DNA of 64,000 nucleotides from Patescibacteria group bacterium (GTDB taxonomy: Bacteria; Patescibacteriota; Patescibacteriia; Magasanikbacterales; GWA2-37-8). The notes beneath the pieces are model-generated. The model was not told the DNA's origin, did no database searches, and worked only from the letters and a program-made list of their open reading frames with translations. The DNA lies in assembly GCA_041649475.1 (NCBI GenBank), contig JBAZNA010000001.1, positions 197,022 through 261,021 of the forward strand, read 5' to 3'. The translations under genes were made by a program, and so were the position numbers. Positions 1 to 64,000 of this stretch are shown here, one piece after another. Position 1 is the stretch's first letter, and every line of letters starts with the position of its first letter.

Positions 1-1270
1 GTTGGTCATATATTTATCGGCCAGTTTGGCCGCCGCTTCAATGGCTTCGCCCGTAATTTTCAAGTGGTGATAATTTTCGTAATTGGTTTTTATGCCGTTT
101 AAAATTTTTATGGTGTCGCCAACGCTTGATTCTTTGATATAAATTGGTTGAAACCGACGCTCCAGGGCGGCATCGCTTTCAATGTACTTTTTAAATTCCG
201 CGGGGGTGGTGGCGCCAATGCATCGCAGTTGTCCGCGTGCCAAAACCGGTTTTAAAATATTTGACGCGTCCAGTGTGCCTTGGTTGGAGCCGGCTCCGAC
301 AATATTATGCAGTTCATCAATAAACAGTATGATGTCAGGATTGTTGGCCACGTCTTCAATTATTTGCCGCAGTCGCGCTTCAAATTCACCGCGATAGGTC
401 GTGCCGGCAATTAGCAGTCCCATATCCAGGGCGTATATCTTTTTGCCCCGCAAAATATCCGGTACGTCGCCGGAGACGATTTTTTTAGCCAAACCTTCCA
501 CAATGGCGGTCTTGCCAACGCCCGGATCGCCTAAAAGCACCGGATTGTTTTTAGTGCGTCGGCAGATTATTTGAATCATTCTTTCAATTTCGGTCTCGCG
601 ACCGATAACCGGGTCAATGTTTGTTTGAATTTCCGGACTGGTCAGGTTGGCGGCAAAAAAATCCAGGGCTGATTCCTTTTTTTTGCCTTTTTTTGATAAT
701 TGGGAAAGATTGTTAAGTCCAAGCGGTTCTTCGCCCAAACTCAAACTGTCTTGCAACTTATCAATCATTTCCGGTACGTCATTTATCTGCGGAAACCCCG
801 CAACATTATTCATGACCGTTTCCAACTGGCTTTGCAGATCTTCTGTTTTTAAACTGTGATGCTGGAAAAATTTATCCAGCCACTCATCTTGCGTGGCCAA
901 AAGGGCGGATAATAGATGTTCGGTGCCAATATAGTTGTGGCCATTTTCCTGGGCGATCAGCATGGCTTTCTCTAAAGCCATTTTTGAAGACAAAGAAAAA
1001 GGAGATAAGCTGATTTGGTCTGTTTCCGGACTGTTTGTGGTTGGGTCTTGCGGTACGCTCTCGTCATAACTTAACATGGCCCGTTCAATTTTTTTGGAAT
1101 CAACCTTATATTTGACGAGCAGTTCATTGGCCACTGAGCCCTTTTGCAAAGAAATCGCAAAAAACAGATGCATCGGCTCAACTGATGTGTTTTTGAGTTC
1201 GGTGGCGAGACGAATGCTTCTGATTAAGACCTCGCGCAAATGGGTGGAAAATCTATCTATGATATTCATA
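1..1270 (-). CDS. AAA+ Clp-family unfoldase (ClpC/ClpB-like), N-terminal part; continues past the left window edge
   Basis: My own translation of the minus strand from the ATG at 1270 gives [39 protein letters not shown] (Clp_N-like). Further in it gives [15 protein letters not shown] (Walker A). It is absent from the ORF track because no stop lies inside the window. Confidence 0.85.
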
Positions 1271-1336
1271 ATAGTTGCTTTCATTTATATTGTATAATAT
1301 AATGATTTTAGCTTAATTTGTCAAAAAAATAACGCT

Positions 1337-2704
1337 ATGATAACAATATCTCCAGGAATTTTTAAAGCATACGATATCAGGGGGGTTTATGAAGTGGAAT
1401 TGGATGAGGATTTGGCTTACCGGGTGGGCAAGGCGTTTGCGGAATTTATTAAGAAAGATGCCGGTAAAAACGACTTAACAGTCGCGGTCGGGCAAGATAT
1501 GAGAATTTCTTCGCCGACCTTGTTTGAAGCGGTGGTAAAAGGCATAACCGAACAGGGTGTTAATGTGGTGGATATTGGTTTGGTTTCCACGCCGACTTTT
1601 TATTTTGGCGTCAGCTTCTACGGTTATGACGGCGGTTTGCAGGTTTCGGCTTCGCACAATCCGGCAAAGTATAATGGTTTTAAAATGGTGCGGGCCAGGG
1701 CGGTGCCCATCAGCGGGGAAACCGGAATAATGGAAATCCGGGATATGGCGATTAAAAATGAGTTTGTCGCGGCGCCGGAAAAGGGAAATGTGACAAAGCG
1801 CGAAGGTGTTTTGGAGGAGCAAATAAAATTTGCTTTGCAGTATGTTGATCTCCAAAAAATAAAACCGTTTAAAATTGTCATTGACACGGCCAACGGCATG
1901 GGTGGGCCGATGATGGAAGAATTATTTAAACATTTGCCGTGTAAATTGGAAAAATTATATTTTGAATTGGATGGAACCTTCCCCAATCACGAGGCCGATC
2001 CGTTAAAAGAAGAAAACATGAAGGACTTGCAGAAGCGAGTACTTGAAACCAAAGCGGATTTGGGAATTTCTTTAGATGGCGACGCGGACAGATTATTTTT
2101 TGTTGATGATAAGGGCGTAACCATTGAGCCGGCCATGGTGCGCGGAATTTTGGCCAAGATATTTTTGCGGGATAATCCGGGCGCGAAGATTTGCTATGAC
2201 ATCCGACCGGGAAAAATTACCATTGATATGATTGAAGAGGGCGGGGGCGTGCCGATTGTCACCCGCGTCGGTCATTCTTTGATCAAAGAAAAAATGGCCG
2301 AGGTCGGTTCGGTATTCGCCGGGGAGTCATCCGGGCATTTCTTTTTGAAAATGCCGCACGGAATTTTTGAAGCGCCGGAAATTATGATTTTAAAGATTTT
2401 ACAGGAGTTGTCGGAGAGTGGCCAGAGTTTTAGCGAGTACACCGCGCCCCTGTATAAGTATTTTCATTCCGGTGAAATTAATTTTGAAGTGAAAGACAAA
2501 CAAGCGGTGTTTGATAAGTTGCGGGAAAAATACGGAGCGAATTTGCAGTATGATTTTGACGGTTTGTCATTCCAGTGGCCGGAGTGGTGGTTTAATGTTC
2601 GGGCAAGTAACACAGAGAATAAAATGCGTTTGAATTTGGAAGCGACTAGTGAAGAGATTATGAAAGAGAAAGTTATGGAAGTAAGTGGACTTATTAAATT
2701 TTAA
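1337..2704 (+). CDS. alpha-D-phosphohexomutase (phosphomannomutase/phosphoglucomutase family)
   Basis: 455-aa ORF with the catalytic loop SASHNP and the Mg-binding motif DGDADR. Confidence 0.85.
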   Translation: MITISPGIFKAYDIRGVYEVELDEDLAYRVGKAFAEFIKKDAGKNDLTVAVGQDMRISSPTLFEAVVKGITEQGVNVVDIGLVSTPTFYFGVSFYGYDGGLQVSASHNPAKYNGFKMVRARAVPISGETGIMEIRDMAIKNEFVAAPEKGNVTKREGVLEEQIKFALQYVDLQKIKPFKIVIDTANGMGGPMMEELFKHLPCKLEKLYFELDGTFPNHEADPLKEENMKDLQKRVLETKADLGISLDGDADRLFFVDDKGVTIEPAMVRGILAKIFLRDNPGAKICYDIRPGKITIDMIEEGGGVPIVTRVGHSLIKEKMAEVGSVFAGESSGHFFLKMPHGIFEAPEIMILKILQELSESGQSFSEYTAPLYKYFHSGEINFEVKDKQAVFDKLREKYGANLQYDFDGLSFQWPEWWFNVRASNTENKMRLNLEATSEEIMKEKVMEVSGLIKF

Positions 2705-2729
2705 TTTATTTATATTTAATTTTTAGAAT

Positions 2730-3035
2730 ATGGCGTATGCAGAAAAAAATTTAATAGATAAATTACAAGATGAGATTAGGAATAAGAAGGATAAACAAAT
2801 GGAGGGGTTACGCAGGGCTTTTGAAATTTCTTTTTGGAAATATTGGGATGATCATAGTGAATATCCTAATCTTAATAATGACCAGGATGTTAATCTTTAT
2901 CTTGAGGGCCGTCCAGATTTAAAAGCTGCTGTTTTTAAACTGGATTTGGTTTTGCCTAGAGTGAAAGAAATTGCTTTTGAAATTCTTGAGAATTTAAGGA
3001 AAACAGGGGTAAGAAAAGGTGCGAAGAAGAAATAA
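2730..3035 (+). CDS. hypothetical protein
   Basis: 101-aa ORF in an AT-rich stretch with no recognisable motif. Its 3' end overlaps the convergent ORF 2956..3156. Confidence 0.4.
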   Translation: MAYAEKNLIDKLQDEIRNKKDKQMEGLRRAFEISFWKYWDDHSEYPNLNNDQDVNLYLEGRPDLKAAVFKLDLVLPRVKEIAFEILENLRKTGVRKGAKKK

Positions 3036-3156
3036 GAGTTAAACAATTTCTAAAAATATTTTTAGTGGCCATACCCACTGTTTCACTGTGGTGGGCAACT
3101 CCAACAACTTCGTAAAGTTTGCCTTTGTAGCGCTCGTATTTGCCTAATTTTAGCAT
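2956..3156 (-). pseudogene. possible DUF1653-family remnant
   Basis: The N-terminus MLKLGKYERYKGKLYEVVGVAHHSET resembles the DUF1653 core (YRHYKG..YEV.GVA.HSET). After about 28 aa the similarity is lost, and the frame runs 80 nt into the opposite gene. Confidence 0.3.
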
Positions 3157-3162
3157 AAATAT

Positions 3163-4047
3163 TTACGCCATCCCTCTTAATTTTTTGATTCTGTCTTCAA
3201 TCGGCGGATGAGTGGAGAAAAGATTGGAAACTTTTTTACCGCTAAACGGGCTTGCCAGAAATAAATGGGCAGTGGCCTGATTGGCGTGTGCCAATGGTTG
3301 ATTTTCAGCCGCAATTTTTTCCAAAGCCCGAGCCAAACCTTCGGGATAGCGGGTGAGCAATGATCCGGAAGCATCAGCCAAATACTCTCGCCGGCGGGAA
3401 ATAGCCAATTTTATCAGTTCGGCAATAATTGGAGATAAGATCGCCAAGATAATTCCCACCACCATAAAGATAATGCCGAGATCTCCGCCTTCGCGGTTGT
3501 TGTTTCTTCTCGGCAGCCAACGGCTTCGTAAAAAAATATTTGATAAAATCGCAATTGCTCCCACCATCACCGCCACCAAAGTCATGAAGCGAATGTCATA
3601 GTTCTTAACGTGGGAAAGTTCATGAGCGATTACGCCTTCCAATTCTACGCTTTCTAATTTTTCAATCGCGCCGCGGGTGATGGCAATGGTGGCCATGTCC
3701 GGTTTGCGGCCCGTGGCAAAAGCGTTGATGGCAGGATCTTCCATTATGTATACCTTTGGCACCGGCAAACCGGCAGTGATGCATAAATTTTCAACCAGAT
3801 GATACACATATGGATTTTCATCATGTTCAATCGGGTGGGCGCCGTTTGTCCAAAGCGCAATTTTGTCGCCCTGGAAATATGAAATCGCCGTCATGCCCAG
3901 AGAAAAAATAATCGCAAAGAAAACACCGCCATAACTTCCGGAACCGGAGGCCTGATCAAACACAAACCCCAAAGCAATGATGACCACAATAAAAATCATC
4001 ATCAAAATTATGGATTTTCGTTTGTTGGAATCTATCTCGTTATACAT
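3163..4047 (-). CDS. htpX: M48 zinc metalloprotease HtpX
   Basis: 294-aa membrane protein with the HELSHVKNYD (HExxH) motif and typical HtpX topology. Confidence 0.85.
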   Translation of the reverse strand: MYNEIDSNKRKSIILMMIFIVVIIALGFVFDQASGSGSYGGVFFAIIFSLGMTAISYFQGDKIALWTNGAHPIEHDENPYVYHLVENLCITAGLPVPKVYIMEDPAINAFATGRKPDMATIAITRGAIEKLESVELEGVIAHELSHVKNYDIRFMTLVAVMVGAIAILSNIFLRSRWLPRRNNNREGGDLGIIFMVVGIILAILSPIIAELIKLAISRRREYLADASGSLLTRYPEGLARALEKIAAENQPLAHANQATAHLFLASPFSGKKVSNLFSTHPPIEDRIKKLRGMA

Positions 4048-4062
4048 TTTATGTGTGGCCAG

Positions 4063-4614
4063 CTAGAATTTCACTTGCACGTTTTCCTTTTCCGCCGCAT
4101 CCGCCTGGAAGAAATCGTATTTTTTGAAATTCATCATGCCGGCAAAAATATTTGTCGGGAAGACCTGAATTTGGGTGTTGAAGTCGCGCACGTTGCCGTT
4201 GTAGAAGCGGCGGGAGGCCTGAATTTTATTTTCCGTATCGCTAATTTCACCTTGTAATTGCAAGAAATTCTGATTGGCTTTTAAGTCCGGGTAATTTTCA
4301 CTGACGGCAAACAAGGTTTTTAAGGTGCCTGATAATTGATTTTCCGCTTGTTCGCGTTCAGCCATTGAACCGCCTTTGGCCGACATAGCCGCGGTTCTGG
4401 CTTCAGTTAATTGAACCAAAGTGTCGTGTTCATGGGTCATGTAGCCCTTTACCGTTTCCACTAAATTCGGAATCAAGTCATAGCGGCGTTTCAATTGGAC
4501 GTCAATATCGCTAAAGGCCTCATCCACGCGGTTTTTTGACTTAATTAAACCGTTGTATATGGCTATAATCCAAAAAACGATCACGGCCACTATTGCCAAA
4601 ATTACCCAAAGCAT
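4063..4614 (-). CDS. lemA: LemA family protein
   Basis: 183 aa with an N-terminal TM helix followed by the LemA-like sequence YNGLIKSKNRVDEAFSDIDVQLKRRYDLIPNLVETVKGY. Confidence 0.85.
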   Translation of the reverse strand: MLWVILAIVAVIVFWIIAIYNGLIKSKNRVDEAFSDIDVQLKRRYDLIPNLVETVKGYMTHEHDTLVQLTEARTAAMSAKGGSMAEREQAENQLSGTLKTLFAVSENYPDLKANQNFLQLQGEISDTENKIQASRRFYNGNVRDFNTQIQVFPTNIFAGMMNFKKYDFFQADAAEKENVQVKF

Positions 4615-4727
4615 ATGATTAAGATTAAAATTAAGTTATATTTTCTGCCCGCAGGGCAGCTATTGGCTTTTTCGTGAGTTTATTATATGATATAGCAATA
4701 AAATAAGCAAGATTTTCTCTTTATTGT

Positions 4728-6026
4728 ATGATTACCCTATTAATCTTTTTGGCCATCTTGGCAATTTTGGTTTTATCCCATGAATTTGGGCATTTTGTTG
4801 CCGCGCGCCGAAGCGGGATGAAGGTTTATGAGTTTGGTTTTGGCTTTCCGCCAAGGTTATTTGGCATCCAACTGCTCAAAAGCAGAAAACCGGCTAAAAT
4901 TGGTGAAATTCAAGAAACAGATATAAAAATTGAAGATATAAAAACAGCGGACGGCCAGGAGGTTGTGACCGAAACAGTGACGACAGACACTAAGACAATA
5001 GTTCAAACCACGAAAAAGTGGCGTTTTATTTGGTGGAATAAGGATGTTGTACCTGAAGAAGGAGACAGCACGCTGGAACATGGCACGGTTTATTCTTTTA
5101 ATCTGATTCCCCTGGGCGGTTTTGTGCGTATCAAAGGTGAAGAAGGCGACGAAACAGGTCCGGATAGTTTTAATACGCAAAAAACTTGGAAAAAGGCCAT
5201 CACGCTGGTTGCCGGCGTGGCCATGAATGTGGTTTTAGCCGCGATTTTGCTTTCAATCGGGTTTATGACCGGCATACCGCAAGCGGTTGATGATTCTACG
5301 GTTGGAGTGAGAAACAGGCACGTGGAAATCGTCCAGGTTTTGCCGGGCAAGCCGGCCGAGCTGGCTGGTTTAAAAGCCGGCGATGAATTTTTAAAAATTG
5401 ATAATATAAATTCTCCCAGTTCAAAACAATTGCAGGATTATTTAAATGCCAATAAAGATAAAAATATTAATGTCGTTGTAAACCGGAATGGCCAGCTTAT
5501 TACAAAAGATATTCATCCAATTATTTATCCGGATACGGGCAAGGCGGGTTTGGGTGTGTCCATAGTTGATGTCGGCGTGGTTGGTTATCCGTGGTATAAA
5601 GCCATATATTATGGAATAATAACCACCGGATTTTATTTGAAAGAAATCGTGTTGGCGTTTTACGGTTTGATTAAAGGGCTCTTTGTCGGCGCGCCGGTGG
5701 GTGATGCTGTTTCCGGGCCGGTGGGCATTGCGGTTATGACCGGGCAAGTGGCTAAACTTGGTTTTGCTTATTTGTTAAATTTTACCGCCTTATTATCATT
5801 GAATTTGGCAATCATAAATATTTTGCCGATCCCGGCTTTAGATGGCGGTCGGTTGTTATTTCTGGTAATCAATAAATTTAAACGCAAGCAAATTAATCCC
5901 AAGCATGAACAGTTGGCGCATACCATCGGTTTTGCCCTGTTGATGCTTCTGGTGGTGGTGGTGACGGTAAAAGACATCGGCGCGTTTAGCGGTTCAATCG
6001 TGAACTTCTTTAAAAATTTATTTTAA
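4728..6026 (+). CDS. rseP: M50 site-2 protease (RseP-like) with PDZ domain
   Basis: HEFGHF is near the N-terminus, a PDZ-like region follows (LPGKPAELAGLKAGDEF), and the C-terminus has LNLAIINILPIPALDGG. Confidence 0.85.
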   Translation: MITLLIFLAILAILVLSHEFGHFVAARRSGMKVYEFGFGFPPRLFGIQLLKSRKPAKIGEIQETDIKIEDIKTADGQEVVTETVTTDTKTIVQTTKKWRFIWWNKDVVPEEGDSTLEHGTVYSFNLIPLGGFVRIKGEEGDETGPDSFNTQKTWKKAITLVAGVAMNVVLAAILLSIGFMTGIPQAVDDSTVGVRNRHVEIVQVLPGKPAELAGLKAGDEFLKIDNINSPSSKQLQDYLNANKDKNINVVVNRNGQLITKDIHPIIYPDTGKAGLGVSIVDVGVVGYPWYKAIYYGIITTGFYLKEIVLAFYGLIKGLFVGAPVGDAVSGPVGIAVMTGQVAKLGFAYLLNFTALLSLNLAIINILPIPALDGGRLLFLVINKFKRKQINPKHEQLAHTIGFALLMLLVVVVTVKDIGAFSGSIVNFFKNLF

Positions 6027-6034
6027 TTTTAAAT

Positions 6035-7066
6035 ATGCAATCTAAACTGCAGAAATTAAAAACCGAAGCCCTGCTGGCGATAAAATCCGCAAAAGATAAA
6101 TTGGAAGTTGAGGCCTTGGAACAGAAATTATTCGGCCGCAAGGGCGGAGAGATGACGGATATCTTGAAAGGCATAAAAGATTTGAGCGAAGATGCAAAAA
6201 AAGAAATCGGGCAATTGGCCAATGAAGTGAAAAAAGAAATTGAAAACGCGCTGGCCGCAAAAAAACAAGAGGTTTTGTCAAAAAGTTTTGCCGGCGCCTT
6301 GGAAAAAGAGCGAGTGGATTTAACCCAGCCGGCTTTGCCGCATCAAGAACGCGGGCATCTTCATCCGGTGTCAGTAATTCAAAATCAGTTGGAGGATTTA
6401 TTTGCGTCAATGGGTTTTATGGTTTTAGACGGTTCGGAATTGGAAAGCGATTATTATAATTTTTCAGCGGTAAATATTCCGGAAGATCATCCGGCGCGCG
6501 ACATGCAGGATACTTTTTATATTAAAAACCATCCGGATTGGGTGATGCGAACCCACACTTCTTCAATGCAGGTGCGGGGAATGCAAAAATACGGCGCGCC
6601 GCTTCGGGCGATTATTCCGGGCAAGTGTTACCGGAATGAAGCCACCGATGTCAGGCATGAACACACCTTTTATCAAATGGAGGGGTATGTTGTTGATAAA
6701 AATATCAACTTCGGGCACATGAAAGCGGTTTTGGAAACCGTGGCCAAAAATTTGTACGGCGCGGAAACCCAGGTTCGGCTGCGGCCGAAGTTTTATCCGT
6801 TTGTGGAGCCGGGCGTCAACGGCGAAGTGACTTGTTTTTTGTGTCATGGCAACGGTTGCCGGTTGTGTAAAAACAGCGGCTGGCTGGAGATTTTTGGCGC
6901 CGGTATGATTCACCCCAATGTTTTAAAAGAAGCCAATATTGATTCGAAAATTTATTCCGGTTTTGCTTTTGGCTTTGGTCTCACCCGTTTGGTGATGCTT
7001 AAATACGGCATTGAAGACATCCGCCTGCTCCAAAGCGGGGAGATGAAATTTTTAGAACAATTTTAA
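6035..7066 (+). CDS. pheS: phenylalanine--tRNA ligase alpha subunit
   Basis: 343 aa with class II aaRS motifs (HPARDMQDTFY, FRNE-like CYRNEATDVRHEHTFYQMEG, GFAFGFGLTRL). Confidence 0.95.
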   Translation: MQSKLQKLKTEALLAIKSAKDKLEVEALEQKLFGRKGGEMTDILKGIKDLSEDAKKEIGQLANEVKKEIENALAAKKQEVLSKSFAGALEKERVDLTQPALPHQERGHLHPVSVIQNQLEDLFASMGFMVLDGSELESDYYNFSAVNIPEDHPARDMQDTFYIKNHPDWVMRTHTSSMQVRGMQKYGAPLRAIIPGKCYRNEATDVRHEHTFYQMEGYVVDKNINFGHMKAVLETVAKNLYGAETQVRLRPKFYPFVEPGVNGEVTCFLCHGNGCRLCKNSGWLEIFGAGMIHPNVLKEANIDSKIYSGFAFGFGLTRLVMLKYGIEDIRLLQSGEMKFLEQF

Positions 7067-7084
7067 CTTTCTTTCACACAGAAT

Positions 7085-9532
7085 ATGCTTATCTCTTTTA
7101 ACTGGTTAAAAAAATACGTCAAGTTACCTGATTCGGTTAGTGCCGAGGATGTAGCTGAAAAATTAAAGCAAAGCACGGTGGAAATTGAAAAAGTGGCCAG
7201 TCGCGCCAAGGATTTGGAAAATATTGTAGTTGGAAAAGTTGTGTCTTGCGATAAACATCCGAATGCCGATAAATTACAGGTTTGCAAAGTCAGCGTCGGC
7301 AATGAAGAAGTGGAAGTTGTTTGCGGAGGCAGTAATGTGAAAGAAGGAATGCTGGTGGCGCTGGCAAAAGTTGGCGCCAAAGTGCGCTGGCATGGAGCCG
7401 GGGAGTTGGTTGAGCTTGCGCCAACAGAGATTCGCGGCGTGAAATCATTCGGGATGATTTGCGCGTCAACTGAAATCGGTCTGGCTGACATGTTTCCTTT
7501 AAAAAGCGAAAAAGAAATTTTGGATTTGAGCGGCGTGAAAGCAAAGCCGGGCGCGCCTTTAAACAAAGCGTTGGGTTTGGATGATGCGGTTTTAGAAATT
7601 GATAATAAATCTTTGAGCAACCGGCCCGATCTGTGGGGGCATTACGGCCTGGCGCGTGAAGTGGCCGCGTTATATAAAAAGGATTTAAAAGCATACGAGG
7701 TCAAGAAAATAAAATCGGGCAAGGGCCTGAAAGTGAAAGTAGAAATTGAAGATAAAAAGTTGTGTCCGCGGTATATGGCCGTGGCCGTCTCGGGAATTAA
7801 GGTGAAAGAGTCCCCGGAGTGGCTAAAGAAAAGTTTGTTAGCAGTGGGCCTGCGACCAATAAACAACATCGTTGATATCACCAATTATGTGATGATGGAT
7901 TTGGGTCAGCCCATGCATGCGTTTGATGCCAAGGTTTTATCTGGCGATAAGAAACAGGCCGCGATTGTGGTGCGGCGTGCGAAAGACGGCGAAGAATTCG
8001 TTACTTTGGATGAACAGAAAAGAAAATTGGATTCGTCAATGCTTATGATTGCCAATCCGGAAAAATCGTTGGCCATTGCCGGCGTAATGGGCGGGATGGA
8101 AAGCGGAATTAATGCCGGTACTGATACTATAATTTTTGAATCCGCCAATTTTGATGCTTCATCAATAAGAAAAACGTCTACTAAATTGGGTTTGCGCACT
8201 GATTCATCGGCTCGTTTTGAAAAAAGTTTGGATCCGAATTTGTGCGTGTCGGCTTTAAGCAAAGCCGTCCAATTGGCGCTGGAATTAAATCCCGGCGCCG
8301 GTGTAGGCGGTAATATTGCCGATGAAGCAAATTTTCATCTTAGCACGGGTCCAATAGGATTTGGCCTGGAATATTTGAAGAAAATTGCCGGAGTGGAAAT
8401 TTCCAAAAAAGAAGCGGTAAGCATTTTAGAACGATTGGGTTTTGCGGTCACCGGTAAAGGCGATGAAATGAAAGTAAAAATTCCCAGCTGGCGCGCCACC
8501 AAAGACATCTCTCTTCCCGAGGACTTGGTTGAAGAAATTGTGCGTATTTATGGCTATGAAAATATATTGTCTGCGATGCCGACGTTTCCGATAAACCCGC
8601 CGGAAGAAAACAAAGTGCGTAAACTGGAAAGACAAATTAGGGATTTGCTGGTAAAAGAAATGTCATATACGGATATGTATAATTATTCTTTTGTCAGTCC
8701 GCAGATGATTGCCAAAATGAATGATGATGTTAAAAAATATATTGAACTTGATAATCCAATTTCGCAGGAACGGCCGTATGTGCGCCGGCATTTAATCACT
8801 AACCTGTTGGAAAATATTTTAAAAAATATTGATAATCATCCCACTTTGCGTTTATTTGAAATCGGTAAAACCTTTATAAGTGAAAAGCCGGGGCAAAGAA
8901 CAATGGCCAACAATGACGATCTGCTTCCGCGCCAGGACACCTGGCTGACAAGTGTGTTTGTGGAAAAGAAAAATGCGGCGCCGTTTTGGCAGGCACGCCG
9001 GGTAGTGGAAAATATTCTGGGCGATTTGGGGCAAAATTTTGAAGTGAAGGTGCCGAAAGAAATTTATCCGTGGCAGCATAAAGCGCGCGTGGCCAGAGTA
9101 ATGGTTGCCGGAGAAGATGTGGGTTCGGTTTATGAACTTAATCCGGCCGCGGGAGCCAACTTAGGTTTAGAGTGGAGCGTGGGCGTGGCGGCGTTAAACA
9201 TTGATAAGCTGGCAATGCTGCCTGTGTCTGACAAAAAATATAAACCACTGTCAGAATATCCGGCCATAGAACGGGATTTGGCGATTTTGGTGAAAAAAGA
9301 AGTTTCACACGGTGAAATTATTTCAGCCCTGGCGCACACTGATCCGATTTTAGCATCTGTGGATCTGTTTGACGTCTATGAAGGAGAGAACATCGGCGCC
9401 GGTTACAAAAGCATGGCTTATCATTTTGTCTATCGCGACCTTAAGCGAACCCTTACGGCCGGAGAGGTTGAAAAAGTGCACAGTAAAATTTTAAAAATTC
9501 TTCAGGAAAAATTTAAAGCGAGCGTGAGATAG
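7085..9532 (+). CDS. pheT: phenylalanine--tRNA ligase beta subunit
   Basis: 815 aa, directly after pheS. It has the N-terminal tRNA-binding OB domain (HPNADKLQVCKV), B3/4 and B5 regions, and a FDX-ACB C-terminus. Confidence 0.95.
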   Translation: MLISFNWLKKYVKLPDSVSAEDVAEKLKQSTVEIEKVASRAKDLENIVVGKVVSCDKHPNADKLQVCKVSVGNEEVEVVCGGSNVKEGMLVALAKVGAKVRWHGAGELVELAPTEIRGVKSFGMICASTEIGLADMFPLKSEKEILDLSGVKAKPGAPLNKALGLDDAVLEIDNKSLSNRPDLWGHYGLAREVAALYKKDLKAYEVKKIKSGKGLKVKVEIEDKKLCPRYMAVAVSGIKVKESPEWLKKSLLAVGLRPINNIVDITNYVMMDLGQPMHAFDAKVLSGDKKQAAIVVRRAKDGEEFVTLDEQKRKLDSSMLMIANPEKSLAIAGVMGGMESGINAGTDTIIFESANFDASSIRKTSTKLGLRTDSSARFEKSLDPNLCVSALSKAVQLALELNPGAGVGGNIADEANFHLSTGPIGFGLEYLKKIAGVEISKKEAVSILERLGFAVTGKGDEMKVKIPSWRATKDISLPEDLVEEIVRIYGYENILSAMPTFPINPPEENKVRKLERQIRDLLVKEMSYTDMYNYSFVSPQMIAKMNDDVKKYIELDNPISQERPYVRRHLITNLLENILKNIDNHPTLRLFEIGKTFISEKPGQRTMANNDDLLPRQDTWLTSVFVEKKNAAPFWQARRVVENILGDLGQNFEVKVPKEIYPWQHKARVARVMVAGEDVGSVYELNPAAGANLGLEWSVGVAALNIDKLAMLPVSDKKYKPLSEYPAIERDLAILVKKEVSHGEIISALAHTDPILASVDLFDVYEGENIGAGYKSMAYHFVYRDLKRTLTAGEVEKVHSKILKILQEKFKASVR

Positions 9533-9540
9533 TAAAAAAT

Positions 9541-9569
9541 TTGTTGCATCTTTAAATTTGTGCTATAAT
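9541..9569 (+). promoter_or_regulatory. sigma70-type promoter (TTGTTG-N17-TATAAT with extended TGc)
   Basis: The sequence reads ttgttg catctttaaatttgtgc tataat. It lies 39 nt upstream of the 9608 start. Confidence 0.5.
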
Positions 9570-9607
9570 ATCTTCAGATTATTTTTATTTTTAATTTAAG
9601 GAGCGGT

Positions 9608-9994
9608 ATGATAGAAACTTCCAAAGATATTTTATACCTGGTCATCGCGTTTTGTGTTTTGTGGCTGACGGTTTTTCTCTGCTGGACGTTTTTCTACGTG
9701 GTGAAAATTTTAAAGAACACCAACCGGGTGGTTGAAGAATTTCGCTCGCGCCTGCAACTGCTAACTGAAACCATAAATTATGTGCGCGGCAAGGTGGAAA
9801 GCATTCATGCTTTGATTGGTTTAGCCGGCGGCAATGTAGCCAATGCCGTAAAAAATATCGTGAGCAAGAAAGCCAAAGAATGGGTTGATAGCGGTTCTAA
9901 AAAAATGAATACTTCAGCTAAAGACGCGGTGGACTTTGCGGTAAAAGCGACTGCAAAGGGCATGAGCAAGGTAGCAAAGAAGATTAGAAGATAA
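9608..9994 (+). CDS. small membrane-anchored protein (DUF948/YtxH-like, tentative)
   Basis: 128 aa with one N-terminal TM helix and then a Lys/Ala-rich helical region. AAGGAG lies 4 nt before the ATG. Confidence 0.6.
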   Translation: MIETSKDILYLVIAFCVLWLTVFLCWTFFYVVKILKNTNRVVEEFRSRLQLLTETINYVRGKVESIHALIGLAGGNVANAVKNIVSKKAKEWVDSGSKKMNTSAKDAVDFAVKATAKGMSKVAKKIRR

Positions 9995-10010
9995 AATAAA
10001 TTTAAACAAG

Positions 10011-10032
10011 AGAGCCCACCCGGGCTCTTTTA
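10011..10032 (+). terminator. intrinsic terminator
   Basis: Hairpin agagccc-accc-gggctct followed by tttt. Confidence 0.7.
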
Positions 10033-10046
10033 AGTTGCCTCCTATC

Positions 10047-10075
10047 TTGACAAAAAAATATTTTTAGTGTATTCT
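10047..10075 (+). promoter_or_regulatory. candidate promoter of GC-rich gene 1 (TTGACA-N17-TATTCT)
   Basis: The -35 hexamer is perfect and the -10 is moderate. The 5' UTR is about 70 nt and contains small hairpins. Confidence 0.4.
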
Positions 10076-10149
10076 TGGTGATTATTCCTTAGGTAAGGAA
10101 GCCCGGACCATTCCGGTTCGGGTATGATGATAGAGGAAGGAGAAAAAAG

Positions 10150-10497
10150 ATGGGAATGCGCGCGAAGGACTGGGAGGCGGCCCAGGCCGTTTTCTTGAAA
10201 GAGGCCGGTGCCGACCCTGACCCCGACGATTCGTGGACCGTAGTTCGGTCGCCGAGTTTGCAGGAGCTTCTGCTGGCAAAGGAGCAGGAGTTCCCGGTTG
10301 AGCTCGAGCTCTCCGACGGCCGCAAGATGACCGTGTTCGTCGAGGATATCAAGGACCCCGACGCGCACGGCGAAGTGGAGGTGTACGTAATGTACGTCGC
10401 CAACGGCAACCGGCGCCGGCGGTACCTGCACTTCACCCCCGACGTCTACGAGCCCAGGGTCAACGTCTACCCCGAGCCCAAGGAATCCGTGGGCTGA
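10150..10497 (+). CDS. GC-rich orphan protein 1 (115 aa, acidic, no recognised domain)
   Basis: AGGAG lies 7 nt before the ATG. Hand count gives 38/60 G+C in the first 60 nt. Third codon positions in this frame are overwhelmingly G/C. The gene has its own promoter and terminator. Confidence 0.65.
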   Translation: MGMRAKDWEAAQAVFLKEAGADPDPDDSWTVVRSPSLQELLLAKEQEFPVELELSDGRKMTVFVEDIKDPDAHGEVEVYVMYVANGNRRRRYLHFTPDVYEPRVNVYPEPKESVG

Positions 10498-10520
10498 CCC
10501 CACTTCCTCCCTCGTCTCAC

Positions 10521-10548
10521 GCCCAAGCATCTGCTTGGGCCTTTTTTT
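10521..10548 (+). terminator. intrinsic terminator
   Basis: Hairpin gcccaagc-atct-gcttgggc followed by cttttttt. Confidence 0.8.
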
Positions 10549-10549
10549 G

Positions 10550-10578
10550 TTGATTTTGTTATGGCTTTCGGGTAAGAT
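10550..10578 (+). promoter_or_regulatory. candidate dnaE promoter (TTGATT-N17-TAAGAT)
   Basis: The -10 ends only 9 nt before the dnaE ATG, which implies a very short leader or none. Confidence 0.4.
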
Positions 10579-10587
10579 ACGAGCACT

Positions 10588-13500
10588 ATGCCCGACTTTG
10601 TTCACCTCCATGTCCACAGCCATTATTCGCTTTTAGATGGCCTGCCAAAAATTGACGAGCTAGTTAAGCATGCCAAAAGTTTGGGCATGACTGCCCTTGC
10701 CCTCACCGATCATGGTAATATGTATGGCGCCATTGAGTTTTATGAGCGGTGTCAGAAAGAGGGAATAAAACCGATCATCGGCATGGAGGCATACTTGGCT
10801 CCGGGCAGTCGTTTTGATAAAAATCAAAATGACAAGTATTATCATCTGGTGTTGTTGGCTTTGGATTATACCGGTTATAGAAATTTGATGAAGCTGGCTT
10901 CGCTGGCTCATCTGGAGGGGTTCTATTACAAACCCCGTGTTGATAAAGAACTTCTAAAACAATATCATGAAGGTTTGGTTGCTTCATCTGCCTGTTTTGG
11001 CGGCGAGATTCCTTGGATTTTGCGCAAAGAAGATAATTTTGAGAAAGCCAAAAAAGTGGCGTTGGAATACGAAGAAATTTTTGGCAAAGGAAATTTTTAT
11101 CTGGAACTGCAGGACTTGCCGGGTTTGGAAGGTCAGATGGAGATGAATACAAAATTAATTAAGCTTTCCCAAGATACTGGCGTCCCGCTTATTGTCACCC
11201 GTGACGTGCATTATTTGAAACCGGAGGACGCCGAAGCCCAGGATATTTTAACCTGCATCCGCGACGGCCGGACTTTGGATGAACCCAATCGCCAGACCAT
11301 GAATGCGGTTGATTGTTCAATGGCTAGCGTCAAAGAAATCGCCGGCCGCTTTAAACATATTCCTGAAGCATTGGAGAACACGGTTAAGATTGCCGAAAGA
11401 GCGAATCTGGTTTTAGAACTTAATAAATGGCATTTTCCGCCTCTTGAGCTTCCGGTCGGGCAGACCGCCGACAGTTATTTGCGCGAGCAGGTTTATGAAA
11501 GATTGCCGAAGCTGTTGCAGATAACCGAGGAGGTGAAAAAAAGAGTTGACTATGAGTTGGAAATTATCGCCAAAAAAGGTTATTCTCCGTATTTTTTAAC
11601 AGTTGCCGATTATGTGCAGTATGCGCGCGACCACGGCATTGCCGAAACGACCAGGGGCTCGGCTGCTGGTTCAATCGTTTCTTACGCTATAGGAATCGTC
11701 ACTGTTAATCCGCTGTATTTCAAATTGCCGTTTGAAAGATTTTTAAATCCATTCCGTCCCAGCCCGCCGGATATTGACGCGGACTTCGCCGACGACCGCC
11801 GCGACGACATGATTGCTTATGTCACGCAAAAATATGGTGCGGACAAAGTGGCGCAGATTATTACCTTCGGAACGATGATGGCGCGCGGAGCGGTGCGCGA
11901 TGTGGGCCGAGCGCTGGGCTATACCTATTCTTTTTGCGATCAGATTTCAAAAATGATTCCTTTTGGCGCGCAGGGTTTTCACATGAATATTGCCAAAGCC
12001 ATGGAGCTGGAGCCGGATTTAAAAAAATTATACGATCAAAATCCGCAAGCCCACCGTTTATTGGATTTGGCGCAAAAAGTGGAGGGCTGCGCCCGACACA
12101 CTTCCATACACGCGGCCGGAGTGGTGATTTCACCGACGCCGCTTACGGATTTTACTCCGGTTCAGCGCGAAACCGGCGGTGAGAGAATTACCACTCAATA
12201 TGAAATGCACGCGGTGGAGGCGGCTGGAGTTTTGAAAATGGACTTTTTGGGGATCCGCAATTTATCTATTTTGGGTCATGCCGTGGAAATTATAGAAAAA
12301 ACAACCGGCCAGAAAATTGATATCTACAAATTGCCCTGGGATGACAAAAAAACCTATGAAATGCTGGCGCGCGGTGAAACTATCGGTGTGTTCCAGCTTT
12401 CCGGATCTGGCATGACCAGATATTTGAAAGAATTAAAGCCGGCCAGCATCTTTGATATTATGGCCATGGTGGCACTGTTTCGCCCCGGGCCAATGGAATC
12501 AATTCCCGAATATATAAAAAGAAAAAATCATCCGGAACTGATTGAATATCTTGATCCGCGCATGGAAAATTATCTTGATCAGTCCCTGGGCTTGATTGTT
12601 TATCAGGACGACGTTTTGCTTACGGCTATAAATTTGGCCGGATACAATTGGGAGGAAGCGGATAAATTCAGAAAAGCGATGGGCAAGAAAATTCCGGAAG
12701 AAATGGCCAAGCAGAAAGAGAAATTTTTTAAGGGCTGCCGTGAATTCGGGCATTTGTCCGAAGCAAAAATCAACACCCTGTGGGAACGCATTGAGCCGTT
12801 TGCCGCTTATGGTTTTAACAAGGCCCATGCCTGCAGTTATGGAGTTGTGGCCTATCAGACCGCCTATCTGAAAGCTAATTTTCCGGTGCAGTATATGACC
12901 GCGATTTTGATTGCGGAAAGCGGCGACATTGATAAAGTGCCGGAAATTATTCATGAGTGCGAGAGAATCGGCATAAAGGTCTTACCGCCCGATGTTAATG
13001 AAAGTTTTAAAAATTTCGCCATGATTTCGCCGGAAGACGGATCCGAGCCGCACATTAGGTTCGGTTTAAACGGCATAAAAAATCTGGGCGAGCATATTGC
13101 CGAAGTGATTTACCGCGAACGCAAAGAACATGGCACGTATAAAGACCTGCAGGATTTGCTCACGCGTGTAAATGATAAGGATTTAAACAAAAAGTCCCTG
13201 GAAAGTTTGGCTAAATGTGGCGCGCTTGATTGTTTTGGCCATGACCGGGGATTGCTTTTGGCCAACACGGACAACCTTTTGGGTTTTGTCAGGCAGATGC
13301 ATGAGAAAACCCAATCAAACCAGAATTCGCTTTTTTCAGGCACAACGATTGATTTGTCCGCCAAAGTTCAGCTTAATCCGGCGCCCCTGGCCGATGAAGC
13401 CGACAAGCTGATTTGGGAAAAAGAATTGCTGGGACTCTTCGTCACTTCCCATCCATTTAAGTATTTTGAAAAAATTATGAACGGCGTGCTGACACCGATT

Positions 13501-14055
13501 AAGGACTTGCCCAATCAGCCGCGCAACAGCCGGGTGGTGGTGGGCGGATTTATTGATTCCACCAAGAAAAAAATTACCAGAAGCGGCAAGGCGATGATGT
13601 TCGCCAAAATTCAGGATCTAAGCGGTGGGTTGGAACTTTTGATTTTCCCGCGCACCTTTGAAACCACCAAAGATGTTTGGCAAGAAGGAAAACCGGTTTG
13701 CGTGGTGGGCAAGACATCAGAAGAAGAAGGGGATGACAAACTGTTTGTGGACCGGGCGTATATTTTAACCAAAGAAAACGCGGCTACGCTGGCCATGCAA
13801 ATGAATATCAATCAGGGTGCGCCGTCTTTGCGCCAGTATGCGCCGAATTTTGTCAGTCCGGAAGAAGAGGGCTTTGAAGTTGTGGTCAGCCCGGCCAAGA
13901 TAAAAACCGAATCAGATAATATTAAAAAAATTCTAGGGAGGTATCCGGGCGATAAGGTGGTGTATATAAAAGTGGGGAATAAAAAAATAAAAAGCGGCTA
14001 CCGGGTGGACGGCTGCACAGAGTTGAAAGAAGAACTTAAACAATTTTCCAATTAG
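10588..14055 (+). CDS. dnaE: DNA polymerase III alpha subunit
   Basis: 1155 aa with an N-terminal PHP domain (HLHVHSHYSLLDG), a polymerase core and a C-terminal OB fold. Confidence 0.95.
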   Translation: MPDFVHLHVHSHYSLLDGLPKIDELVKHAKSLGMTALALTDHGNMYGAIEFYERCQKEGIKPIIGMEAYLAPGSRFDKNQNDKYYHLVLLALDYTGYRNLMKLASLAHLEGFYYKPRVDKELLKQYHEGLVASSACFGGEIPWILRKEDNFEKAKKVALEYEEIFGKGNFYLELQDLPGLEGQMEMNTKLIKLSQDTGVPLIVTRDVHYLKPEDAEAQDILTCIRDGRTLDEPNRQTMNAVDCSMASVKEIAGRFKHIPEALENTVKIAERANLVLELNKWHFPPLELPVGQTADSYLREQVYERLPKLLQITEEVKKRVDYELEIIAKKGYSPYFLTVADYVQYARDHGIAETTRGSAAGSIVSYAIGIVTVNPLYFKLPFERFLNPFRPSPPDIDADFADDRRDDMIAYVTQKYGADKVAQIITFGTMMARGAVRDVGRALGYTYSFCDQISKMIPFGAQGFHMNIAKAMELEPDLKKLYDQNPQAHRLLDLAQKVEGCARHTSIHAAGVVISPTPLTDFTPVQRETGGERITTQYEMHAVEAAGVLKMDFLGIRNLSILGHAVEIIEKTTGQKIDIYKLPWDDKKTYEMLARGETIGVFQLSGSGMTRYLKELKPASIFDIMAMVALFRPGPMESIPEYIKRKNHPELIEYLDPRMENYLDQSLGLIVYQDDVLLTAINLAGYNWEEADKFRKAMGKKIPEEMAKQKEKFFKGCREFGHLSEAKINTLWERIEPFAAYGFNKAHACSYGVVAYQTAYLKANFPVQYMTAILIAESGDIDKVPEIIHECERIGIKVLPPDVNESFKNFAMISPEDGSEPHIRFGLNGIKNLGEHIAEVIYRERKEHGTYKDLQDLLTRVNDKDLNKKSLESLAKCGALDCFGHDRGLLLANTDNLLGFVRQMHEKTQSNQNSLFSGTTIDLSAKVQLNPAPLADEADKLIWEKELLGLFVTSHPFKYFEKIMNGVLTPIKDLPNQPRNSRVVVGGFIDSTKKKITRSGKAMMFAKIQDLSGGLELLIFPRTFETTKDVWQEGKPVCVVGKTSEEEGDDKLFVDRAYILTKENAATLAMQMNINQGAPSLRQYAPNFVSPEEEGFEVVVSPAKIKTESDNIKKILGRYPGDKVVYIKVGNKKIKSGYRVDGCTELKEELKQFSN

Positions 14056-15034
14056 GGTCGGCCTTAAGGTTCCGCCAATTTGTAAAATCTTCTTTAAGGG
14101 TATGATAATATCCGGCCACGGCAATCATGGCCGCGTTGTCCATGCAGTATTTTAAGTCCGGATATTTTATGTTGCTGCCGGAAAGTGCATCGGCGAAGGT
14201 TTCCCGCAGTTTTAAATTTGCGCTCACGCCGCCGCCAACCACGATTGTCTTCGGCCGGAATTCTTGCACCGCTTTGACGGTTTTAGAAACCAAAACATCA
14301 ACAATGGCCTGTTCCAAACTGGCGCAAAAATCTTCCAGTGTAATTTTTTTATTGATTTTATGATCTCTTAACCAATAAAGAGCCGAGGTTTTCAGTCCGG
14401 CAAAACTAAAATTATAATTATCATCATTTATCATCGGCCGCGGAAATTTTATCGCCTGCGGATTTCCGTTTTTTCCCAGTTTAGAAATTTGCGGACCGCC
14501 CGGATAGGGGAGATCAACCAGCTTGGCCACCTTATCAAAACATTCTCCGGCTGCGTCGTCACGGGTCGCGCCCAGTAGTTTATATTGCCTGGGTTTTTTT
14601 ATTAAAATTAATTCGGTATGGCCGCCGCTCACCACCAAACACAAAGCTGGAAATTCTATCTTGGAGTCGGCCGCGATCTCCGTAGAATAAATATGGCCTT
14701 CAATATGATTTACTGCCACCACCGGAATTTTTAAAGCGTACGATAAAGTTCTGGCCGCTTCCACGCCTACCAATAATCCGGTAATCAGCCCGGGTCCGGC
14801 CGTGACCGCAATCGCATCCGGCTGGGGCTGGTTTTCCAAAATGAGTTCAATCAGCGGCGTAATTTTTTCCGCATGCGCCCGGCCGGCGATTTCCGGCACC
14901 ACCCCGCCGTATTTTTTGTGAATGTCAATTTGCGAAGCGGTTTTTTCCGATACCACAACGCAACCTTGGCTTGAACAATTGAGCAAGGCCACCGAAGTAT
15001 CGTCACAGGAACTTTCTATACCAAGAATAAGCAT
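14036..15034 (-). CDS. tsaD: tRNA N6-adenosine threonylcarbamoyltransferase
   Basis: MLILGIESSCDDTSVALL..., the HIEGH motif and GGVSAN. I moved the start to the ATG at 15034. The 39 extra codons in the track ORF run into the neighbouring GC-rich region. Confidence 0.9.
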   Translation of the reverse strand: MLILGIESSCDDTSVALLNCSSQGCVVVSEKTASQIDIHKKYGGVVPEIAGRAHAEKITPLIELILENQPQPDAIAVTAGPGLITGLLVGVEAARTLSYALKIPVVAVNHIEGHIYSTEIAADSKIEFPALCLVVSGGHTELILIKKPRQYKLLGATRDDAAGECFDKVAKLVDLPYPGGPQISKLGKNGNPQAIKFPRPMINDDNYNFSFAGLKTSALYWLRDHKINKKITLEDFCASLEQAIVDVLVSKTVKAVQEFRPKTIVVGGGVSANLKLRETFADALSGSNIKYPDLKYCMDNAAMIAVAGYYHTLKEDFTNWRNLKADPNWKIV

Positions 15035-15079
15035 ATTTTTCGCAATACCGAATTTCCTATTTAGAAACTCGGTATTACG

Positions 15080-15101
15080 GAGGAAGACGTGTGTCTTCCT
15101 C
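15080..15101 (-). terminator. 9-bp GC-rich hairpin downstream of GC-rich gene 2 (no clear U-tract)
   Basis: gaggaagac-gtgt-gtcttcctc, 17 nt after the stop codon. No T-run follows it. Confidence 0.35.
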
Positions 15102-15117
15102 GACTCCTTATGTCTCC

Positions 15118-15564
15118 TTATGGCCAGTTGAGTTCCGCCGGCATAGGCCAATCACTGGCGTCGAAACTCACGAATCCCGGCGTCCATTTGAACTTGGACG
15201 CTTCTCCCGGACCAGAAGTGCCCGTGAGCTCGTGAATTTTTTTAGAACTGAGCACCTTGAGCGGCGACATCTCTTTCGGCTCCGGGCTATCGATAGTGGC
15301 CTGGAGAGAATAACCAATCCCTTTCGTGGGATTGTAGAGGAGAAGTTGCGTGGCGACTTTTGCCCGTTTGTGCTCAAGGCAGTCCCACACCATCTTCAAG
15401 AGCGGCTTCTCCACTACGACCACAGGTTCATTATCCTCTGCAGTCAGAGCTGGGAATACACCCATCAGTCCGTGTTCGATCAGCAGTAGGTAACCGTACC
15501 GAAGCTGCCATCCGCTCAGATCCTTTTCGAAGATGCTTCCCAGCGCCGGTCCTTGTTTGCTCAT
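15118..15564 (-). CDS. GC-rich orphan protein 2 (148 aa, no recognised domain)
   Basis: GGAGG lies 5 nt before the ATG at 15564 (MSKQGPALG...). The track start at 15576 is a TTG that overlaps the SD. The gene begins 33 nt after the tRNA-Met 3' end. Confidence 0.6.
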   Translation of the reverse strand: MSKQGPALGSIFEKDLSGWQLRYGYLLLIEHGLMGVFPALTAEDNEPVVVVEKPLLKMVWDCLEHKRAKVATQLLLYNPTKGIGYSLQATIDSPEPKEMSPLKVLSSKKIHELTGTSGPGEASKFKWTPGFVSFDASDWPMPAELNWP

Positions 15565-15597
15565 GGTTTCCTCCAAGATCGAGATCGTTTTCCCGAG

Positions 15598-15671
15598 TGT
15601 CAGGGGAGGGAGTCGGACCCTCGACCTTAGGGTTATGAATCCTACGCTCTTACCAACTGAGCTACCCTGAC
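15598..15671 (-). tRNA. tRNA with CAU anticodon (elongator Met or lysidine-Ile2)
   Basis: Hand-folded cloverleaf with acceptor GTCAGGG/CCCTGAC, anticodon loop TTCATAA and T arm GAGGG-TCCGACT-CCCTC. CCA is not encoded. Confidence 0.9.
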
Positions 15672-15680
15672 ATTACCGAA

Positions 15681-15709
15681 AGTATACAAAAAAAAATGGC
15701 TTTAGTCAA
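15681..15709 (-). promoter_or_regulatory. promoter of tRNA-CAU (TTGACT-N17-TATACT)
   Basis: The -10 ends 9 nt before the first tRNA nucleotide. Confidence 0.55.
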
Positions 15710-15755
15710 TGTTGATTTTGGCTCTGTTCTGTGATAGTGTAAATTCAATAATTTT

Positions 15756-16796
15756 GTGATTATGTTGGAAAAAAGGCCTTATGAAAACTCAATACCGCTT
15801 GTCGGCCAGAATCGGCCGTCTTTTGCTGTGGAAAAAGTTGTTTTGGGGCAGAAAAGAGAAGCCAGGGAGTGTTTGAGACGCTGTTATGAATATCGCGACA
15901 GCAAGGGTGAATTTATCGCCCAGGGGTTGGTTGATGTAAATGCCAAACCGTTTCCTATTGAATCGCCGGATCCAAAGCTTGGATTTTACAACGGCTGGAA
16001 GCTGGAGTCCTTTATTATTATATCCAAAGAAGGAAAAAAGCGTGACGTATTAAAAAATTTAAACAAAGACGGCCAGCCGCTGCCGGATATAGTCATAGAC
16101 GATTTGGTGGAGCAATGTGGGTATATCAATGAACCAAAAAAGATGATAGTCGTGCCGCCGCTTAAGTCCGCCAAAGAAATTGAAGAGTTGGTGCATGAAA
16201 ATATGCACGCACAACAGGATAATAACAGCCATTTTAAACCACTTTTGGATTTGTATGAATGGTCGGAGATGGATGCCGGTGCGCTTGGCGAGGCGGAAGT
16301 GGAAAAACGGTTGCGTGAAATTTTGCGGGCGGTTTCCCATTTTGGCGAAGCAAAAAAGTTTGCCAAGCAATTGAAGGATGATGTTACTTTTTTTGAAGGC
16401 GCACTGCGGTCTGGCAAAGTGCCGGCCTCTGAAGTGCCAAAGATGATGGAAGAGCGGGTCAAACGGATACAAAAAATGTTTTCTTTACCAATGCAGATAT
16501 GTGAGATAGACGCCGAAGACGGGGGATTAAAAGGGTTGGAAGAAATTAAAGAAACCATAGGCGCTGATTTTTTGGCGCCGTTTATCTGGACACCGTCAGT
16601 GATTGCCGACACCCCGCACTCCAGAGCGCTGGACGCGGAAGAAGAAAACCGCTTTGAGGTGTTGGGAACATCTGATTTATACGAGCAAAAGAAAAAATTT
16701 GAGCACGGCAAGCCGTCAGTCACCAGTGTGCCGGCGATTGTCAAAATGTATCTTGAATCCGTGGGCGCTTTGCCGGCGCCATGGGAAAAAGGTTGA
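15756..16796 (+). CDS. hypothetical protein with an HExxH motif (HENMH)
   Basis: 346-aa ORF. Only the putative metallopeptidase-like motif ELVHENMHAQ is recognisable. The start could be the ATG at 15762. Confidence 0.55.
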   Translation: MIMLEKRPYENSIPLVGQNRPSFAVEKVVLGQKREARECLRRCYEYRDSKGEFIAQGLVDVNAKPFPIESPDPKLGFYNGWKLESFIIISKEGKKRDVLKNLNKDGQPLPDIVIDDLVEQCGYINEPKKMIVVPPLKSAKEIEELVHENMHAQQDNNSHFKPLLDLYEWSEMDAGALGEAEVEKRLREILRAVSHFGEAKKFAKQLKDDVTFFEGALRSGKVPASEVPKMMEERVKRIQKMFSLPMQICEIDAEDGGLKGLEEIKETIGADFLAPFIWTPSVIADTPHSRALDAEEENRFEVLGTSDLYEQKKKFEHGKPSVTSVPAIVKMYLESVGALPAPWEKG

Positions 16797-16834
16797 CTTT
16801 CACCGAATTTTCTGGTATCATAATGCCGCACTAT

Positions 16835-16909
16835 GGCCCCATCGTCTAGTGGTTAGGACATCTCGCTTTCAATGAGAAAACACGGGTCCGATTCCCGTTG
16901 GGGCTACCA
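16835..16909 (+). tRNA. tRNA-Glu (UUC), CCA encoded
   Basis: GGCCCCATCGTCTAGTGGTTAGGAC..., anticodon loop CTTTCAA, T arm ACGGG-TCCGATT-CCCGT and a 3' ACCA. Confidence 0.9.
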
Positions 16910-16914
16910 ATACA

Positions 16915-16944
16915 AAAGATTCCGGAGAACCGGAATCTTTTGTT
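16915..16944. terminator. bidirectional intrinsic terminator
   Basis: Perfect 11-bp stem aaagattccgg-agaa-ccggaatcttt flanked by A/T runs. It sits between tRNA-Glu (+) and the convergent lipoprotein gene (-). Confidence 0.75.
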
Positions 16945-16955
16945 ACGGGCGATGG

Positions 16956-17666
16956 CTAGAGGCCGAGCTTTGTTTTACAAGTTTTCGTAATAGCTTCTTT
17001 TGTCACACCGTATTTTGCCGCAAGCATATACCAATAATTATACAATCTTTGGGCATTTAACATGGCTACAAAAATATTATGGGAACGAACGTCGGCCGAT
17101 TGGGCCAGCTCCAGCATTTTTTGACACTCTCCGGTTGTCACTGTCCCGCCCAGATTAAACGGTTCATCAATTCTCATCATGACAAGTGCCTGACATTCCG
17201 CTCCTTCCACCAAGTTAATGCTAAGGGCCAGTTTGTCCTTTGTAACTACCATGATATTACCCGACAACGCTATCTTGTAACCGTGTTTTTTAAAGGCGTT
17301 TTCCAGTTTCGCTGTTGTCGGTTTGATTTTGACAACATACATTAGGGCATCTCCGACCTGATCGCCTTGTCCGATATTGGCGGAAAAAATTATTTCACCG
17401 CCGGCTTCGCTGTAAATTGATTTTAATTCTTTGGCCAACCCATTGGGAACCTCTGCTTCTGTGGCTGAATTGCACATATCCCCGGAATCTTTGTTATCAT
17501 CCGGCGGTTCCGTCGCAGTGCTGTTCGGAGACTGTTGGTTGACAGCCGGCGGGTAAATGTTCTCCTGCTTTGAATTTTGAGCGGGACTTTTATTAATACA
17601 TCCGGCGCCGGTTAAAATCAAAATACTGCCTAAAACAAACGCAATACCAAGAATTTTTTTGTTCAT
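16956..17666 (-). CDS. putative lipoprotein
   Basis: Signal peptide with a lipobox (ILILTGAGC), followed by a Pro/Asn/Gln-rich linker. Confidence 0.65.
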   Translation of the reverse strand: MNKKILGIAFVLGSILILTGAGCINKSPAQNSKQENIYPPAVNQQSPNSTATEPPDDNKDSGDMCNSATEAEVPNGLAKELKSIYSEAGGEIIFSANIGQGDQVGDALMYVVKIKPTTAKLENAFKKHGYKIALSGNIMVVTKDKLALSINLVEGAECQALVMMRIDEPFNLGGTVTTGECQKMLELAQSADVRSHNIFVAMLNAQRLYNYWYMLAAKYGVTKEAITKTCKTKLGL

Positions 17667-17840
17667 ATTTGAAATTAGTGCATTAATAAATTTAGCAAGG
17701 AAAATTTTTGGCTGATATAATTATATCATTTTATGTTAAGAATAACAAAAATCGTCTACAAACCAAACTCCACCCATAAGGTGGAGTTTGTGATATAATA
17801 CAAATATCAATAATTTAATTTTTTATTCTTAACAAACACT

Positions 17841-18014
17841 ATGACCAAACATCAAGGCGTCTCAAGCGGAATCTACGGCCTGGCATTCATCGGCGCTCTT
17901 ATTTATTATATCCAACACGCCACCACATTCTGGATGGGCGTGCTGGGATTTTTGAAGGCCCTGGTTTGGCCGGCATTTTTGATTTATAAATTGTTGGAAT
18001 TTTTACACATGTAA
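17841..18014 (+). CDS. small (57 aa) two-TM membrane protein
   Basis: My own translation: MTKHQGVSSGIYGLAFIGALIYYIQHATTFWMGVLGFLKALVWPAFLIYKLLEFLHM. It is below the 60-aa track cutoff. An extended -10 TGATATAAT lies at 17791..17799. Confidence 0.6.
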   Translation: MTKHQGVSSGIYGLAFIGALIYYIQHATTFWMGVLGFLKALVWPAFLIYKLLEFLHM

Positions 18015-18020
18015 ATATAA

Positions 18021-18055
18021 AGATCCTGTTGCTTCGCAAGCAGGATCTCTTTTTC
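18021..18055. terminator. bidirectional intrinsic terminator
   Basis: agatcctg..caggatct stem with an inner ttgc/gcaa extension, followed by a T-run. It sits between convergent genes. Confidence 0.75.
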
Positions 18056-18073
18056 TCCTTTCACATTATCCTT

Positions 18074-18400
18074 TCACAGGACCACTTCTTCGTAGTAGTC
18101 GGCCCGCTCGTGGCTAGCGTAGGGGCTTGATTTGGCATCCTTGAGCGCAGCTGCGGCGAACGGTTCGTCTATGGTGACCTCGGCAACGTTCTCGCACTTG
18201 GCGATCAACAGCTGACAACCATCACAGCCGAATCCGGTCACGGTTGCCAGAACCAGCGCCTCCTTGATCTTCGGTACCCGGCCCTCTTTGCGGATGGCTT
18301 CGGCCACATCGGCCGCGTTTTCTCCACCGCAGTCGGTCCAGAACTTGAAAACAACCTCATCACCCTTGCGCACACTAACGAGTCCGGTTTTTCCGTGCAT
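18074..18400 (-). CDS. GC-rich orphan protein 3 (108 aa; contains a CDGC CxxC motif)
   Basis: AAGGAGG lies 6 nt before the ATG, and the SD starts on the stop codon of the upstream low-GC oxidase gene (cctAAGGAGGggtgatATG). G+C rises abruptly at this junction. Confidence 0.6.
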   Translation of the reverse strand: MHGKTGLVSVRKGDEVVFKFWTDCGGENAADVAEAIRKEGRVPKIKEALVLATVTGFGCDGCQLLIAKCENVAEVTIDEPFAAAALKDAKSSPYASHERADYYEEVVL

Positions 18401-18411
18401 ATCACCCCTCC

Positions 18412-19713
18412 TTAGGTAACTTTACATGTTTTTTCATAAAGATCAAGAAAAATATCCTCCGGGTCAGTTTTCTTTTTAACCGCGTAATAATTATCTTTGT
18501 TCCAGGTTTTCCAAAAGTCATCTTCCGAATAATAGTTGGTGGAAATCAAGGTTTTGATGCCGCCAATAGCCATCAATTCTTCCTCAAACATTTTGTAATA
18601 GTTTTTGTCCGGCCGTTTTGGCAGTCCGTAGATGGCCAGATCTAAAAACAACTCGTCTTTCATTTTTTCAAAAAATTCTCCGGAAATCCATTCATAATGC
18701 CGGGCAATTTTATAAGGCACGCACCATAAAGGGAAAAAATTTATCTCTTTTTCATACCATTTCATAAAATTTTCACCTTCAGAAAACGGGATGAAGGTGT
18801 CAACCGTTACTGGTATCTTATCAGCCGGGATAACTTTGCGAAATTTTTGCACCAGTTTTAATAAGCTTGAAGAATTAATAAATTTACCAAAAAACAAACG
18901 TCCCAGAAATGATTTTGGGGTGACATTGGTCACACCTTTGTCATAGCGGAAAAAATAATCAATGGTTTTAAGATAATCTTCTTTTCGTATTTTTGTGCTT
19001 TTATAATATACCCTCATCCAGTCATAACTGTGGGTGTAGGGCGCCGTGTCAACAAAATTTCCTGTACTTAATACTAACTCGGTGGGGGAATGGATTATAC
19101 CATCCATAAAATCAACATCTTTTTTGGTGTAGTGATCCCAGATGGTAGCTTTATACTCCTTAATATCCACACATTTTTGATAAGTGACTTTAACAAACGG
19201 CTTGGCCGGAACCAATCTGAATTTGAGTTTAGCCAGAAGGCCCAAAGTGCCAAAGGTGCCGTGTATCATTTGAAATAATAAACTGTTGTCATTATCCGGA
19301 GAGCAGGTCAGAACCTCGCCTTGCGCGGTAATAATCTCATATTCCAGACAAGTGTCGTGGAAACCCCCATATTTGTATGACATTGATTCTAATGAACAGC
19401 CGGAAACCGCGCCACCGATGGTAATTGTTTTCAGTTCCGGTACAACAATCGGCACCAGGCCATATTTCAGAGTGGCTGTTGCCAAATCTACAAAAGTTAC
19501 GCCTGATTCGGCAACACAAGTCCGCGCATCAGGGTCAATACTGATAATTTCATTTAAATCACTGATGTCAATTTCTTCATTCCAGTATTTCTGTTCTTCA
19601 GGTTTGGGCACTACATGAGAAACCGCTTTCTTTTTAAATAATACCGGCTTGCCGTTTTTGTGCGCTTTCAGCTGTCCGGCAATTCTTTCAATTTTTTGTG
19701 CATGAGTTATCAT
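18412..19713 (-). CDS. FAD-binding (PCMH-type) oxidoreductase, DHCR24/DWARF1-like
   Basis: 433 aa. ITIGGAVSGCSLESMSYKYGGFHDT and GTFGTLGLLAKLKFRLVP resemble FAD_binding_4 family proteins. Confidence 0.75.
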   Translation of the reverse strand: MITHAQKIERIAGQLKAHKNGKPVLFKKKAVSHVVPKPEEQKYWNEEIDISDLNEIISIDPDARTCVAESGVTFVDLATATLKYGLVPIVVPELKTITIGGAVSGCSLESMSYKYGGFHDTCLEYEIITAQGEVLTCSPDNDNSLLFQMIHGTFGTLGLLAKLKFRLVPAKPFVKVTYQKCVDIKEYKATIWDHYTKKDVDFMDGIIHSPTELVLSTGNFVDTAPYTHSYDWMRVYYKSTKIRKEDYLKTIDYFFRYDKGVTNVTPKSFLGRLFFGKFINSSSLLKLVQKFRKVIPADKIPVTVDTFIPFSEGENFMKWYEKEINFFPLWCVPYKIARHYEWISGEFFEKMKDELFLDLAIYGLPKRPDKNYYKMFEEELMAIGGIKTLISTNYYSEDDFWKTWNKDNYYAVKKKTDPEDIFLDLYEKTCKVT

Positions 19714-19878
19714 ATTTTTGATAACTTATCTTAGCAAAATTTTTCATTCTTAGCAAACTATAGGGAAGTTATCCACATCTCCTCAAAAAAAGTACGAAAT
19801 GTGCTATAATATACATAATTAATTAATTGCCGGGGTACTTGATTTTTTTAAGTATCCGCTGGCTATAGCAAGATACAT

Positions 19879-21693
19879 ATGAAAACATTTAAAATGTTTT
19901 CTGGAGTTGTAGGAATTTTTTTATTTATTCTTCTCGGTCTGGCCGGACCAAACACCGCGTATGCGGCAATAGCAACGTCTCCCAATCTTGGAGATGCAGC
20001 TAGTTTTTCAGTTTTGGCCGGTTTATCAATGAGCGCCGCCGGCGCCGGCACTACAATTTCCGGTGATTTGGGCCTAAGCCCAGGTCTTGAGACCTCAAAA
20101 ACCGGGCCTTGGACAGTGGGGGGATCACAATATTTTGGTACAACTGGTTTGTCCGCGACTGCTCAAGGGGCTGCTTTAATTGCTTATGGTAACCTGGCAG
20201 GTCAAACAACCAGCGGGGTGTGGGGTACAACCCCATGGACTCCGGTGCCGGGTGTGTGGACTTCAGCCAGTGATAAAACGTTTACCGGAACGATCTATCT
20301 TAACGGCACTTACGATGATGTTTGGGTTTTTCAGGTTGGGGGTGACTTTACGTTCAGTGGTTCAATTGTTTTGCAAGGCAATGCCCAGGCCTGTCATGTG
20401 TTTTGGCAGGTTGGCAGCAGTGCGACCATCGGTTCAGACAGTACTTTTGTCGGAACACTCATTGCGCAAACTTCTGTCACGCTGGTCTCTGGTGCAACTG
20501 TTAATGGCAGAATTATAGCTCTCAATGGTTCTTTAACAACAGACGGAAATAATATTTCCGGACCAACATGTGCGACTGCGCCTGTAGTTGCAACACCCGT
20601 ATCCGGTGGCCAGCGTTATGGAACGATTAGTGTTGTTAAAACAGTCATCAACGACAATGGCGGAACCAAGACCGTTGCTGATTTTCCACTGTTCGTTAAT
20701 GGCACAGCCGTTGTTTCTGGTCAGACCAACGTTTTCCCCGCGCCTGCCGGTGTGTATTCTATTACCGAAACCTCTGATCCTAATTACACCCAGACATTTT
20801 CCGGTGATTGCAACTCCACCGGGCATCTGGATCTTAATGTTGGCAATACCGCGGTCTGTATAATTACAAATGATGACATTGGCGCGCCGGTAGTTGTTCC
20901 GCCCGTACCACCACTCATTGATGTGATAAAAGTACCGGATCCTTTGGCTTTGCCGGCTGGTCCAGGTCCGGTGGCATACACCTACACGCTCCGTAATATT
21001 GGAACGGTTCCAGTAACCGACCTAACGATGGTTGGCGATACTTGTAGTCCAATAAATCTTATTTCCGGCGACACAAATGGCGATTCAAAGCTTGATATGG
21101 ATGAAACTTGGGTATACCGCTGTTCAACAACGCTTTCAGAAACTCACACCAACACCGTTGTCGCGACCGGATGGGCCAATGGCATCAGTGCGGTTGATAT
21201 CGCGCATGCTACGGTCGTTGTCGGCGCACCAATAATTCCACCTTTGATTCACATTACAAAAATTCCTAATCCGTTAACACTCTTGGCCGGAGGGGGAATG
21301 GTTACCTATACTAAACAAGTAACCAACCCGGGAACGGTTGCGTTAAGCAACGTCCGTGTTACTGATGATAAATGCAGTTCGGTGGTATATATTTCCGGCG
21401 ACACAAATAGCGATTCAAAGCTTGATCCAACCGAGACATGGACATATACCTGTCGGACCAGAATAACCAAAACTACGACTAACACCGCCGTGGTAACCGG
21501 TGAAGCCAATGGTCTGACTGTGAGAGATTTTGCAGTCGCCACTGTCGTTGTGACCGCGGTTGCTCCGAAATTACCAAATACCGGGGTTGCTTCCAGTGAA
21601 AATCATATTCCCTGGAATAGTATCATACTGGTTGGTGTCCTTATATTAATTTCAACTTCAACAATTGTCGTTCTAAAGAAACGCAGAATTTAA
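19879..21693 (+). CDS. LPXTG-anchored surface protein with an N-terminal ice-binding-like (DUF3494) domain
   Basis: It has a signal peptide and then LGDAASFSVLAGLSMSAAGAGTTISGDLGLSPG, which is the DUF3494 signature. A prealbumin-like middle domain and two roughly 110-aa repeats follow. The C-terminus has LPNTG, a TM helix and KKRRI. Confidence 0.8.
   Translation: MKTFKMFSGVVGIFLFILLGLAGPNTAYAAIATSPNLGDAASFSVLAGLSMSAAGAGTTISGDLGLSPGLETSKTGPWTVGGSQYFGTTGLSATAQGAALIAYGNLAGQTTSGVWGTTPWTPVPGVWTSASDKTFTGTIYLNGTYDDVWVFQVGGDFTFSGSIVLQGNAQACHVFWQVGSSATIGSDSTFVGTLIAQTSVTLVSGATVNGRIIALNGSLTTDGNNISGPTCATAPVVATPVSGGQRYGTISVVKTVINDNGGTKTVADFPLFVNGTAVVSGQTNVFPAPAGVYSITETSDPNYTQTFSGDCNSTGHLDLNVGNTAVCIITNDDIGAPVVVPPVPPLIDVIKVPDPLALPAGPGPVAYTYTLRNIGTVPVTDLTMVGDTCSPINLISGDTNGDSKLDMDETWVYRCSTTLSETHTNTVVATGWANGISAVDIAHATVVVGAPIIPPLIHITKIPNPLTLLAGGGMVTYTKQVTNPGTVALSNVRVTDDKCSSVVYISGDTNSDSKLDPTETWTYTCRTRITKTTTNTAVVTGEANGLTVRDFAVATVVVTAVAPKLPNTGVASSENHIPWNSIILVGVLILISTSTIVVLKKRRI
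20908..21557 (+). repeat. intragenic tandem duplication (2 x about 330 nt domain repeat)
   Basis: PPLIDVIKVPDPL...GDTNGDSKLDMDETWVYRC... matches PPLIHITKIPNPL...GDTNSDSKLDPTETWTYTC.... The 36-nt core at 21061..21096 and 21391..21426 differs at a single base. Confidence 0.8.
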
Positions 21694-21696
21694 GTT

Positions 21697-22359
21697 ATGC
21701 GTTCCGTAAGAAAATCTAGGCGATCCAAAAGTAAAAGTCCGTCAAAACGGTCCTTGTTTATCGTCAGTATTGTGGGGGTTGCATTTTTTCCGGCAACCAT
21801 TCTTTTTCCGACCCTACTTCCCGTTAGTCAAATTTCACAAATTAATCAAATCCCGCTAGGTGTAGTTGGAAATAAGTTAGCCGACGCCATCGTTTTACCG
21901 GAACAAATAAGTCCGGGAATTCCGATTCATCTCAAAATTCCGAAAATCCAGGTTGATACTGTTCTTGAACAAGTGGGCCTCCTGCCCAACGGAACAGTGG
22001 GTGTGCCGAAAGGCCCTGCTGCCGCCGGGTGGTTCAATCTTGGACCGCATCCCGGAGATATTGGCAGCGCAGTTATTGCCGGCCATTATGGTCGCTGGCA
22101 AAATGGTGCAAATTCAGTATTTAATAATTTAAATAAGTTGAGGAAAGGTGATAATTTATTCGTTGTTGATGAAAATGGAGCGACCACTACTTTTGTGGTA
22201 CGTGAAAGCCGAAAGTATGACCCGAACGCTGATGCTTCAGCTGTGTTTAGCTCCAATGACGACAAGTCACATCTTAACCTCATTACTTGTGAAGGAAGTT
22301 GGAATAAAGCTGCCAAAAGTTATTCCGGCCGGTTAGTAGTATTTGCAGATAGGCAGTAG
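21697..22359 (+). CDS. sortase family transpeptidase
   Basis: N-terminal TM helix, VIAGHYG (catalytic His), LNLITCEG (TLxTC-type Cys) and a C-terminal Arg. It lies directly after its likely LPNTG substrate. Confidence 0.85.
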   Translation: MRSVRKSRRSKSKSPSKRSLFIVSIVGVAFFPATILFPTLLPVSQISQINQIPLGVVGNKLADAIVLPEQISPGIPIHLKIPKIQVDTVLEQVGLLPNGTVGVPKGPAAAGWFNLGPHPGDIGSAVIAGHYGRWQNGANSVFNNLNKLRKGDNLFVVDENGATTTFVVRESRKYDPNADASAVFSSNDDKSHLNLITCEGSWNKAAKSYSGRLVVFADRQ

Positions 22360-22368
22360 AGCTAAAGT

Positions 22369-23586
22369 ATGATTAAAAAAATTATCATTGGTTTGCTATC
22401 ATTAGCTGCGATTGGGGTTTTTGTATTCGCCGCGGTTTTTTATTATCAAAATCTGCAGGGAAACAGCGCCCCGGAGAGCAATACTATCAGTAGTGCAGCC
22501 GCAGTCGCTACCATTACCACATCGGATCCACCAAACAATCTGGGTCTTTCCCTGCCTGCCGGCATGTCGGTTAAAGTATTCGCGGAAAAGTTAAATAATC
22601 CCCGCGTCTTAAAATTAGACCCCAAAGGCAATTTAGTAGTCAGCGAATTTGCCGGCGGCCGCATAACCGTTTTAATTGATAAAAATGGTGATGGCAAAGT
22701 TGATAGCCAAAAAGTAATTTTGAAAAATTTGAACCAGCCGCATGGTTTTGAATTTTATTGTCTTAAGGGAAAATGTAAATTATACGTAGCCGAAAATGAC
22801 GCGGTTTCTGTGTATGATTACAATTCCAGCACCTTAACCGCCTCCAACCGCAAAAAAATCATTGATTTGCCTGCCGGCGGCGTACATGTGACGCGGACAT
22901 TATTAATTAAAGACAATAAATTATATATAGCCATTGGTTCCAGCTGTAATGTTTGTCATGAAAGCGATAACCACCGTGCCAAGGTTTTGGTCTCTAATTT
23001 GGATGGTTCGGGTTTAAAGGATTTCGCAACCGGCCTGCGCAATTCGGTGTTTATGGTCACCAATCCTCAAACCGGAGAAATCTGGGCCACGGAAAATGGA
23101 CGCGATTTGTTGGGTGATAATATTCCGCCTGATGAAATTAATATCTTGAAGCAAGGAAAAAATTACGGCTGGCCGATTTGTTATGGAAAAAATATTCATG
23201 ATACCGAGTTTGATAAAAATACTTATATCCGTAATCCCTGCATGGAGCCGTTTGAAACCCCAAGTTATATAAACATCCAGGCCCACAGCGCGCCTTTGGG
23301 GTTGGCTTTTGTGCCTAAAGACGGCTGGCCGCAAGCGTGGCAGGGGAGTTTGTTTGTGGCTTTTCACGGTTCCTGGAACCGTACTGTGCCCACGGGTTAT
23401 AAAATTGTCCGGTTTGATTTTAAAAGTAATGGCACGGCCGTGCAGACCGATTTTATTACTGGTTGGCTGAAGGGGGGCACTGCCTGGGGCCGGCCAGTTG
23501 ATATTTTGACCTTACCCGGTGGCATCATGTATGTGTCCGATGATACATCCAATGTGGTTTACCGGTTTACATATAAAATGTTATAA
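22369..23586 (+). CDS. glucose/sorbosone dehydrogenase-like beta-propeller protein
   Basis: N-terminal TM helix or signal. GRDLLGDNIPPDEINILKQGKNYGWP is typical of the GSDH family. Confidence 0.6.
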   Translation: MIKKIIIGLLSLAAIGVFVFAAVFYYQNLQGNSAPESNTISSAAAVATITTSDPPNNLGLSLPAGMSVKVFAEKLNNPRVLKLDPKGNLVVSEFAGGRITVLIDKNGDGKVDSQKVILKNLNQPHGFEFYCLKGKCKLYVAENDAVSVYDYNSSTLTASNRKKIIDLPAGGVHVTRTLLIKDNKLYIAIGSSCNVCHESDNHRAKVLVSNLDGSGLKDFATGLRNSVFMVTNPQTGEIWATENGRDLLGDNIPPDEINILKQGKNYGWPICYGKNIHDTEFDKNTYIRNPCMEPFETPSYINIQAHSAPLGLAFVPKDGWPQAWQGSLFVAFHGSWNRTVPTGYKIVRFDFKSNGTAVQTDFITGWLKGGTAWGRPVDILTLPGGIMYVSDDTSNVVYRFTYKML

Positions 23587-23613
23587 TCTAACTAATAAAC
23601 GCCTGCAGAAGTT

Positions 23614-24366
23614 ATGAAGAAATACATAGCAATCGTATCGGTTTTGGTAGTAGCCTGTTTGGGCCTGTATCTTAATCGGGCCTATCGTCATATTTCTGTG
23701 TCTATTGGTGAAAAAAATTTAGCGAATCCGACTGTTCATCAAACCATCGTTTTACCGCCGGCCACAACCACATCAACCGCCAAAATAGTTTATGCGGCGC
23801 TGGGAGACAGCTTAACCGTCGGCGTTGGCGCGACTGCAGAGCAAAAAACATACCCATATCTTGTAGCCAAACTTTTGGCACAGGAAAAAAATATTCAAGT
23901 GACAGTTGCCAATTTAGGCATACCCGGAGCCACCAGCGCCGATGTTTTAAATCAGCAGGTGCCGCAAGCAGCAAAGCTTCACCCGGATATGGTTATATTG
24001 GCCGTTGGTATTAATGATATGTTAAACAGAGTGCCGACAGATGTGTTTGAAAAAAATATGGTTTCCATTGTTAACGGCTTGGCCGGCGCCGCTACACATA
24101 TAACTGTTATCAATATCCCGTATCTCGGGGGTAGCCAGGCATATTGGCCGCCATACAGATGCTATTTTGATTGGCAAACTAGACGTTATAATAATTTTTT
24201 AAACAAGGCGCTCGCCAATAAAAATGTTGCAGTTATTGATTTATATACCCTGACGCACGAGCAAGCGTTTAATGATAAAAATTACTATTCAGTTGACGGT
24301 TTTCATCCGTCAGATGAAGGATATCAATTTTGGAGCAATATAATTTATGGCAATCTTAATTACTGA
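23614..24366 (+). CDS. SGNH/GDSL hydrolase
   Basis: ALGDSLTVG (block I), GINDM (block III) and DGFHPSDEGY (block V DxxH). Confidence 0.8.
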   Translation: MKKYIAIVSVLVVACLGLYLNRAYRHISVSIGEKNLANPTVHQTIVLPPATTTSTAKIVYAALGDSLTVGVGATAEQKTYPYLVAKLLAQEKNIQVTVANLGIPGATSADVLNQQVPQAAKLHPDMVILAVGINDMLNRVPTDVFEKNMVSIVNGLAGAATHITVINIPYLGGSQAYWPPYRCYFDWQTRRYNNFLNKALANKNVAVIDLYTLTHEQAFNDKNYYSVDGFHPSDEGYQFWSNIIYGNLNY

Positions 24367-25447
24367 TGCTTTAAGACAAAATTGGGTGGTGATAACGGGG
24401 CTACTATTGGCGCTAGTGGTATCAATACGCCGCACTAAAGACGACTCTTTTTTTCCACCGCAAACCACCACCGAACTCAAAGGTTTGGCGATTTTAATGG
24501 TGGTTTTTTCTCATATTGGTTATTTTTTAGTCAGCGATCGCCAGTTTTTAGTGCCGCTCTCCAATTATGCCGGCGTGGGGGTGGATTTATTTTTGGTATT
24601 GTCCGGTTATGGTTTGGTGGTTTCGGCCTTGAAAAAACCATTATCAATCGGTCAATTCTACTCTAAACGTTTGCGCCGTATTTATATACCCGTGGCCGTG
24701 ACCGTGGCGCTTTTTGTTCTGCTTGATTTCTTTTTTCTGCACCTAACCTATCCTTTAAAAACCGTTATAGAAAATTTATTGGGATTTTTTCCGCGCGCGG
24801 ATTTATATCAGGATATTAATTCGCCTTTGTGGTATATCACACCGCTTCTGGCGTATTACCTTCTTTTTCCGCTGATTTTTTGGAAGCGCTTTCCGGCGGT
24901 GTCTGCCATTGGTATGGCTTTAGTCGGGTGGCTGTTTATAAAATACTCTCCCCAATTTCATATTGTTTCCGTGGATATGATAAAGCTGTATAAACTTCAC
25001 TTTCTGTCATTTCCACTGGGCGTAGCTTTGGGGGCGTTAAGTCCGATGTTAAGCCGTCTGCGTCTGTCGGCCGTTTGGCGCTGGCTGATAATTATTTTAT
25101 CTTTGGGCGTGTTTGCCTATACCTATTCTCATTCGTTTGTGACTGATAGTGTGTTAAGAGATGCAGTCGCCAGTTTGATGACGGTGATGGCTGTCATAGC
25201 CCTGTTTGTTTATAAAAAGATCAATTTTAAAATCCTCGCCCTGTTAGGCGTGTTTTCTTTTGAAATATATTTATTGCACTGGCCGCTTCTCTATCGCTAT
25301 AATTTTTTATACGGCAAAATTCCGGCCGGCTTGGCCACGCTTATTTATCTCGCCTTGTTTTTGGGACTGGGATTTTTATACCAAAAATTACTCTCCTTGT
25401 TCTATCCCGTTAGGCGTCAGCCGGATGTTTCCGGTAAGTCCGTTTGA
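24347..25447 (+). CDS. acyltransferase family 3 (membrane O-acyltransferase)
   Basis: 366-aa polytopic membrane protein with an N-terminal LKGLAILMVVFSHIGYF motif. It overlaps the SGNH gene by 20 nt. Confidence 0.8.
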   Translation: MAILITDALRQNWVVITGLLLALVVSIRRTKDDSFFPPQTTTELKGLAILMVVFSHIGYFLVSDRQFLVPLSNYAGVGVDLFLVLSGYGLVVSALKKPLSIGQFYSKRLRRIYIPVAVTVALFVLLDFFFLHLTYPLKTVIENLLGFFPRADLYQDINSPLWYITPLLAYYLLFPLIFWKRFPAVSAIGMALVGWLFIKYSPQFHIVSVDMIKLYKLHFLSFPLGVALGALSPMLSRLRLSAVWRWLIIILSLGVFAYTYSHSFVTDSVLRDAVASLMTVMAVIALFVYKKINFKILALLGVFSFEIYLLHWPLLYRYNFLYGKIPAGLATLIYLALFLGLGFLYQKLLSLFYPVRRQPDVSGKSV

Positions 25448-25822
25448 AGTGCCTTCTAAAGTGGCGGTAATGGTGTAATAATTTGTGCCGCTGGTTGAAC
25501 TGTAAATATAATTTCCGGACTGCGGATCTTTCGGAACTTTTCCCATATAAGCGCCGACACAGCCGGTGGCTTGCCAGCCGTCGGAGTTGAGGCAGGCCGT
25601 ATCAGTGTTTCCTAAAGCTACGTCATCGCCAATCGGGTAATGGTTTTCGTCGTTATTATAAAGTTCCAGGGCCGTGCCAATTTGTCTAAGATCGGCCAGC
25701 CGCTTGGTGTCTCGCGACGCGGATTTGGCCGTGCCGTAGACCACAATCACAATTGTTGCCAGTAGTCCGATAATAGCGATCACAATCAGTAATTCTATTA
25801 AAGTGAAACCTTTTTTGGACAT
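25388..25822 (-). CDS. type IV pilin / pseudopilin
   Basis: MSKKGFTLIELLIVIAIIGLLATIV is a prepilin N-methylation motif. I moved the start to 25822 (the alternative ATG is at 25858). The upstream extension in the track ORF is antisense GC-rich sequence. Confidence 0.8.
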   Translation of the reverse strand: MSKKGFTLIELLIVIAIIGLLATIVIVVYGTAKSASRDTKRLADLRQIGTALELYNNDENHYPIGDDVALGNTDTACLNSDGWQATGCVGAYMGKVPKDPQSGNYIYSSTSGTNYYTITATLEGTSNGLTGNIRLTPNGIEQGE

Positions 25823-25865
25823 AAATGATTTTAGTTTTTTAAATTCGGTTGAATACATTATAACA

Positions 25866-25903
25866 TAAAAAAAGAGGCAATTCCACCGGCGGCAGAACTG
25901 CCT
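25866..25903 (-). terminator. intrinsic terminator of GC-rich gene 4
   Basis: On the minus strand: aggcagttc-11 nt loop-gaattgcct followed by cttttttt. Confidence 0.65.
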
Positions 25904-25928
25904 TGAAACCTTCTTCTGGTCTTCCTCC

Positions 25929-26282
25929 TTAGGTGTCAACCGTCTCCACCGGAGGGTTGGGCACTGTTGGCCCCCAGAGAGGGACGAATTCCGTGCTCTG
26001 GAAGTTCTTGCGACACAACTCTTCAAGACCAGGGGTATCGCCATCGTAGATGACCCGGGAGGCCGTAATCACGGCCCGATCCTGCTTGGACCCGAACCCC
26101 ATCTGGGCGGCCAAGTTGTAGGCGTTCCTAGCCGAAGGGGCTTCACCGTTTTTTTGCACTTCCGCGCGAATTGCGTCAGCAAAACGCTTGGTGAGATTGC
26201 CGCCGCGGCCAACCACAACTTTCATCAAAACCACGTCGCCTCGGAAAACGATGACCATTCCCGGAACAGCAGTCGTGGACAT
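25929..26282 (-). CDS. GC-rich orphan protein 4 (117 aa; N-terminal block similar to orphan 3)
   Basis: AAGGAGG lies 7 nt before the ATG. The gene has its own promoter and terminator. It shares 13 of 33 ungapped identities with the 18074..18400 product. Confidence 0.65.
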   Translation of the reverse strand: MSTTAVPGMVIVFRGDVVLMKVVVGRGGNLTKRFADAIRAEVQKNGEAPSARNAYNLAAQMGFGSKQDRAVITASRVIYDGDTPGLEELCRKNFQSTEFVPLWGPTVPNPPVETVDT

Positions 26283-26318
26283 GGAGAATCCTCCTTATCG
26301 CAAACAAAGCGATGTTCA

Positions 26319-26347
26319 ATTTTAACATGGGAATTTGCCAGTGTCAA
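26319..26347 (-). promoter_or_regulatory. promoter of GC-rich gene 4 (TTGACA-N17-TAAAAT)
   Basis: rc reads ttgaca ctggcaaattcccatgt taaaat. Confidence 0.6.
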
Positions 26348-26361
26348 GATTCGTAAATAAC

Positions 26362-26395
26362 AAAAAATCCCCTTCGCAGGGGACTTTTGTTTTTG
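26362..26395. terminator. terminator after HU gene (bidirectional)
   Basis: tcccct-tcgc-agggga flanked by an A6 run on one side and a T-rich run on the other. Confidence 0.75.
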
Positions 26396-26407
26396 AAATG
26401 TTAGCTA

Positions 26408-26683
26408 TTATTTCAAAGCATCCTTTAAGGCCTTACCAGCTTTGAATTTTGGTACGGTCACGGCTGGGATTTGGATCTTTTGAGAAGGATTTTGTGGGTT
26501 CACACCCTGGCGGGCAGCGCGCTTTTTAGCGCTGAAAGCGCCAAAACCTGTCAAAACAACCTCTTCGCCTTTCTTTAACATGTCAGTAATTACCTCTACC
26601 ATTGAGTTTAGAGTATCTTCTGTCTGTCTCTTTGGTAAATTTAATTTTTCGGCTATAGCTTGAGCTAAATCTGCTTTATTCAT
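26408..26683 (-). CDS. hup: HU/IHF-family DNA-binding protein
   Basis: MNKADLAQAIAEKL...GFGAFSAKKRAARQGVNPQNPSQKIQIPAVTVPKFKAGKALKDA. Confidence 0.9.
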   Translation of the reverse strand: MNKADLAQAIAEKLNLPKRQTEDTLNSMVEVITDMLKKGEEVVLTGFGAFSAKKRAARQGVNPQNPSQKIQIPAVTVPKFKAGKALKDALK

Positions 26684-26804
26684 AGTGTCACCCCCTTTCT
26701 TTGGGAGATAAATAACATTAGTTTACGACAAGGTGTATTCTATCACATCTACACTATTTTGCCTATATTAAGCAAAACTAGTTGTCCACAGGTCAAAGAA
26801 CGCC

Positions 26805-28337
26805 TTATTTTGCGTATTCCACCACTCTGGTTTCACGAATTATGGTTACTCTGATTTCTCCAGGATACTGTAATTCTTGCTCAATTTTACGGGCAATGTC
26901 CTTGGCTAATTGGAAGGCAGAGTAATCATCAATTTCGTTTGGTTTAACGAAGATCCGTATTTCTCGTCCGGCTTGGATGGCATACACCTTTTCAATTCCC
27001 GGGAAGGAGGTGGCTGTTTTCTCCAGTTCTTCCAAGCGAGCGATGAATTGTTCATAACTGTCTTTGCGGGCGCCGATTCTGGCGCCGGAAATTGCATCCG
27101 CGGCTTTGGCAATGCTGGCAAAGATATTGAATGTTTTATCCAGGTGATGAGTCAAAGCTGTTTGGGCAATGTCTTCATCCATATTGAATTTTTTGAGGAT
27201 CATGTTGCCGATTTCCGGGTGAGAGCCCTGGGTTTCCTGATCAACTGATTTGCCGATATCATGAAAGAAGCCGCATTTTTTTGCTCTGGCGGCGTCCAGT
27301 CCAAGTTCGCTCGCAATCAAGGATGACAAATATCCCACTTCCATTGAATGGTTCAAGATGTTTTGTCCGTAACTGGTTCTGTATTTTAAGCGTCCGACAA
27401 TGCCGACCAGTTTTGGATCAATGCCGGTGATACCCATTTTATATAGGGCTTCTTCACCGGCTTTCTTTATATCAATGGCCAAATCCTGTTTGGCTTTTTC
27501 AATAAATTCTTCAATGCGGGCCGGCTGGATTCTGCCGTCGGCCATTAATTTTTCCAAAGCCAGTTTGGCAATTTGGCGTCTGATCGGGGAGAAGCCGGAA
27601 ACCATGATCGCGTCCGGAGTGTCGTCAATGATAAGTTCACAGCCGGTTAGTTTTTCAATGGTTTTAATGTTGCGGCCTTCTTTGCCGATGATGCGCCCCT
27701 TCATTTCCTCGCTGGGCAAGGACACGGTGGTTGAAGTGATTTCAGCCGCGTGCGAAGAGGCACAGCGCTGAATGGCTTCACCGATAATAGTGCGCGCCTT
27801 TTCTTCAAAGACCTCGCCGGATTCTTTTTCCAGTTTCATGATGCGGGCGGCCAAATCATTTTTACTTTCCTCTTCCACCCTAACTAAGAGTTCGGTCTTG
27901 GCTTCGTCTCTGGTCAGTCCGGCAATGCCCTGCAGTTTTTCAATTTCCTGATCGCGCATTTTTTCCAAATCCTGCTTGATTTGCTGGACTTTTTCCACTT
28001 TTTCCTGGAGTTTTTGCTGTTTGTCCTGGAATTCTAAAAGTTTCTGGTCAAACATATTTTCACGTTTTTCCAGACGCTGTTGCACGCTGTGCAATTCCTG
28101 GCGCAATTGTTTTTCTTCCCGTTTGGCTTCATCAATTATCTGCGCGCCTTTTTCTTTGGCTTGCAGGATGAATTCCTGCTGTTTGGTCTTGGCTTCGTTT
28201 AAAAGCTTTTCGGCTTTGGCTTCAATAGAGTTGGCCTGGGCCTGGGCTATTTTTTTACGTAAAATATACCCCAGCAAGAAGGCTATACCGACGCCGACCA
28301 GGGTGATGATCGCCCAGGTAAAATTAGTTAAATGCAT
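26805..28337 (-). CDS. rny: ribonuclease Y
   Basis: N-terminal TM helix, a long coiled coil, a KH domain (GRIIGKEGRNIK) and an HD domain (GFFHDIGK). Confidence 0.9.
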   Translation of the reverse strand: MHLTNFTWAIITLVGVGIAFLLGYILRKKIAQAQANSIEAKAEKLLNEAKTKQQEFILQAKEKGAQIIDEAKREEKQLRQELHSVQQRLEKRENMFDQKLLEFQDKQQKLQEKVEKVQQIKQDLEKMRDQEIEKLQGIAGLTRDEAKTELLVRVEEESKNDLAARIMKLEKESGEVFEEKARTIIGEAIQRCASSHAAEITSTTVSLPSEEMKGRIIGKEGRNIKTIEKLTGCELIIDDTPDAIMVSGFSPIRRQIAKLALEKLMADGRIQPARIEEFIEKAKQDLAIDIKKAGEEALYKMGITGIDPKLVGIVGRLKYRTSYGQNILNHSMEVGYLSSLIASELGLDAARAKKCGFFHDIGKSVDQETQGSHPEIGNMILKKFNMDEDIAQTALTHHLDKTFNIFASIAKAADAISGARIGARKDSYEQFIARLEELEKTATSFPGIEKVYAIQAGREIRIFVKPNEIDDYSAFQLAKDIARKIEQELQYPGEIRVTIIRETRVVEYAK

Positions 28338-28556
28338 AAAAACCTCAAGATTTTGAGGGCGTTATTCAATTGAAGAAGAGTAGCTTTAGATAAGCACAAA
28401 AACACCGGTCAAATCCATCTGATTTGCCCCGGAAAAGTGTTTGTTTAGGTGTTTATTTAGCATAAAGTTGACAATTCGGTTCGGTCTTAACTCTGCGAGT
28501 CAGCTTTCTTCTTAACTATTTAGAATAACGACTCAAAAATCAATTAATTATTTAGT
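28338..28556 (-). promoter_or_regulatory. about 215-nt structured leader or sRNA between a strong promoter and a terminator hairpin abutting the rny ATG
   Basis: On the minus strand the hairpin cctcaa-aatc-ttgagg plus UUUUU ends directly at the ATG. Its 3' arm contains the only SD-like GAGG. The 5' segment tttttgagtcgttattc can pair alternatively with gaataacgccctcaaaa. Confidence 0.45.
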
Positions 28557-28562
28557 GACTCT

Positions 28563-28591
28563 ACTATAGCACTAAAGAGGTGTTTTGTCAA
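28563..28591 (-). promoter_or_regulatory. strong promoter TTGACA-N17-TATAGT (extended TGc)
   Basis: rc reads ttgacaaaacacctctttagtgctatagt. This is identical to the rnpB promoter at 26 of 29 positions. Confidence 0.65.
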
Positions 28592-28797
28592 TTGTTTCTG
28601 CCTTTGCCCCAGATTTTCCATTCCCAGACCCCTCTGTTTTCTTTTGGTTCTTCCGGCGAATTTTCACGTCTTTCTTCCTCAATGATAGGCATTTCCTCAT
28701 CATATATTCTTGGCCTCTCTTTTTCTCTCTCTTGCTCTTCGCGTCTCCTTATCTCTTCAATAATTAAATCATCCAGCGGACTAAGTTTTTTAGCCAT
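28588..28797 (-). CDS. small highly charged hypothetical protein (69 aa)
   Basis: E/R/K-rich ORF starting 4 nt after the truB stop. No known motif. Confidence 0.4.
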   Translation of the reverse strand: MAKKLSPLDDLIIEEIRRREEQEREKERPRIYDEEMPIIEEERRENSPEEPKENRGVWEWKIWGKGRNN

Positions 28798-28801
28798 AAA
28801 A

Positions 28802-29440
28802 TTATGTTAAATTTATTGCGTTTTTTAAATAGTTTTCACCAATAGCCGTCCGTTCCAGTTCCTCGCAGTAAGCGCCAATGCCGAGTTTTTCGCCAATATC
28901 ATTGGCCAGGGAACGGATGTAGGTGCCTGTAGAGCATTTTACCTCAATTTTTAGAATTGGCCAAGAGTAGTCAAGCAGGTTGATTTCGTAAATTTCAATT
29001 TCGTTGGGCTGACGTTCAATTGTTTTGCCCTGTCTGGCCAGTTTATACAAACGCTGGCCGTTGATTTTTTTGGCTGAAAACATCGGCGGGGTTTGCAATT
29101 GTTTGCCGATAAAAGATTTTAAAATTGATGAGATGGTTTTTTTATCTGGAATTTTGGTTGGGTCTTTGGTTGGGTTTTGGTATTCGGAAATTTTGCCGGT
29201 CTTGTCATAAGTGTCAGAGGTTGCACCGAGTTTAATGGTGGCAATATATGTTTTCGGCAATTGTTTGAATTCATCCAATTTTTTAGTGCAGTCGCGGCCG
29301 ACGCCGACAATCAAAAGACCGGTCGCGAACGGATCAAGGGTGCCGGCATGACCAACTTTGATTTTTTTGTCGGTCCGGATATGCGCCACTACATCATGAC
29401 TGGTCCAGCCGGCGGGTTTGTTGATAAATAGAAATGGCAT
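28802..29440 (-). CDS. truB: tRNA pseudouridine(55) synthase
   Basis: NKPAGWTSHDVV and GHAGTLDPFATGLL (catalytic Asp motif). Confidence 0.9.
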   Translation of the reverse strand: MPFLFINKPAGWTSHDVVAHIRTDKKIKVGHAGTLDPFATGLLIVGVGRDCTKKLDEFKQLPKTYIATIKLGATSDTYDKTGKISEYQNPTKDPTKIPDKKTISSILKSFIGKQLQTPPMFSAKKINGQRLYKLARQGKTIERQPNEIEIYEINLLDYSWPILKIEVKCSTGTYIRSLANDIGEKLGIGAYCEELERTAIGENYLKNAINLT

Positions 29441-29473
29441 ACTATCCCTGCATTATAAACATAATTTTAAAAT

Positions 29474-29504
29474 AAAAAAAGAGCTTCCCTGGGGAGGGAA
29501 GTTC
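29474..29504 (-). terminator. intrinsic terminator of GC-rich gene 5
   Basis: On the minus strand: gaacttccct-cccc-agggaagctc followed by ttttttt. Confidence 0.75.
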
Positions 29505-29580
29505 AGTGGGGGTTGGCTCCGGTGTGATCGCCTGATGGCGAATTGGAGCACGGTAGGAAAGAGCAGGGCGGGGCGGCTGG

Positions 29581-29922
29581 CTAGCCGGCGGCGGAAGCGG
29601 CGATGGGGGCGATCTTGGGCTGGATGTCGATCACGGGGATCGGCTCGGGCAGACCGTCGAAGCGCTGGCGGAGCCAGTCGATCTCGGGCTCCGAGGCCTC
29701 GCCCATGAAGATCTCGATGTAGAACGTCCCCCTGATGAGGCCCTCGTACTTCAGCTTGAAGCCGGGGATCTCGTCGTCGAAGTCGGCCTTGTGCGGCCTG
29801 TTGACGTACCTGTTGAAGTCGTTGAGCGAGCAGTACCTGACGCTGCCGTCCACGAACTGGATCCGTACGGCCCTTGTCTGCAAGGTCGTGTCCGGGAACG
29901 TCATCAGCTTCTGGATCGGCAT
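29581..29922 (-). CDS. GC-rich orphan protein 5 (113 aa, no recognised domain)
   Basis: AAGGAG lies 6 nt before the ATG at 29922 (MPIQKLMTFPD...). The longer track ORF start has no SD. Confidence 0.6.
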   Translation of the reverse strand: MPIQKLMTFPDTTLQTRAVRIQFVDGSVRYCSLNDFNRYVNRPHKADFDDEIPGFKLKYEGLIRGTFYIEIFMGEASEPEIDWLRQRFDGLPEPIPVIDIQPKIAPIAASAAG

Positions 29923-30037
29923 CTCCCTCTCCTTGGGACTACGAGCTCGTGTGACCATCTTGTTATGCCTCCCTTGTTTCCGTGTTGGGCCCAATGCCCC
30001 TAAACTTGTTGGCCTTGTCCAGGCCGTGATGGGCTAA

Positions 30038-30066
30038 ATGGTATCACAATAATACGATTATGTCAA
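30038..30066 (-). promoter_or_regulatory. candidate promoter of GC-rich gene 5 (TTGACA-N17-TACCAT)
   Basis: It lies back-to-back with the infB promoter and implies a GC-rich 5' UTR of about 108 nt. Confidence 0.45.
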
Positions 30067-30082
30067 GAAGAATGGCCAAAAA

Positions 30083-30111
30083 TTGACTAAATGCCAAGAT
30101 AAAGATATAAT
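30083..30111 (+). promoter_or_regulatory. infB promoter (TTGACT-N17-TATAAT)
   Basis: ttgact aaatgccaagataaaga tataat, 20 nt before the ATG. Confidence 0.55.
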
Positions 30112-30131
30112 ATAGTGTAATTAAATTAGGT

Positions 30132-32156
30132 ATGAATGTCAGTGAATTAGCCAGACAATTACGCGTACATCCGCAGAAACTCCTGCAAATTTTGCCCGAG
30201 TTCGGTTTTGATATTGGTGCGAAAGCAGTGAAGATTGACGACCGTGTAGCCCAACAGATTCAGCGCGATTGGCGAAAAATCAAATATATTATTGATGAAA
30301 GAGAACGCAAGGAGAAAGAAAAGCAGAAGGAACTGGAGAAAGAAGCCAGAAAAAGCACAGGCACTTCTGTGGCCATACCGCAAAAATTGACTGTCCGCGA
30401 ACTGGCTGATGCTTTGCAAATGCCGCCGACAAAACTGATAATGGAACTGATGAAAAATGGCATTCTGGCCACGCAAAATGAAAACATTGATCATGACACA
30501 GCCATGCTTATTGCCCAGGAATTTGGTTTTACCGTGACGGAAAAAACCGAAGACAACCACAAAGAAGACACCCATGTTCAGAATTTGGAAAATATTTTAA
30601 CCAGCGATGCGAGCGGTGAGAACAAAATTGCGCGTCCGCCGGTGGTGGTGGTTATGGGTCATGTTGATCATGGAAAAACAAAATTATTGGACGCGATCAG
30701 AAGCACGAACGTAGTTGATTCCGAGGCCGGAGGCATCACCCAGCATATTGGCGCCTATCAGGTTGTCTGGACCAATCCAAAAACCAAAGAAAAAACTCCG
30801 CTGACATTTATTGACACCCCGGGTCATGAGGCCTTTACGGTCATGCGCAGCCGCGGCGCCAAAGTGGCGGACATTGCCATATTGGTGGTGGCCGCCGATG
30901 ACAGCGTGAAGCCACAAACCATTGAAGCGATAAATATAATGAAGGCGGCCAAACTGTCAATCGTGGTGGCCATTAATAAAATAGATAAAGAAGGCGCTGA
31001 TCCGCAAAAAGTGCGGGTTGATTTGTCTCAACATAATATTATCTCCGAAGAATGGGGCGGCGATGTGCCGATGGTTGAGATTTCCGCCAAGCAGAAATTA
31101 AATATTGATAAATTATTGGATGTTTTACTCTTGGTTGCGGATTTGCATGCCGATGAAATAAAAGCTAACCCGGACAGATCGGCGGCCGGAACCGTGATTG
31201 AGGCCCACGTTGATAAGGGCGAGGGGCCGGTGGCCACAATCTTGGTGCAAACCGGAACTTTAAAAATCAATGATCCGTTGGTGGTAAACGGTGAAATTTA
31301 CGGAAAAGTTAAGGCCATGAGAAATTATAAAGGCGATATTTTGGAAACCGCCGGACCAAGCAACCCGGTTCGTATCCTAGGATTTAAAGTGGCCCCGCAA
31401 GTCGGAGATGTTTTGGATGTCGGCAGTTTTGAAACCGCCACTAACATAAACATAAAAGAAAAAAGATCAAAACAATCCGGAGCCGAACAAGGTTCCGCGT
31501 CCACAGTAGAGGTCACTGCCGAAGGCGAAGAGAAAAAGTTTTTGAATTTGGTGATTAAGGCGGATACTTTGGGGTCGCTTGAAGCCATCATTGGATCACT
31601 GGAAAAAATTAAGAATGACGAAGTGGGCGTGAAGGTAGTGGGGAAGGGTTTGGGCAATATTACCGCCGATGATGTGGCCAAAGCCGAAGCCGCGGGCGGA
31701 ATTATTTGCGGTTTTAATGTCGTGGCTATGCCTAACGCGCAAACCATGATTGCCGACAAAAACATCAGCTTCATGCAATACAAAATTATTTATGATTTGC
31801 TGGATTATATTAAAGAGGAGCTGCAAAAAATGTTAAATCCTGAAAAAATAATAACGGAGCTGGGCGCGGTAAAAATCATAGCTGTTTTTAGAACCGAGAA
31901 AAATTACATGATTGTTGGCGGTCGCGTAACATCCGGCAAACTTCGTAAAGATTGTTTGGTCAAGGTGATACGAAAAGGCGAAGCGGTTGGCGAGGGTAAA
32001 TTATCTCAATTACAAATTGCCAAACAGACGGTAAATGAGGTTGCTGAAGGCAATGAATGCGGAATGCAGTTTGACGGCAAATTACGACTGGAAGCTGGGG
32101 ATGTTTTGGAGGCCTATAAAGAAGAAATCAAAGAGAAAAAATTAATTTTAAATTAA
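30132..32156 (+). CDS. infB: translation initiation factor IF-2
   Basis: G domain GHVDHGKTKLLD, DTPGHEAF and NKIDK, plus the C-terminal IF-2 domains. Confidence 0.95.
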   Translation: MNVSELARQLRVHPQKLLQILPEFGFDIGAKAVKIDDRVAQQIQRDWRKIKYIIDERERKEKEKQKELEKEARKSTGTSVAIPQKLTVRELADALQMPPTKLIMELMKNGILATQNENIDHDTAMLIAQEFGFTVTEKTEDNHKEDTHVQNLENILTSDASGENKIARPPVVVVMGHVDHGKTKLLDAIRSTNVVDSEAGGITQHIGAYQVVWTNPKTKEKTPLTFIDTPGHEAFTVMRSRGAKVADIAILVVAADDSVKPQTIEAINIMKAAKLSIVVAINKIDKEGADPQKVRVDLSQHNIISEEWGGDVPMVEISAKQKLNIDKLLDVLLLVADLHADEIKANPDRSAAGTVIEAHVDKGEGPVATILVQTGTLKINDPLVVNGEIYGKVKAMRNYKGDILETAGPSNPVRILGFKVAPQVGDVLDVGSFETATNINIKEKRSKQSGAEQGSASTVEVTAEGEEKKFLNLVIKADTLGSLEAIIGSLEKIKNDEVGVKVVGKGLGNITADDVAKAEAAGGIICGFNVVAMPNAQTMIADKNISFMQYKIIYDLLDYIKEELQKMLNPEKIITELGAVKIIAVFRTEKNYMIVGGRVTSGKLRKDCLVKVIRKGEAVGEGKLSQLQIAKQTVNEVAEGNECGMQFDGKLRLEAGDVLEAYKEEIKEKKLILN

Positions 32157-32163
32157 TCTTCAT

Positions 32164-32487
32164 ATGGAGTACGTTTTTAATCAGGCAAATTTTAATGAGG
32201 AGGTTTTACGGTCAAAGGAGCCGGTGTTCGTGGATTTCTGGGCGCCCTGGTGCGGACCTTGCCAGACCATGGGACCGATGGTGGAAGAATTGGCCAAAGA
32301 ATTTGACGGAAAAAATATAAAAATCGGCAAATGCAATGTTGATGAAAACGGCGATATCGCCATGCAGTATAATATAATGAGCATCCCTTCATTTATTGTT
32401 TTTAAAGACGGACAGGTGGTTGATCAGATTGTCGGGGGAGTACAAAAAGAGAAGTTGAAGGAAATGATAGAAAAACAGGTGGGCTAA
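32164..32487 (+). CDS. trxA: thioredoxin
   Basis: 107 aa with the WCGPC active site. Confidence 0.9.
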   Translation: MEYVFNQANFNEEVLRSKEPVFVDFWAPWCGPCQTMGPMVEELAKEFDGKNIKIGKCNVDENGDIAMQYNIMSIPSFIVFKDGQVVDQIVGGVQKEKLKEMIEKQVG

Positions 32488-32502
32488 AACTTTTACTAAA
32501 AC

Positions 32503-32602
32503 AAAAGAGGGGCATCAGTTGTCTTTGAGCGGGTTTGAGCGCCGCAGCGCTCACCCTGAGCCTCGCGGCGAGGAAAGCGAAAAGATAACTGATGCCCCTT
32601 TT
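32503..32602 (+). terminator. unusually large GC-rich multi-hairpin element with a T-run (probable trxA terminator or small structured RNA)
   Basis: The 13-bp outer stem aggggcatcagtt/aactgatgcccct encloses about 66 nt. That interior contains the hairpins tgagcgc-cgca-gcgctca and cctcg-cgg-cgagg. The element is followed by tttt. Confidence 0.5.
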
Positions 32603-32610
32603 GTTATAGT

Positions 32611-32639
32611 TTGATTTTTTCCATAGGATTAGGTAAAAT
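32611..32639 (+). promoter_or_regulatory. candidate leuS promoter (TTGATT-N17-TAAAAT)
   Basis: ttgatt ttttccataggattagg taaaat. Confidence 0.5.
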
Positions 32640-32660
32640 GAATATTGGCTCTACAGTATT

Positions 32661-34979
32661 ATGCAAAAATATAATCCTAAGAAAATTGAGAAAAAATGGC
32701 AGAAGTTTTGGGAAGAAAACAAGACCTTTGAGGTTGCTGAAGAAAAAGCCAAGAATAAATTTTATGCCTTGATTGAGTTTCCGTATCCGAGCGGAGAGGG
32801 TTTGCATGTCGGCCATCCGCGGCCATTTACGGCCATGGATGTGATTGCGCGCAAAAAGAGAATGGAAGGTTTTAATGTTTTGTATCCGATCGGTTTTGAT
32901 TCATTTGGTTTGCCGACGGAAAATTATGCCATAAAGACCGGGAAAGCGCCGCAGGAGGTAACTGAAAAAAATATTGCCAATTTTACGCGCCAGTTAAAAA
33001 TGCTGGGCTACAGTTTTGATTGGTCGCGCGTGATTAATACCTCTGATCCAGAATATTATAAATGGACGCAGTGGCAATTTTTACAATTTTTTAAACACGG
33101 CTTGGCTTATAAAAAGAAAATAGCTATCAATTGGTGTCCGAAAGACAAAATCGGTCTGGCTAATGAAGAAGTGGTTGACGGCAAGTGCGAGCGGTGCGGT
33201 ACGCCGGTTGAAAAAAGGGATAAAGAGCAGTGGATGCTGGCCATCAGAAAATACGCGGATAAATTGTTGGCCGGTTTGAAGGATGTTGATTATATTGAAC
33301 GCGCAAAAATTCAACAGGAAAATTGGATTGGCCGGAGCGAAGGCGCGGAAGTGGATTTCAGTTTAAAAAAACATAAAGAAAAGATAAAAGTTTTTACCAC
33401 CCGGCCGGACACTTTGTTTGGCGCGACCTATATGGTTTTGTCGCCGGAGCATGAGTTGGTGCAGAAACTGAAACCGGAAATAAAAAATTGGAATAAAGTG
33501 GAAAAATATCTTGAAGAGGCCAAAAGAAAATCCGATCTGGAACGTACTGAATTGCAAAAAGAGAAAACTGGGGTTGAACTGCAGGGCATAAAGGCGATTA
33601 ACCCTGTTAATAATGAAGAGATTCCGGTTTGGGTGGCTGATTATGTTTTGACCAGCTATGGTACCGGCGCCATTATGGCCGTGCCGGCGCACGATGAAAG
33701 AGATAGAGAATTTGCGGAAAAGTTTAAGTTGGAAATCAGAGAGATGGTTCCCGAAAATATGGAAAAAATAATGAAATGGCTTGAAGAGAAAGGTGTTGGC
33801 AAGGCCGTTGTTAATTATAAACTTCGCGACTGGGTTTTTTCCCGACAAAGGTATTGGGGCGAGCCGATCCCATTGGTTTATTGTGAACATTGCGGCGGTT
33901 GGATTCCACTTCCCGAAGATCAGCTCCCACTAGAGCTTCCTAAAGTAAAAAAATACGAACCCACTGACACGGGCGAGTCGCCGCTCGCGGCCATGGAAAA
34001 ATGGGTGAACACCAAATGCCCAAAGTGCGGCGGTCCGGCGCGCCGGGAAACCGACACCATGCCCAATTGGGCCGGTTCCAGTTGGTATTTTTTAAGATAT
34101 TGCGATCCGCACAACGACCAAACATTTGCGGCGGCAGATAAATTGAGATATTGGATGCCGGTTGATTGGTATAACGGGGGCATGGAACACGTGGTTTTGC
34201 ATTTATTGTATTCAAGGTTTTGGAATCAGTTTTTATACGATATCGGCGAAGTACCCGCCAGCGAGCCGTATAAGAAACGCACTTCGCACGGTTTGATTTT
34301 AGCCAAAGGCGGCGAAAAAATGTCCAAATCAAAAGGCAATGTGATTAACCCGGATGAGATGGTTGAACAGTTCAGCGCCGACACCTTGCGCGCGTACATA
34401 ATGTTTATGGGTCCTTTTGATCAGGCGGTTGAGTGGGACACCAACGGCCTGGTGGGTGTGCAAAGATTTTTGGAAAAGGTTTGGCAGATGCAGGAAAAAT
34501 TAAGCGCCGAGTCATCGCCCAAACTGGTGGCTTTGCTTCATCAAACCATTGCCAAAGTTTCCGAAGACATTGACGGCATGAGATTTAACACGGCCATCGC
34601 CAAGATGATGGAACTGGTAAATGAAATGGTTGATCGTCAGGCGGTGTCAAAATCGGATTATGAAATTTTAATAAAATTATTATCACCGTTTGCTCCGCAT
34701 CTGGCCAATGAGATTTGGGAACTTTTGGGAAATAAATCCGATTTGGCTTTTGAACCATGGCCAAAATTCAATGCGGCACTGGCCAAAGACAGTGAATTTA
34801 CTTTGGCCGTGCAGGTGAACGGAAAATTGCGGGATGCAATTTTAGTTGATGCCGGAATCTCCGAAGCGGAGGCAAAACAAACCGCCTTAGCCAGCGAGAA
34901 AGTGCAAAAATGGCTGGAAGGAAAGAAACCTAAAAAAGTTATTTACGTCAAAGGCAAGTTAATTAGTATAGTTGTGTAA
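32661..34979 (+). CDS. leuS: leucine--tRNA ligase
   Basis: HVGHPR (HIGH), KMSKSKGN (KMSKS) and the CP1 editing motifs TTRPDTLFGATY and GTGAIMAVPAHDERD. Confidence 0.95.
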   Translation: MQKYNPKKIEKKWQKFWEENKTFEVAEEKAKNKFYALIEFPYPSGEGLHVGHPRPFTAMDVIARKKRMEGFNVLYPIGFDSFGLPTENYAIKTGKAPQEVTEKNIANFTRQLKMLGYSFDWSRVINTSDPEYYKWTQWQFLQFFKHGLAYKKKIAINWCPKDKIGLANEEVVDGKCERCGTPVEKRDKEQWMLAIRKYADKLLAGLKDVDYIERAKIQQENWIGRSEGAEVDFSLKKHKEKIKVFTTRPDTLFGATYMVLSPEHELVQKLKPEIKNWNKVEKYLEEAKRKSDLERTELQKEKTGVELQGIKAINPVNNEEIPVWVADYVLTSYGTGAIMAVPAHDERDREFAEKFKLEIREMVPENMEKIMKWLEEKGVGKAVVNYKLRDWVFSRQRYWGEPIPLVYCEHCGGWIPLPEDQLPLELPKVKKYEPTDTGESPLAAMEKWVNTKCPKCGGPARRETDTMPNWAGSSWYFLRYCDPHNDQTFAAADKLRYWMPVDWYNGGMEHVVLHLLYSRFWNQFLYDIGEVPASEPYKKRTSHGLILAKGGEKMSKSKGNVINPDEMVEQFSADTLRAYIMFMGPFDQAVEWDTNGLVGVQRFLEKVWQMQEKLSAESSPKLVALLHQTIAKVSEDIDGMRFNTAIAKMMELVNEMVDRQAVSKSDYEILIKLLSPFAPHLANEIWELLGNKSDLAFEPWPKFNAALAKDSEFTLAVQVNGKLRDAILVDAGISEAEAKQTALASEKVQKWLEGKKPKKVIYVKGKLISIVV

Positions 34980-34984
34980 TTATT

Positions 34985-35389
34985 ATGAATACAGAAATGG
35001 GTTCAGTAGAATCTATTCCAGGTGAAAATAGAAAAGATTTATCCTTAGGGATATCCGACCAGGCAGAAGCTAAGGACTACATTAATAAATTACTGGCGGG
35101 CGGGGTTAAGCCAAAAATTTCAGTGCCAAAGAGATTTTTGGAAAATGTTTTAAAGGAAGGTTCGCTTTCCGCAAAGAAATCATGGATACCAAAATTTTCA
35201 ATTTTAGTGGGGACCTTGAATATTGATCCATATTCATATAGCACAGATAAGGAAAGAGTGATATTTGAAGTGACTAATCCGGAAGTGCCGGTTGAACCGC
35301 GATTTACCGGCAAAGATAAAAAATTTCACGGAATAATATATTTTCCGGAAGGACACATTGATCTAAAAGATTTAAAGAGAGTTAATTAA
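34985..35389 (+). CDS. hypothetical protein
   Basis: 134-aa ORF tightly packed between leuS and the ComEC gene. No motif recognised. Confidence 0.45.
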   Translation: MNTEMGSVESIPGENRKDLSLGISDQAEAKDYINKLLAGGVKPKISVPKRFLENVLKEGSLSAKKSWIPKFSILVGTLNIDPYSYSTDKERVIFEVTNPEVPVEPRFTGKDKKFHGIIYFPEGHIDLKDLKRVN

Positions 35390-35392
35390 TTT

Positions 35393-36712
35393 ATGTTACA
35401 GGAGGGGTTAAAGAAAATTGCTGATTCCAAAAGCAAAATGTTTTTTATATTTTGCCTTTGTTTTATTATTGGGGTTGGTATTTTTACTTTTGACGTAAAG
35501 CCGCCCGACTCGCCCAAAAATATAAATTATTATAACGGCAGTCAAATGGAACTCACTGGCTATGTTTCCAGTGAACCGAATATTGGCCTAAGTAATACGC
35601 AATATATTTTAAAGACAAAAACAGGAAAAGTTCTGTTATCCGCGCCTCTTTACCCGCAGTATAATTACGGGGATGAATTGCAAGTAAAATGTATTTTGCA
35701 AGACACCAAAACATATTTGATCGCGCAAGGGGTGTGGTCAATATGCAATAGGCCAAAAATTTTATCAGTTTCAACCGGCACCGGCGGTTCAATTTTAATG
35801 AAAAAGATATTATGGTTTAAAGCAAAAATAAATAAGCAGTTAAATCAGTTGTGGCCCGAACCAGACAGCAGTTTTATGGCCGGATTATTATATGGCAGTA
35901 AAAGCGGCCTGCCTAAAGAACTTTCCGATAATTTTAGCCGCACCGGTGTGACTCACATTATCGCCGTGTCAGGGTTTAATATCAGTATTATTGTCAGTTT
36001 CCTGATGTCTATTTTGATTTTGATTGGATTATACAGACAGCAGGCCTTTTGGGTGGCCGTTTTTGGAATAATTTTATTTGTGATTTTTACCGGCGCCTCG
36101 GCTTCGGTGGTGCGGGCGGCAATTATGGGGATAATTGTTTTATTGAGCCAATATTTGGGCCGGCCGGCGCAGATAGGTAACACGTTGGTATTTACCGCCG
36201 CGCTCATGTCCGCCTTAAACCCTTATGTTTTGATTTGGGATGCCGGTTTTCAGTTGTCATTTTTAGCCACATTGGGTTTGATCTACTTATCGCCGATAGT
36301 TAATTCATATCTGACAAGATTAAAAATTCCTGAATTTATTCTGGAGAATCTCTCCACCACTTTGGCGGCCATTATTGCTACCCTGCCTTTGATTTTGTTT
36401 CAGTTCGGCCGGTTATCCATAGTGGCTCCGCTGGTAAATATCTTAATTTTATGGATAATACCCTGGCTGATGCTTTTTGGGTTTGTTTCTTTGGTCATAA
36501 GTTTTGTGGTTTTTCCTTTAGGACAGGTGGCGGCGTGGATAGCCGGATTGGGGTTGAATTATGTTATAATGGTAGTTAATTGGTTTGGCAATCAATCGTG
36601 GTCGGCCATTGATATACAAATTCCGTTTTGGGCCATGGTTTTGCTCTACATTTTAATTATTTATATTTATGTCAAAAAAAATAAAAGTGCTGTCGTCCGC
36701 AGAGGGGTATAA
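35393..36712 (+). CDS. comEC: ComEC/Rec2 DNA-uptake channel (OB/DUF4131 plus competence domain only)
   Basis: Polytopic membrane protein with GVTHIIAVSGFNISII and ASASVVRAAIMG, the competence-domain signatures. It has no MBL domain. Confidence 0.8.
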   Translation: MLQEGLKKIADSKSKMFFIFCLCFIIGVGIFTFDVKPPDSPKNINYYNGSQMELTGYVSSEPNIGLSNTQYILKTKTGKVLLSAPLYPQYNYGDELQVKCILQDTKTYLIAQGVWSICNRPKILSVSTGTGGSILMKKILWFKAKINKQLNQLWPEPDSSFMAGLLYGSKSGLPKELSDNFSRTGVTHIIAVSGFNISIIVSFLMSILILIGLYRQQAFWVAVFGIILFVIFTGASASVVRAAIMGIIVLLSQYLGRPAQIGNTLVFTAALMSALNPYVLIWDAGFQLSFLATLGLIYLSPIVNSYLTRLKIPEFILENLSTTLAAIIATLPLILFQFGRLSIVAPLVNILILWIIPWLMLFGFVSLVISFVVFPLGQVAAWIAGLGLNYVIMVVNWFGNQSWSAIDIQIPFWAMVLLYILIIYIYVKKNKSAVVRRGV

Positions 36713-37280
36713 TTTAGCAGCCGATTATTACGATGAAAAGGAAAAATATTTAAACAGTTTTGAACAAGGCAAAATTTTGCCGATGCTTGGCGATGTGACC
36801 AATAAAAAGGTCTTGGATGTCGGCGCCGGCACCGGCCGCTTGGCGGTTTACCTGGCCAATAGGGGAGCCGAGGTCACGGCTTTAGATATTTCCGGAAAGA
36901 TGCTGGAAATGATTAAACGCAAACATAAAAAAATAGTCACCAAAATCGGGGATGCGGAAAATTTGCCGTTTAAAGATAGTTCCTTTGATATCGCGGTGGC
37001 GGCCTTTTTAATTGTGCATTTAAAAGATCCGAGGAGATTTTTTGATGAGGTCTATCGGGTTTTAAAAGATGACGGTATTTTTGTTGTCACCAATATCAAC
37101 CAGACAGACCCGCCCCTGGTTAAGACCAAGCAGGGAGAAATTATAATAGAATCCTTTTATCACCGGCCGGAAAAAATCAGGGAAATTCTGGAATCGCTGG
37201 CATTTAAGATAGAAAAGGAAACTTTTATAACACAAGGGGATGATGTTTGGATAAACCAAATTATAGTAGCAAGGAAATAG
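36669..37280 (+). CDS. class I SAM-dependent methyltransferase
   Basis: VLDVGAGTGRLAVYLA (motif I) and a methyltransferase-11-like layout. It overlaps the ComEC 3' end by 44 nt. Confidence 0.8.
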   Translation: MSKKIKVLSSAEGYNLAADYYDEKEKYLNSFEQGKILPMLGDVTNKKVLDVGAGTGRLAVYLANRGAEVTALDISGKMLEMIKRKHKKIVTKIGDAENLPFKDSSFDIAVAAFLIVHLKDPRRFFDEVYRVLKDDGIFVVTNINQTDPPLVKTKQGEIIIESFYHRPEKIREILESLAFKIEKETFITQGDDVWINQIIVARK

Positions 37281-37296
37281 TTTACTTCATTGGCTT

Positions 37297-38148
37297 ATGA
37301 CAAAAAGGAGGGTTATTTTGTTTTTGTTTGTTATCCTGATAATGATTTTGGTCTTGTTTTTTTATATAAAACTTTCCCGATCCAATCCAAAATTCAGCGT
37401 CACTTTTTTCAACATCGGCCAAGGCGACGCGGCTTTGATTAAATTTAATAACGGTCAAAAAATGTTGGTTGATTGCGGTCCGGACAGAAAAATTTTAGCC
37501 AAACTCGGTGCGGTTCTGCCGTTTTATGACAAAACCATAGATTTTTTATTAATTTCTCATCCGGATGCCGACCATTACGGGGGTTGTGCTGATGTTTTGG
37601 ACAGATATGATGTTAAAAAAATTATTACCAATAGCACAAAAAAAGAAACGGACCCTTATTGGCGATATTTTGACCAAAAAGAAAAACAGGAGGGAGCAAA
37701 GATAAAAATTATGACCGGGCCGGAAGAATGGGTGATTGGTAGTTCAACTTTGGGGTTTTTAAATCCGGACAGCTCGCTCGCTTTGTCTGCCAAGGATGCA
37801 GAAGGGAACAATGCTTCAATTGTTTTTCGCCTGATTAATGACAATGAAAAATTTTTATTTACCGGCGATATGGAGGTTCCGCTTGAAGACGCGCTTGAAC
37901 AAAAGTATTGTTCATCAACCCCGCGTGATTGTCCAGCGCTTAAAGCCGATATTTTAAAAGTCGGCCATCATGGCAGTGATAGTTCTACCGGCCAGAAACT
38001 GCTAAGCGCCACAAATCCCAGAGAAACTATTGTGTCGGTTGGTCAGAACACCTTTGGCCATCCGTCTTTTCGGGTATTAAAAAAGCTGGAACGGGCCAAA
38101 ATAAAGGTGTTGCGCACTGACGAGATTGGTGATATATTTAAGTACTAG
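37297..38148 (+). CDS. membrane-anchored MBL-fold hydrolase (ComEC C-terminal-domain-like)
   Basis: N-terminal TM helix, GQGDAALIKF, HPDADHYGG and GHHGS. Confidence 0.75.
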   Translation: MTKRRVILFLFVILIMILVLFFYIKLSRSNPKFSVTFFNIGQGDAALIKFNNGQKMLVDCGPDRKILAKLGAVLPFYDKTIDFLLISHPDADHYGGCADVLDRYDVKKIITNSTKKETDPYWRYFDQKEKQEGAKIKIMTGPEEWVIGSSTLGFLNPDSSLALSAKDAEGNNASIVFRLINDNEKFLFTGDMEVPLEDALEQKYCSSTPRDCPALKADILKVGHHGSDSSTGQKLLSATNPRETIVSVGQNTFGHPSFRVLKKLERAKIKVLRTDEIGDIFKY

Positions 38149-38154
38149 AGGTAT

Positions 38155-38796
38155 ATGAAAATTAAAAATGTCATTTGTATAATTTTTGTATCCACGTTGG
38201 TTTTTTTACCCAGTCGGCTTGTTTTTGCCGCCAGCACCTCAACTACACCGGTAACGGTTGATTTTGACAATGATGGTTTGGCAGATACCTTGGAGGTTGC
38301 CTTAGGTACTGATCTGCAAAATCCTGATACCGACAGTGATGGCTTTAAAGATGGTAATGAGGTATATAACGGGTTTAATCCTTTGGTGGGTAATAAAGAC
38401 CGGAGCATGCCGCGCAAAGTTGAAGTTGATTTGTCAAAACAGCAGTTGTATTATTATTTGAATGACGTCAAAATTGGTTCAATGCCGGTTTCTACGGGCT
38501 TGCCAAGAATGCCCACGCCAGTCGGAGATTTTAAGGTAATGCGCAAAGTAATGATTATAGATTATATTGGTCCGGGTTATAATCTGCCCAATACCAAGTG
38601 GAATATGGAATTTAAGAGGCATTTTTTCTTGCATGGCGCTTATTGGCATAATCAGTTTGGCATCAGGCCGATGAGCCATGGCTGTGTGAATATTGCCTAT
38701 AAAAATGCCCAAAAACTTTATGCTTTTGTAGATGCTGGCGATGCAGTTAAGATATATGGAAAAACACCCTTAGCAAGCGTTGCTTTAGCAAAATAG
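38155..38796 (+). CDS. L,D-transpeptidase (YkuD) with thrombospondin-type-3-like Asp repeats
   Basis: Signal peptide, DFDNDGLADTLE...NPDTDSDGFKDGNE, and the catalytic SHGCVNI. Confidence 0.85.
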   Translation: MKIKNVICIIFVSTLVFLPSRLVFAASTSTTPVTVDFDNDGLADTLEVALGTDLQNPDTDSDGFKDGNEVYNGFNPLVGNKDRSMPRKVEVDLSKQQLYYYLNDVKIGSMPVSTGLPRMPTPVGDFKVMRKVMIIDYIGPGYNLPNTKWNMEFKRHFFLHGAYWHNQFGIRPMSHGCVNIAYKNAQKLYAFVDAGDAVKIYGKTPLASVALAK

Positions 38797-38842
38797 TTCC
38801 TTTTATGGTATAATATAGACGTTCTAAAATCGCATTTTCTCT

Positions 38843-39991
38843 ATGATCACTCACAGAGTAACAACTAAAGTGGCGCCGGAGCCGCCGGTACGTTTTTATC
38901 GCACCATTGCCATTTCTTTTTTAGTTATCACCCTCGCTCTTTTAGGAATTATTATTTTTTTTACCTCTAAAAGCGCCACGGTGGTGATTGTGGCTAAAAA
39001 TGACAACAAGAATATCAGTTTAAATGTTGATATCGGTTCAGATAATAGCAGCTTGTCTATTCCCGGTATTGTCACAACTACGGTTTTTTCCTGGAGTGAA
39101 AAATATTTTCCAACCGGCAGTGACGTGTCAGATGGCGTGGCCACGGGTAAAGCCATAATATACAATGAATCAAATATTTCTCAAACACTGGTAAAGACCA
39201 CCCGCCTCTTGACTTCTGCCGGCGTATTATTTAGATTATCAGAACGCGTTCTGGTTCCCGCGGGCGGCTCCGTGACAGCTGATGTTTATGCTGATCAAGC
39301 CGGCGCCAGCGGCGATATCGGGCCGAGCACCTTTACCGTTCCGGGTTTATCCGCGGACAGGCAGAAGTCAATTTATGCCAAGAGTACTTCAGCCATGAGC
39401 GGCGGAGTGAAGAAAGTTGGGATTCTAACCGATAATGATTTAAAAACAGCTGCCAAGGATTATGATGATAAAGTTGCCAAGGCGGTTAGCGAAGCCCTGG
39501 GGAACAGTCCGTATAATGCTTATGACGCAAAATTGGTCTCGGTAATTGATAAAAATGTTAAAGCCGATCATAAGGCCGGCGACGAAGTAAGTGAATTTAC
39601 TTTGTCCGGCACCAGTAGTGTGGCAGTGGTTTATTACAACAGAACATCTTTGCAAACGCTGGTGGAAAAATCCATCAAGGATAAAATTGATGTCACGACC
39701 GAGAGAATCCTGTCGGCCAGCAAAGATCCACAGGTCTCATTGGTTGATTACGACGTCAAAAAGAATGTCGCCCGGTTTTCCGTGTATCAGGATGTTTTAG
39801 TCACTTTGGATGCCAATGCCGATCGTCTGTCAGTCAGTAATTTTTTTGGAAAAAATAAAGATGATATTGAGAGATATGTTTTGAGTTTACCGCACGTGGT
39901 AGGGGTGGACGCGCAATTTTCACCGTCTTGGATGGGCAGCGCGCCGAGCGTGTCGGATAAGATAAAGGTGGTTGTAAAGAGCGTACAGTAG
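38843..39991 (+). CDS. membrane-anchored hypothetical protein
   Basis: 382 aa with one TM helix near the N-terminus and then a beta-rich extracytoplasmic region. No secure family call. Confidence 0.5.
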   Translation: MITHRVTTKVAPEPPVRFYRTIAISFLVITLALLGIIIFFTSKSATVVIVAKNDNKNISLNVDIGSDNSSLSIPGIVTTTVFSWSEKYFPTGSDVSDGVATGKAIIYNESNISQTLVKTTRLLTSAGVLFRLSERVLVPAGGSVTADVYADQAGASGDIGPSTFTVPGLSADRQKSIYAKSTSAMSGGVKKVGILTDNDLKTAAKDYDDKVAKAVSEALGNSPYNAYDAKLVSVIDKNVKADHKAGDEVSEFTLSGTSSVAVVYYNRTSLQTLVEKSIKDKIDVTTERILSASKDPQVSLVDYDVKKNVARFSVYQDVLVTLDANADRLSVSNFFGKNKDDIERYVLSLPHVVGVDAQFSPSWMGSAPSVSDKIKVVVKSVQ

Positions 39992-40004
39992 TTTGATTAA
40001 TTAT

Positions 40005-41795
40005 ATGAATAATGAAAAATTGGAAATCATGAGGCATAGCTGCGCTCATTTGGTGGCGGCGGCTGTTTATGAGCTTTATCCGGACGCAAAGTTCGGCGTC
40101 GGGCCGGTGGTGGAAAACGGCTTTTATTATGATATAGATTTTAAGAAGCCAATCGGTGAAGCTGATTTGGAAAAGATTGAAGCCAAAGCCGGGGAATTGG
40201 CCAAAAAAGATCTAAAATTTGAACGCCAGGAGATGTCTCTTGATGAAGCGATTAAATTTTTCAAAAAAGAAAAACAGGATTATAAGGTTGAGCTTTTGCA
40301 GGATTTAAAAAAGCACGGCACCACCAACCTGAAAGACGTTGAAGAAATGAAAGATATGGATGTAAAAAATGTTTCTTTGTATAAAACTGGGGAGTTTGTT
40401 GATTTGTGCCGCGGACCGCACATCAAGTCCAGCAAGGAAATCGGCGCATTTAAAATCACCAAATTGGCCGGGGCTTATTGGCGCGGTAAAAATGAAAATC
40501 CGCAACTACAAAGAATTTACGGCGTTTGTTTTGCCAAAACATCCGAGCTTGAAGAGTATTTACACATGATGGAGGAGGCGGAGAAAAGAGATCACAGAAA
40601 GATTGGTCAGGAACAGAAATTATTTTTTATTGATGATTTAGTCGGCAAGGGCTTGATCATGTGGCAGCCGAATGGAACAATTATTAGAAATGAAATTGAA
40701 AAATTGGCGGTGGAAGAGGAAAACAAAGGCGGATACGTGCGCGTGGTGACTCCGCACATGGCCAAAGAGGAATTGTATTTAACTTCCAAACACTTGCCAT
40801 ATTACAAAGACAGCATGTATCCGGCCATGACAATGGATGACGGTGTGTATTATTTAAGAGGTATGAATTGTCCGCATCACCATTTGATTTACCGGCACGA
40901 AATGCGCAGCTATAGGGACTTGCCAATCAGAATTGCCGAGTATGGTACTGTTTATAGGAATGAATTGTCCGGAACTCTGGCTGGACTGCTTCGGGTGCGC
41001 GGATTGGCCATGAACGATGCTCATATTTATTGCCGCAAGGATCAAATCAAATCCGAATTTAAAGCCGTGATGGAGCTGACAATGAAATATTTTGACATTT
41101 TTGGGATGAATGACTATTGGTTCAGATTATCAAAATGGAGTCCAAAACATTTGGAAAAATATATCAATGAGCCGGCCAATTGGGAATATGCTCAAAATAT
41201 AATCAGGGAGGTCTTGGATGAAATGAAAGTTAAGTATGTTGAAATAGACGACGAAGCGGCATTTTATGGCCCGAAGGTGGATGTTCAATTAAAATCGGTA
41301 ATTGGCAGGGAAGAAACCATGTCAACCATTCAGCTGGATTTTGTTGCTAAGCAGAGATTTGGCTTGGCCTATACGGACGAGACCGGTAAAGAGAATAATG
41401 AGGTCTTTGTGATTCATCGCGCTCCACTTTCCACTCATGAAAGATTCATGGCGTTTTTAATAGAGCACTATGCCGGCAGTTGGCCGGTTTGGCTGTCTCC
41501 GGTTCAGGTTTTGCTGGCGCCGGTTTCAGAAAAACATGTTGACGGTGCAAAAAAGTTGGCCAAAGAATTGTTTGAAGTCGGAATTCGCGTAGAAATTGAT
41601 GATGCCAATGAAACGATTGGCAATAAAGTGCGCAAGGCCGTGGAACGGAAGATCCCATATATTGTGGTGGTGGGTGATAAAGAGTTGGGCGGGGAGGATT
41701 GGATGATTAGAGTGAGAGGACAGAAGGAGCAAGTGAAGATGTCAAAGGATGAATTTGTTAAAAAAGTAGCTGATGAAATAAGTAAAAGAAAGTAG
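40005..41795 (+). CDS. thrS: threonine--tRNA ligase (no TGS domain)
   Basis: It starts MNNEKLEIMRHSCAHL (N2 editing domain HxxxH). Class II motifs and the anticodon-binding domain are present. The track ORF begins 12 nt earlier at a TTG. Confidence 0.93.
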   Translation: MNNEKLEIMRHSCAHLVAAAVYELYPDAKFGVGPVVENGFYYDIDFKKPIGEADLEKIEAKAGELAKKDLKFERQEMSLDEAIKFFKKEKQDYKVELLQDLKKHGTTNLKDVEEMKDMDVKNVSLYKTGEFVDLCRGPHIKSSKEIGAFKITKLAGAYWRGKNENPQLQRIYGVCFAKTSELEEYLHMMEEAEKRDHRKIGQEQKLFFIDDLVGKGLIMWQPNGTIIRNEIEKLAVEEENKGGYVRVVTPHMAKEELYLTSKHLPYYKDSMYPAMTMDDGVYYLRGMNCPHHHLIYRHEMRSYRDLPIRIAEYGTVYRNELSGTLAGLLRVRGLAMNDAHIYCRKDQIKSEFKAVMELTMKYFDIFGMNDYWFRLSKWSPKHLEKYINEPANWEYAQNIIREVLDEMKVKYVEIDDEAAFYGPKVDVQLKSVIGREETMSTIQLDFVAKQRFGLAYTDETGKENNEVFVIHRAPLSTHERFMAFLIEHYAGSWPVWLSPVQVLLAPVSEKHVDGAKKLAKELFEVGIRVEIDDANETIGNKVRKAVERKIPYIVVVGDKELGGEDWMIRVRGQKEQVKMSKDEFVKKVADEISKRK

Positions 41796-41815
41796 CTTTT
41801 AATAAAAAGAAAAAA

Positions 41816-41839
41816 GCACCCATTACCGGGTGTTTTTTT
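41816..41839 (+). terminator. intrinsic terminator after thrS
   Basis: gcaccc-attacc-gggtgt followed by ttttttt. Confidence 0.65.
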
Positions 41840-41855
41840 ATCCCCAGGTTTACCC

Positions 41856-41884
41856 TTGACCAATTGTCTTTTTTATGCTAAAGT
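41856..41884 (+). promoter_or_regulatory. promoter of GC-rich gene 6 (TTGACC-N17-TAAAGT)
   Basis: ttgacc aattgtcttttttatgc taaagt. The 5' UTR contains the hairpin cctgcc-agagaaa-ggcagg. Confidence 0.55.
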
Positions 41885-41931
41885 ATGTGGTTCCTGCCAG
41901 AGAAAGGCAGGTCAGAAAGGAGGCCTCTCGG

Positions 41932-42312
41932 ATGACACGGGTCATGAGTTTGATGGCTTTCTACGCGACTTATCGTCTCTTAAAGGTCGCGTACCGTGCG
42001 ACCGAGAGACAGCTTAGGCTATTCTTCGTCCCCAAGCCGGGGTGCGAGGGGGCCTACGAGGTGGATGAGCAAATCTTCGCCAAGGTTCGGACGCTCATCG
42101 TCAATTCCAGGTCGTTTCAGACCGAAATCTACCCGCTGAACGCCAGTGACGTGGGGGAAGATTTCCGCCTTGGCGACCAGGATTTCACCGGCTCGGTGAT
42201 GGTCTGGCTGAAGGAAGTAGATCCTTTAGACGCACTGTTTACCGACAGAATCAAGGAGGTTGTGTTCGGAGAGGAGAAAGAGTATCGCTTTCAGTGCGGT
42301 TCCCGCAACTAG
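41932..42312 (+). CDS. GC-rich orphan protein 6 (126 aa, no recognised domain)
   Basis: AAGGAGG lies 8 nt before the ATG at 41932 (MTRVMSLMAFY...). The earlier track start lies inside the promoter. Confidence 0.6.
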   Translation: MTRVMSLMAFYATYRLLKVAYRATERQLRLFFVPKPGCEGAYEVDEQIFAKVRTLIVNSRSFQTEIYPLNASDVGEDFRLGDQDFTGSVMVWLKEVDPLDALFTDRIKEVVFGEEKEYRFQCGSRN

Positions 42313-42406
42313 CATCTGGGCGCTCATCTTCACTCCTCTCCGGGCGCCTTTACTACTTGGACTCGGATTGGTATAATATATTTACTAAAATTTAATTTTA
42401 TATCAT

Positions 42407-42973
42407 ATGTTAAGCGAAGCATCAGCAAGAGCGGCAAAAGCCAGACAATTTCGCGCTAAAAATGCTGAAGTAACCGTACCTCATAGAGAGGCCGCCAGAA
42501 AACTTAAAGCCCAGATGAAGGAAGAAAAACAGGCAACAGCAAGAAATATGGTTCGTGAGGAAATTGAAACTTTGGCTGACAAATTGGAGGCGGAAGGAGA
42601 TAAAGCAATAAATGGAGTTTTAGGCACCATAATTGAAAATGGCGATGTTGATGATTTGGATGTTTTAAAAATGTTAGACGGTTTCTGTTATCTGAAAAGA
42701 ACAGAATTAGAACATGACAAAGTTGATAGAAGTATTTTGATGAGAGATGATACCTTGAGGGCGCAGGTGAAAAAAGCTTTAGAAAATTATAGCACCGGTG
42801 TTAAAAACCAAAAGAAAATTTTTGACGCCAGTGCGGGATTTGAAACCGGAAAGGAATACGCGCTTAAAGAAGGTGAAGACGCCATCAATGAACTTATGAG
42901 CCGGGCCCGTCAAAATATTGACGGTTTGATAACCGACAGAATCAACGAGATGGCTAACGAAGGAAAAAATTAA
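42407..42973 (+). CDS. hypothetical helical protein
   Basis: 188 aa, charged and helical. The extended -10 TGgTATAAT is at 42369..42377. The stop overlaps the miaB start (TAATG). Confidence 0.5.
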   Translation: MLSEASARAAKARQFRAKNAEVTVPHREAARKLKAQMKEEKQATARNMVREEIETLADKLEAEGDKAINGVLGTIIENGDVDDLDVLKMLDGFCYLKRTELEHDKVDRSILMRDDTLRAQVKKALENYSTGVKNQKKIFDASAGFETGKEYALKEGEDAINELMSRARQNIDGLITDRINEMANEGKN

Positions 42974-44259
42974 TGTCCGGTTTTTATCACATCACAACCT
43001 TCGGCTGTCAGATGAATAAAAATGACTCCGAGCGTCTTTCGGCTCTGTTAAATTCCCTTGGTTTACAAAACACAATTCGGCCGGAACAGGCCGATTTGTT
43101 GTTTATAAATACCTGCAGTGTCCGCCAGCATGCGGAAGACAGGGTGTTTGGCTTGGTGAGGGAATGGCAAAAATTACGGTCGGCCAAACCGAATTTGATT
43201 ATCGGCGTTACCGGCTGTATGCCGGGCAGAGACAAGGACGGAAAGCTGAAAGAAAAAATTCCGGGAGCGGATTTATTTTTTGGCATTGAAGAAATGGTGA
43301 TGTTGCCGAAATGGATCAGGGGATTAAATCCGGATTTGATTGCGCCAGCCAAGGGTTTAAGCGACTATCTTTTGATTAATCCGGTGAGAGAAAATAAAGC
43401 CAAGGCGTTTATTACGATTGCTACCGGCTGTAATAATTTTTGTACCTATTGCGTAGTGCCTTATGCGCGTGGCCGGGAAAAGAACAGGCCGGCTAAAGAT
43501 ATTTTAAATGAGATTAAGACCGCGGCTGTGGATGGCTGTAAAGAGGTAACTCTGCTGGGTCAGACCGTAAATAATTATAAAGATGGAGATTATGACTTTG
43601 TTGATTTGCTGGAGGATGTGAATAAAATTAGCGGGATTGAACGAATAAATTGGACGGCTCCGGATCCGCAGTATTTTAACGATCGTCAGATTGAGGCCTT
43701 AAAATTGCCCAAGCAAATGAATTATTTGCATTTACCAGCGCAAAGCGGGGATAATGAGATTTTAAGAAAAATGAATCGCAAATATACGCGTGAAGATTAT
43801 ATTAATTTGGTGAAAAAAATTCGCGCCGCTCGGCCGGAAATCGCTTTGGGCACTGATTTGATCGTTGGCTTTTGCGGAGAAACCGAAGAACAATTCCAAA
43901 ACACTTTGGATTTATATAAACAATGCGATTTTGATATTTCCTATCACGCCATGTATAGTTCAAGAAGCGGAACAGCCGCGGCCAAGGCGTTTAAAGATGA
44001 TGTGCTCCAGGAAGAAAAAAAGCGCCGTTGGCGCGCGGTTCAGGATTTGATGGAAGAAATTGTTTATCGGAAAAATCAAAAATATTTAAATCAGACAGTT
44101 TCGGTTTTGGTTGATTCGTGCGAAGAGGGGGTATGTAGCGGAAATTCCAGCGAGATGAAACTGGTTCAGTTTCCGGGCAATGAAGATTTAATTGGCCAGA
44201 TTATTGATGTTAAAATCACCAGGCCGGAGATGTGGGTGTTGAGAGGAGTGCTAGTTTAA
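42973..44259 (+). CDS. miaB: tRNA (i6A37) methylthiotransferase, radical SAM
   Basis: UPF0004 N-domain Cys residues, the radical-SAM motif CNNFCTYCVVP and a TRAM C-terminus. Confidence 0.9.
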   Translation: MSGFYHITTFGCQMNKNDSERLSALLNSLGLQNTIRPEQADLLFINTCSVRQHAEDRVFGLVREWQKLRSAKPNLIIGVTGCMPGRDKDGKLKEKIPGADLFFGIEEMVMLPKWIRGLNPDLIAPAKGLSDYLLINPVRENKAKAFITIATGCNNFCTYCVVPYARGREKNRPAKDILNEIKTAAVDGCKEVTLLGQTVNNYKDGDYDFVDLLEDVNKISGIERINWTAPDPQYFNDRQIEALKLPKQMNYLHLPAQSGDNEILRKMNRKYTREDYINLVKKIRAARPEIALGTDLIVGFCGETEEQFQNTLDLYKQCDFDISYHAMYSSRSGTAAAKAFKDDVLQEEKKRRWRAVQDLMEEIVYRKNQKYLNQTVSVLVDSCEEGVCSGNSSEMKLVQFPGNEDLIGQIIDVKITRPEMWVLRGVLV

Positions 44260-44286
44260 TTAGAATATTATTTGGTAGAGGGTACA

Positions 44287-45174
44287 CTAAAGTTTGATAC
44301 TTTTGAGAGATATTTTTAAATATAAATTTGAAGTCTTGTTTATTAAGAATTTTAATGTTTTGGGCAATACCCTGTCTAATAATGCAAGAAACGAGATAGT
44401 ATATATTAAGGTTAAAAAATTATTTTTAAGTATCGTGATTATAAAATTTGGTTTATAATCCATCTTCCAGAATATTATATAAAGAATAAAATGTAATATG
44501 CAGAAGAATGCTATTGGCCAGAATGGAGCTTTAAAACCAAGTAGATCCCATTTTTCTGGCTCACCGAATTGGTTATTACTTTCGGGCGAGTTATAAATTT
44601 TATCATTCTTCATAATCCTTGACCAAATATCAGTGAATTTGGTTCCAGATATTATAAGTAGTAACCATTGAAAGCAGTCAGATATAAATTTTATAATATC
44701 GGTTATAATTACCCTCCAAAATAATAATTTTAACCTAAGTTTAAAACCCTTTAGTGGCATGGTTGGTTTTGTATGAAGCAAGTATAGCTCGTCGAGTAAC
44801 ATATTTGCTGTTATTTCTTTATTTTTTTTATAAAATTTGTTCAAGATAACATCATAAAAATACTCATCATTTGAAGTAAAATCTATCGGGCCAGTAACTT
44901 TTTTTATTTTATCTTGGTTACTCAATGATATGTAAGATCCTTTGTCATCTTCTTTAAGTTTTCCATAGCTAACCCTTATGGATAGGGGTTTAATGTTGCC
45001 ATCCTTCAGTACATTTTCATTACTGATGTAAATATAGAATATTGATCCCCAATCGTCTGAACCCATTTTTCTAATTATACTAAAGCCAAATTTGCAATCT
45101 TTTAAAGGAGTGAGATTCAAAAATAATCCATTAGTTCCTATATTAAAATCTTTTATGAAATCTTGATTTTCCAT
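44287..45174 (-). CDS. very AT-rich orphan membrane protein (295 aa)
   Basis: Hand count gives 12/60 G+C in the first 60 nt. It has a soluble N-terminal half and then 3-4 predicted TM helices. No motif recognised. Confidence 0.55.
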   Translation of the reverse strand: MENQDFIKDFNIGTNGLFLNLTPLKDCKFGFSIIRKMGSDDWGSIFYIYISNENVLKDGNIKPLSIRVSYGKLKEDDKGSYISLSNQDKIKKVTGPIDFTSNDEYFYDVILNKFYKKNKEITANMLLDELYLLHTKPTMPLKGFKLRLKLLFWRVIITDIIKFISDCFQWLLLIISGTKFTDIWSRIMKNDKIYNSPESNNQFGEPEKWDLLGFKAPFWPIAFFCILHFILYIIFWKMDYKPNFIITILKNNFLTLIYTISFLALLDRVLPKTLKFLINKTSNLYLKISLKSIKL

Positions 45175-45209
45175 ATATAAATTTTATGTTAATAAATTGT
45201 AATCAATTT

Positions 45210-45238
45210 TTGCTTATTTCCATTAAAACTGCTAGAAT
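45210..45238 (+). promoter_or_regulatory. candidate miaA promoter (TTGCTT-N17-TAGAAT, extended TGc)
   Basis: ttgctt atttccattaaaactgc tagaat. Confidence 0.5.
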
Positions 45239-45291
45239 GTTTAAAGTTATTCAGATTATATAGTAATTGTGTAGTTAAGTCAAAAATTCAC

Positions 45292-46188
45292 ATGGACCGA
45301 ACCCTGCCAAAATTAATCGTCATCCTCGGTCCCACCGGCTCCGGGAAAACGGATCTGGGGATTGCGGTTGCCAAAAAGTATAATGGCGAAATTATTTCGG
45401 CTGATTCAAGACAGATTTACAAACAAATGAACATCGGCACGGCCAAGCCCAAGGGGGAGTGGCAGGACGGCGCTTATACTGTAAACGGCGTTCCGCACTA
45501 TCTAATGGATATAATCAATCCGGATGAAAATTTCACGGTGGCGGATTTTAAAGAGCAGGCCACTTTCCATATCAATGACATTTTAAAACGTAAAAAATTA
45601 CCTATTATTGTCGGCGGCACCGGATTGTATATTCAATCAATTGTAGATAATTTGGATATTCCTAAAGTGGCGCCCAGCACCGAGCTAAGATCAGAATTAG
45701 AAAAGAAAACCCAGCCGGAACTTATAGAAATATTAAAACAACTTGATCCGGAATCTGCCGAAAAAATAGATTTAAAAAATCCGCGCCGGGTTTTGCGGGC
45801 GCTGGAAGTGGCAATGATAACCGGTGAATCATTTTTTAATCAAAGAAAGAAGCAAGTGCCACTTTATGACGCCAAAGAATTTGGTATCAACATTTCCAAA
45901 GAGGAATTATATAGACGACTGGACGCCAGAGTGGACCAACAAATCAAAGACGGGCTGGTTGAAGAAGTAAAAAATTTATCTCAAAAATACAGTTGGGATT
46001 TGCCCAGCATGAGCGGAATTGGTTATAAACAGATCGGCTGCTTCCTGCGTGGCGAAATGACTTTGGAACAGGCAATTGAAGTTTTAAAGAGAGATACCAG
46101 AAGATATGCCAAGCGCCAAATGACCTGGTTTAAAAAGGATCAGAGAATAAATTGGATTACTGATTTAGAAGAATTTCATCTCCCATGA
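45292..46188 (+). CDS. miaA: tRNA dimethylallyltransferase
   Basis: P-loop GPTGSGKT, ISADSRQIYKQMNIGTAKP and YAKRQMTWFK. Confidence 0.9.
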   Translation: MDRTLPKLIVILGPTGSGKTDLGIAVAKKYNGEIISADSRQIYKQMNIGTAKPKGEWQDGAYTVNGVPHYLMDIINPDENFTVADFKEQATFHINDILKRKKLPIIVGGTGLYIQSIVDNLDIPKVAPSTELRSELEKKTQPELIEILKQLDPESAEKIDLKNPRRVLRALEVAMITGESFFNQRKKQVPLYDAKEFGINISKEELYRRLDARVDQQIKDGLVEEVKNLSQKYSWDLPSMSGIGYKQIGCFLRGEMTLEQAIEVLKRDTRRYAKRQMTWFKKDQRINWITDLEEFHLP

Positions 46189-47971
46189 AATCAAGACGCT
46201 GACCTGTCACAGTGTCATCGGCCTGAACATGAACCTTGGAAACAAGCGTATTTTGGGTAGGATTGAGTTTGCTTAAGATCAAGGTAAATGGCATAGCCAG
46301 GGTATCGGCGTTTTCCGGCATTTCCGGAATCGTCCAGGTAATTTTTTTAGCCGCGCTGTCAAAATTGAAAGTTCCGGCCGGAGCGGATGGCTGACCTTGC
46401 AAACTAACATCGCCGTAAACATCAGCCGTTAAAGTCACATTCTTCAAAGCATGAAAGTGGTTGGTCAGCACCCAGTTGATTTGATGGGTTTTGTTGTCGC
46501 CGGAAGCGCTGTCGCGCGGATCAAATTTTAAATCGGAATTTAAAGTGATCACAATCAGATTGCTGGAAATGGTGTGGCTGGCGCCGGTGGAATCAGTATA
46601 AGAGACCTCGGCGGCGGCATTTATTTGAAAGGCGGATAAATTGGAAAGATCAAAATTTTCTGAAGTTTTTATCGGAATCTTTGTATCAATGGTAATTTCA
46701 TCTCCTTTGTTAACCGCTCCCAAACCGGCAATCTGTGTTTTGCTAAAGGTCATCTCTCCGCGTCTTATAGTGTCGCTGATTTGTACGCCTTTGATGTCCG
46801 CGTTATATTTATCAACTTCCTGCGACCAATCCAAAACACTCTGCCGGTTTAAAGATGGCGCGTCCAAATTCAATTTAACAATCGCGTTTTTTAGATTACT
46901 GTTGCTGGTGTTTTTAAGATCAATCGTGATGTTAAGCATGTCCCCGGGCTGGGCATTGAAGTTAGCCATTGTTCCGTTCATGGTTAAACTGAATCCCAAA
47001 TCACTTTGCAAAAGTTCTGTGTTAAAGTCGGTTTTGGCCAATTGGAAAACTTTATCATTGGCCGAAGAACTCAAGATACCCGAAATTGTGTTCGCGGACG
47101 AAGAGCTGGAGAATTTGCCGAATAATTTAAAAGTGTAACCGGTGTTGGCTGTGGTTGAAGGGCCTGCGGCCAAATCAATTGACCATTTTTTATTTTTGTT
47201 TAAAACCGGTGTGGCTGAAGCGATGTGAAAATTAGCAGGCACTGAAGGAATTAAATCTAGTTTGCTGACTCGGGACGGGTTTTCTTGCTTGACGGTAAAG
47301 TCATACTCAACCAGATTGCCGATGGCCGCTTTGTCCGGGCCGGCTATAGTCAGAGAGAACGGAGAATTGGTGGTTTTAACTTCTAAAATCGCGGTTTTCT
47401 GAAATTCAGAATTAAAATTTTCCGGTTGATAGGTTAAGAAAGCCCGCCAGGATTGGCTCTGGTCGGTTGAGCCATAAGTGATGCCGGTGATGGTGATGGT
47501 TCCAACTTGGAAAGGGGACAGCTTGCCCAGATCCCATTGGGTATGGCCGGTGTTTTGCGCGTCCGGATTGCTGGAAATGAAGATAAAACCAGCCGGATAT
47601 TCAACATTTAAGACCGCGCTTTCAAGCGACAAGTTTTGGTTGTTTTTATAATCAATTTGGTAGGTGGTGGTTACTCCGGCCATGATGTTATCTGGACCGT
47701 TTACACTAAGATTGACTTTGTCGGCGGAGAATTTTCCGTTTCCGGGCATTAGGAAAAAGCCGATCCAGGCAATGGCGGCGAGTACCGCGCAAAAAATAAT
47801 AAAAATAACCAGAGTTTTTAAAAAAGAACGGCCTTTTTTAATTTTAATTTTTTTCATATCAGGCAAATTACCATGGTCATCTTCATAAATTGAAACCAGT
47901 TGTTTTTCAATCTGTGAGTTTTTAACACTGGCTAATTTTTTTGTCGTCATCCTTTTGCGCGGCGTAGGCAT
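46157..47971 (-). CDS. large membrane-anchored extracytoplasmic protein (hypothetical)
   Basis: 604 aa with a Lys-rich cytoplasmic N-terminus, one TM helix and then repeated beta-rich modules. Its 3' end overlaps miaA by 32 nt. Confidence 0.6.
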   Translation of the reverse strand: MPTPRKRMTTKKLASVKNSQIEKQLVSIYEDDHGNLPDMKKIKIKKGRSFLKTLVIFIIFCAVLAAIAWIGFFLMPGNGKFSADKVNLSVNGPDNIMAGVTTTYQIDYKNNQNLSLESAVLNVEYPAGFIFISSNPDAQNTGHTQWDLGKLSPFQVGTITITGITYGSTDQSQSWRAFLTYQPENFNSEFQKTAILEVKTTNSPFSLTIAGPDKAAIGNLVEYDFTVKQENPSRVSKLDLIPSVPANFHIASATPVLNKNKKWSIDLAAGPSTTANTGYTFKLFGKFSSSSSANTISGILSSSANDKVFQLAKTDFNTELLQSDLGFSLTMNGTMANFNAQPGDMLNITIDLKNTSNSNLKNAIVKLNLDAPSLNRQSVLDWSQEVDKYNADIKGVQISDTIRRGEMTFSKTQIAGLGAVNKGDEITIDTKIPIKTSENFDLSNLSAFQINAAAEVSYTDSTGASHTISSNLIVITLNSDLKFDPRDSASGDNKTHQINWVLTNHFHALKNVTLTADVYGDVSLQGQPSAPAGTFNFDSAAKKITWTIPEMPENADTLAMPFTLILSKLNPTQNTLVSKVHVQADDTVTGQRLDFMGDEILLNQ

Positions 47972-47979
47972 ATAGGTAA

Positions 47980-50382
47980 TTAATTTATTTTATTATCTTG
48001 ATTTAAAATCATGCTCCAAATCATGTCTTGATTTAGAAGCTGATTGTTGATTGTGGCTCCGTTGGAAGCGAGGGTTATGTTGGTTCCATCTTTCCAAACC
48101 GGATGCCAGAGGTCGGGGTAGATTATTTGATTGTCAAAGTTGCTGTCAATGCCGGATTGATTCTGGACTACCAGCTGGTATTTTGAACTCGGCACTGAAG
48201 ATTGGAAAATCCCGGCCCATTTGTTTGCCGGTTTATTTTGTTCCAGGTTAAATGCTTTAAACGGCAATTTGTAAACAAACTGCACTTCACTGGTTTGGCC
48301 CGGCAGAGTGGCAATCCAATTTCCAAAAGCGGTTTTACTGAATTCATTGGTTACCCTGGTGCCTGAAACCGGGTCAATGTTGATTTCTTTTTCAAATTCA
48401 TTAAGCATTTTATCCTCTGTAGTCCACTTATCGGGAACTTTTAAGTGCTGTTCATCGGGCCAGGAAAAGCCGCTGGCGCTAACGAGTTCACTGCCTTGCG
48501 GAACATAGACCCTGATATAATCAATATTCGTCTGACCGTATAATTGTTCTCCGGATACTCCGGTGTGTTCTCTTTTTACCACCACGCTGTCTAAAATTGT
48601 TCCGTCCGGCTGAACCACTGCCTGGTGGCTGATTGTCTGTTTAATTTTAGCATCGCTTTTTTGACCCTGGATGTTGGTATTTACCACCATCAGGTAATCT
48701 TGTCCGGCCGAGGTCTTGAGTATCTTTCCGCCCCAGCCGAAATTATTTATTGTCTCTTCGGTGTTGTTGTTGGTGAAATAGGCCTGGACCTCTTTTTGTT
48801 GTAAGGCCTCATGCAAATTTGTGAGAATCGGCAGAATATCCTGCGGTTTTATGTTTTTTAAATAATCCACAAACATCGGCGCCAGATCCGATAAAATTTG
48901 TTTTGGTTTGTTGTTGGCTTTGTCTGGTCCGTATTCAACGATATTTTGAATGGCCGGCAGGGCATTAGCCGCGGTTAAAGTGAGGTTGTATTTTTGGGCG
49001 GTAACCGGCCCGATAATAGAAAGAATGCGGTTTAAAACTGTGGCATTAATGGCAATGACGCCATCGGCCGTGATGTTGCGGCTGTGTCTGTAAAACCAGA
49101 GCATGTTTTGCGCGCTGGCAGGAAAATCCGGGAACCAATTTGAATCCTGAAATTCCCAGCGCTTATTGATAAATAACAGGGGGGTGGGCGGTTCTACCGA
49201 TTCAGAAAGCTGGCCTTGCAAATCATAAGATCCGCCGGCCGGAACATCCATGTTCGTAATTTTACCATCCACCACGTCCAGCAAAGCGAAACTGCCGGCA
49301 AAGCCCCCGGTCGCCCTTAGTTCTGCCGGATTTTGGAAAACCAGCAAATATCTGCGTAAACCCTTGCCGCCGAAAATTTCCTGCAAGGATTGATTTAAAT
49401 TTGATAAATTTTCCAGATCGCCGGAGAAAGCCGTGAAAATGGTTTTTAATTGGTTGAAAGAATTTTGATACTCAAAAGGCAGAACCTTCGGGTCAACCTG
49501 ACCTAAATTTTTTAGGGCCTCATTGTAGGTGGGAATGGCATACTGCAGATATGCGTTTAAGATGTTCATGCTCTCGGTGAGGGTGGAACTGGGAGAGTTT
49601 TTAATTTCCGCCAATCCTTTGACCATATAAGTGTTGCCGAGAGCAATACTTTGTCCGGCCAGAATTAGTTTTTGTCGGCTTTGAATTTCATTACCAATTA
49701 TTGGTAAAGTTGAAGCGATAGTTTGCACAAGCTGGTGGTTGCTGTTTAGAGTCGCAAGCGCGGCATCAAAGTTTTTCAAAGCATCGCCCAGTGATTTTTG
49801 GGCGTCATCAAGATTGCCGGCCATAATATCGGTGGTGGAATCCTGCAAGGCGATAAAACCTTGGGTGCTGTTTCCAGCCACTTTGTTTACGGTTGATTGC
49901 AGGTCGGTGTAATAGGACTGCGCGCTTGAGGGGAGAATGAATACCAGAGCAATAAGCGTGGCCAAGGCCACGGCGCGGCGGAGGGTGACGTGTTTAAAAT
50001 AATTCTTTTTGATTTTTGGTTTGTGAATTTTAGGAATTTTGGGGGAAAATGAAGGAATCTTAATTGGGGCCTGGTTTTTTATTTTAGGGGCTTCTTCCGG
50101 TTTATGGTGAAAATAATATTCCTGATTTGTGAGTTCTTCTTCCGGAGCGGCAGTGTCAACATTTTTCCAAATGTCATGATGCTGTTCTTTTAAATTGACA
50201 ACATGCGGTGAATCAGGGGAGTTGTAATTGACATGGTGGACAAAAAATTTAAACGGCTGGTTATCCCGTTTTTTTTCCTGGAGTTGTTCCGGACAGGTGG
50301 ATTTGTTGTGCCCAACTCTTTGGCAAATTGCACAGCGCCTAAGCTGGGGTTTTTTGGTTGTTTTTGGCATTTTTTCAAGCAC
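47980..50382 (-). CDS. DUF4012-family membrane protein with an N-terminal CCHC zinc knuckle
   Basis: RYLLVFQNPAELRATGGFAGSFALLDV matches the DUF4012 core. The N-terminus has CAICQRVGHNKSTC (C-X2-C-X4-H-X4-C). One TM helix lies at about aa 135-155. Confidence 0.7.
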   Translation of the reverse strand: MLEKMPKTTKKPQLRRCAICQRVGHNKSTCPEQLQEKKRDNQPFKFFVHHVNYNSPDSPHVVNLKEQHHDIWKNVDTAAPEEELTNQEYYFHHKPEEAPKIKNQAPIKIPSFSPKIPKIHKPKIKKNYFKHVTLRRAVALATLIALVFILPSSAQSYYTDLQSTVNKVAGNSTQGFIALQDSTTDIMAGNLDDAQKSLGDALKNFDAALATLNSNHQLVQTIASTLPIIGNEIQSRQKLILAGQSIALGNTYMVKGLAEIKNSPSSTLTESMNILNAYLQYAIPTYNEALKNLGQVDPKVLPFEYQNSFNQLKTIFTAFSGDLENLSNLNQSLQEIFGGKGLRRYLLVFQNPAELRATGGFAGSFALLDVVDGKITNMDVPAGGSYDLQGQLSESVEPPTPLLFINKRWEFQDSNWFPDFPASAQNMLWFYRHSRNITADGVIAINATVLNRILSIIGPVTAQKYNLTLTAANALPAIQNIVEYGPDKANNKPKQILSDLAPMFVDYLKNIKPQDILPILTNLHEALQQKEVQAYFTNNNTEETINNFGWGGKILKTSAGQDYLMVVNTNIQGQKSDAKIKQTISHQAVVQPDGTILDSVVVKREHTGVSGEQLYGQTNIDYIRVYVPQGSELVSASGFSWPDEQHLKVPDKWTTEDKMLNEFEKEINIDPVSGTRVTNEFSKTAFGNWIATLPGQTSEVQFVYKLPFKAFNLEQNKPANKWAGIFQSSVPSSKYQLVVQNQSGIDSNFDNQIIYPDLWHPVWKDGTNITLASNGATINNQLLNQDMIWSMILNQDNKIN

Positions 50383-50447
50383 TAAAAATTGCCGATAAAT
50401 ATTATGGTATTATACACCATTTTTACGTTCGGCGCACCCGGCAACTG

Positions 50448-51572
50448 TTAATAAGTTTTGTAGATTTGAAGCGTTCTTTTGGCGGTTTCCAGCCAGGAGT
50501 ATTTTTTGAGGATTTGTTGCGATTGTTGGATCAGATTAAGGCGCAAATTTTGGTTAGTAAAGCCGTTATAAAGGGCTTGAGTAATTTCTTCGGGGTTTTT
50601 GGGATCAAAATATAGCGCGGCGCTGCCGAGAATTTCCGGTAAGCAGGCGCTGTTTGCGGAAATTACCGGCACATGGTGGGTCATAGCTTCCAGTGGCGGC
50701 AGGCCAAACCCTTCATACAAGCTTGGGAACACATATAACATGGCTCCGGAGTAGATAGTGTTGAGTTCATCGTCATTTAGATAGTCAGTGAAGATTATAT
50801 TCTTGCATTGTTTAAATTTTTTGCTGTTAATCAAGCGATCATAAAAATAATTTTTCTTGCCAACCAAAATCAGCTGAAAATTGTCGCCGTATTTTTTTTC
50901 AAAATCATGCCAGGCGTCAACCAAGCCCTCCAGATTTTTGTGCGGATAGGCCACGCCGACATATAAGGCGTAGGGTTTGTTAATGTTGAATTTTTTAAAC
51001 AGTTCTTTGTGTGAGATATTATTTTGTTTTTGTTCCTGGGGCTGGGGGGACAGAAGGGTCACGAATATTTTTTGGAGCGGGATTTTAAGGGTTTTATGAA
51101 TGTCTTGTTTGGTAAATTCGGAAGGGGTAATTATTTTTTTGGCTTTTTTTGATATTTTTTTTATTAAAATTTTATGGGCCTGATGTTTAAGCCAATAAAC
51201 AATCACACTTCGCGTGCTGGCGCGGCGCGTCGGATAATGAAAAAGAATTAAATCGTGAATGGTTACCATAAACGGCCCGTTGTAAAAATAGGGGACATTC
51301 CAATGCGGAAAATGCATCAGATCAACTTTTTGCTGTTTTATTATTTTAGGTATCTTCGTTTGTTCGGCCAATCCGTACCAATAAACATCGGCTAAAACTT
51401 TTTTAAAGTTTGAATTGGCGGGCTGAAACTCTTCAAAATTTTCTTTGCGCAAAAAAATAATATATTCATTGGCTGAATCAATTTTTTCCAGATTTTTAAT
51501 CAATTGTTCAATGTATCGTCCCAAGCCGCCTTGTTTTGGGCCATACATTCTGGCGTCTATGCCGATGCGCAT
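50448..51572 (-). CDS. glycosyltransferase family 4 (GT-B)
   Basis: C-terminal EGFGLPPLEAM motif and the typical GT4 layout. Confidence 0.85.
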   Translation of the reverse strand: MRIGIDARMYGPKQGGLGRYIEQLIKNLEKIDSANEYIIFLRKENFEEFQPANSNFKKVLADVYWYGLAEQTKIPKIIKQQKVDLMHFPHWNVPYFYNGPFMVTIHDLILFHYPTRRASTRSVIVYWLKHQAHKILIKKISKKAKKIITPSEFTKQDIHKTLKIPLQKIFVTLLSPQPQEQKQNNISHKELFKKFNINKPYALYVGVAYPHKNLEGLVDAWHDFEKKYGDNFQLILVGKKNYFYDRLINSKKFKQCKNIIFTDYLNDDELNTIYSGAMLYVFPSLYEGFGLPPLEAMTHHVPVISANSACLPEILGSAALYFDPKNPEEITQALYNGFTNQNLRLNLIQQSQQILKKYSWLETAKRTLQIYKTY

Positions 51573-51574
51573 AA

Positions 51575-52720
51575 TTATAAGTTAGTCACTATATTTAACC
51601 AGTTTTTGGCTGTAATTGTCCAGTTGAACTTGGTTGCCTGGGTCAGGCCTTTATTTTTAAAATACATTTTTAGATCGGTGCTGTTTAAGATTTTAATCAT
51701 GGCTTCGGCAAGAGAGCTGGTATCGGTTGGGTTGGTTAGCAGAGCTGCACCCTCGGTGATTTCCGGCAGTGAAGATCGGTTTGAGGTAATAACCGGCGTG
51801 CCCTCGGCCATAGCTTCTATTACCGGAAAGCCAAAACCTTCATAAAAACTGGGAAAGACAAATAATTCCGCCGCTTTATAAAGGGCGGGTTTGTCGGCCG
51901 AGTCAACGTAATCAATAAATTTTATCTGATCTTTAATTGGCGATGATTTTATTCTTTGAAAAATATGTTTATAGCGCCAACCCCTGGCGCCGGCAATCAC
52001 TAAAGAGCAGGGGAAAGCCAATTTTGGGAAAGCTTTCTCATAGGCCTCAATCAAGCCGATAATGTTTTTACGCGGTTCAAGAGTGCCTAAAAATAGGATA
52101 AATTTTTCCGGGAGATTATATTTTTGTTGGATATTTTGCGTGCCATTTGTGGAGGTATTAAAATTAGAATCCAAGCCCGGATATAAAGTTTTAATCTTTT
52201 CTCCGGCTATGGCGTATTTTTCCACTATGTCTTTTTTGGTATTTTCCGATGGCGTCAGAATTACATTTGCTTGTTCGCATTGTTTTTTAGCGTTGACTAT
52301 TTTATGCCAGAGGCGTTGTTTTAAAGAATAAAAATCAGGAAAAAATTCAAAAGACAAGTCGTGAATGGTAAGAATTATTTTTGTTTTATTGGCGAGCGAG
52401 GTGAAGTTAATGTTGGGCGAATAAAAAATATCAATGTTTTGCCTGGAAATCTTGGTTATCAGTTTATCCAGTCGCGGCCGTTTAAATACTTGTAAAGAAA
52501 AGTTAAATAATTTATTGGGCCATCTGGTGGTCACAAAATGCACGTTGTTTTGCTCCCACTTCGGGATAAATTTTGAAACATCAGCATGCGAATTATAAAA
52601 AAGAAAATATTGATTATTTTTATCAATTTCAAAAATAGCGTTGAGGAGTCCGTAGGTATACTCGCCAACGCCGGTGCGAACTAGTGACATTAACGGGCGG
52701 ATGTCTATGCCGATATTCAT
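51575..52720 (-). CDS. glycosyltransferase family 4 (GT-B)
   Basis: EGFGFPVIEAMAEGTPVI motif. Confidence 0.85.
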   Translation of the reverse strand: MNIGIDIRPLMSLVRTGVGEYTYGLLNAIFEIDKNNQYFLFYNSHADVSKFIPKWEQNNVHFVTTRWPNKLFNFSLQVFKRPRLDKLITKISRQNIDIFYSPNINFTSLANKTKIILTIHDLSFEFFPDFYSLKQRLWHKIVNAKKQCEQANVILTPSENTKKDIVEKYAIAGEKIKTLYPGLDSNFNTSTNGTQNIQQKYNLPEKFILFLGTLEPRKNIIGLIEAYEKAFPKLAFPCSLVIAGARGWRYKHIFQRIKSSPIKDQIKFIDYVDSADKPALYKAAELFVFPSFYEGFGFPVIEAMAEGTPVITSNRSSLPEITEGAALLTNPTDTSSLAEAMIKILNSTDLKMYFKNKGLTQATKFNWTITAKNWLNIVTNL

Positions 52721-52785
52721 AAGCGAAATGAGTGAGAGAAATGAAATTATTTATAATTTCATTTCCGAACGAATGAGCTTATATC

Positions 52786-53130
52786 TTAATATAACTTTTT
52801 GTAACTTTCAAAATGTATCTTATCGTCTGTAAAAATTTCTATAACTTTATACTTTCCCTTAGTATAGCTTTCATTATCTTGTTTAAAATGTGTTGCCTCA
52901 ATTATGATTATGCCGGCCTTTGGTTTGGAGAGGTTTTCATTACCGGTTGTTTCAAGGAGCGGCAGTTCGCCATCCAGCCAATACAAACGTTGTCCCTTTT
53001 TTAAAAATGGATAGATCTCTCCGGTAATCAATTTTTCCGGAATGCACTCTTCAATTTTACGATTTCCAGCACGATATTCAGAAATATTTCGCAGGGCCAG
53101 ATCAGGATTAAATTCAAATTTAATACCCAT
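52786..53130 (-). CDS. hypothetical protein (AT-rich) inside the glycosyltransferase cluster
   Basis: 114-aa ORF with no motif. A perfect 12-bp palindrome (gaaatgaaatta/taatttcatttc) lies just downstream at about 52739..52766. Confidence 0.45.
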   Translation of the reverse strand: MGIKFEFNPDLALRNISEYRAGNRKIEECIPEKLITGEIYPFLKKGQRLYWLDGELPLLETTGNENLSKPKAGIIIIEATHFKQDNESYTKGKYKVIEIFTDDKIHFESYKKLY

Positions 53131-53134
53131 ATAA

Positions 53135-54256
53135 TTATTTTATTAAAACTTCCTGGTTCATGCCTTTTTTAAATTCCTCATGTCTGTCATTAATCTTTTT
53201 TTTGAAATTATTTTTAAAATTATTTACGTCAAATTTCAGAGCATGTTCGCGGATTTTGGCGCTGTCCCAATTTTCAAAATTAAAATTTAATAGGGCATCT
53301 AAAAGCGATTCCCAGCTTTGGCTGTGGAAAAATTTACCGGTTTCATTGGAGATAACCGTTTCCGTGGCTCCGCCTTGGCAGTAGGCGATTACCGGTCGGC
53401 CGCTGGCCATTGATTCAATGGCAGTGATGCCAAAATCCTCCAGTTGAGGATGAATATATGCTTTGGCACGGCTAAGCAGATCGGCTTTGGCCGTTTCCGA
53501 GATTTGTTCCAAAAATTCAATATTCGGTTTGGCTATTTTTTTTAAGGTTGATAATTCCGGACCGGTGCCAAAAATTTTAAGCGGCCAGCGCAGACGATTA
53601 AAAGCTTTAACAATTAAATCCGTGCGTTTATAAGGCACAAGTCGTCCGCCGGCTACAAAATAATCGCCGATGTTGGGTTGAATTTTGAAGTTTTGGGTGT
53701 CAACCGGCGGATAAATAACTTCGCTTTCGCGGCGGTAGTATTTATGGATTCTTTGTTGGACTGTTTTTGAGTTGGCTATAAAATAATCAACTCGGTCAAC
53801 ACTCATTTTATCCCAGATGCGCAAGTTATGGACCATGCCCGGTAAGAACAGTTTTATTAATCCATTTTGCCGCAGGTCGGAAATATATTCGCGATGATCG
53901 GCCCATAAAAATCTGGGCGGAGTGTGGCAGTATGAAATATGGAGAGTGCCGGGCGGGGTAATTACGCCTTTGGCAAACACGCTTGAGGTTGAAATAACCA
54001 CATCAAATCCATTCAGGTCTTGGCTTTCCGTGGCCACCGGCATCCAGGGTAAGTACCATTGGTAGCTGGTTCGGCCAAAAGGCAAACGGGCCAAAAAGGT
54101 CTCTTTGATATTTTTATCAGGAAAAGAAGTGATTTTTTTCTTGTTATGAAATAAAACAAAAATCGGCGCTTCCGGCCAGATTTCATGCATGGCTTTTAGC
54201 ACTCTTTCGGCCCCTCCATCTTGTGCCAGATAATCGTGAACAAGCGCGATTTTCAT
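53135..54256 (-). CDS. glycosyltransferase family 4 (GT-B)
   Basis: EDFGITAIESMASGRPVI motif. Confidence 0.85.
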   Translation of the reverse strand: MKIALVHDYLAQDGGAERVLKAMHEIWPEAPIFVLFHNKKKITSFPDKNIKETFLARLPFGRTSYQWYLPWMPVATESQDLNGFDVVISTSSVFAKGVITPPGTLHISYCHTPPRFLWADHREYISDLRQNGLIKLFLPGMVHNLRIWDKMSVDRVDYFIANSKTVQQRIHKYYRRESEVIYPPVDTQNFKIQPNIGDYFVAGGRLVPYKRTDLIVKAFNRLRWPLKIFGTGPELSTLKKIAKPNIEFLEQISETAKADLLSRAKAYIHPQLEDFGITAIESMASGRPVIAYCQGGATETVISNETGKFFHSQSWESLLDALLNFNFENWDSAKIREHALKFDVNNFKNNFKKKINDRHEEFKKGMNQEVLIK

Positions 54257-54261
54257 ATTTT

Positions 54262-55680
54262 TTATAGGGAGCCGGTTTTTCTGATGACAACAAAAGGTGT
54301 TTTAATTAGAATTATGAGATCTAAAAATAAACTCCAGTTTTCTATATAAAATGTGTCCAGCTTTATTTCTTCTTCATAGCTTAAATTGCTGCGTCCGGAA
54401 ATTTGCGCCAAGCCGGTGATACCGGGTTTGATTTCTAAAACTATTTTATGCTTTCTTTCGTAATTTTCAACCTCCCGGGGCTGGTGCGGACGCGGGCCGA
54501 CCAAACTCATTTCACCTTTGAACACATTAAAGAATTGTGGCAATTCGTCTATGCTCCAGCGGCGGATAAACCGGCCAAACGGAGTGACACGCGGGTCATT
54601 TTTGATTTTGTAAATCGGACCGTTTTTTATGCTTTGTTTTTTGATCAGTTCCTGTTCTTTGGCCAAAGCCACGGTGGAAGCTTTTTTGCCAAACTGAATG
54701 CCGTTTGAATCTTTTTGATACATTGATCGAAATTTTAGCGTGAAGAATTTTTTATCGGCTTTGCCGACTCTTTCATTTTTGTAAATCACCGGCCGGCCGG
54801 TTTCAATTAAAATTATTAAAGAGATAATTAAATAAATTGGAGAGAGGATAATTATAAAAAATATACTGCCGATAATATCTATTAGTCGTTTGAAAATTCT
54901 GCCCCAACCCGTCAGCCGCGTTAAGCGCAGTTCAATAATCGGAATGCCGGTGATGGTGGAAACGGCCATGTTGGTGGAAATGGTTGAAAACAAATCAGCT
55001 GAATATTTGAAAGCGATGTGATGTTCGTTGGCAAAATCAATTGCTTCCAACGCCTCTTTTTCATTAGCTTTCGGATCCGTAAAAATTATTTCGTCCGGTT
55101 TTAGTTTTAAAATTGTTGGTTCGCTGGCGACATCAAAACCATCGTAGGTGGCCACCACTTTATAGCCAAATGACTTGTTGAGTAGTGATTGCTTGATTTC
55201 CTGGCCGATAATTTCTTTGCCGATAATAATTGTGCGGCGTAGTCCTACGCCGGCTTTGTGTAGCCAGATTTTTAAACCGGCGGTGAGGATGCGCCCCAGT
55301 GACACAAAGATAATGGCTAAAATCCAACCGACCAAAACCAAAAATCTGGAATCAAATTTTTGCAAGGTGAAAAAAACATAAATGGTGATGCCGGCAAAAC
55401 CGGTGGCGGTGGCCATGACCACTCGGGTGAGATCGCGGGCGAGCTTGCGGTTGGGGTTGGTGCTATATAACCCGGATAAAGCAAAAATAATAATCCAGGC
55501 CGCGGCTGTAAGCAAGACCAATGGCCAGTATCTTTGCCAGGAAAGATTAAACAAAACCGGCCGGATGGCTTTGGCAAAATCAGCAAAGCGAAGCGTGTAG
55601 GCAGTAAAGCCGGCCAGTATCAGCAGGGCAAAGTCAAGAGGAAGTTGGAGTAAGGTAAAAAAGAGTTCAAATTTTTTCAT
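54262..55680 (-). CDS. polyprenyl-phosphate glycosyl-phosphotransferase (bacterial sugar transferase, WbaP-like)
   Basis: Multi-TM N-terminus and a C-terminal sugar-transferase domain (DELPQFFNVFKGEMSLVGPRP). I moved the start to MKKFELFF at 55680. The 115-codon extension in the track is antisense to the GC-rich island. Confidence 0.85.
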   Translation of the reverse strand: MKKFELFFTLLQLPLDFALLILAGFTAYTLRFADFAKAIRPVLFNLSWQRYWPLVLLTAAAWIIIFALSGLYSTNPNRKLARDLTRVVMATATGFAGITIYVFFTLQKFDSRFLVLVGWILAIIFVSLGRILTAGLKIWLHKAGVGLRRTIIIGKEIIGQEIKQSLLNKSFGYKVVATYDGFDVASEPTILKLKPDEIIFTDPKANEKEALEAIDFANEHHIAFKYSADLFSTISTNMAVSTITGIPIIELRLTRLTGWGRIFKRLIDIIGSIFFIIILSPIYLIISLIILIETGRPVIYKNERVGKADKKFFTLKFRSMYQKDSNGIQFGKKASTVALAKEQELIKKQSIKNGPIYKIKNDPRVTPFGRFIRRWSIDELPQFFNVFKGEMSLVGPRPHQPREVENYERKHKIVLEIKPGITGLAQISGRSNLSYEEEIKLDTFYIENWSLFLDLIILIKTPFVVIRKTGSL

Positions 55681-55734
55681 AGTTGTGGGCGCGGTGCGCT
55701 TAGGTTGAGTATATTTTACGCCAACTGCCCAACA

Positions 55735-55763
55735 TTGACAAGAGAGCTGTTTTAGTGTTAATT
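55735..55763 (+). promoter_or_regulatory. candidate promoter of GC-rich gene 7 (TTGACA-N17-TTAATT, with TG upstream)
   Basis: Its -35 hexamer overlaps, on the opposite strand, the -35 of a TTGTCA-N17-TAAAAT promoter (55713..55741) that faces the sugar-transferase gene. Confidence 0.45.
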
Positions 55764-55838
55764 TAACGTGCTGTGGCGAAACCATTCTGGCCAAGCCCGA
55801 CAGCGTCTGTAAACACGGTCGTATAAAGGAGACAAAAC

Positions 55839-56504
55839 ATGGCGACCGCAAAACAGATTCCGTTTTTGATGGGAAGGTTGGTGGAGCATCAGTTTTACTT
55901 CTGTGCTTTGTCCACCGCAAGCGCCACGTGGGCGAGCCAAAACCCGAAAGACGCCATTGCCTTGTGCGTGGCGGCGATCGAGAATCGCCAAAAGGAGCGT
56001 CAGTCCGACCCGGCGCCTTCGCCACTCCTCACCTTGGTCGGTGCCGTCGTGATCTGGCTGGCCGTGAGGTTCGTTGCCAGTGAACACCTGGTGAAGAATA
56101 CCGAGAAGAACGCGCCGGTGAAGATTTCCTACATCTTCGATAAGGTCACCGTGTGGTTCCAGGGCAAGATCGAGGAGCGGGTCGAGGGCGAGATGGCTCT
56201 GTGCTGCCATACCCTGAACTCCGACTCGGACGATAACCTCATCATCAACCAGCTCGGCGGCGAGACCAAGGCCGAGACCGCCCTTGCCGAGGTCTTTGCC
56301 TGCTTGGAGAAGCAACCCAACGGCGAGGATGGTGCGCTACTCACTAACGGCCACGCGAACATCTTCTATGTTCGCAACACCGAAGGTGTGTTGTGCGTGA
56401 TCCAAGTGATCTGGCGCGGTGACGGTTGGACCTTCTACACCCGTTCGGTCGGTTCTCTGGACACATGTACCGAGGGCCGCCGGGTGTTCTCCCGCGCCGC
56501 ATAG
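55839..56504 (+). CDS. GC-rich orphan protein 7 (221 aa; one hydrophobic segment LLTLVGAVVIWLAVRFVA)
   Basis: AAGGAG lies 7 nt before the ATG. A strong terminator follows the gene. No recognisable domain. Confidence 0.6.
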   Translation: MATAKQIPFLMGRLVEHQFYFCALSTASATWASQNPKDAIALCVAAIENRQKERQSDPAPSPLLTLVGAVVIWLAVRFVASEHLVKNTEKNAPVKISYIFDKVTVWFQGKIEERVEGEMALCCHTLNSDSDDNLIINQLGGETKAETALAEVFACLEKQPNGEDGALLTNGHANIFYVRNTEGVLCVIQVIWRGDGWTFYTRSVGSLDTCTEGRRVFSRAA

Positions 56505-56524
56505 TTTGTTCCTTCCTTCCAAGC

Positions 56525-56556
56525 GCCCCGCCTGTCAGATGGTGGGGCATTTTTTT
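56525..56556 (+). terminator. intrinsic terminator
   Basis: gccccgcc-tgtcagat-ggtggggc followed by attttttt. Confidence 0.8.
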
Positions 56557-56565
56557 ATCCAAATC

Positions 56566-56594
56566 TTGACAAAACCCCTCATTTGTGCTATAGT
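56566..56594 (+). promoter_or_regulatory. rnpB promoter (TTGACA-N17-TATAGT, extended TGc)
   Basis: ttgaca aaacccctcatttgtgc tatagt. The -10 ends 7 nt before the P1 stem. Confidence 0.65.
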
Positions 56595-56600
56595 TAACCC

Positions 56601-56994
56601 ATTCATAGCGGATGATCGAGCCGACTTAGTCGGCTAGGAAAGTCCGAACACCCAAGATGGCAGTGGGTAACGCCCACCGCTACGGTGGCAACGCCGTGGT
56701 TGGGAAAGTGGCACAGAGACAATTCTAACCCCGACAAGCTCGGGGTAAAAGGTGAAAAGTGTATGGGGGATTTGGTTCTCGAGACCAAAGCTACTATACT
56801 CGGCTGATAGCAATATCAGTTCGTGCTAAACCCTGCCTGGTGCAAGAGCAGCGTTTCGCGGCGCAAAACCGCGGTTCGAAAAGTTCGCTCGCTAGAACGC
56901 GTTAGCAATAACGCGTCCAGATAAATGATCGTCACCTCGCCCCATTTTTAAACAAAATGGTGCGGAGCACAAAATTCGGCTTATAGCTATGAAT
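56601..56994 (+). ncRNA. rnpB: RNase P RNA (bacterial type A)
   Basis: P1 pairing attcatagc/gctatgaat. P4 strands GGAAAGTCCGAACAC and ACAAAATTCGGCTTAT. Also GGGTAACGCCCAC, GGGAAAGTGGCACAGAGA and AGATAAATGATCG. Confidence 0.9.
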
Positions 56995-57024
56995 AAAAAA
57001 GACGACCCGCAAGGGCCGTCTTTT
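56995..57024. terminator. bidirectional intrinsic terminator
   Basis: aaaaaa gacgaccc-gcaa-gggccgtc tttt, between rnpB (+) and the convergent 57040..58578 gene (-). Confidence 0.75.
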
Positions 57025-57039
57025 AATATATCCGCGGAT

Positions 57040-58578
57040 TTATGATGTTCCCGGCGCCATCGTTGGTTGCTGTTGCATCATCGGCTGTTGTGGTTGTTGT
57101 GGCATGTATTGTTGCATTCCCTGCGGCATTTGTACTTGTTTAAATTGTTGCGGCCCTTGTTCCCAAGGCATTATTTCTCCTTCTTGTCCGGTCAGTTCAT
57201 TAACCTTATTGCCAAAATCCTGTCTTAAATTTTCTAAGTCATCCAGGGCTGATGTAATCGTATCAACATCATAATTTTTACTCGCAATCAAATCTTTTAT
57301 TTCCTGTCCTTTTACTTTTATTTCATCCAGAATTGGTACAAGTTCGGATGTGTCTATCTTCTTTTTCTTTAATTGATTGATTGTTTGTTGCGCTTGATTG
57401 ACACTTTGTTTAAAGGTGGAATTGAAACTGCCCAGGTTACCCATCATCATTATAATCTGGTCATTCTGCATTATGTCATCCATTTGGCCGAAGAAATCAT
57501 TTTCCACGGTATCAAACGCGCCCTGTGAATCATCGGTGGCCATTTTGCTTACCGCGTCCGCTTTAACCGCTTTGAGTTTATTAACCGCCTCTTCAAATGC
57601 GTTGTAAACACTTTGGATGTCTATGCCCTTCTTAACTAATTTATCAGTGATTTGTTTGGCGCGTTTGAGCTCACGGGTAAGCATGGTGAGCTGTTTGTCC
57701 ATCTGTTTTAAGGTTTGCGGCCAGCGAGCCAGCATCTCCAGTGTCTGACGGTCTTGGTTTAAATTTTCCATTGCTTCAGACATTGAATTGAAATCAATAT
57801 CATTCAACTGATCGGCGGTGGTCGCGTTTTTTATACTGTTAATAATATTCCTTAGGTTAAGAATATTTTCTTGGGTGTTGGTCGGAATGGATATTTTTTG
57901 TTTTTGGAATTTGGCCACTTGTTTTTCAAACATATTAAGCTGCGATTCCATGCCTTTGATATTTCGTTTCATGTCCTGCAATCTTTGGTTTGCCTGAAAA
58001 ACATCCTGCCTATATTGGTCTAAGGATTGTGACAGATCCTGCATCTCGCCCATATCAACATTTTGCATTTCTTCCATGGTGCTCACATTGGAAGCGGCCG
58101 CGACCAAATCTTTTAATTTAACCAAATTTTGTTTGATATCATCCGGTACGGTGATTCCGCTTTTCTCCGATTGGGCTATCATCCGGTCGTATTCTTTAAT
58201 GGATCGTTGCAGTTGTTTTATACTATTTTTTATTTGTTTAAGCTGTTGTTCCGGACTTGGACCATAATTCGGTTGTTGCGGCGGCTGTTGTGGGGGTTGT
58301 GGTTGTGGCTGTGGTTGTGGCTGTGGTTCAGGACCCGGCTGTTGCGGGCCAGGGTTGGGCTCCGGAGATGGTTGAGGTGGAGTCGGGGGAGTTGGTTCGG
58401 GGGGAGCCGGAGCAATGACTTGTTGCTCTTCCGCTGAAGTATTGTTGGTGCCTAGCGTGCTTAAAAAGTTTTTTAATATTTGCGGAAGTTCTATATAAAA
58501 AGCTTTGGCTGGCATGGCAAATGAAAAAGTCACGGCCATGGCCACGGTTAGAATAGAAATGTTTATTATTTTTTTCAT
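57040..58578 (-). CDS. secreted coiled-coil protein with Pro/Gln-rich low-complexity regions
   Basis: Signal peptide MKKIINISILTVAMAVTFSFAMPAKA, then PEPTPPTPPQPSPEPNPGPQQPGPEPQPQPQPQPQPPQQPPQQP, a long Q/N/K-rich helical region and a Q/M/P-rich C-terminus. Confidence 0.6.
   Translation of the reverse strand: MKKIINISILTVAMAVTFSFAMPAKAFYIELPQILKNFLSTLGTNNTSAEEQQVIAPAPPEPTPPTPPQPSPEPNPGPQQPGPEPQPQPQPQPQPPQQPPQQPNYGPSPEQQLKQIKNSIKQLQRSIKEYDRMIAQSEKSGITVPDDIKQNLVKLKDLVAAASNVSTMEEMQNVDMGEMQDLSQSLDQYRQDVFQANQRLQDMKRNIKGMESQLNMFEKQVAKFQKQKISIPTNTQENILNLRNIINSIKNATTADQLNDIDFNSMSEAMENLNQDRQTLEMLARWPQTLKQMDKQLTMLTRELKRAKQITDKLVKKGIDIQSVYNAFEEAVNKLKAVKADAVSKMATDDSQGAFDTVENDFFGQMDDIMQNDQIIMMMGNLGSFNSTFKQSVNQAQQTINQLKKKKIDTSELVPILDEIKVKGQEIKDLIASKNYDVDTITSALDDLENLRQDFGNKVNELTGQEGEIMPWEQGPQQFKQVQMPQGMQQYMPQQPQQPMMQQQPTMAPGTS
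58296..58328. repeat. hexanucleotide tandem repeat (TGGTTG/TGGCTG x about 5) encoding (PQ)n
   Basis: gttgtggttgtggctgtggttgtggctgtggtt inside the 57040..58578 CDS. Confidence 0.7.
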
Positions 58579-58591
58579 AAGGTTTAGTTTT

Positions 58592-59539
58592 TTATTTGAC
58601 CCCGGATTGGTCCAGGGCAGTACGGATAATTTGAGCCGACCTTTTAAATTTTTTTAATTCTTCATTGTTTAATTTTATATCCAGCACTTTTTTTATGCCG
58701 GTGCGGCCAACTGTGCTGGGCAAAGAGATACAGACATCTTTTACGCCATATTGTCCGCTCATTAGGGAAGAAACCGAGTAAGCATGATCTTCGTCATTTA
58801 TAATTGATTTAACAATGCGGGCAACAGCGGCGGCGATTCCATAGTAGGTGGCGCCTTTTTTACGGATAATTTCCTGGGCTGAGTCCCTGGTTCGGGTATA
58901 AGCGGCGGCAACTGTTTTTTTATCGTATTTAGGCAGGGAAGCAATATTTTCTCCCATAACATTGGCATGGGAATAAACCGGCACTTCGCTGTCGCCATGT
59001 TCGCCGATTAAATACGCGCCCATGCTATGCGGGTCAACATTGAATTTTTTTGCCAATAAATAGCGGAAACGGGAAGAATCCAAAGTTGTGCCGGTGCCAA
59101 AGACCTGGTTTTTTGGGAATTTTGAAACTTTTAACGCGGTATAGGTCAAAACGTCCAAGGGATTTGTGACCATCAGAATAATGGCGTCTTTAGTATATTT
59201 GCAGACATTCTTTACTACTTCGGTAATAATTTTGACATTTGTTTTTGCCAATTCCAGTCGGGTTTGGCCCGGTTTTTGGTTTATACCGGCGGCAATCACC
59301 ACCACATCGGCGTCTTTACAATCTTTATAGTCGCCGGCCCAAACGTGGGAGTCCGGCGCAAAGGAAATGGCATGTTCTATGTCCAGCGCCTCGCCTTCAC
59401 ATTTCTTTTTGTTTACGTCAATCAAGACAATTTCCGAAGCTACGCCTTCAATCATCATAGTGTAGGCGGCGGTTGAGCCGACAAAACCCGTGCCGATTAC
59501 CACCACGCGGGTTGACTCCATTTTTTTTGGTTTGGGCAT
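58592..59539 (-). CDS. ldh: L-lactate dehydrogenase
   Basis: VVVIGTGFVGST (NAD binding) and LIGEHGDSEVP (LDH signature). Confidence 0.88.
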   Translation of the reverse strand: MPKPKKMESTRVVVIGTGFVGSTAAYTMMIEGVASEIVLIDVNKKKCEGEALDIEHAISFAPDSHVWAGDYKDCKDADVVVIAAGINQKPGQTRLELAKTNVKIITEVVKNVCKYTKDAIILMVTNPLDVLTYTALKVSKFPKNQVFGTGTTLDSSRFRYLLAKKFNVDPHSMGAYLIGEHGDSEVPVYSHANVMGENIASLPKYDKKTVAAAYTRTRDSAQEIIRKKGATYYGIAAAVARIVKSIINDEDHAYSVSSLMSGQYGVKDVCISLPSTVGRTGIKKVLDIKLNNEELKKFKRSAQIIRTALDQSGVK

Positions 59540-59588
59540 AAAAAAAGCATTATATTATTATAATGCCTTTATTATACAGGATTTATTC

Positions 59589-61373
59589 CTATACCTCAAT
59601 AACTACCGGCAGCACCATCGGACGTTTCTCGGTCTTGCTGAATAGGAACTGACCGACGTAATCGCGGATTTTGTTCCGGATATAATTGGTGTCTGCCCAA
59701 GACAGGGGATCAGAATCAATCACCAGCTTTTTTACGCGGTGGCGCAGATCCTCAATTAGTTCTTTATTCTCTTTTAAGAACACGAACCCGCGCGAGATGA
59801 TGTCAGGGTTTTGAATCAGTTTGCCGGTTTTGCTGTCAACGGTTGCAATAATTACAATCATTCCGTCTTCAGCCAATACCTGCCGGTCGCGCAAGACAAT
59901 GTTGGTTTCATCGCTTACGCCGAGCCCGTCAACGAACACATAATCAGCCGGCAGTTTTGTGGAAGTCATTTTACCGCTGCCATGCGAGAATTCAATCACT
60001 TGTCCGTTATCGGCAATGAAAATGTTTTCTTTGGGGAAACCCATCGACTGGGCGACTTTTGCATTGTAATGCAGTAAGAAGTGATTGCCTTCAATTGGAA
60101 TGAAGTATTTCGGATTTATCAACCTGATCATCAGTTTTACGTCATCAGATTTGGCATGGCCGCCGGCATGGACGTCCATCATTTGATAATGGATAACTTC
60201 CGCGCCTTTTCTAAACAGCGTGTCTTTCAAACGTTGGACAGTTCTTTCATTTCCCGGAATAACTGACGAAGAGAAAACAACCGTGTCGCCCGGGGTCAGA
60301 CGGATAAACCGGTGTTCGCCGCTCGCAATACGCATTAGCGATGCATTTTTTTCTCCCTGCGCGCCGGTGCAGATTATCACCACTTTGTTATCCGGATAAT
60401 CGCTGACTTTGTTTAGGTCAATTAAGGTTTTGGGAGAAAACTGCATGTAGCCGAGCTCTTTGGCTATGCCGACATTGCTTTTCATGCTGAAGCCGTCAAG
60501 CGCAACTATTTTACCCAGCTTTTCCGATATTTCAATAATCTGTTTGATACGGGAAAGCAGGGAAGAGAAAGTACCGATGATTAATCGTCCCGGCGCCTTG
60601 GAGATGATTTCATCCAGGTTGGTGCCGATTTCCATTTCGGAAATCTGGTGTCCGGGCTGGGAGGCATTGGTGCTGTCGCTTAAGAGTGCGAGCACACCTT
60701 GAGAGCCGATGCGGGCAATTTTCTGTAAGTCCGCCGGCTGTTCGCCTGATGGCTGATAATCAAATTTCCAATCGCCGGTGTGAACAATGACGCCCTCCGG
60801 AGTGTGGATCACCACACCCATTGAATCGGGAATATTGTGGTTTAAGTGGAAAAATTCCAACTCAAAACTTCCCAGCGTCAGTTTGTCATCAACGTTTAAA
60901 TTATTAATGTTGAGCGGGCGCAGGCCTTTGTAATCCTCTTGTCGCTTTTTGATAATCGCGTTGGTGAGCGGCAAGGCGTAAATCGGCGGGTATCCCAGTT
61001 GCGGAATCAAATGGGGGATGCCGCCGATATGGTCATAGTGGGCGTGCGTGATGATAACGCCGCGAATATGTTTTTCTTTGCCTTTGAGATAGCTCATGTT
61101 TGGAATGATGTAATCAATCCCGGGCATGTCTTCTTCGGGGAACTGCAAGCCCATGTCAATGATGATAATATCGCCATTGTATTCCAAAAGCGTGCAGTTG
61201 CGTCCGACTTCTTCCAGGCCGCCCAGCACGGCGATTTTTAATTTTGTTTCATCGCCGCGAAAGCGCGCGAAAGACGGGCCTCTTGGGGCCGGAACCGGTT
61301 GTCTGGGTCTTGCGTCCGTGTGATACGTCCGCTTGCCCCTACTGGATTTTTGTGTTTGTGTGTATCTGATCAT
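59589..61373 (-). CDS. rnj: ribonuclease J
   Basis: MBL plus beta-CASP architecture with ITHAHYDHIGG. It has a basic N-terminal extension. Confidence 0.9.
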   Translation of the reverse strand: MIRYTQTQKSSRGKRTYHTDARPRQPVPAPRGPSFARFRGDETKLKIAVLGGLEEVGRNCTLLEYNGDIIIIDMGLQFPEEDMPGIDYIIPNMSYLKGKEKHIRGVIITHAHYDHIGGIPHLIPQLGYPPIYALPLTNAIIKKRQEDYKGLRPLNINNLNVDDKLTLGSFELEFFHLNHNIPDSMGVVIHTPEGVIVHTGDWKFDYQPSGEQPADLQKIARIGSQGVLALLSDSTNASQPGHQISEMEIGTNLDEIISKAPGRLIIGTFSSLLSRIKQIIEISEKLGKIVALDGFSMKSNVGIAKELGYMQFSPKTLIDLNKVSDYPDNKVVIICTGAQGEKNASLMRIASGEHRFIRLTPGDTVVFSSSVIPGNERTVQRLKDTLFRKGAEVIHYQMMDVHAGGHAKSDDVKLMIRLINPKYFIPIEGNHFLLHYNAKVAQSMGFPKENIFIADNGQVIEFSHGSGKMTSTKLPADYVFVDGLGVSDETNIVLRDRQVLAEDGMIVIIATVDSKTGKLIQNPDIISRGFVFLKENKELIEDLRHRVKKLVIDSDPLSWADTNYIRNKIRDYVGQFLFSKTEKRPMVLPVVIEV

Positions 61374-61426
61374 ATATATTAATGAATTAAGAAGCCAAAA
61401 TATAATTTTGGAGTTTATTTAAATTG

Positions 61427-61508
61427 TGGGCGAGGAGGGATTTGAACCCTCATGACCGAAGTCATACGCTTCTGAGACGTACGCGTATACCAATTCCGCC
61501 ACTCGCCC
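61427..61508 (-). tRNA. tRNA-Leu (CAG), class II with long variable arm
   Basis: rc reads GGGCGAGTGGCGGAATTGGTA...CTCAGAA...TGACTTCGGTCAT GAGGG-TTCAAAT-CCCTC CTCGCCCA. Confidence 0.9.
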
Positions 61509-61513
61509 TGAAG

Positions 61514-63415
61514 TTAGTTAAATTTCCAATGCCTGGTGGTTTTGATGTACCAGTTATTTAGATCATTATATCTGTCTGACGGTGAAACGATTTTATCTAA
61601 ATTTATTCCCCGCACTTCTTTGCTCACCGTGAAAGTGTAACTGGGTGTATACAAGAAGACAGCCGGAACGTCTTTGTTTAATGTGTTTTGAAAATCAGTA
61701 TACAAACTGGCGCGCTTACTGTCGTCTGTGGTTGATCTGGCCTCTTCAAGTATCTTATCAGCGCTCCTGTTGGAATACAAGGCCAAATTAAGACCCGGAT
61801 AATCAACTTGTGAGGAGTGCCAAAATGGATACGGATCCGGATCACCGCCAACTATTTCTCCATAGAGAATAACTTGATAATTGCGGTCTTTAATATTTGT
61901 TTTGGCAATTTCATGGCTGTCAACGTATTCTATTTTGGTTTGCACGCCAATGGCCTGCCACATTTTGGCTATGGACTCCGCGGCCTGATGATATTCCGGA
62001 GTGTCGGCTGTGGTAATCGTCAGTGTTAAAATATTGTTATTTTTATCTTCCCGGTAAAACGCCTGGCCGCTGTCCATTTCCTGGCGCGCCGCGTCGCCGA
62101 CTTCCTTTTGAATCTGTTCTATAGAAGAAGTGGCGTCCAGAGTTGTGGTTGAGGCGCGAATGTCATCTATTTCTGTCTGTCTGGTTTTAAGCAGGGCGTT
62201 ATATTTTAATTTGTAATAATCCTCCGGTTGGATGCGCTTCCATTTTTTATCCAGCAGGGTATTGGCCTTATCTATATCAAAAGCAATTGATTGTATTTTG
62301 TTGGAGAAGCCGACTTGACCGCGCAAAATCGGTGAATTTATTACTTCGCCATTGCCGCCCGTGGCGTCACTGGCAACTTTGTCTTTATTTATAGCCAGAG
62401 CCAAAGCATTTCGCAGGTCGCTATCCTGCAGATCAGCAGCAAAATTTTGGTTGAAAAATAAAGCGGTATATTGGGGCAATTGCAGTTTATGAAGTTCAAA
62501 ATTTTTATTGCCGATTTTATCGGCCAAATCCTGCGGAATGAAACTCAAAGCCATTATGTCCTGGCCCTTTAGAGCGCTGGCCGCTTGCGTGTAATCGGTA
62601 TAAAATTTAAAAGTGATTGTCTTCAGGTATGGCTGTTTTTGGTAATAATATTTGTTATGGACCAAAACATAATCTTGCAGATTGCCGTTTGAATCTTTTA
62701 TTAATTTATCAAACATCCACGGTCCGGTGCCTACCGGCTGTAGATTTTGTTGAGCCAGCTTAATGCTTGCCGGAGGGACATCCGACCAGGTGTGCTGGGG
62801 CAAAATGCCGACAGTCAAACTGCTTAAGAATGGCGCGTAAGGATTTTTTAAAATAAAGCGTATGGAATAATCGCCGGTTTTTTCAATCTGCACTCCCTGA
62901 AAAGCAGGATAGAGCGGGCTGTTTACTTCCGGATTTTCAATTGTTTCAAAAGTAAACAATACGTCATCGGCCGTAAAATTTTCACCGTCAGACCAGTGAA
63001 TATTTTGTTTTAAATTTATATCGTAAATTTTTCCGTCGGCGCTGATTTTATAATCAGTGGCCAGATCAGCGACCAGATTTTGGTTGTTGTCGTATTTGAA
63101 AAGTCCGGAGTAGATCAAATAGGTGATATCGGCGTCTACGTCATCGGTTGAGGAAAAGACCGGATTTATAAATTGCGGCTGGCCGATCAGACCCTCGCTG
63201 TAATCTCCGCCGGAGGCGGGGACGATGGTGTTGTTGTTGATAAAGAGTAGAACCACAAACGCGGCGAGGGCGCAAACCATCATCAGGGACATCAGTAAGA
63301 TAATTTTTTTCTCAAATTTTGTTAAAAACCGCGGCAAGTATTTTAGTTGCGCGAAGTTGGGAAAAAAATGATGCCTAACCCGCTTGAGTAACTTTTTGTC
63401 AAGATCCGAGTTCAT
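61514..63415 (-). CDS. ABC transporter substrate-binding protein, family 5 (peptide/nickel type)
   Basis: 633 aa with an N-terminal TM anchor and SBP_bac_5-like sequence (WSDGENFTADDVLFTFE). Confidence 0.75.
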   Translation of the reverse strand: MNSDLDKKLLKRVRHHFFPNFAQLKYLPRFLTKFEKKIILLMSLMMVCALAAFVVLLFINNNTIVPASGGDYSEGLIGQPQFINPVFSSTDDVDADITYLIYSGLFKYDNNQNLVADLATDYKISADGKIYDINLKQNIHWSDGENFTADDVLFTFETIENPEVNSPLYPAFQGVQIEKTGDYSIRFILKNPYAPFLSSLTVGILPQHTWSDVPPASIKLAQQNLQPVGTGPWMFDKLIKDSNGNLQDYVLVHNKYYYQKQPYLKTITFKFYTDYTQAASALKGQDIMALSFIPQDLADKIGNKNFELHKLQLPQYTALFFNQNFAADLQDSDLRNALALAINKDKVASDATGGNGEVINSPILRGQVGFSNKIQSIAFDIDKANTLLDKKWKRIQPEDYYKLKYNALLKTRQTEIDDIRASTTTLDATSSIEQIQKEVGDAARQEMDSGQAFYREDKNNNILTLTITTADTPEYHQAAESIAKMWQAIGVQTKIEYVDSHEIAKTNIKDRNYQVILYGEIVGGDPDPYPFWHSSQVDYPGLNLALYSNRSADKILEEARSTTDDSKRASLYTDFQNTLNKDVPAVFLYTPSYTFTVSKEVRGINLDKIVSPSDRYNDLNNWYIKTTRHWKFN

Positions 63416-63438
63416 TGAAGAAGATTTAAAATTGAGTT

Positions 63439-63654
63439 TTATAAGGCGAGGCGCAGTAAGGAAACGCCAAAGAAAATTATGGAAATAACAATCGTGCCGG
63501 TATGAAGAATTTTATCAACCCCCCGTTTGGTGCTGTAGATGTTGCTTGAACCGCCGAACACCCCGCCCAGTCCGGTGCCTTTTTGCTGGATAAGAATAAC
63601 CGCCACTAAGAAAGCCGCTAGAATGATTTGAATGATGTTAAAAAAAGTGTCCAT
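63439..63654 (-). CDS. secG: preprotein translocase subunit SecG
   Basis: MDTFFNIIQIILAAFLVAVILIQQKGTGLGGVFGGSS... I chose the start at the ATG at 63654. Confidence 0.8.
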   Translation of the reverse strand: MDTFFNIIQIILAAFLVAVILIQQKGTGLGGVFGGSSNIYSTKRGVDKILHTGTIVISIIFFGVSLLRLAL

Positions 63655-63782
63655 AGAAGTATTAAATGATGTATACAGTATATCACTAATTTGGAAATTT
63701 GTCAATGTTACGGTGGAGATCTTGTATTTTTACTCATTTGTATGTATAATACCGCAAATGCAAACATAACCTCTTCTTTAAT

Positions 63783-64000
63783 ATGGCAGACACCAACGGC
63801 ATAAATTTAAAATGGTATCAAAAGTGGTGGGGAGTATCGCTTATAGGTTTGATTGGTTTGGTGTCTGTAGCTTTAATTGTTTTCTTGGCTTTAACCGGTA
63901 AATATTGGTGGGATATCAAGCATGGCAAAGCAGAATTTTTAGCTCAAACCTTCTATTCTGGTTTTGCCAAGTCAACCTCAATTGCGGGTAACTCTAAAAT
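63783..64000 (+). CDS. membrane-anchored hypothetical protein, 5' part (runs off the right edge)
   Basis: My own translation from the ATG at 63783: MADTNGINLKWYQKWWGVSLIGLIGLVSVALIVFLALTGKYWWDIKHGK... It has one TM helix. Confidence 0.5.
   Translation, partial: MADTNGINLKWYQKWWGVSLIGLIGLVSVALIVFLALTGKYWWDIKHGKAEFLAQTFYSGFAKSTSIAGNSK

What the first reader, a model, noticed from the sequence alone, without database searches (positions are those of the whole stretch)
29474..30066. GC-rich cassette 5 with a long GC-rich 5' UTR, divergent from the infB promoter
The best promoter (TTGACA-N17-TACCAT, 30038..30066) lies 17 nt from the oppositely oriented infB promoter. It predicts a GC-rich leader of about 108 nt before AAGGAG-N6-ATG. 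That leader contains ggcct-ggaca-aggcc and an upstream AGGGAGG. A 75-nt GC-rich 3' UTR then precedes an 11-bp terminator. The 113-aa product (MPIQKLMTFPD...EPEIDWLRQRFDGLPEP...) has no recognisable domain. The cassette splits truB from infB, which are often linked in bacteria.
Basis: partly seen in the sequence, partly recalled or inferred. Interest (0 to 1): 0.55.

Follow-up and report, generated by a model that had tools for sequence, protein, structure and literature searches.

The report
GC-rich orphan gene between truB and infB
A small, fast-evolving orphan gene with its own promoter and terminator sits in a highly variable gap between two housekeeping genes of a Magasanikbacteria (CPR) genome; it keeps foreign-looking GC-rich codons over long evolutionary time, and its 5' leader shows no sign of being a regulatory RNA.

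Summary
The sequence features are real: an extended -10 promoter back-to-back with the infB promoter, two SD/ATG pairs, a GC-rich ORF, a C-rich 3'UTR and an intrinsic terminator.

The interpretation of a long structured leader fails. The leader folds no better than shuffles, matches no Rfam family, and diverges at a roughly neutral rate in a sister genome. Homologues place the start at ATG 29958, giving 125 aa and a leader of about 73 nt.

The unit resembles a phage "moron", but it lies in a bacterial chromosome. truB and infB are divergent neighbours 56-200 bp apart in many relatives. The gap is over 300 bp in 27 of 44 metagenome loci, filled with unrelated cassettes.

The protein belongs to a tiny family of seven members. 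All are in this slot and co-directional with truB. No domain or fold could be assigned.

Against the sister genome, cassette dS (0.37) is comparable to infB dS (0.56), so inheritance is vertical. Cassette dN/dS is 0.88, against 0.018 for infB.

GC3 stays at 0.89-0.95 in four of the seven members (0.63-0.76 in the rest), against a host value of about 0.45, even where infB dS is saturated. The GC-richness is therefore maintained, not a fading transfer relic. The cause and the protein's function remain unknown.

The parts
30038..30066 (-). Cassette promoter: -35 TTGACA (30066..30061), 17-nt spacer, TG-extended -10 TACCAT (30043..30038). Predicted TSS near 30031.
   Evidence: 10/12 matches, TG present. 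The same architecture is conserved in the sister contig L082 (TTGACA-17-TATCAT, TG present). The TSS is inferred, not mapped.
29959..30037 (-). 5' leader, about 73 nt from the predicted TSS. Conserved start TTTAGCCCATCACGGCCT (30037..30020). Small hairpin GGCCU-GGACA-AGGCC (30025..30011). SD AGGGAGG (29974..29968).
   Evidence: Fold z-scores are -0.10 and -0.85. The middle part is not conserved in L082. The hairpin is kept in L082 with one G-U pair. L094 has UUAGCCCA followed by a different hairpin.
29581..29958 (-). Protein-coding ORF of 125 aa (NCBI annotates 113 aa from ATG 29922, locus tag WC526_01160). GC1/GC2/GC3 = 0.54/0.40/0.92.
   Evidence: CDS indels against L082 are all multiples of 3, while UTR indels are not. 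Amino-acid motifs are conserved across seven family members. The N-terminal extension is conserved, with synonymous changes.
29923..29934 (-). It probably lies inside the coding region (codons K-E-R-E). An internal or alternative start cannot be excluded.
29502..29580 (-). C-rich 3'UTR (79 nt, 65% GC). It carries the recurring motif CTCTTTCC (29563..29556) and a nested hairpin GCUCC..CGCCAUCAGGCG..GGAGC (29549..29516).
29474..29504 (-). Intrinsic terminator: stem CTTCCCT/AGGGAAG with loop CCCC, extendable to 10 bp with one mismatch, followed by a U-tract.
   Evidence: Conserved in L082 with loop CACC. Terminator plus downstream 59 nt are 95% identical between the window and L082.
29441..29473 (-). 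Short conserved stretch between the terminator and the truB start. It holds a TATAAT box (29457..29452) and is likely the truB proximal promoter.
   Evidence: for sequence conservation. The promoter role is inferred. The scan found no canonical -35 here.
30083..30111 (+). infB promoter TTGACT-N17-TATAAT, back-to-back with the cassette promoter.
   Evidence: 11/12 matches. Conserved in L082 and recognisable in all relatives' spacers.
28802..29440 (-). truB, the flanking housekeeping gene downstream of the cassette.
30132..32156 (+). infB, the flanking housekeeping gene, transcribed divergently.

Best explanation
This is a self-contained accessory transcription unit. It occupies a hypervariable "slot" in the divergent truB|infB intergenic region of a Candidatus Magasanikbacteria (Patescibacteria/CPR) chromosome.

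How it is built (shown by sequence and conservation):
- A host-type sigma-70 promoter with an extended -10 fires away from the infB promoter.
- The transcript has a short, essentially unstructured leader of about 73 nt, with one small hairpin near the 5' end and a strong GGGAGG SD.
- It encodes a 125-aa cytoplasmic protein.
- It carries a C-rich 3'UTR and ends at an intrinsic terminator.
- That terminator insulates truB, which appears to have its own proximal promoter.

What it resembles: its anatomy is that of a phage "moron". It has a promoter, one ORF and a terminator, a deviant base composition, and a position between genes that are adjacent in relatives. It is nevertheless a chromosomal resident between housekeeping genes.

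History (shown): it was inherited vertically at least since the split from a sister species. It belongs to a seven-member family found only in this slot.

Evolution (shown): the protein evolves almost neutrally overall, with dN/dS about 0.9. It keeps its reading frame and a core of about 45 aa ([KE]FG..[IL]PG....Y[EK]G.[IV]R..F....F). Its synonymous sites are held at G/C.

Inferred, low confidence:
- The product is a dispensable, rapidly adapting accessory protein, for example one involved in phage, host or competitor interactions.
- The GC-richness of the whole transcribed segment is kept by selection at the RNA or codon level, or by GC-biased gene conversion in a recombination-prone slot.
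For: Anatomy:
- Promoter, SD and terminator are present and conserved in sister contigs L082/L083.

Slot:
- Eight GTDB relatives have a spacer of 103-144 bp. Five others carry unrelated GC-rich cassettes there, in either orientation.
- Of 44 metagenome loci with both genes, 17 have spacers of 200 bp or less and 27 have spacers over 300 bp.
- Occupants include HicB and Bro-N genes and many orphan ORFs.
- L004 (filled) and L006 (empty) share 98% infB identity. They differ by a unit of about 545 bp holding a whole promoter, ORF and terminator.

Family:
- 5.8 billion clustered proteins yielded only the protein itself. The exhaustive HMMER search and a profile search added P0003, P0004 and P0005.
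- A local HMM added L017c1, L109c and L139c. All members lie in the slot, co-directional with truB.

Coding status:
- CDS indels are multiples of 3, while UTR indels are 10, 1, 5, 1 and 5 nt.
- Codon periodicity is GC1/2/3 = 0.54/0.40/0.92.

Vertical descent and rates:
- Window against L082: infB dS 0.556, dN 0.010. Cassette dS 0.373, dN 0.327.

Maintained GC3:
- GC3 is 0.92, 0.95, 0.91 and 0.89 in four homologues, against infB GC3 of 0.44-0.47.
- This holds although infB dS between the window and L081 is 2.55.
- Third-position differences in the cassette are 22 S<->S against 11 S<->W. In infB they are 5 against 62.
- The highly expressed HU gene has GC3 of 0.37, so host translational selection does not favour G/C endings.

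Not an assembly artefact: the cassette appears in an NCBI MAG, two Logan assemblies, and ENA and GTDB contigs.
Against: - No expression data exist. The TSS, the start codon and termination are all predictions.
- dN/dS of 0.88 is also what a decaying gene would show. Only the intact frame, the 3n indels and the conserved core argue otherwise.
- For deep nodes (window against L081, L017, L109 and L139), vertical descent cannot be told apart from repeated acquisition into the same slot.
- GC3 is lower in L017c1 (0.76), L109c (0.74) and L139c (0.63), so "maintenance" is not uniform across the family.
- No mobilising enzyme, target-site duplication or terminal repeats were found.
Confidence: 0.65

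Rival explanations
1. The long GC-rich leader is a structured cis-regulatory RNA, such as a riboswitch, attenuator or thermosensor, that controls the downstream ORF.
For: - A promoter-to-ATG distance of 73-109 nt is long for this genome.
- A small hairpin (30025..30011) is kept in L082 with a G-U change. L094 has a different hairpin at the same place.
- A hairpin near the 5' end appears in each of the five leaders folded (window, L082, L081, L017, L003).
Against: - Fold z-scores are -0.10 (109 nt), -0.85 (82 nt), +1.23 (L082) and -0.56 (L081). Only L017 reaches -2.98.
- There is no Rfam match even at E up to 10.
- The leader interior is 63% identical to L082's, with 11 gap columns, which fits neutral drift.
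- 36 nt of the proposed leader are probably coding.
- A lone 5-bp hairpin near the 5' end is more simply a stabiliser of the mRNA end, or chance.
Confidence: 0.05
2. The cassette is a recent horizontal acquisition from a high-GC donor, and its GC-richness is a passive, decaying relic of the donor's composition.
For: - GC is 62-63% against 43.5% for the window, and codon usage is wholly unlike the host's. For example AAG 6:0, GAG 9:0 and ATC 12:0.
- The cassette is absent from many relatives.
- Lower GC3 in L139c, L109c and L017c1 could be amelioration.
Against: - An orthologue sits in the same frame in the sister genome, with dS comparable to infB.
- GC3 of 0.92-0.95 in both descendants is higher than decay from any starting value allows over that divergence (my calculation).
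- GC3 is still about 0.9 in L081, where infB dS is saturated.
- GC1 and GC2 (0.54, 0.40) are host-like rather than those of a roughly 70% GC donor. This rests on the Muto-Osawa relation, from general knowledge.
- No homologue exists in any GC-rich organism, phage or plasmid.
Confidence: 0.15
3. The functional entity is the GC-rich DNA or RNA itself, and the ORF is incidental. Candidates are an insulator between divergent housekeeping promoters or a non-coding RNA.
For: - The whole transcribed segment is GC-rich, including the leader (55%) and the 3'UTR (65%), not just the codons.
- dN/dS is about 0.9.
- A sense-strand 3'UTR motif recurs across unrelated cassettes.
- The promoter-to-terminator frame is kept while the payload differs, in L003/L017 and in window/L094.
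Against: - There is strong three-base periodicity, and indels are 3n only within the CDS.
- A conserved amino-acid core is detectable where the DNA is saturated: 39% identity over 61 aa with P0003, and HMM E-values of 1e-40.
- The full-length mRNA folds no better than shuffles (z = -1.37).
- The strong SD is conserved.
Confidence: 0.07
4. It is an assembly or binning chimera, with GC-rich reads from another organism joined into a CPR contig.
For: The composition boundaries are sharp.
Against: - The same junctions appear in independent assemblies: an NCBI MAG with a 963-kb contig, and Logan contigs from two runs.
- Homologues lie in the same slot in ENA, GTDB and JGI contigs.
- Host-type promoter and terminator abut the GC-rich segment.
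Confidence: 0.01

Closest known systems
Phage "morons" (Juhala et al. 2000 and Hendrix et al. 2000, from my own knowledge; definition as restated in PMC4378225)
   Same: A single ORF is flanked by its own promoter and intrinsic terminator. It is inserted between two genes that are adjacent in related genomes. Its nucleotide composition differs from its neighbours'. The acquisition mechanism is unknown, with no recombinase site.
   Different: It sits in a bacterial chromosome between infB and truB, not in a phage or prophage. It has no PHROG, phage-database or viral-contig relatives. It has been inherited vertically over long periods. Its deviant composition is maintained rather than being a mark of recent arrival.
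Hypervariable intergenic islets or hotspots flanked by core genes, where accessory genes are exchanged by homologous recombination in the flanks
   Same: The same pair of core genes flanks different accessory content in different relatives, including toxin-antitoxin (HicB) and Bro-N genes. Empty and filled alleles occur among close relatives.
   Different: The unit is a single small gene with its own signals. The promoter/leader/terminator frame can be conserved while the ORF differs. The occupants are mostly GC3-rich orphans.
Integron gene cassettes
   Same: They are small, single-ORF, often orphan units of deviant composition.
   Different: This unit has its own promoter and terminator. There is no array and no integrase nearby in the window. 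No attC-like site was seen.
icaR-type 3'UTR anti-SD elements (Staphylococcus aureus icaR; Ruiz de los Mozos et al. 2013, from my own knowledge)
   Same: A pyrimidine-rich, anti-SD-like motif (CUCUUUCC) lies in the 3'UTR and could pair with the mRNA's own SD. In the window mRNA the predicted pairing probability is about 0.5.
   Different: The pairing is not predicted in L082, L094 or L017. Duplex energies are no better than shuffles. There is no experimental support.
rbfA, the gene between infB and truB in the canonical nusA-infB-rbfA-truB operon
   Same: The position is immediately upstream of truB and co-directional with it, and the size is about 120 aa.
   Different: There is no RBFA Pfam match. 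The predicted secondary structure is beta-beta-beta-alpha-alpha-alpha, not a type-II KH fold. It is absent from many relatives and evolves fast.

Membership tests
Phage moron | One ORF flanked by its own sigma-70 promoter and factor-independent terminator | tested here: met
Phage moron | Lies between two genes that are adjacent in related genomes | tested here: met
   The spacer is 56-200 bp in 25 relatives' loci.
Phage moron | Nucleotide composition differs from flanking genes | tested here: met
   GC is 0.63 against 0.43-0.45, and GC3 is 0.92 against 0.46-0.47.
Phage moron | Resides in a phage or prophage genome | tested here: not met
   The neighbours are leuS, trx, infB, truB, rny and HU. 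There were no PHROG hits, no phage or plasmid tblastn hits and no viral-contig relatives.
Structured cis-regulatory leader (riboswitch or attenuator) | Match to a described RNA family | tested here: not met
   Rfam at gathering threshold and at E up to 10 gave nothing relevant.
Structured cis-regulatory leader (riboswitch or attenuator) | Fold more stable than composition-matched shuffles | tested here: not met
   z = -0.10 and -0.85 for the window, and +1.23 for L082.
Structured cis-regulatory leader (riboswitch or attenuator) | Sequence or structure conserved in orthologous leaders | tested here: not met
   Only the first 18 nt, a 5-7 bp hairpin and the SD are conserved. The interior is 63% identical with indels. 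Too few sequences exist for a covariation test.
Integron gene cassette | Promoterless ORF with a 3' attC site, in an array next to intI | tested here: inconclusive
   The unit has its own promoter and terminator and is solitary. The only inverted repeats are the terminator and a 13-nt palindrome over the stop codon. No dedicated attC or intI search was run.
RbfA | PF02033 match and type-II KH fold | tested here: not met
Recent HGT relic | Homologues in a compositionally matching donor, and absence from sister lineages | tested here: not met
   No homologues exist outside Magasanikbacteria slots. An orthologue is present in the sister genome with dS comparable to infB.

The most novel reading that the evidence does not exclude
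Some Magasanikbacteria chromosomes may carry a class of moron-like "expression slots". Each would be a conserved promoter/leader/3'UTR/terminator frame whose payload ORFs are swapped or evolve almost freely, while their synonymous sites are actively locked at G/C.

The lock would serve a purpose at the RNA or codon level. One possibility is that these messages survive AU-directed RNases. Another is that they stay translatable when tRNAs for A/U-ending codons are limiting or under attack. The recurring anti-SD-like 3'UTR motif (YTCYTTCY) would be part of the same control system.

This would be a previously undescribed way for a minimal-genome symbiont to host and express a fast-evolving accessory proteome.
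Probability: 0.12. Interest if true: 0.8.

Novelty: new variant of a known kind. Interest (0 to 1): 0.45.

Why it matters
CPR/Patescibacteria genomes are small, yet they are full of unexplained hypothetical proteins. This locus gives a clean, comparable example of where such genes sit and how they behave.

The slot between two universal genes is repeatedly filled with single-gene units that carry their own expression signals. One resident family evolves about 30 times faster than infB at non-synonymous sites. It still keeps a codon usage alien to its host.

If the GC3 lock reflects selection, it points to an unrecognised layer of post-transcriptional or translational control in these organisms. 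If it reflects biased gene conversion, it marks an extreme recombination hotspot.

There is also an annotation consequence. The gene start is probably mis-called (113 aa against 125 aa), and the "long leader" should not be catalogued as a candidate riboregulator.

Tried and rejected
- Riboswitch or structured leader. Rejected on fold z-scores, Rfam and lack of conservation.
- P0002, a 1391-aa repeat protein with E 7e-9, was treated as a repeat-inflated spurious hit.
- Phage, plasmid or viral origin. tblastn against phages and plasmids, and viral-contig scans for this and three other cassette families, were all negative.
- JGI metagenome scan with the cassette protein: no relatives.
- Mobile-element ends. 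No target-site duplication or terminal inverted repeats were found.
- Pairing between the 3'UTR anti-SD-like motif and the SD. Duplex energies are no better than shuffles (z = -0.25 for the window). Pairing probability is about 0.5 in the window but roughly 0-0.13 in L082, L094 and L017.
- Whole-mRNA structure: z = -1.37.
- A divergent rbfA was considered because of the position, and rejected.
- L003 as a degraded family member. tblastn found nothing, and only the promoter and the 3'UTR/terminator align with L017.
- Literature searches for a described equivalent in Patescibacteria found none.

Full report
**Context.** The window has 43.5% GC. It carries leuS, thioredoxin, infB, truB, RNase Y, HU, dnaE, type IV pilins and an RNase P RNA. 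The flagged ORF is identical to NCBI protein WC526_01160 from a "Patescibacteria group bacterium" MAG, on a 963-kb contig. The closest truB and infB relatives are Candidatus Magasanikbacteria MAGs. A 200-nt sliding scan shows several short GC-rich islands in the window. The strongest is at 29451-30000, peaking at 68.5% GC.

**Checking the observation.** The pattern scan finds TTGACA-N17-TACCAT at 30066..30038 on the minus strand. It matches 10 of 12 consensus positions and has TG upstream of the -10. The same scan finds the infB promoter TTGACT-N17-TATAAT at 30083..30111. The region has 6 promoter-like sites against 0.9 expected.
- A terminator with a 7-bp stem, loop CCCC and a U-tract lies at 29501..29484. 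It extends to 10 bp with one mismatch.
- AAGGAG-N6-ATG (29922), AGGGAGG (29974..29968) and the ggcct-ggaca-aggcc hairpin (30025..30011) are all present.
- The described features are therefore real. The small corrections are that the terminator is not 11 bp and the 3'UTR is 79 nt.

**The leader.** As RNA, the 109-nt leader has an MFE of -24.0 kcal/mol against -23.7 ± 3.1 for shuffles, so z = -0.10. The 82-nt version gives z = -0.85. Rfam finds nothing in the region even at E up to 10.
- Two Logan contigs (L082, L083) come from a sister species whose infB N-terminus is 97.7% identical. In these, the promoter, the first 18 transcribed nt, the SD and the terminator are conserved.
- The interior of the leader is only 63% identical to the sister's, with a 10-nt and a 1-nt indel. 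That is about the neutral expectation, because infB pS is 0.39.
- The small hairpin survives with a G-U pair.
- Leaders of more distant homologues (L081, L017, L003) and of L094 also carry a hairpin near the 5' end, but with different sequence. Their z-scores are unremarkable apart from L017 at -2.98.
- I conclude there is no riboswitch-like element. At most there is a generic 5' stabilising hairpin.

**The start codon.** The ORF continues upstream to an in-frame ATG at 29958, preceded by GGGAGG. In L082 the gene caller used that start (P0005, MATRIRSPKEREMPIKK...).
- The 12-codon extension differs from the window's at five nucleotides. Three of them are synonymous (CGA/CGG, CGT/CGC, AGG/AGA), and there are no indels.
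- L081c1, L109c, L139c and L017c1 begin at equivalent positions behind strong SDs.
- The product is therefore probably 125 aa and the leader about 73 nt.

**Is it a gene?** Yes.
- GC1/GC2/GC3 is 0.54/0.40/0.92.
- All four CDS indels against L082 are multiples of three, while UTR indels are 10, 1, 5, 1 and 5 nt.
- Amino-acid motifs persist where the DNA is saturated. Identity with P0003 is 39% over 61 aa.

**Relatives of the protein.** The word-indexed search of 5.8 billion clusters returned only the protein itself.
- The exhaustive HMMER search of 1.84 billion representatives added P0003 (E 6e-4) and a repeat-protein hit (P0002) that I treated as spurious.
- A profile search added P0004 and P0005.
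- P0003 lies in a Hainich groundwater contig (L081), in exactly the same place between infB and truB. A paralogue (P0004) follows it.
- A local HMM then found further members in L017, L109 and L139.
- All seven members sit in the truB|infB spacer and point the same way as truB.
- Nothing was found in phages, plasmids, viral contigs or JGI metagenomes when the protein was used as query.
- No domain or fold could be assigned.

**The slot.** In this lineage truB and infB are divergent neighbours.
- Eight GTDB relatives have a spacer of 103-144 bp and 25-35% GC that holds just the two promoters. Five others have 343-1099 bp with GC-rich inserts.
- Among 44 metagenome loci with both genes, 17 spacers are 200 bp or less and 27 exceed 300 bp, up to 3.1 kb.
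- Occupants are mostly orphan ORFs with raised GC3, in either orientation. They also include a HicB antitoxin and Bro-N proteins with host-like GC3.
- L004 and L006 share 98% infB identity (dS 0.54), yet L004 carries an extra unit of about 545 bp. That unit comprises a terminator, a 76-aa GC-rich ORF, a leader and a TTGACA-N17-TATAGT promoter, between AAGTCAAT and CCCCATTGCCC.
- L003 and L017 (94% infB identity) share the cassette promoter and the 3'UTR/terminator, but their payloads are unrelated.
- L094 shares with the window the transcript start UUAGCCCA, a hairpin and the GGGAGG SD. It encodes an unrelated 150-aa protein with GC3 of 0.88.
- The anatomy matches the phage "moron" definition, except that the setting is a chromosome between housekeeping genes.

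**Evolutionary behaviour.**
- Window against L082: infB dS 0.556, dN 0.010, ratio 0.018. Cassette dS 0.373, dN 0.327, ratio 0.88.
- Synonymous divergence of the same order argues for co-inheritance with the flanks, not separate acquisition.
- GC3 is 0.92 and 0.95 in these two, and 0.91 and 0.89 in the L081 paralogues. infB GC3 is 0.44-0.47, and infB dS between the window and L081 is 2.55.
- Of 33 third-position differences in the cassette, 22 are G<->C and 11 are S<->W. In infB the counts are 5 and 62.
- Codon choice is exclusive: AAG 6:0, GAG 9:0, CAG 5:0, ATC 12:0, TTC 8:0, GAC 9:0. The host prefers the A/T-ending synonyms, and the HU gene has GC3 of 0.37.
- GC1 and GC2 are host-like. A simple decay model from any starting GC3 predicts about 0.8 after the window-L082 divergence (my inference).
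- The GC-richness is therefore maintained. Because the UTRs are also GC-rich (55% and 65%), the force acts on the whole transcribed segment.
- I cannot tell selection from biased gene conversion. Members L017c1, L109c and L139c have lower GC3 (0.63-0.76), so the effect is not uniform.

**Extra feature in the 3'UTR.** The sense-strand motif YTCYTTCY lies within 70 nt of the stop codon in 9 of 20 GC-rich cassettes examined. In the window it is CTCTTTCC at 29563..29556.
- Five of the nine are family members. Four have unrelated ORFs, and one of those is at another locus in the window.
- Shuffles give 0.5 on average, and none of 2000 reached 9. The motif is absent from the antisense strand of the same UTRs and from 7.5 kb of cassette CDS. 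It is not enriched in the window as a whole.
- It resembles the 16S anti-SD tail.
- Pairing with the mRNA's own SD has a predicted probability of about 0.5 in the window, but not in L082, L094 or L017. Duplex energies do not beat shuffles.
- Its role is unexplained.

**Verdict.**
- What is there is a moron-like, self-contained accessory gene in a hypervariable chromosomal slot. It encodes a member of a new, tiny, fast-evolving protein family.
- Its notable property is that GC-rich synonymous sites are actively kept.
- Function is unknown. My working inference is a dispensable, rapidly adapting accessory protein (low confidence).

Noticed in passing
window 10150-10497 (+), 18074-18400 (-), 25929-26282 (-), 41875-42312 (+), 55839-56504 (+): Five more GC-rich ORFs of 108-221 aa (GC3 0.67-0.85) have no Pfam, PHROG, NCBIfam or PADLOC match. 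Each sits between host genes. At least three have their own TTGACA promoter, and most have an AAGGAG-type SD and a terminator. That makes six such units in 64 kb.
   Followed up: partly
window 18074-18400 and 25929-26282; L084 5001-5321; L087 981-1337: The 108-aa and 117-aa cassette proteins are paralogues (38% identity over 58 aa). Their family is also nearly orphan, with three other clusters among 5.8 billion. One member (P0010) sits at a different locus in a relative. For the 117-aa gene against the sister species, dN/dS is 0.35 and dS is 0.41.
   Followed up: partly
window 29556-29563 (-) and 56509-56520 (+); L082, L081, L017, L139, L094, L095, L145 3'UTRs: A recurring sense-strand 3'UTR motif, YTCYTTCY, resembles the anti-SD. 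It occurs in 9 of 20 GC-rich cassettes, against 0.5 expected from shuffles. Its role is unknown, and SD pairing is not consistently predicted.
   Followed up: partly
L003 5539-6000 vs L017 4902-6000; window 29441-30131 vs L094 2598-3500: The same promoter/leader and 3'UTR/terminator frame carries unrelated ORF payloads in close relatives. This suggests payload replacement within a conserved expression frame.
   Followed up: partly
L004 1354-2000 vs L006 5894-6000: This is an empty/filled pair at 98% infB identity. A complete unit of about 545 bp (terminator, 76-aa ORF, promoter) is the indel. Both junction regions contain GTCAAT, which is the -35 box of two promoters.
   Followed up: partly
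L105 453-746 and 2864-3484; L144 2436-3290: In other relatives the truB|infB slot holds a HicB-like antitoxin and Bro-N domain proteins with host-like GC3. The slot therefore also receives classic mobile or accessory genes.
   Followed up: partly
L082 about 1462-1529 (and the end of L083): In the sister species the sequence after the conserved ...TTTATAATGCAGGGATAG departs from the truB start, and the contig ends there. There may be a further insertion or a rearrangement.
   Followed up: no
window 56600-56999 (+): A bacterial RNase P RNA (class A, 175 bits) with its own TTGACA-N17-TATAGT promoter lies directly after the terminator of the 221-aa GC-rich cassette.
   Followed up: no
window 28588-28797 (-): A 69-aa, highly charged ORF (MAKKLSPLDDLIIEEIRRREEQEREKERPR...) lies between truB and rny. 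It was not examined.
   Followed up: no
window 58129-58450, inside the 512-aa ORF at 57040-58578 (-): This local GC peak is caused by a proline/glutamine-rich repeat (PQPQPQ...) in a secreted-looking protein. It is not a cassette.
   Followed up: no

Follow-up and report, generated by a model that had tools for sequence, protein, structure and literature searches.

Phage morons, in the concept of Juhala and Hendrix, are autonomous single-gene units in lambdoid prophages. At the level of transcripts, 5'-terminal stem-loops are known as mRNA stabilisers, examples being the 5' UTR of Escherichia coli ompA and the leaders of Bacillus subtilis aprE and ermC. As to base composition, ORFans and newly transferred genes tend to have a higher AT content than the host genome and to approach host composition with time, and our survey of the literature on CPR bacteria (Patescibacteria) found no description of GC-rich orphan genes. 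Here we analyse a small gene from this group, for which the phage moron is the closest analogy and which is odd in one respect only: in a genome that leans to AT, it has remained GC-rich.

The gene lies on the forward strand of a 64 kb stretch of DNA, which was analysed as a whole and is called the window below. The window has a GC content of 43.5% and carries RNase P RNA and three tRNAs. The gene encodes a soluble acidic protein of 126 aa that is conserved across relatives with saturated synonymous sites. To judge from the sequences compared here, it is probably a lineage-restricted, monocistronic protein-coding gene of Magasanikbacteria-related Patescibacteria, vertically inherited in the interval between thrS and miaB. 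Since one of its syntenic GC-rich orthologs has diverged to synonymous saturation, the gene would be old and vertically inherited, not a recent cassette or a non-coding RNA. Taken alone, it would be just another small, uncharacterised protein family from a bacterium not yet in culture. What makes it unusual is that it is GC-richer than its host and stable in this respect past synonymous saturation, and that its mRNA is more structured than codon shuffles.

Three sequences, all of 126 aa, were retrieved from about 5.8 billion proteins: that of the window itself and two others with 79% and 74% identity. Exhaustive HMMER profile search over 1.84 billion representatives contributed one real addition, P0004 (120 aa, E = 1.6e-11), and a second profile search gave no further relatives. 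Within the reach of these searches, the whole family thus consists of four variants of 120-126 aa. Two borderline profile matches (E ~3e-4) were dismissed as summed weak beta-strand similarity and not homology; both are long repetitive surface proteins, one with MucBP repeats and the other with Ig-like repeats. JGI metagenome contigs gave 0 matches to the gene, searched with peptide patterns and with an exact 41-nt conserved DNA motif, and 0 matches were obtained when GTDB genomes were queried with the 188-aa neighbour. The four loci comprise three close variants (the window, L001 and L005) and a distant one, L008, which encodes P0004 and whose thrS is 65% identical to that of the window. Gene order is the same in 4/4 lineages: thrS, this gene, a hypothetical gene and miaB. 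Among GTDB representatives, the nearest one found belongs to Candidatus Magasanikbacteria, a MAG whose thrS is 74% identical. In the more distant L009, L010 and L011 the gene is absent downstream of thrS; the genomes without it are much more distant, and gene order differs there anyway. A GC-rich ORF of the nearest GTDB genome (L009, 6905-7387) was tried as a relative and rejected at an hhalign probability of 0.1%.

The original prediction had described a stand-alone transcription unit with promoter, 5' hairpin, Shine-Dalgarno (SD) sequence, ORF and a final hairpin. This anatomy is borne out by the sequence elements, among which TTGACC-N17-TAAAGT, the CCTGCC/GGCAGG hairpin, AAGGAGG and the 126-aa ORF are all in place. 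The predicted sigma-70-type promoter (41856-41884, plus strand) is composed of the -35 box TTGACC (41856-41861), a 17-nt spacer and the -10 box TAAAGT (41879-41884), the latter preceded by a TG extension at 41876-77; it scores 9/12 in a consensus scan. L001 and L005 share 26-28 of its 29 positions, and L008 has TTGACG-17-(TGC)TTTAGT at the equivalent place. It is followed by a 5'-proximal stem-loop (41893-41911, plus strand), in which CCUGCC (41893-98) and GGCAGG (41906-11) are predicted by folding to enclose the loop AGAGAAA. L001 carries one compensatory pair in this stem (C-G to U-A), and in L008 a hairpin of unrelated sequence, CCUUGCCCC...GGGGUGAGG, occupies the same position. Such a stem-loop might act as an mRNA 5'-end stabiliser of the ompA type, guarding the transcript from decay. 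The SD sequence AAGGAGG (41917-41923, plus strand) is read 8 nt upstream of ATG 41932; it is kept in L001, while L005 has GGAGA and L008 has AAGGGGG. Promoter-like sites occur in the scan at 2 per kb versus 1.0 +/- 1.0 in shuffles, and the 5' hairpin region has a fold z of +0.13. Taken by themselves, the predicted promoter and hairpin could thus be chance matches; the case for them rests on conservation across relatives. On the upstream side, thrS ends with an intrinsic terminator (41816-41845, plus strand; AAAAAAGCACCC-AUUACC-GGGUGUUUUUUU; fold -16.2 kcal/mol, z = -3.52), which is present in L005 and deleted in L001. This terminator would isolate the unit 41856-42350 from thrS transcription.

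The conserved coding form is the ORF at 41932-42312 (plus strand), which runs from ATG 41932 to TAG 42310-12 and specifies the 126-aa protein MTRVMSLMAFYATYR... A longer frame of 145 aa, starting from ATG 41875, is also open in the window and had been named as the form whose conservation would speak against the shorter one. It is broken in two relatives: in L001 by a 1-nt insertion between both ATGs, which puts the extension out of frame, and in L008 by in-frame stops just upstream of the 120-aa ORF. Gene calls in all relatives are 120-126 aa long. Between the window and L008, amino acid identity is 36-41% and nucleotide identity 49%, with dS of 1.5-2.5 and dN of 0.65-0.75, so that synonymous sites are saturated. 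The chance of an open frame is P = 0.0036 in the window and P = 0.0065 in L008. Substitutions in the close variants show little preference for any codon position (17/11/21 and 17/21/17), and an open frame among all three is not improbable (P ~0.32-0.38), so that it is chiefly the one distant ortholog that carries the coding verdict. Compared across these loci, the evidence favours a protein over an RNA and a genuine protein-coding gene.

Further, base composition and evolutionary rate set the gene apart. Six small ORFs of the window are compositional outliers with GC3 of 0.67-0.93, against 0.26-0.57 in all 46 others. The gene under study (cassette F, GC 0.54) has a GC3 of 0.72, above every ordinary ORF of the window, which upholds the earlier claim of GC-richness. 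The remaining outliers are cassettes A (10150-10497, plus strand), B (18074-18400, minus), C (25929-26282, minus), D (29581-29958, minus) and G (55839-56504, plus). They are spread over 46 kb between housekeeping genes, and only B and C are related as paralogs. In each of the six, a near-consensus -35 box, an SD sequence and a downstream hairpin can be read. The enrichment is mainly due to C, which is doubled at third codon positions. Expression-linked codon bias was considered as a cause of the high GC3 and rejected, because the genes for HU (GC3 0.37) and thioredoxin (0.51) are not GC3-rich. GC3 of about 0.7 (0.67-0.72) is kept in every ortholog, host genes having about 0.35-0.5; the L008 ortholog, for example, has GC 0.545 and GC3 0.67 next to neighbours with GC3 of 0.35-0.45. 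Because this level persists across saturated synonymous divergence, composition appears to be maintained and not to be the fading trace of a recent transfer. The gene evolves with dN/dS of 0.35-0.65, versus 0.04-0.13 in thrS and the 188-aa neighbour. Between the window and L005, identity is 95-97% over the thrS 3' end, the intergenic region, promoter and UTR but drops to 83% over codons 1-107 of the gene. Its dS (0.22-0.29) ranges from the same value as in the flanking genes (0.22-0.74) to roughly half of it, and the lower dS would fit constraint at synonymous sites. Selection at these sites may maintain a GC-rich, unusually structured mRNA, which would then not be a leftover of recent transfer.

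Cassette G, whose product is named hypothetical protein WC526_01275 [Patescibacteria group bacterium] at NCBI, has homologs of its own. They adjoin a reverse transcriptase (RT) in 4/4 loci examined and bAvd in 3/4; in the two loci tested, VR/TR mismatches fall at template adenines, entirely (L013) or predominantly (L014). GC-richness of this family was seen in a genome of 38% GC as well. Because the homologs adjoin RT and come with adenine-biased VR/TR pairs, cassette G (55839-56504) can be assigned by sequence to a DGR variable-protein family. In the 64 kb of the window, neither RT nor Avd nor a DGR template repeat was found.

Downstream of the stop codon lies a weak terminator-like hairpin (42318-42349, plus strand), built from GGGCGCUC (42318-25), a 16-nt CU-rich loop and GGGCGCCU (42342-49) and followed by the tail UUACUACUU. 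Its 8-bp stem includes G-U pairs (-15 kcal/mol, z = -2.56), and it was not called by the terminator scan. The original prediction had singled out this gene as having only a weak hairpin after its stop, unlike the other cassettes, and comparison of the terminators of A, B, C, D and G agrees with it. Cassettes A, D and G have clean hairpins directly followed by runs of 7 U. Cassette C shows the same U-run behind its hairpin when the sequence is read, but in the fold the stem reaches into the run; in cassette B the hairpin is good and the U-tail broken. The hairpin of the gene, whose stem is followed by 4 U among the next 8 bases, is the weakest terminator of the six. The stem is kept in L001 and L005, and the positional homologue in L008 is a canonical terminator (10-bp stem, 4-nt loop, T-run). 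A second structure, predicted both by MFE folding and by RNAalifold, is a long 3' stem (42255-42351, plus strand), in which the coding arm GGAGGUUGUGUUCGGAGAGGAGAAAGAG (42255-82) pairs with AUCUUCACUCCUCUCCGGGCGCCUUU (42326-51). Both structures compete, being mutually exclusive or pseudoknotted, and are predicted in three variants. The long stem has no counterpart in L008. Since its positions barely vary among the close variants, showing single-sided pair-preserving changes and one indel only, it offers no covariation test.

The next gene encodes a helical hypothetical protein of 188 aa (42407-42973, plus strand), whose end overlaps the start of miaB. It follows the gene in all four lineages, has dN/dS of 0.09-0.13 and shares 24.5% amino acid identity with its positional counterpart in L008. 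The predicted promoter of this operon (42349-42377, plus strand; TTTACT-17-TATAAT, TG-extended) scores 10/12 in the scan, and its -35 box overlaps the U-tail of the hairpin; promoter and UTR are identical at 53/58 to 58/58 positions across relatives. We suppose that an ancestral terminator degenerated in the sub-lineage of the window, the loop growing from 4 to 16 nt and the U-run being broken. If so, some transcripts probably run on into the 188-aa gene and miaB and supplement those from the operon's own promoter. Read-through, put forward in the original prediction, is plausible from the sequence. It would not be a conserved property, because L008 has a canonical terminator, nor would it be needed, because the downstream operon has a better promoter of its own.

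We wondered if the transcript rather than the protein could be the functional product. In a structured non-coding or dual-function RNA, the fold would be the function and the ORF incidental or secondary. This reading draws on the folding of the CDS, with z of -3.1 in the window, -3.3 in L001, -3.8 in L005 and -2.0 in L008, which holds against both dinucleotide and synonymous-codon shuffles; other cassettes have z of -1.6 to +0.1 and host genes of -0.2 to +1.4. The full transcript reaches z = -4.4, so that each of the three close variants has values within -3 to -4.4, far beyond shuffles. Changes on both sides occur at five pairs, hardly anything varies in the last ~100 nt, and the dS of the gene is lower than that of its neighbours. 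However, conservation of the CDS structure in the distant ortholog had to be rejected: of the consensus structure derived from the three close variants, L008 keeps 50/112 pairs, and slid controls keep as many (42-55). Rfam yielded nothing at gathering score (best E-value in the region 0.39), SD and ATG are conserved, and the protein similarity to L008 (36-41%, E = 1.6e-11) is far above expectation from 49% nucleotide identity. An RNA as the main product is therefore very unlikely; a dual RNA/protein role, limited to the close clade, may exist. Folding predicts pairing of codons 23-26 with the spacer and AUG in the close variants, and of codons 7-8 with the SD in L008; there are hints that initiation of translation could be limited by mRNA structure. 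Quite improbable, too, is that the gene is a recently acquired foreign unit, moron-like or mobile, which came from a GC-rich donor and has not yet drifted to host composition. It has the strong deviation from its neighbours in its favour, the autonomy of a unit with promoter and hairpin, the five other GC-rich single-gene units of the window and the lack of the gene downstream of thrS in L009, L010 and L011. Yet the gene occupies the same locus in four lineages, one of them with a thrS of 65% identity and synonymous saturation, and GC3 is still 0.67-0.72. No homolog outside these loci appeared among 5.8 billion proteins, GenBank phages or IMG/VR, no flanking repeats were found around the gene, and it has no PHROG match. 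A foreign cassette is already largely refuted. The term cassette used in the original prediction remains apt for an autonomous transcription unit; as a name for something foreign or inserted it is not supported, given synteny and GC-richness in four lineages and the lack of flanking repeats and of a phage or mobile link.

A vertically inherited protein-coding gene also has to be weighed against two explanations that look to its surroundings. The gene might be a translated leader that tunes the operon of the hypothetical gene and miaB: as the last ~17 codons are translated, ribosomes would melt the 42255-82/42326-51 stem and let the terminator hairpin form, whereas without translation the long stem would sequester the U-tail and transcription would read through. 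Consistent prediction of two competing 3' structures in three variants speaks for such a device, as do the C-terminal codons and 3' region, which are the most conserved part, the gene order fixed in 4/4 lineages and the -35 box of the downstream promoter abutting the hairpin. However, a 126-aa protein conserved at the amino acid level is atypical of a leader peptide, L008 has a plain canonical terminator and no alternative fold, and long-stem positions show no compensatory changes and hence no covariation support. The 17 codons carry a single synonymous change, which does not fall significantly short of the ~3 expected by estimate, and the downstream operon has its own near-consensus promoter. 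We regard regulation of this kind as improbable. Finally, the gene could be a DGR target or accessory gene like cassette G, whose homologs are bona fide DGR variable proteins, and the gene is likewise GC-rich and fast-evolving. Against this, no stretch of the gene has a copy in the window that resembles a template repeat, RT and Avd are missing from the window and from within ~3.5-6 kb in L008, and variation among orthologs is spread over the protein, the C-terminus, site of DGR variable regions, being the most conserved. A DGR connection is hence barely credible, and an inherited protein-coding gene is the reading kept here.

The calculated mass of the protein is 14.7 kDa and its pI 5.25, and it has neither a TM or hydrophobic segment nor a signal peptide. 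Curated families gave zero matches at E <= 0.1 (Pfam, PHROGs, PADLOC, NCBIfam), PDB sequences no significant match (best E = 0.1), and GenBank phages (tblastn) and IMG/VR no phage homologue. Homology and structure searches, as proposed in the original prediction, brought altogether 3 further orthologs, no functional match and a mediocre AlphaFold model. AlphaFold2, run with the four sequences, places a helix at residues 7-13, followed by seven strands (pLDDT 60, pTM 0.60), and suggests a fold of one helix and a beta-rich body. Identity as a pilin was rejected because the N-terminal helix is charged. With low confidence, the protein could be taken for a small cytoplasmic partner-binding module. 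Fast evolution fits an accessory or interaction role better than housekeeping.

As for the GC-rich units in general, the cassettes of the original prediction turn out to be real genes and not compositional noise. Composition is held against that of the genome over long divergence in two families, namely in this gene (four lineages) and in the DGR-target family (38% and 43% GC genomes). It is conceivable, though on present evidence rather unlikely, that at least six GC-rich orphan genes of the window form a distinct class, which would reflect active selection on nucleotide composition or mRNA structure of accessory, fast-evolving CPR genes and not ordinary horizontal transfer. If this were true, long-lived or translationally gated mRNAs, or a role in symbiotic lifestyle, would be possible purposes. 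If the same holds for the other five units, GC3 outliers would provide a cheap marker of a special fast-evolving set of CPR genes and would raise the question, open to testing, of whether mRNA composition is under selection in organisms that have pared ribosomes and RNases down to a minimum.

The gene can be compared with several known systems. Like the DGR variable proteins of CPR, it is a small GC-rich gene with its own transcription unit in an AT-leaning CPR genome; it differs from them in having no VR/TR pair, RT, Avd or sequence similarity, and in a C-terminus that is conserved and not variable. Next to a transcription-attenuation leader the picture is mixed: competing 3' folds are predicted, yet the ORF is a conserved protein of 126 aa, L008 lacks the alternative fold and covariation is absent. 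An integron gene cassette does not correspond to what is found, for the gene has its own promoter and there is no attC-like or repeated element common to the GC-rich units. The likeness to the ompA, aprE and ermC stabilisers lies in a short stable hairpin no more than a few nucleotides from the predicted 5' end of the transcript, upstream of a strong SD, with conserved structure and non-conserved sequence. With other ORFans of CPR/Patescibacteria it has in common the tiny family (4 sequences), the short protein, the lack of Pfam, NCBIfam and PDB relatives and the raised dN/dS, but it is markedly and stably GC-richer than its host, whereas ORFans are typically AT-richer. The phage moron resembles it most, as one ORF with its own sigma-70 promoter and a downstream hairpin, set between unrelated genes and deviant in base composition. 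Of these features, the single ORF with promoter and terminator is present, the hairpin being weak in the window and canonical in L008. The gene does not lie in a prophage: its flanks are thrS and the hypothetical gene with miaB, and neither the gene nor its neighbour has a PHROG match. Nor is its presence sporadic, as each of the four related lineages found has it at this junction, and, in difference from a moron, its GC-richness is maintained and not fading.

GC3 outliers among the 52 ORFs of the window are only cassettes A-D, cassette F (the 126-aa ORF between thrS and the hypothetical gene preceding miaB) and cassette G. Cassettes A (10150-10497, plus strand), B (18074-18400, minus strand), C (25929-26282, minus strand) and D (29581-29958, minus strand) are small GC-rich ORFs with GC3 of 0.67-0.93, placed between housekeeping genes and each provided with its own near-consensus promoter, Shine-Dalgarno (SD) sequence and terminator. 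No Pfam match at gathering level and no NCBIfam match was obtained for these four, and PADLOC returned marginal hits only (E about 0.03). Of the four, B and C are paralogous to each other, sharing 38% identity across 58 residues (E = 1e-7), and in each a purine-rich SD-like sequence overlaps or closely follows the stop codon (TAAGGAGGAAG; TGAAAGGA...AAAGGAGAAAAAGAG).

CU-rich, anti-SD-like tracts lie immediately 3' of the stop codon in four cassettes, at 10498-10520, 42326-42341, 56505-56520 and about 29560-29580 (minus strand), listed as ACUUCCUCCCUC, CACUCCUCUCC, UUCCUUCCUUCC and CUCUUUCCUACC. In cassette F, the tract is predicted to pair with upstream GGAGAGGAG codons.

The surroundings of cassette F were compared between relatives. 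The thrS terminator hairpin is present in the window (within 41796-41850) and at L005, a locus of a close cassette F variant, and is deleted in the relative of L001 type (about 310-345), leaving a 33-nt gap. In the latter, thrS transcription may extend into cassette F. The nearest GTDB relative (L009, Ca. Magasanikbacteria MAG JACRPD010000023.1) has just upstream of miaB a 160-aa ORF (6905-7387, plus strand; GC 0.57) that is open on both strands and separated from thrS by an opposite-strand 457-aa gene. Since this GC-rich ORF differs from cassette F and is unrelated to it, GC-rich orphan units near miaB may recur in this lineage.

The miaB protein itself (42973-44259) is 85.5% identical to its counterpart at L008 (7143-8444), the locus of the most distant cassette F ortholog. 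For thrS, which lies two genes further upstream, identity between the same loci amounts to just 65%. A gap of this size is unexpected between neighbouring housekeeping genes and may stem from recombination affecting the miaB segment or from its transfer. Between miaB and miaA lies a 295-aa ORF (44287-45174, minus strand) with a hydrophobic C-terminal half, for which no Pfam match is recorded at the identical locus L006. With GC and GC3 both 0.28, it is a compositional outlier in the direction opposite to the GC-rich cassettes.

Cassette G (55839-56504, plus strand) is a GC-rich ORF of 221 aa whose homologs form a CPR family. At all four homolog loci examined (L013-L016), a reverse transcriptase (RT) of a diversity-generating retroelement (DGR) adjoins the gene, and bAvd is present at three of them. 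C-terminal variable region/template repeat pairs occur in the L013 and L014 homologs, with mismatches falling at template adenines in 17/17 and 18/22 cases, respectively. RT, Avd and template repeat are all absent within the 64 kb of the window, which makes its cassette G a DGR target that is either remote or orphaned. The DGR target gene of L013 (38% GC) is GC-rich there too, with GC3 of 0.68 versus approximately 0.3 in its neighbours.

Follow-up and report, generated by a model that had tools for sequence, protein, structure and literature searches.

The window analyzed here, i.e., the whole stretch of 64 kb (64,000 nucleotides) taken from a 963-kb contig, carries a 221-codon open reading frame (ORF) in a discrete GC-rich cassette between a sugar-transferase gene and rnpB. 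As listed in Table 1, the sugar-transferase gene is the left neighbor and rnpB is the right neighbor, and both lie outside the cassette. An earlier reading of this DNA, made from its sequence alone (the sequence-only reading), had described such a cassette with its own promoter-like site and strong terminator, and we recovered its ORF, promoter hexamers, hairpin, and rnpB promoter at the same coordinates. The cassette looks like a self-contained transcription unit, comprising a promoter, a 5' UTR, a strong Shine-Dalgarno sequence, the ORF, and a terminator hairpin. The hairpin (56525-56548) has an 8-bp stem with 7 G-C pairs and an 8-nt loop, and it is followed by TTTTTTT. The GC content of the ORF is 0.589 (GC3, 0.784) versus a mean of 0.435 for the window.

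Table 1. Features of the cassette and its neighbors (coordinates of the 64-kb window)
Feature	Coordinates	Strand	Description
Sugar-transferase gene	54262..55680	-	472 aa, CoA_binding_3 + Bac_transf; gene call and Pfam in L010 (= window sequence)
Sugar-transferase promoter-like site	55713..55741	-	-35 TTGTCA 55741..55736, 17 nt, -10 TAAAAT 55718..55713; scan score 10/12
Cassette promoter-like site	55735..55764	+	-35 TTGACA(A) 55735-55741, 18 nt, extended -10 TGTTAATTT 55756-55764; read from the sequence
Cassette 5' UTR	55765..55838	+	About 70 nt
GTCTGTAAACACGG in the 5' UTR	55805-55818	+	Common to the UTR of the closest relative, L008
Shine-Dalgarno AAGGAG	55826-55831	+	7 nt before the ATG
ORF	55839..56504	+	221 aa; N-terminal helical region, ~1-55; conserved domain of ~160 aa, ~57-221
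DGR-VR equivalent	56391..56495	+	Codons L185-R219, LCVIQVIWRGDGWTFYTRSVGSLDTCTEGRRVFSR; codon-for-codon alignment with the VR/TR pairs of L001, L006, L007, and L008
GC-rich hairpin + T-run, intrinsic-terminator-like	56525..56556	+	20 nt past the stop codon
rnpB promoter	56566-56594	+	TTGACA-17-TATAGT, 11/12, with TG
rnpB (RNase P RNA)	56600-56999	+	RF00010, 175 bits

Protein family and its variable region

A protein search with the ORF returned ten homologues (P0002 to P0011) that are 41-49% identical to it, and an exhaustive profile search extended the family to 3,741 representatives of 50% identity clusters at E <= 1e-3 (927 at E <= 1e-30). The members are from Patescibacteria, have no Pfam entry, and share a conserved core of about 160 aa (profile positions 57-221). 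When the ORF and the ten homologues were scanned against Pfam, NCBIfam, and PHROGs, only one chance match (E = 0.1) was obtained, and a profile search of the PDB sequences with the family gave nothing meaningful. The earlier statement that the product has no recognizable domain therefore holds for these three databases, but there are homologues whose genomic context is informative. A search of a viral collection gave one weak partial match, which indicates that the family is not phage-borne.

Among the six homologues with usable context, five have an RVT_1 reverse transcriptase (RT) 0.8-1.8 kb downstream, and this distance is 0.8-0.9 kb for P0006 (L001), P0009 (L006), P0003 (L007), and P0002 (L008). 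The bAvd gene was called in three of the five RVT_1-linked loci, L001 and L006 among them, and the gene order in the DGR-linked relatives is target, template repeat (TR), Avd on the opposite strand, and RT. In four of these six homologues, the gene ends in a stretch of 107-117 nt (approximately 36 codons), i.e., the variable region (VR), which recurs 0.3-0.5 kb downstream as the TR. The mismatches between the two copies lie at a template A in 17 of 17 cases in L001, 18 of 20 in L006, 21 of 21 in L007, and 16 of 17 in L008. Such a VR/TR pair, with its mismatches confined almost entirely to adenines of the template, is the feature by which a diversity-generating retroelement (DGR) is defined.

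The C-terminal region of the window protein, which the sequence-only reading had described correctly as Gly/Trp-containing without recognizing its identity, aligns codon for codon with these verified VRs and is identified by this alignment as a DGR variable region. In an alignment of 157 family members, hypervariable and invariant columns alternate across window residues 189-214. The entropy exceeds 3.2 bits in columns 189, 191, 193, 198, 200, 202, 206, 208, 211, and 214, which are templated by AAY codons in the verified TRs, and it is 0.65 or less in the scaffold columns W192, G196, W197, A201, W210, V216, F217, and S218. The stretch GGTGTTCTCCCGC at the end of the VR-equivalent region is conserved at the DNA level. 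These comparisons establish the ORF at 55839-56504 as real and conserved and place it in a Patescibacteria family of DGR variable proteins.

The DGR targets of the Patescibacteria/CPR ("clade 2" in Roux et al. 2021, PMC8144416; described as CPR DGRs in Wu et al. 2018, PMC5758913) belong to the same host lineage as the window gene, and clade 2 targets have been reported to be without transmembrane or known domains (PMC8144416). Similar to these targets, the window gene is small, has no Pfam domain, appears to encode neither a signal peptide nor a transmembrane segment, and has a C-terminal VR that ends in ...VFSR. On the other hand, the window copy differs from the clade targets in that no TR, Avd, or RT lies within the 64 kb and in that its VR scaffold positions bear substitutions that are not of the adenine type.

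The AlphaFold2 model of the protein, built from an 11-sequence alignment, has a pLDDT of 82.3, and most 10-residue blocks of residues 61-220 are at 86-96. The predicted fold has weak matches among C-type-lectin/FGE-like proteins, two of which are TvpA of Treponema denticola (PDB 2y3c) and Mtd of a Bordetella phage (PDB 1yu0). Both are DGR variable proteins of solved structure, and both have C-type-lectin folds. In a structural homology search of the model against the PDB with Foldseek, nothing significant was found. The weak fold matches suggest that the domain of approximately 160 aa takes a divergent C-type-lectin-like fold. The family differs from the FGE-sulfatase/DUF323-type C-type-lectin-like domains, i.e., those of EgtB (6o6l), PorK (9mzu), PvdO (5hha), and an FGE paralogue (1y4j), in that the Pfam FGE-sulfatase model matches none of the 11 family members, even at E <= 1.

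The segment LLTLVGAVVIWLAVRFVA (residues 63-81) had been described as a single hydrophobic helix. The segment exists and is strongly hydrophobic, with a KD19 of 2.19 that is the fifth highest among the 157 members; however, its Hessa sum of +0.64 is borderline, with insertion not favored, and it is modeled as a beta strand (E64-74, block pLDDT 86-92) that opens the globular domain. In most relatives it aligns with a polar, T/P/T-rich stretch with the consensus T-V-x-I/V-P-T-T, and in P0132, which contains the same domain five times in tandem, it corresponds to the first element of the domain. The strand in the model, the tandem domains of P0132, and the T/P/T alignment together argue against a membrane anchor. 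Genuinely hydrophobic N-terminal segments are present in P0157, P0256, and P0232, i.e., membrane association occurs in the family, which, with the high KD19, lends some credit to the proposal, along the lines of the sequence-only reading, that the cassette encodes a novel single-pass membrane protein whose transcription is coupled to, or exclusive with, that of the sugar-transferase operon through the -35 boxes. With the segment predicted to be the first strand of a conserved domain, this proposal is very improbable; its second half is taken up in the promoter comparison below.

Promoters, insertion slot, and GC content

The -35 hexamers TTGACA on the plus strand (55735-55740) and TTGTCA on the minus strand (55741..55736) have 5 bp in common, and the 17-nt spacings to TTAATT (plus) and TAAAAT (minus) are present, as had been noticed before. 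The two promoters had been called face to face; they are actually divergent, i.e., back to back, and the overlap of their -35 boxes is automatic because TTGACAA/TTGTCAA is a near-palindrome. A consensus promoter scan reported the minus-strand site (10/12), whereas the plus-strand site fell below the threshold. TTAATT (55758-55763, 17 nt from TTGACA) matches TATAAT at three of six positions and is without the A at position 2, and the extended -10 TGTTAATTT with its 18-nt spacer appears to be the better reading, i.e., a more credible plus-strand -10. Motif counts in the window are near chance: TTGACAA occurs 15 times versus 13.4 expected, which is no enrichment, and ATTTTA-N16-TTGACA occurs twice exactly and four times with at most one mismatch versus approximately one expected, which is not above chance. 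The support for the promoters is therefore comparative rather than statistical.

The -10 of the sugar-transferase gene, which reads ATTTTA on the plus strand, is found again at a comparable upstream distance in most of the 56 relatives inspected. The arrangement ATTTTA-N16-TTGACAAG is also found in L014, L021, and L034, which have no cassette, and in L021 and L034 the plus-strand TTGACA is located upstream of rnpB; an overlap of -35 boxes is therefore no peculiarity of the cassette. The 5-bp overlap is the observation on which coupled or exclusive transcription was proposed, but its occurrence in these three cassette-less relatives and the weakness of the plus-strand promoter by consensus both count against a cassette-specific device. 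Of six family genes examined, five have a promoter of the type TTGACAA-N16-18-(TG)nTAnnnT 90-194 nt before the ATG, the exception being L006, where none was found; the unrelated target gene of locus L026 has one as well. A promoter of the type TTGACAAAA...TGCTAnnAT precedes rnpB in relatives as it does in the window. All of the family genes examined and the L026 target have a strong Shine-Dalgarno site, and in all of them a GC-rich hairpin with a T-rich stretch behind it comes after the stop codon, at a distance of 25-50 nt in six of six relatives (L001, L002, L004, L006, L007, and L008). The -35 of the cassette looks to abut the sugar-transferase promoter.

Orthologues of the sugar transferase were collected from 80 species-representative loci (44-72% identity), mostly of Candidatus Magasanikbacteria, and the 221-aa family was found at none of the 80. 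In the Magasanikbacteria-type genomes of L034, L021, L019, and L061, rnpB is divergent and lies 62, 73, 114, and 213 bp, respectively, from the start of the sugar-transferase gene, and no ORF intervenes; the gap in the window is 919 bp. This comparison of spacers, which the sequence-only reading had proposed as a check, establishes the cassette as an insertion of approximately 0.8 kb relative to its relatives. The slot is occupied in L026 by a complete DGR with an unrelated target of 201 aa plus Avd and RT; the VR/TR pair of 129 nt has 20 of 21 mismatches at a template A, and the GC content is 0.63 for the target versus 0.38 for the host. Other GC-rich ORFs occupy the slot in L030, L032, and L050, and that of L032 has a VR-like, W/G/D-rich C-terminus. 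By these occupants, the sugar-transferase/rnpB gap is recognized as a recurrent insertion slot, i.e., a hot spot.

The GC content was compared among L001, L007, and L008 and among L026, L094, L095, and L096, which are Magasanikbacteria-type DGR loci with target genes of other families. In these AT-rich hosts, the GC content is 0.52-0.63 for the target genes, 0.34-0.38 for RT/Avd, and 0.37-0.43 for the flanks, and the TR is GC-rich like the target gene. All DGR targets examined in AT-rich hosts are thus GC-rich, whereas the retroelement genes are not. Two simple causes were considered and ruled out: A and T are depleted equally and the bias is therefore not simple avoidance of adenine on the coding strand, and recent import of a whole DGR from a GC-rich donor does not fit RT and Avd that are at or below the host GC.

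The sharp rise in GC content at the cassette, from 0.43 to 0.60, might also be expected if a GC-rich fragment of another organism had been spliced into the contig during assembly. An artefact of this kind is hardly credible. Independent assemblies show the same jump wherever a DGR target of an AT-rich host was examined, and the junctions of the cassette fall within a coherent promoter and a coherent terminator. Moreover, the Logan assembly of SRR8542065 is identical to the window over 8,753 bp, although it possibly derives from the same reads.

Diversification status of the window copy

Neither RT nor Avd was found in the 64-kb window by tblastn with the RT and Avd of L001 (best E, 0.1 over 29 aa). 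The TR was sought with a pattern in which each template base is either the VR base or A; this pattern recovers the VR itself in the window, and no cognate TR was found in the 64 kb, the best non-self candidate having 34 violations in 124 nt. A second copy of the VR and paralogues of the 221-aa gene were likewise not found in the window. In two public contig collections the pattern matched nothing, the VR itself included, which shows that this genome is not among them. This absence of DGR parts applies to the window, which reaches from -55 kb to +7.5 kb of the gene on the 963-kb contig.

The VR scaffold of the window copy deviates from that of the family. The window differs at 7 of the 17 VR columns with a consensus of at least 70%, versus a family mean of 2.35 (sd, 1.72); 7 deviations are reached by only 6 of the 157 members, and the verified active targets have 1-2. 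The four verified TRs agree on a base other than A at 40 positions; the window differs at 8 of these, and five of the differences change the residue (R186C, V188I, V199F, A201T, and W210C); P207L, scored against three TRs, is a sixth residue change. Seven of the eight differences are G/C to A/T, and none could be produced by adenine mutagenesis. When active VRs were compared with other TRs, the differences were mostly at third codon positions. Outside the VR, the window deviates at 9 of 48 consensus columns, and the same number or more is seen in 38 of the 157 members.

From the absence of TR, Avd, and RT in the window together with the non-adenine substitutions in the scaffold, we infer that the gene is probably an orphaned, frozen DGR target, a point that we hold with somewhat more than even confidence. 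The explanation that best accounts for the locus as a whole, to which we assign a probability of roughly 0.7, is a self-contained gene for a DGR variable protein that is most likely orphaned and no longer diversified. Two counterpoints bear on the frozen state: the deviating scaffold residues might just as well belong to a TR that has diverged but still works, and five other family members also have 7 deviations. For the window copy, moreover, a frozen gene and a rarely diversified one look alike and cannot be told apart. Elsewhere in the family, P0010 has no RT within 5 kb, and P0011 adjoins a DGR with a TR that now corresponds to another gene; by this gene context, both are orphans as well.

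The scaffold deviations could be explained differently if the gene were an active target of a remote DGR, with RT, Avd, and TR outside the window and the VR still diversified in trans; the odd residues would then be those of the gene's own TR. We consider this less likely than an orphaned gene. Consistent with continued activity, the ORF is intact, GGTGTTCTCCCGC at the end of the VR and the hairpin behind the gene show the same conservation at the DNA level as those of active relatives, and the residues in the hypervariable columns (Q, I, R, T, Y, R, S, D, T, and R) look diversified. DGR components are able to act in trans, and 45 of 372 DGRs have been assigned targets that are not adjacent to them (PMC5758913), which also favors a remote target; however, CPR DGRs usually have a single adjacent target, and targets more than 100 kb away are found only in another lineage (PMC5758913). 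Remote targets such as the seven of Treponema are likewise VR-bearing genes away from the RT, but they were assigned by an exact TR match, with A-to-N changes only, in the same genome (PMC5758913), and for the window gene there is no such match in the 64 kb.

DGR RTs abound in Magasanikbacteria-type genomes, as judged from the best 120 among more than 8,000 RT matches, and a DGR elsewhere in the genome would not be surprising on that account. Two RT searches were run, the first with a profile of the four RTs linked to the family and the second with the RT of L026 (Magasanikbacteria), and the contig of the window is absent from the 240 matches listed (the best 120 in each search, out of more than 8,000), which counts weakly against a remote DGR; the lack of TR, RT, and Avd from -55 kb to +7.5 kb also counts against it. 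The protein forms a 90%-identity cluster with one member, and thus no VR variants are on record; in JGI contigs, neither close orthologues nor VR alleles were found, only two distant fragments. The excess of non-synonymous scaffold changes that are not of the adenine type also disfavors ongoing diversification.

The lack of DGR machinery in the window raises the question of whether the gene is simply a decaying remnant of a lost DGR, neither useful nor expressed. The missing DGR machinery, the unusual scaffold deviation with unique changes at near-invariant sites (W210 to C and V188 to I), and the G/C-to-A/T drift, which is what amelioration in a 43% GC genome would give, would all suit such a relic. 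However, the frame of 221 codons is uninterrupted with a GC3 of still 0.78, the AAGGAG, promoter-like site, and terminator are all intact, the deviation outside the VR is unremarkable, and the structure model is confident. The intact ORF, the strong Shine-Dalgarno sequence, and the confident model indicate some selection on the gene, and a non-functional relic is accordingly unlikely.

For the orphaned target that we favor, the working copies of the family suggest how the VR would once have been diversified. In such copies, the TR located 0.3-0.5 kb downstream would be transcribed, and the adjacent RT with Avd would copy it to cDNA while misreading adenines; the cDNA would then replace the last ~110 bp of the gene, i.e., the VR. 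As a result, about a dozen AAY-templated codons would be randomized on what is predicted to be the ligand-binding face of the C-type-lectin-like domain. The window copy would consist of the target gene only, inserted in the slot that holds other GC-rich ORFs in relatives, and it would presumably stay expressed, probably in the cytoplasm, as a soluble ligand-binding protein of fixed specificity.

Implications for the family and for CPR genomes

An anonymous GC-rich hypothetical gene is thus read as that of a CPR-type DGR variable protein that has probably been cut off from its diversifier. The gene is of a known kind in a stranded state, and no new system or mechanism is involved. The assignment has value for annotation, as the family counts thousands of members without a Pfam or curated model. 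It also offers a simple screen, in that a GC-rich island in an AT-rich CPR genome may flag a DGR target.

A broader reading that joins these observations is put forward tentatively. GC islands in AT-rich Patescibacteria may be a signature of DGR targets, the cassettes of which would move or persist independently, and the other cassettes of the window would then be stranded or trans-served targets as well. If this is true, the target ORF should stay at 52-63% GC whatever the GC content of the host (37-43%) and across unrelated target families, with the RT and Avd of the same DGR at the level of the host, and target cassettes, each with a promoter, UTR, ORF, and hairpin, should accumulate at insertion hot spots, of which the sugar-transferase/rnpB gap would be one. 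The GC bias would then stem from a requirement or by-product of retrohoming or from a shared mobile gene pool, and not from ordinary horizontal transfer.

On the gene contexts compared here, DGR targets and their retroelements turn over separately, with the sugar-transferase/rnpB gap as a recurrent insertion slot. The window protein is likely a soluble ligand-binding protein whose binding surface is now fixed, and the stranded targets (the window gene, P0010, and P0011), which stand beside intact ones in the same family, would provide natural comparisons between diversified and frozen binding sites.

Slot between the sugar transferase and rnpB, and an apparent target replacement at L002

In Candidatus Magasanikbacteria (Kiruna bin; locus L026, 1237-3743), a complete diversity-generating retroelement (DGR) consisting of a 201-aa target gene, a template repeat (TR), the accessory gene Avd, and a reverse transcriptase (RT) fills the slot between the sugar transferase and rnpB, divergent from the orthologous sugar transferase, whereas the window has a lone cassette there. 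The variable region (VR) and TR of this element form a pair of 129 nt, in which 20 of the 21 mismatches lie at an A of the template. In three more species (loci L030, L032, and L050), the slot upstream of the sugar transferase is occupied by other GC-rich ORFs (GC 0.57-0.65), and the L032 product has a VR-like C-terminal end, ...CWRDGRWVEGWDWLDEDWGRGDRVLRRK; within the 4 kb covered per locus, neither a TR nor an RT was found at these three loci.

At L002 (5001-7080), and also at L003, the family member P0011 is located upstream of a DGR. The TR at L002 (6943-7080) pairs with the VR of an unrelated target gene (5994-6596) and not with that of P0011; i.e., the target has apparently been replaced, and P0011 left as an orphan adjoining a working retroelement.

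GC-rich ORFs and islands

At each CPR DGR locus examined in AT-rich hosts, the whole target ORF has a GC content of 52-63%, whereas the RT and Avd of the same loci are at 34-38% and the flanks at 37-43%. This contrast is common to unrelated target families, and A and T are equally depleted in the GC-rich target ORFs. The window contains five more GC-rich islands, which reach a peak GC of 0.57-0.66 in 300-bp windows and are presumably among the other cassettes of the sequence-only reading. Two of their ORFs, 18074-18400 (-) and 25929-26282 (-), are a paralogue pair, sharing 38% identity across 58 aa (E 7e-7). A Pfam scan of four ORFs from the islands other than 10034-10713 gave no significant match, and likeness to the 221-aa family or its VR was seen in none of the further island ORFs of the window.

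Coordinates of GC-rich ORFs and islands
Feature	Locus	Position	Strand
Target ORF with GC contrast	L001	6001-6621	
Target ORF with GC contrast	L007	5001-5666	
Target ORF with GC contrast	L008	5001-5636	
Target ORF with GC contrast	L026	3138-3743	
Target ORF with GC contrast	L094	2436-3173	
Target ORF with GC contrast	L095	~2490-3175	
Target ORF with GC contrast	L096	~2280-3120	
GC-rich family ORF	window	55839-56504	+
GC-rich slot ORF	L030	3118-3672	-
GC-rich slot ORF	L032	3579-3905	-
GC-rich slot ORF	L050	2934-3809	-
GC-rich island	window	10034-10713	
GC-rich island	window	18005-18448	
GC-rich island	window	25839-26354	
GC-rich island	window	29319-30079	
GC-rich island	window	41870-42367	

Untranslated regions and promoters

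The 14-mer GTCTGTAAACACGG occurs in the 5'UTR of the window gene, at 55805-55818, and in that of its closest relative, at L008 ~4950-4965, even though identity between the two proteins is only 47%. Of the six family genes examined, five have a long 5'UTR (about 60-160 nt), and a regulatory RNA element may be present.

The rnpB promoter region (56566-56594) is identical at 26 of 29 nt to window site 28563-28591 (-). Both begin with TTGACAA, and the latter site probably represents a further strong promoter of the rnpB type. Just past rnpB, the 512-aa protein encoded at 57040-58578 (-) combines a signal-like N-terminal segment with a long P/Q-rich repeat (PQPQPQPQ...) and ends that are rich in Q; its precomputed annotation contains no Pfam match.

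Domain architecture of the family

Some family members carry a domain of ~160 aa in tandem, with five matched stretches in P0132 (926 aa) and two in P0133 (379 aa). The N-terminal segments (residues ~5-35) of P0157, P0256, and P0232 are strongly hydrophobic (KD19 2.35-2.70, Hessa sums -1.2 to -3.9); therefore, part of the family, unlike the window copy, may be membrane-anchored or exported. The N-terminal stretch of the Magasanikbacteria DGR target at L094 (2601-2801) matches P0006 (33% identity over 79 aa), whereas the VR domains of the two proteins differ, which suggests that N-terminal and VR domains are shuffled as modules.
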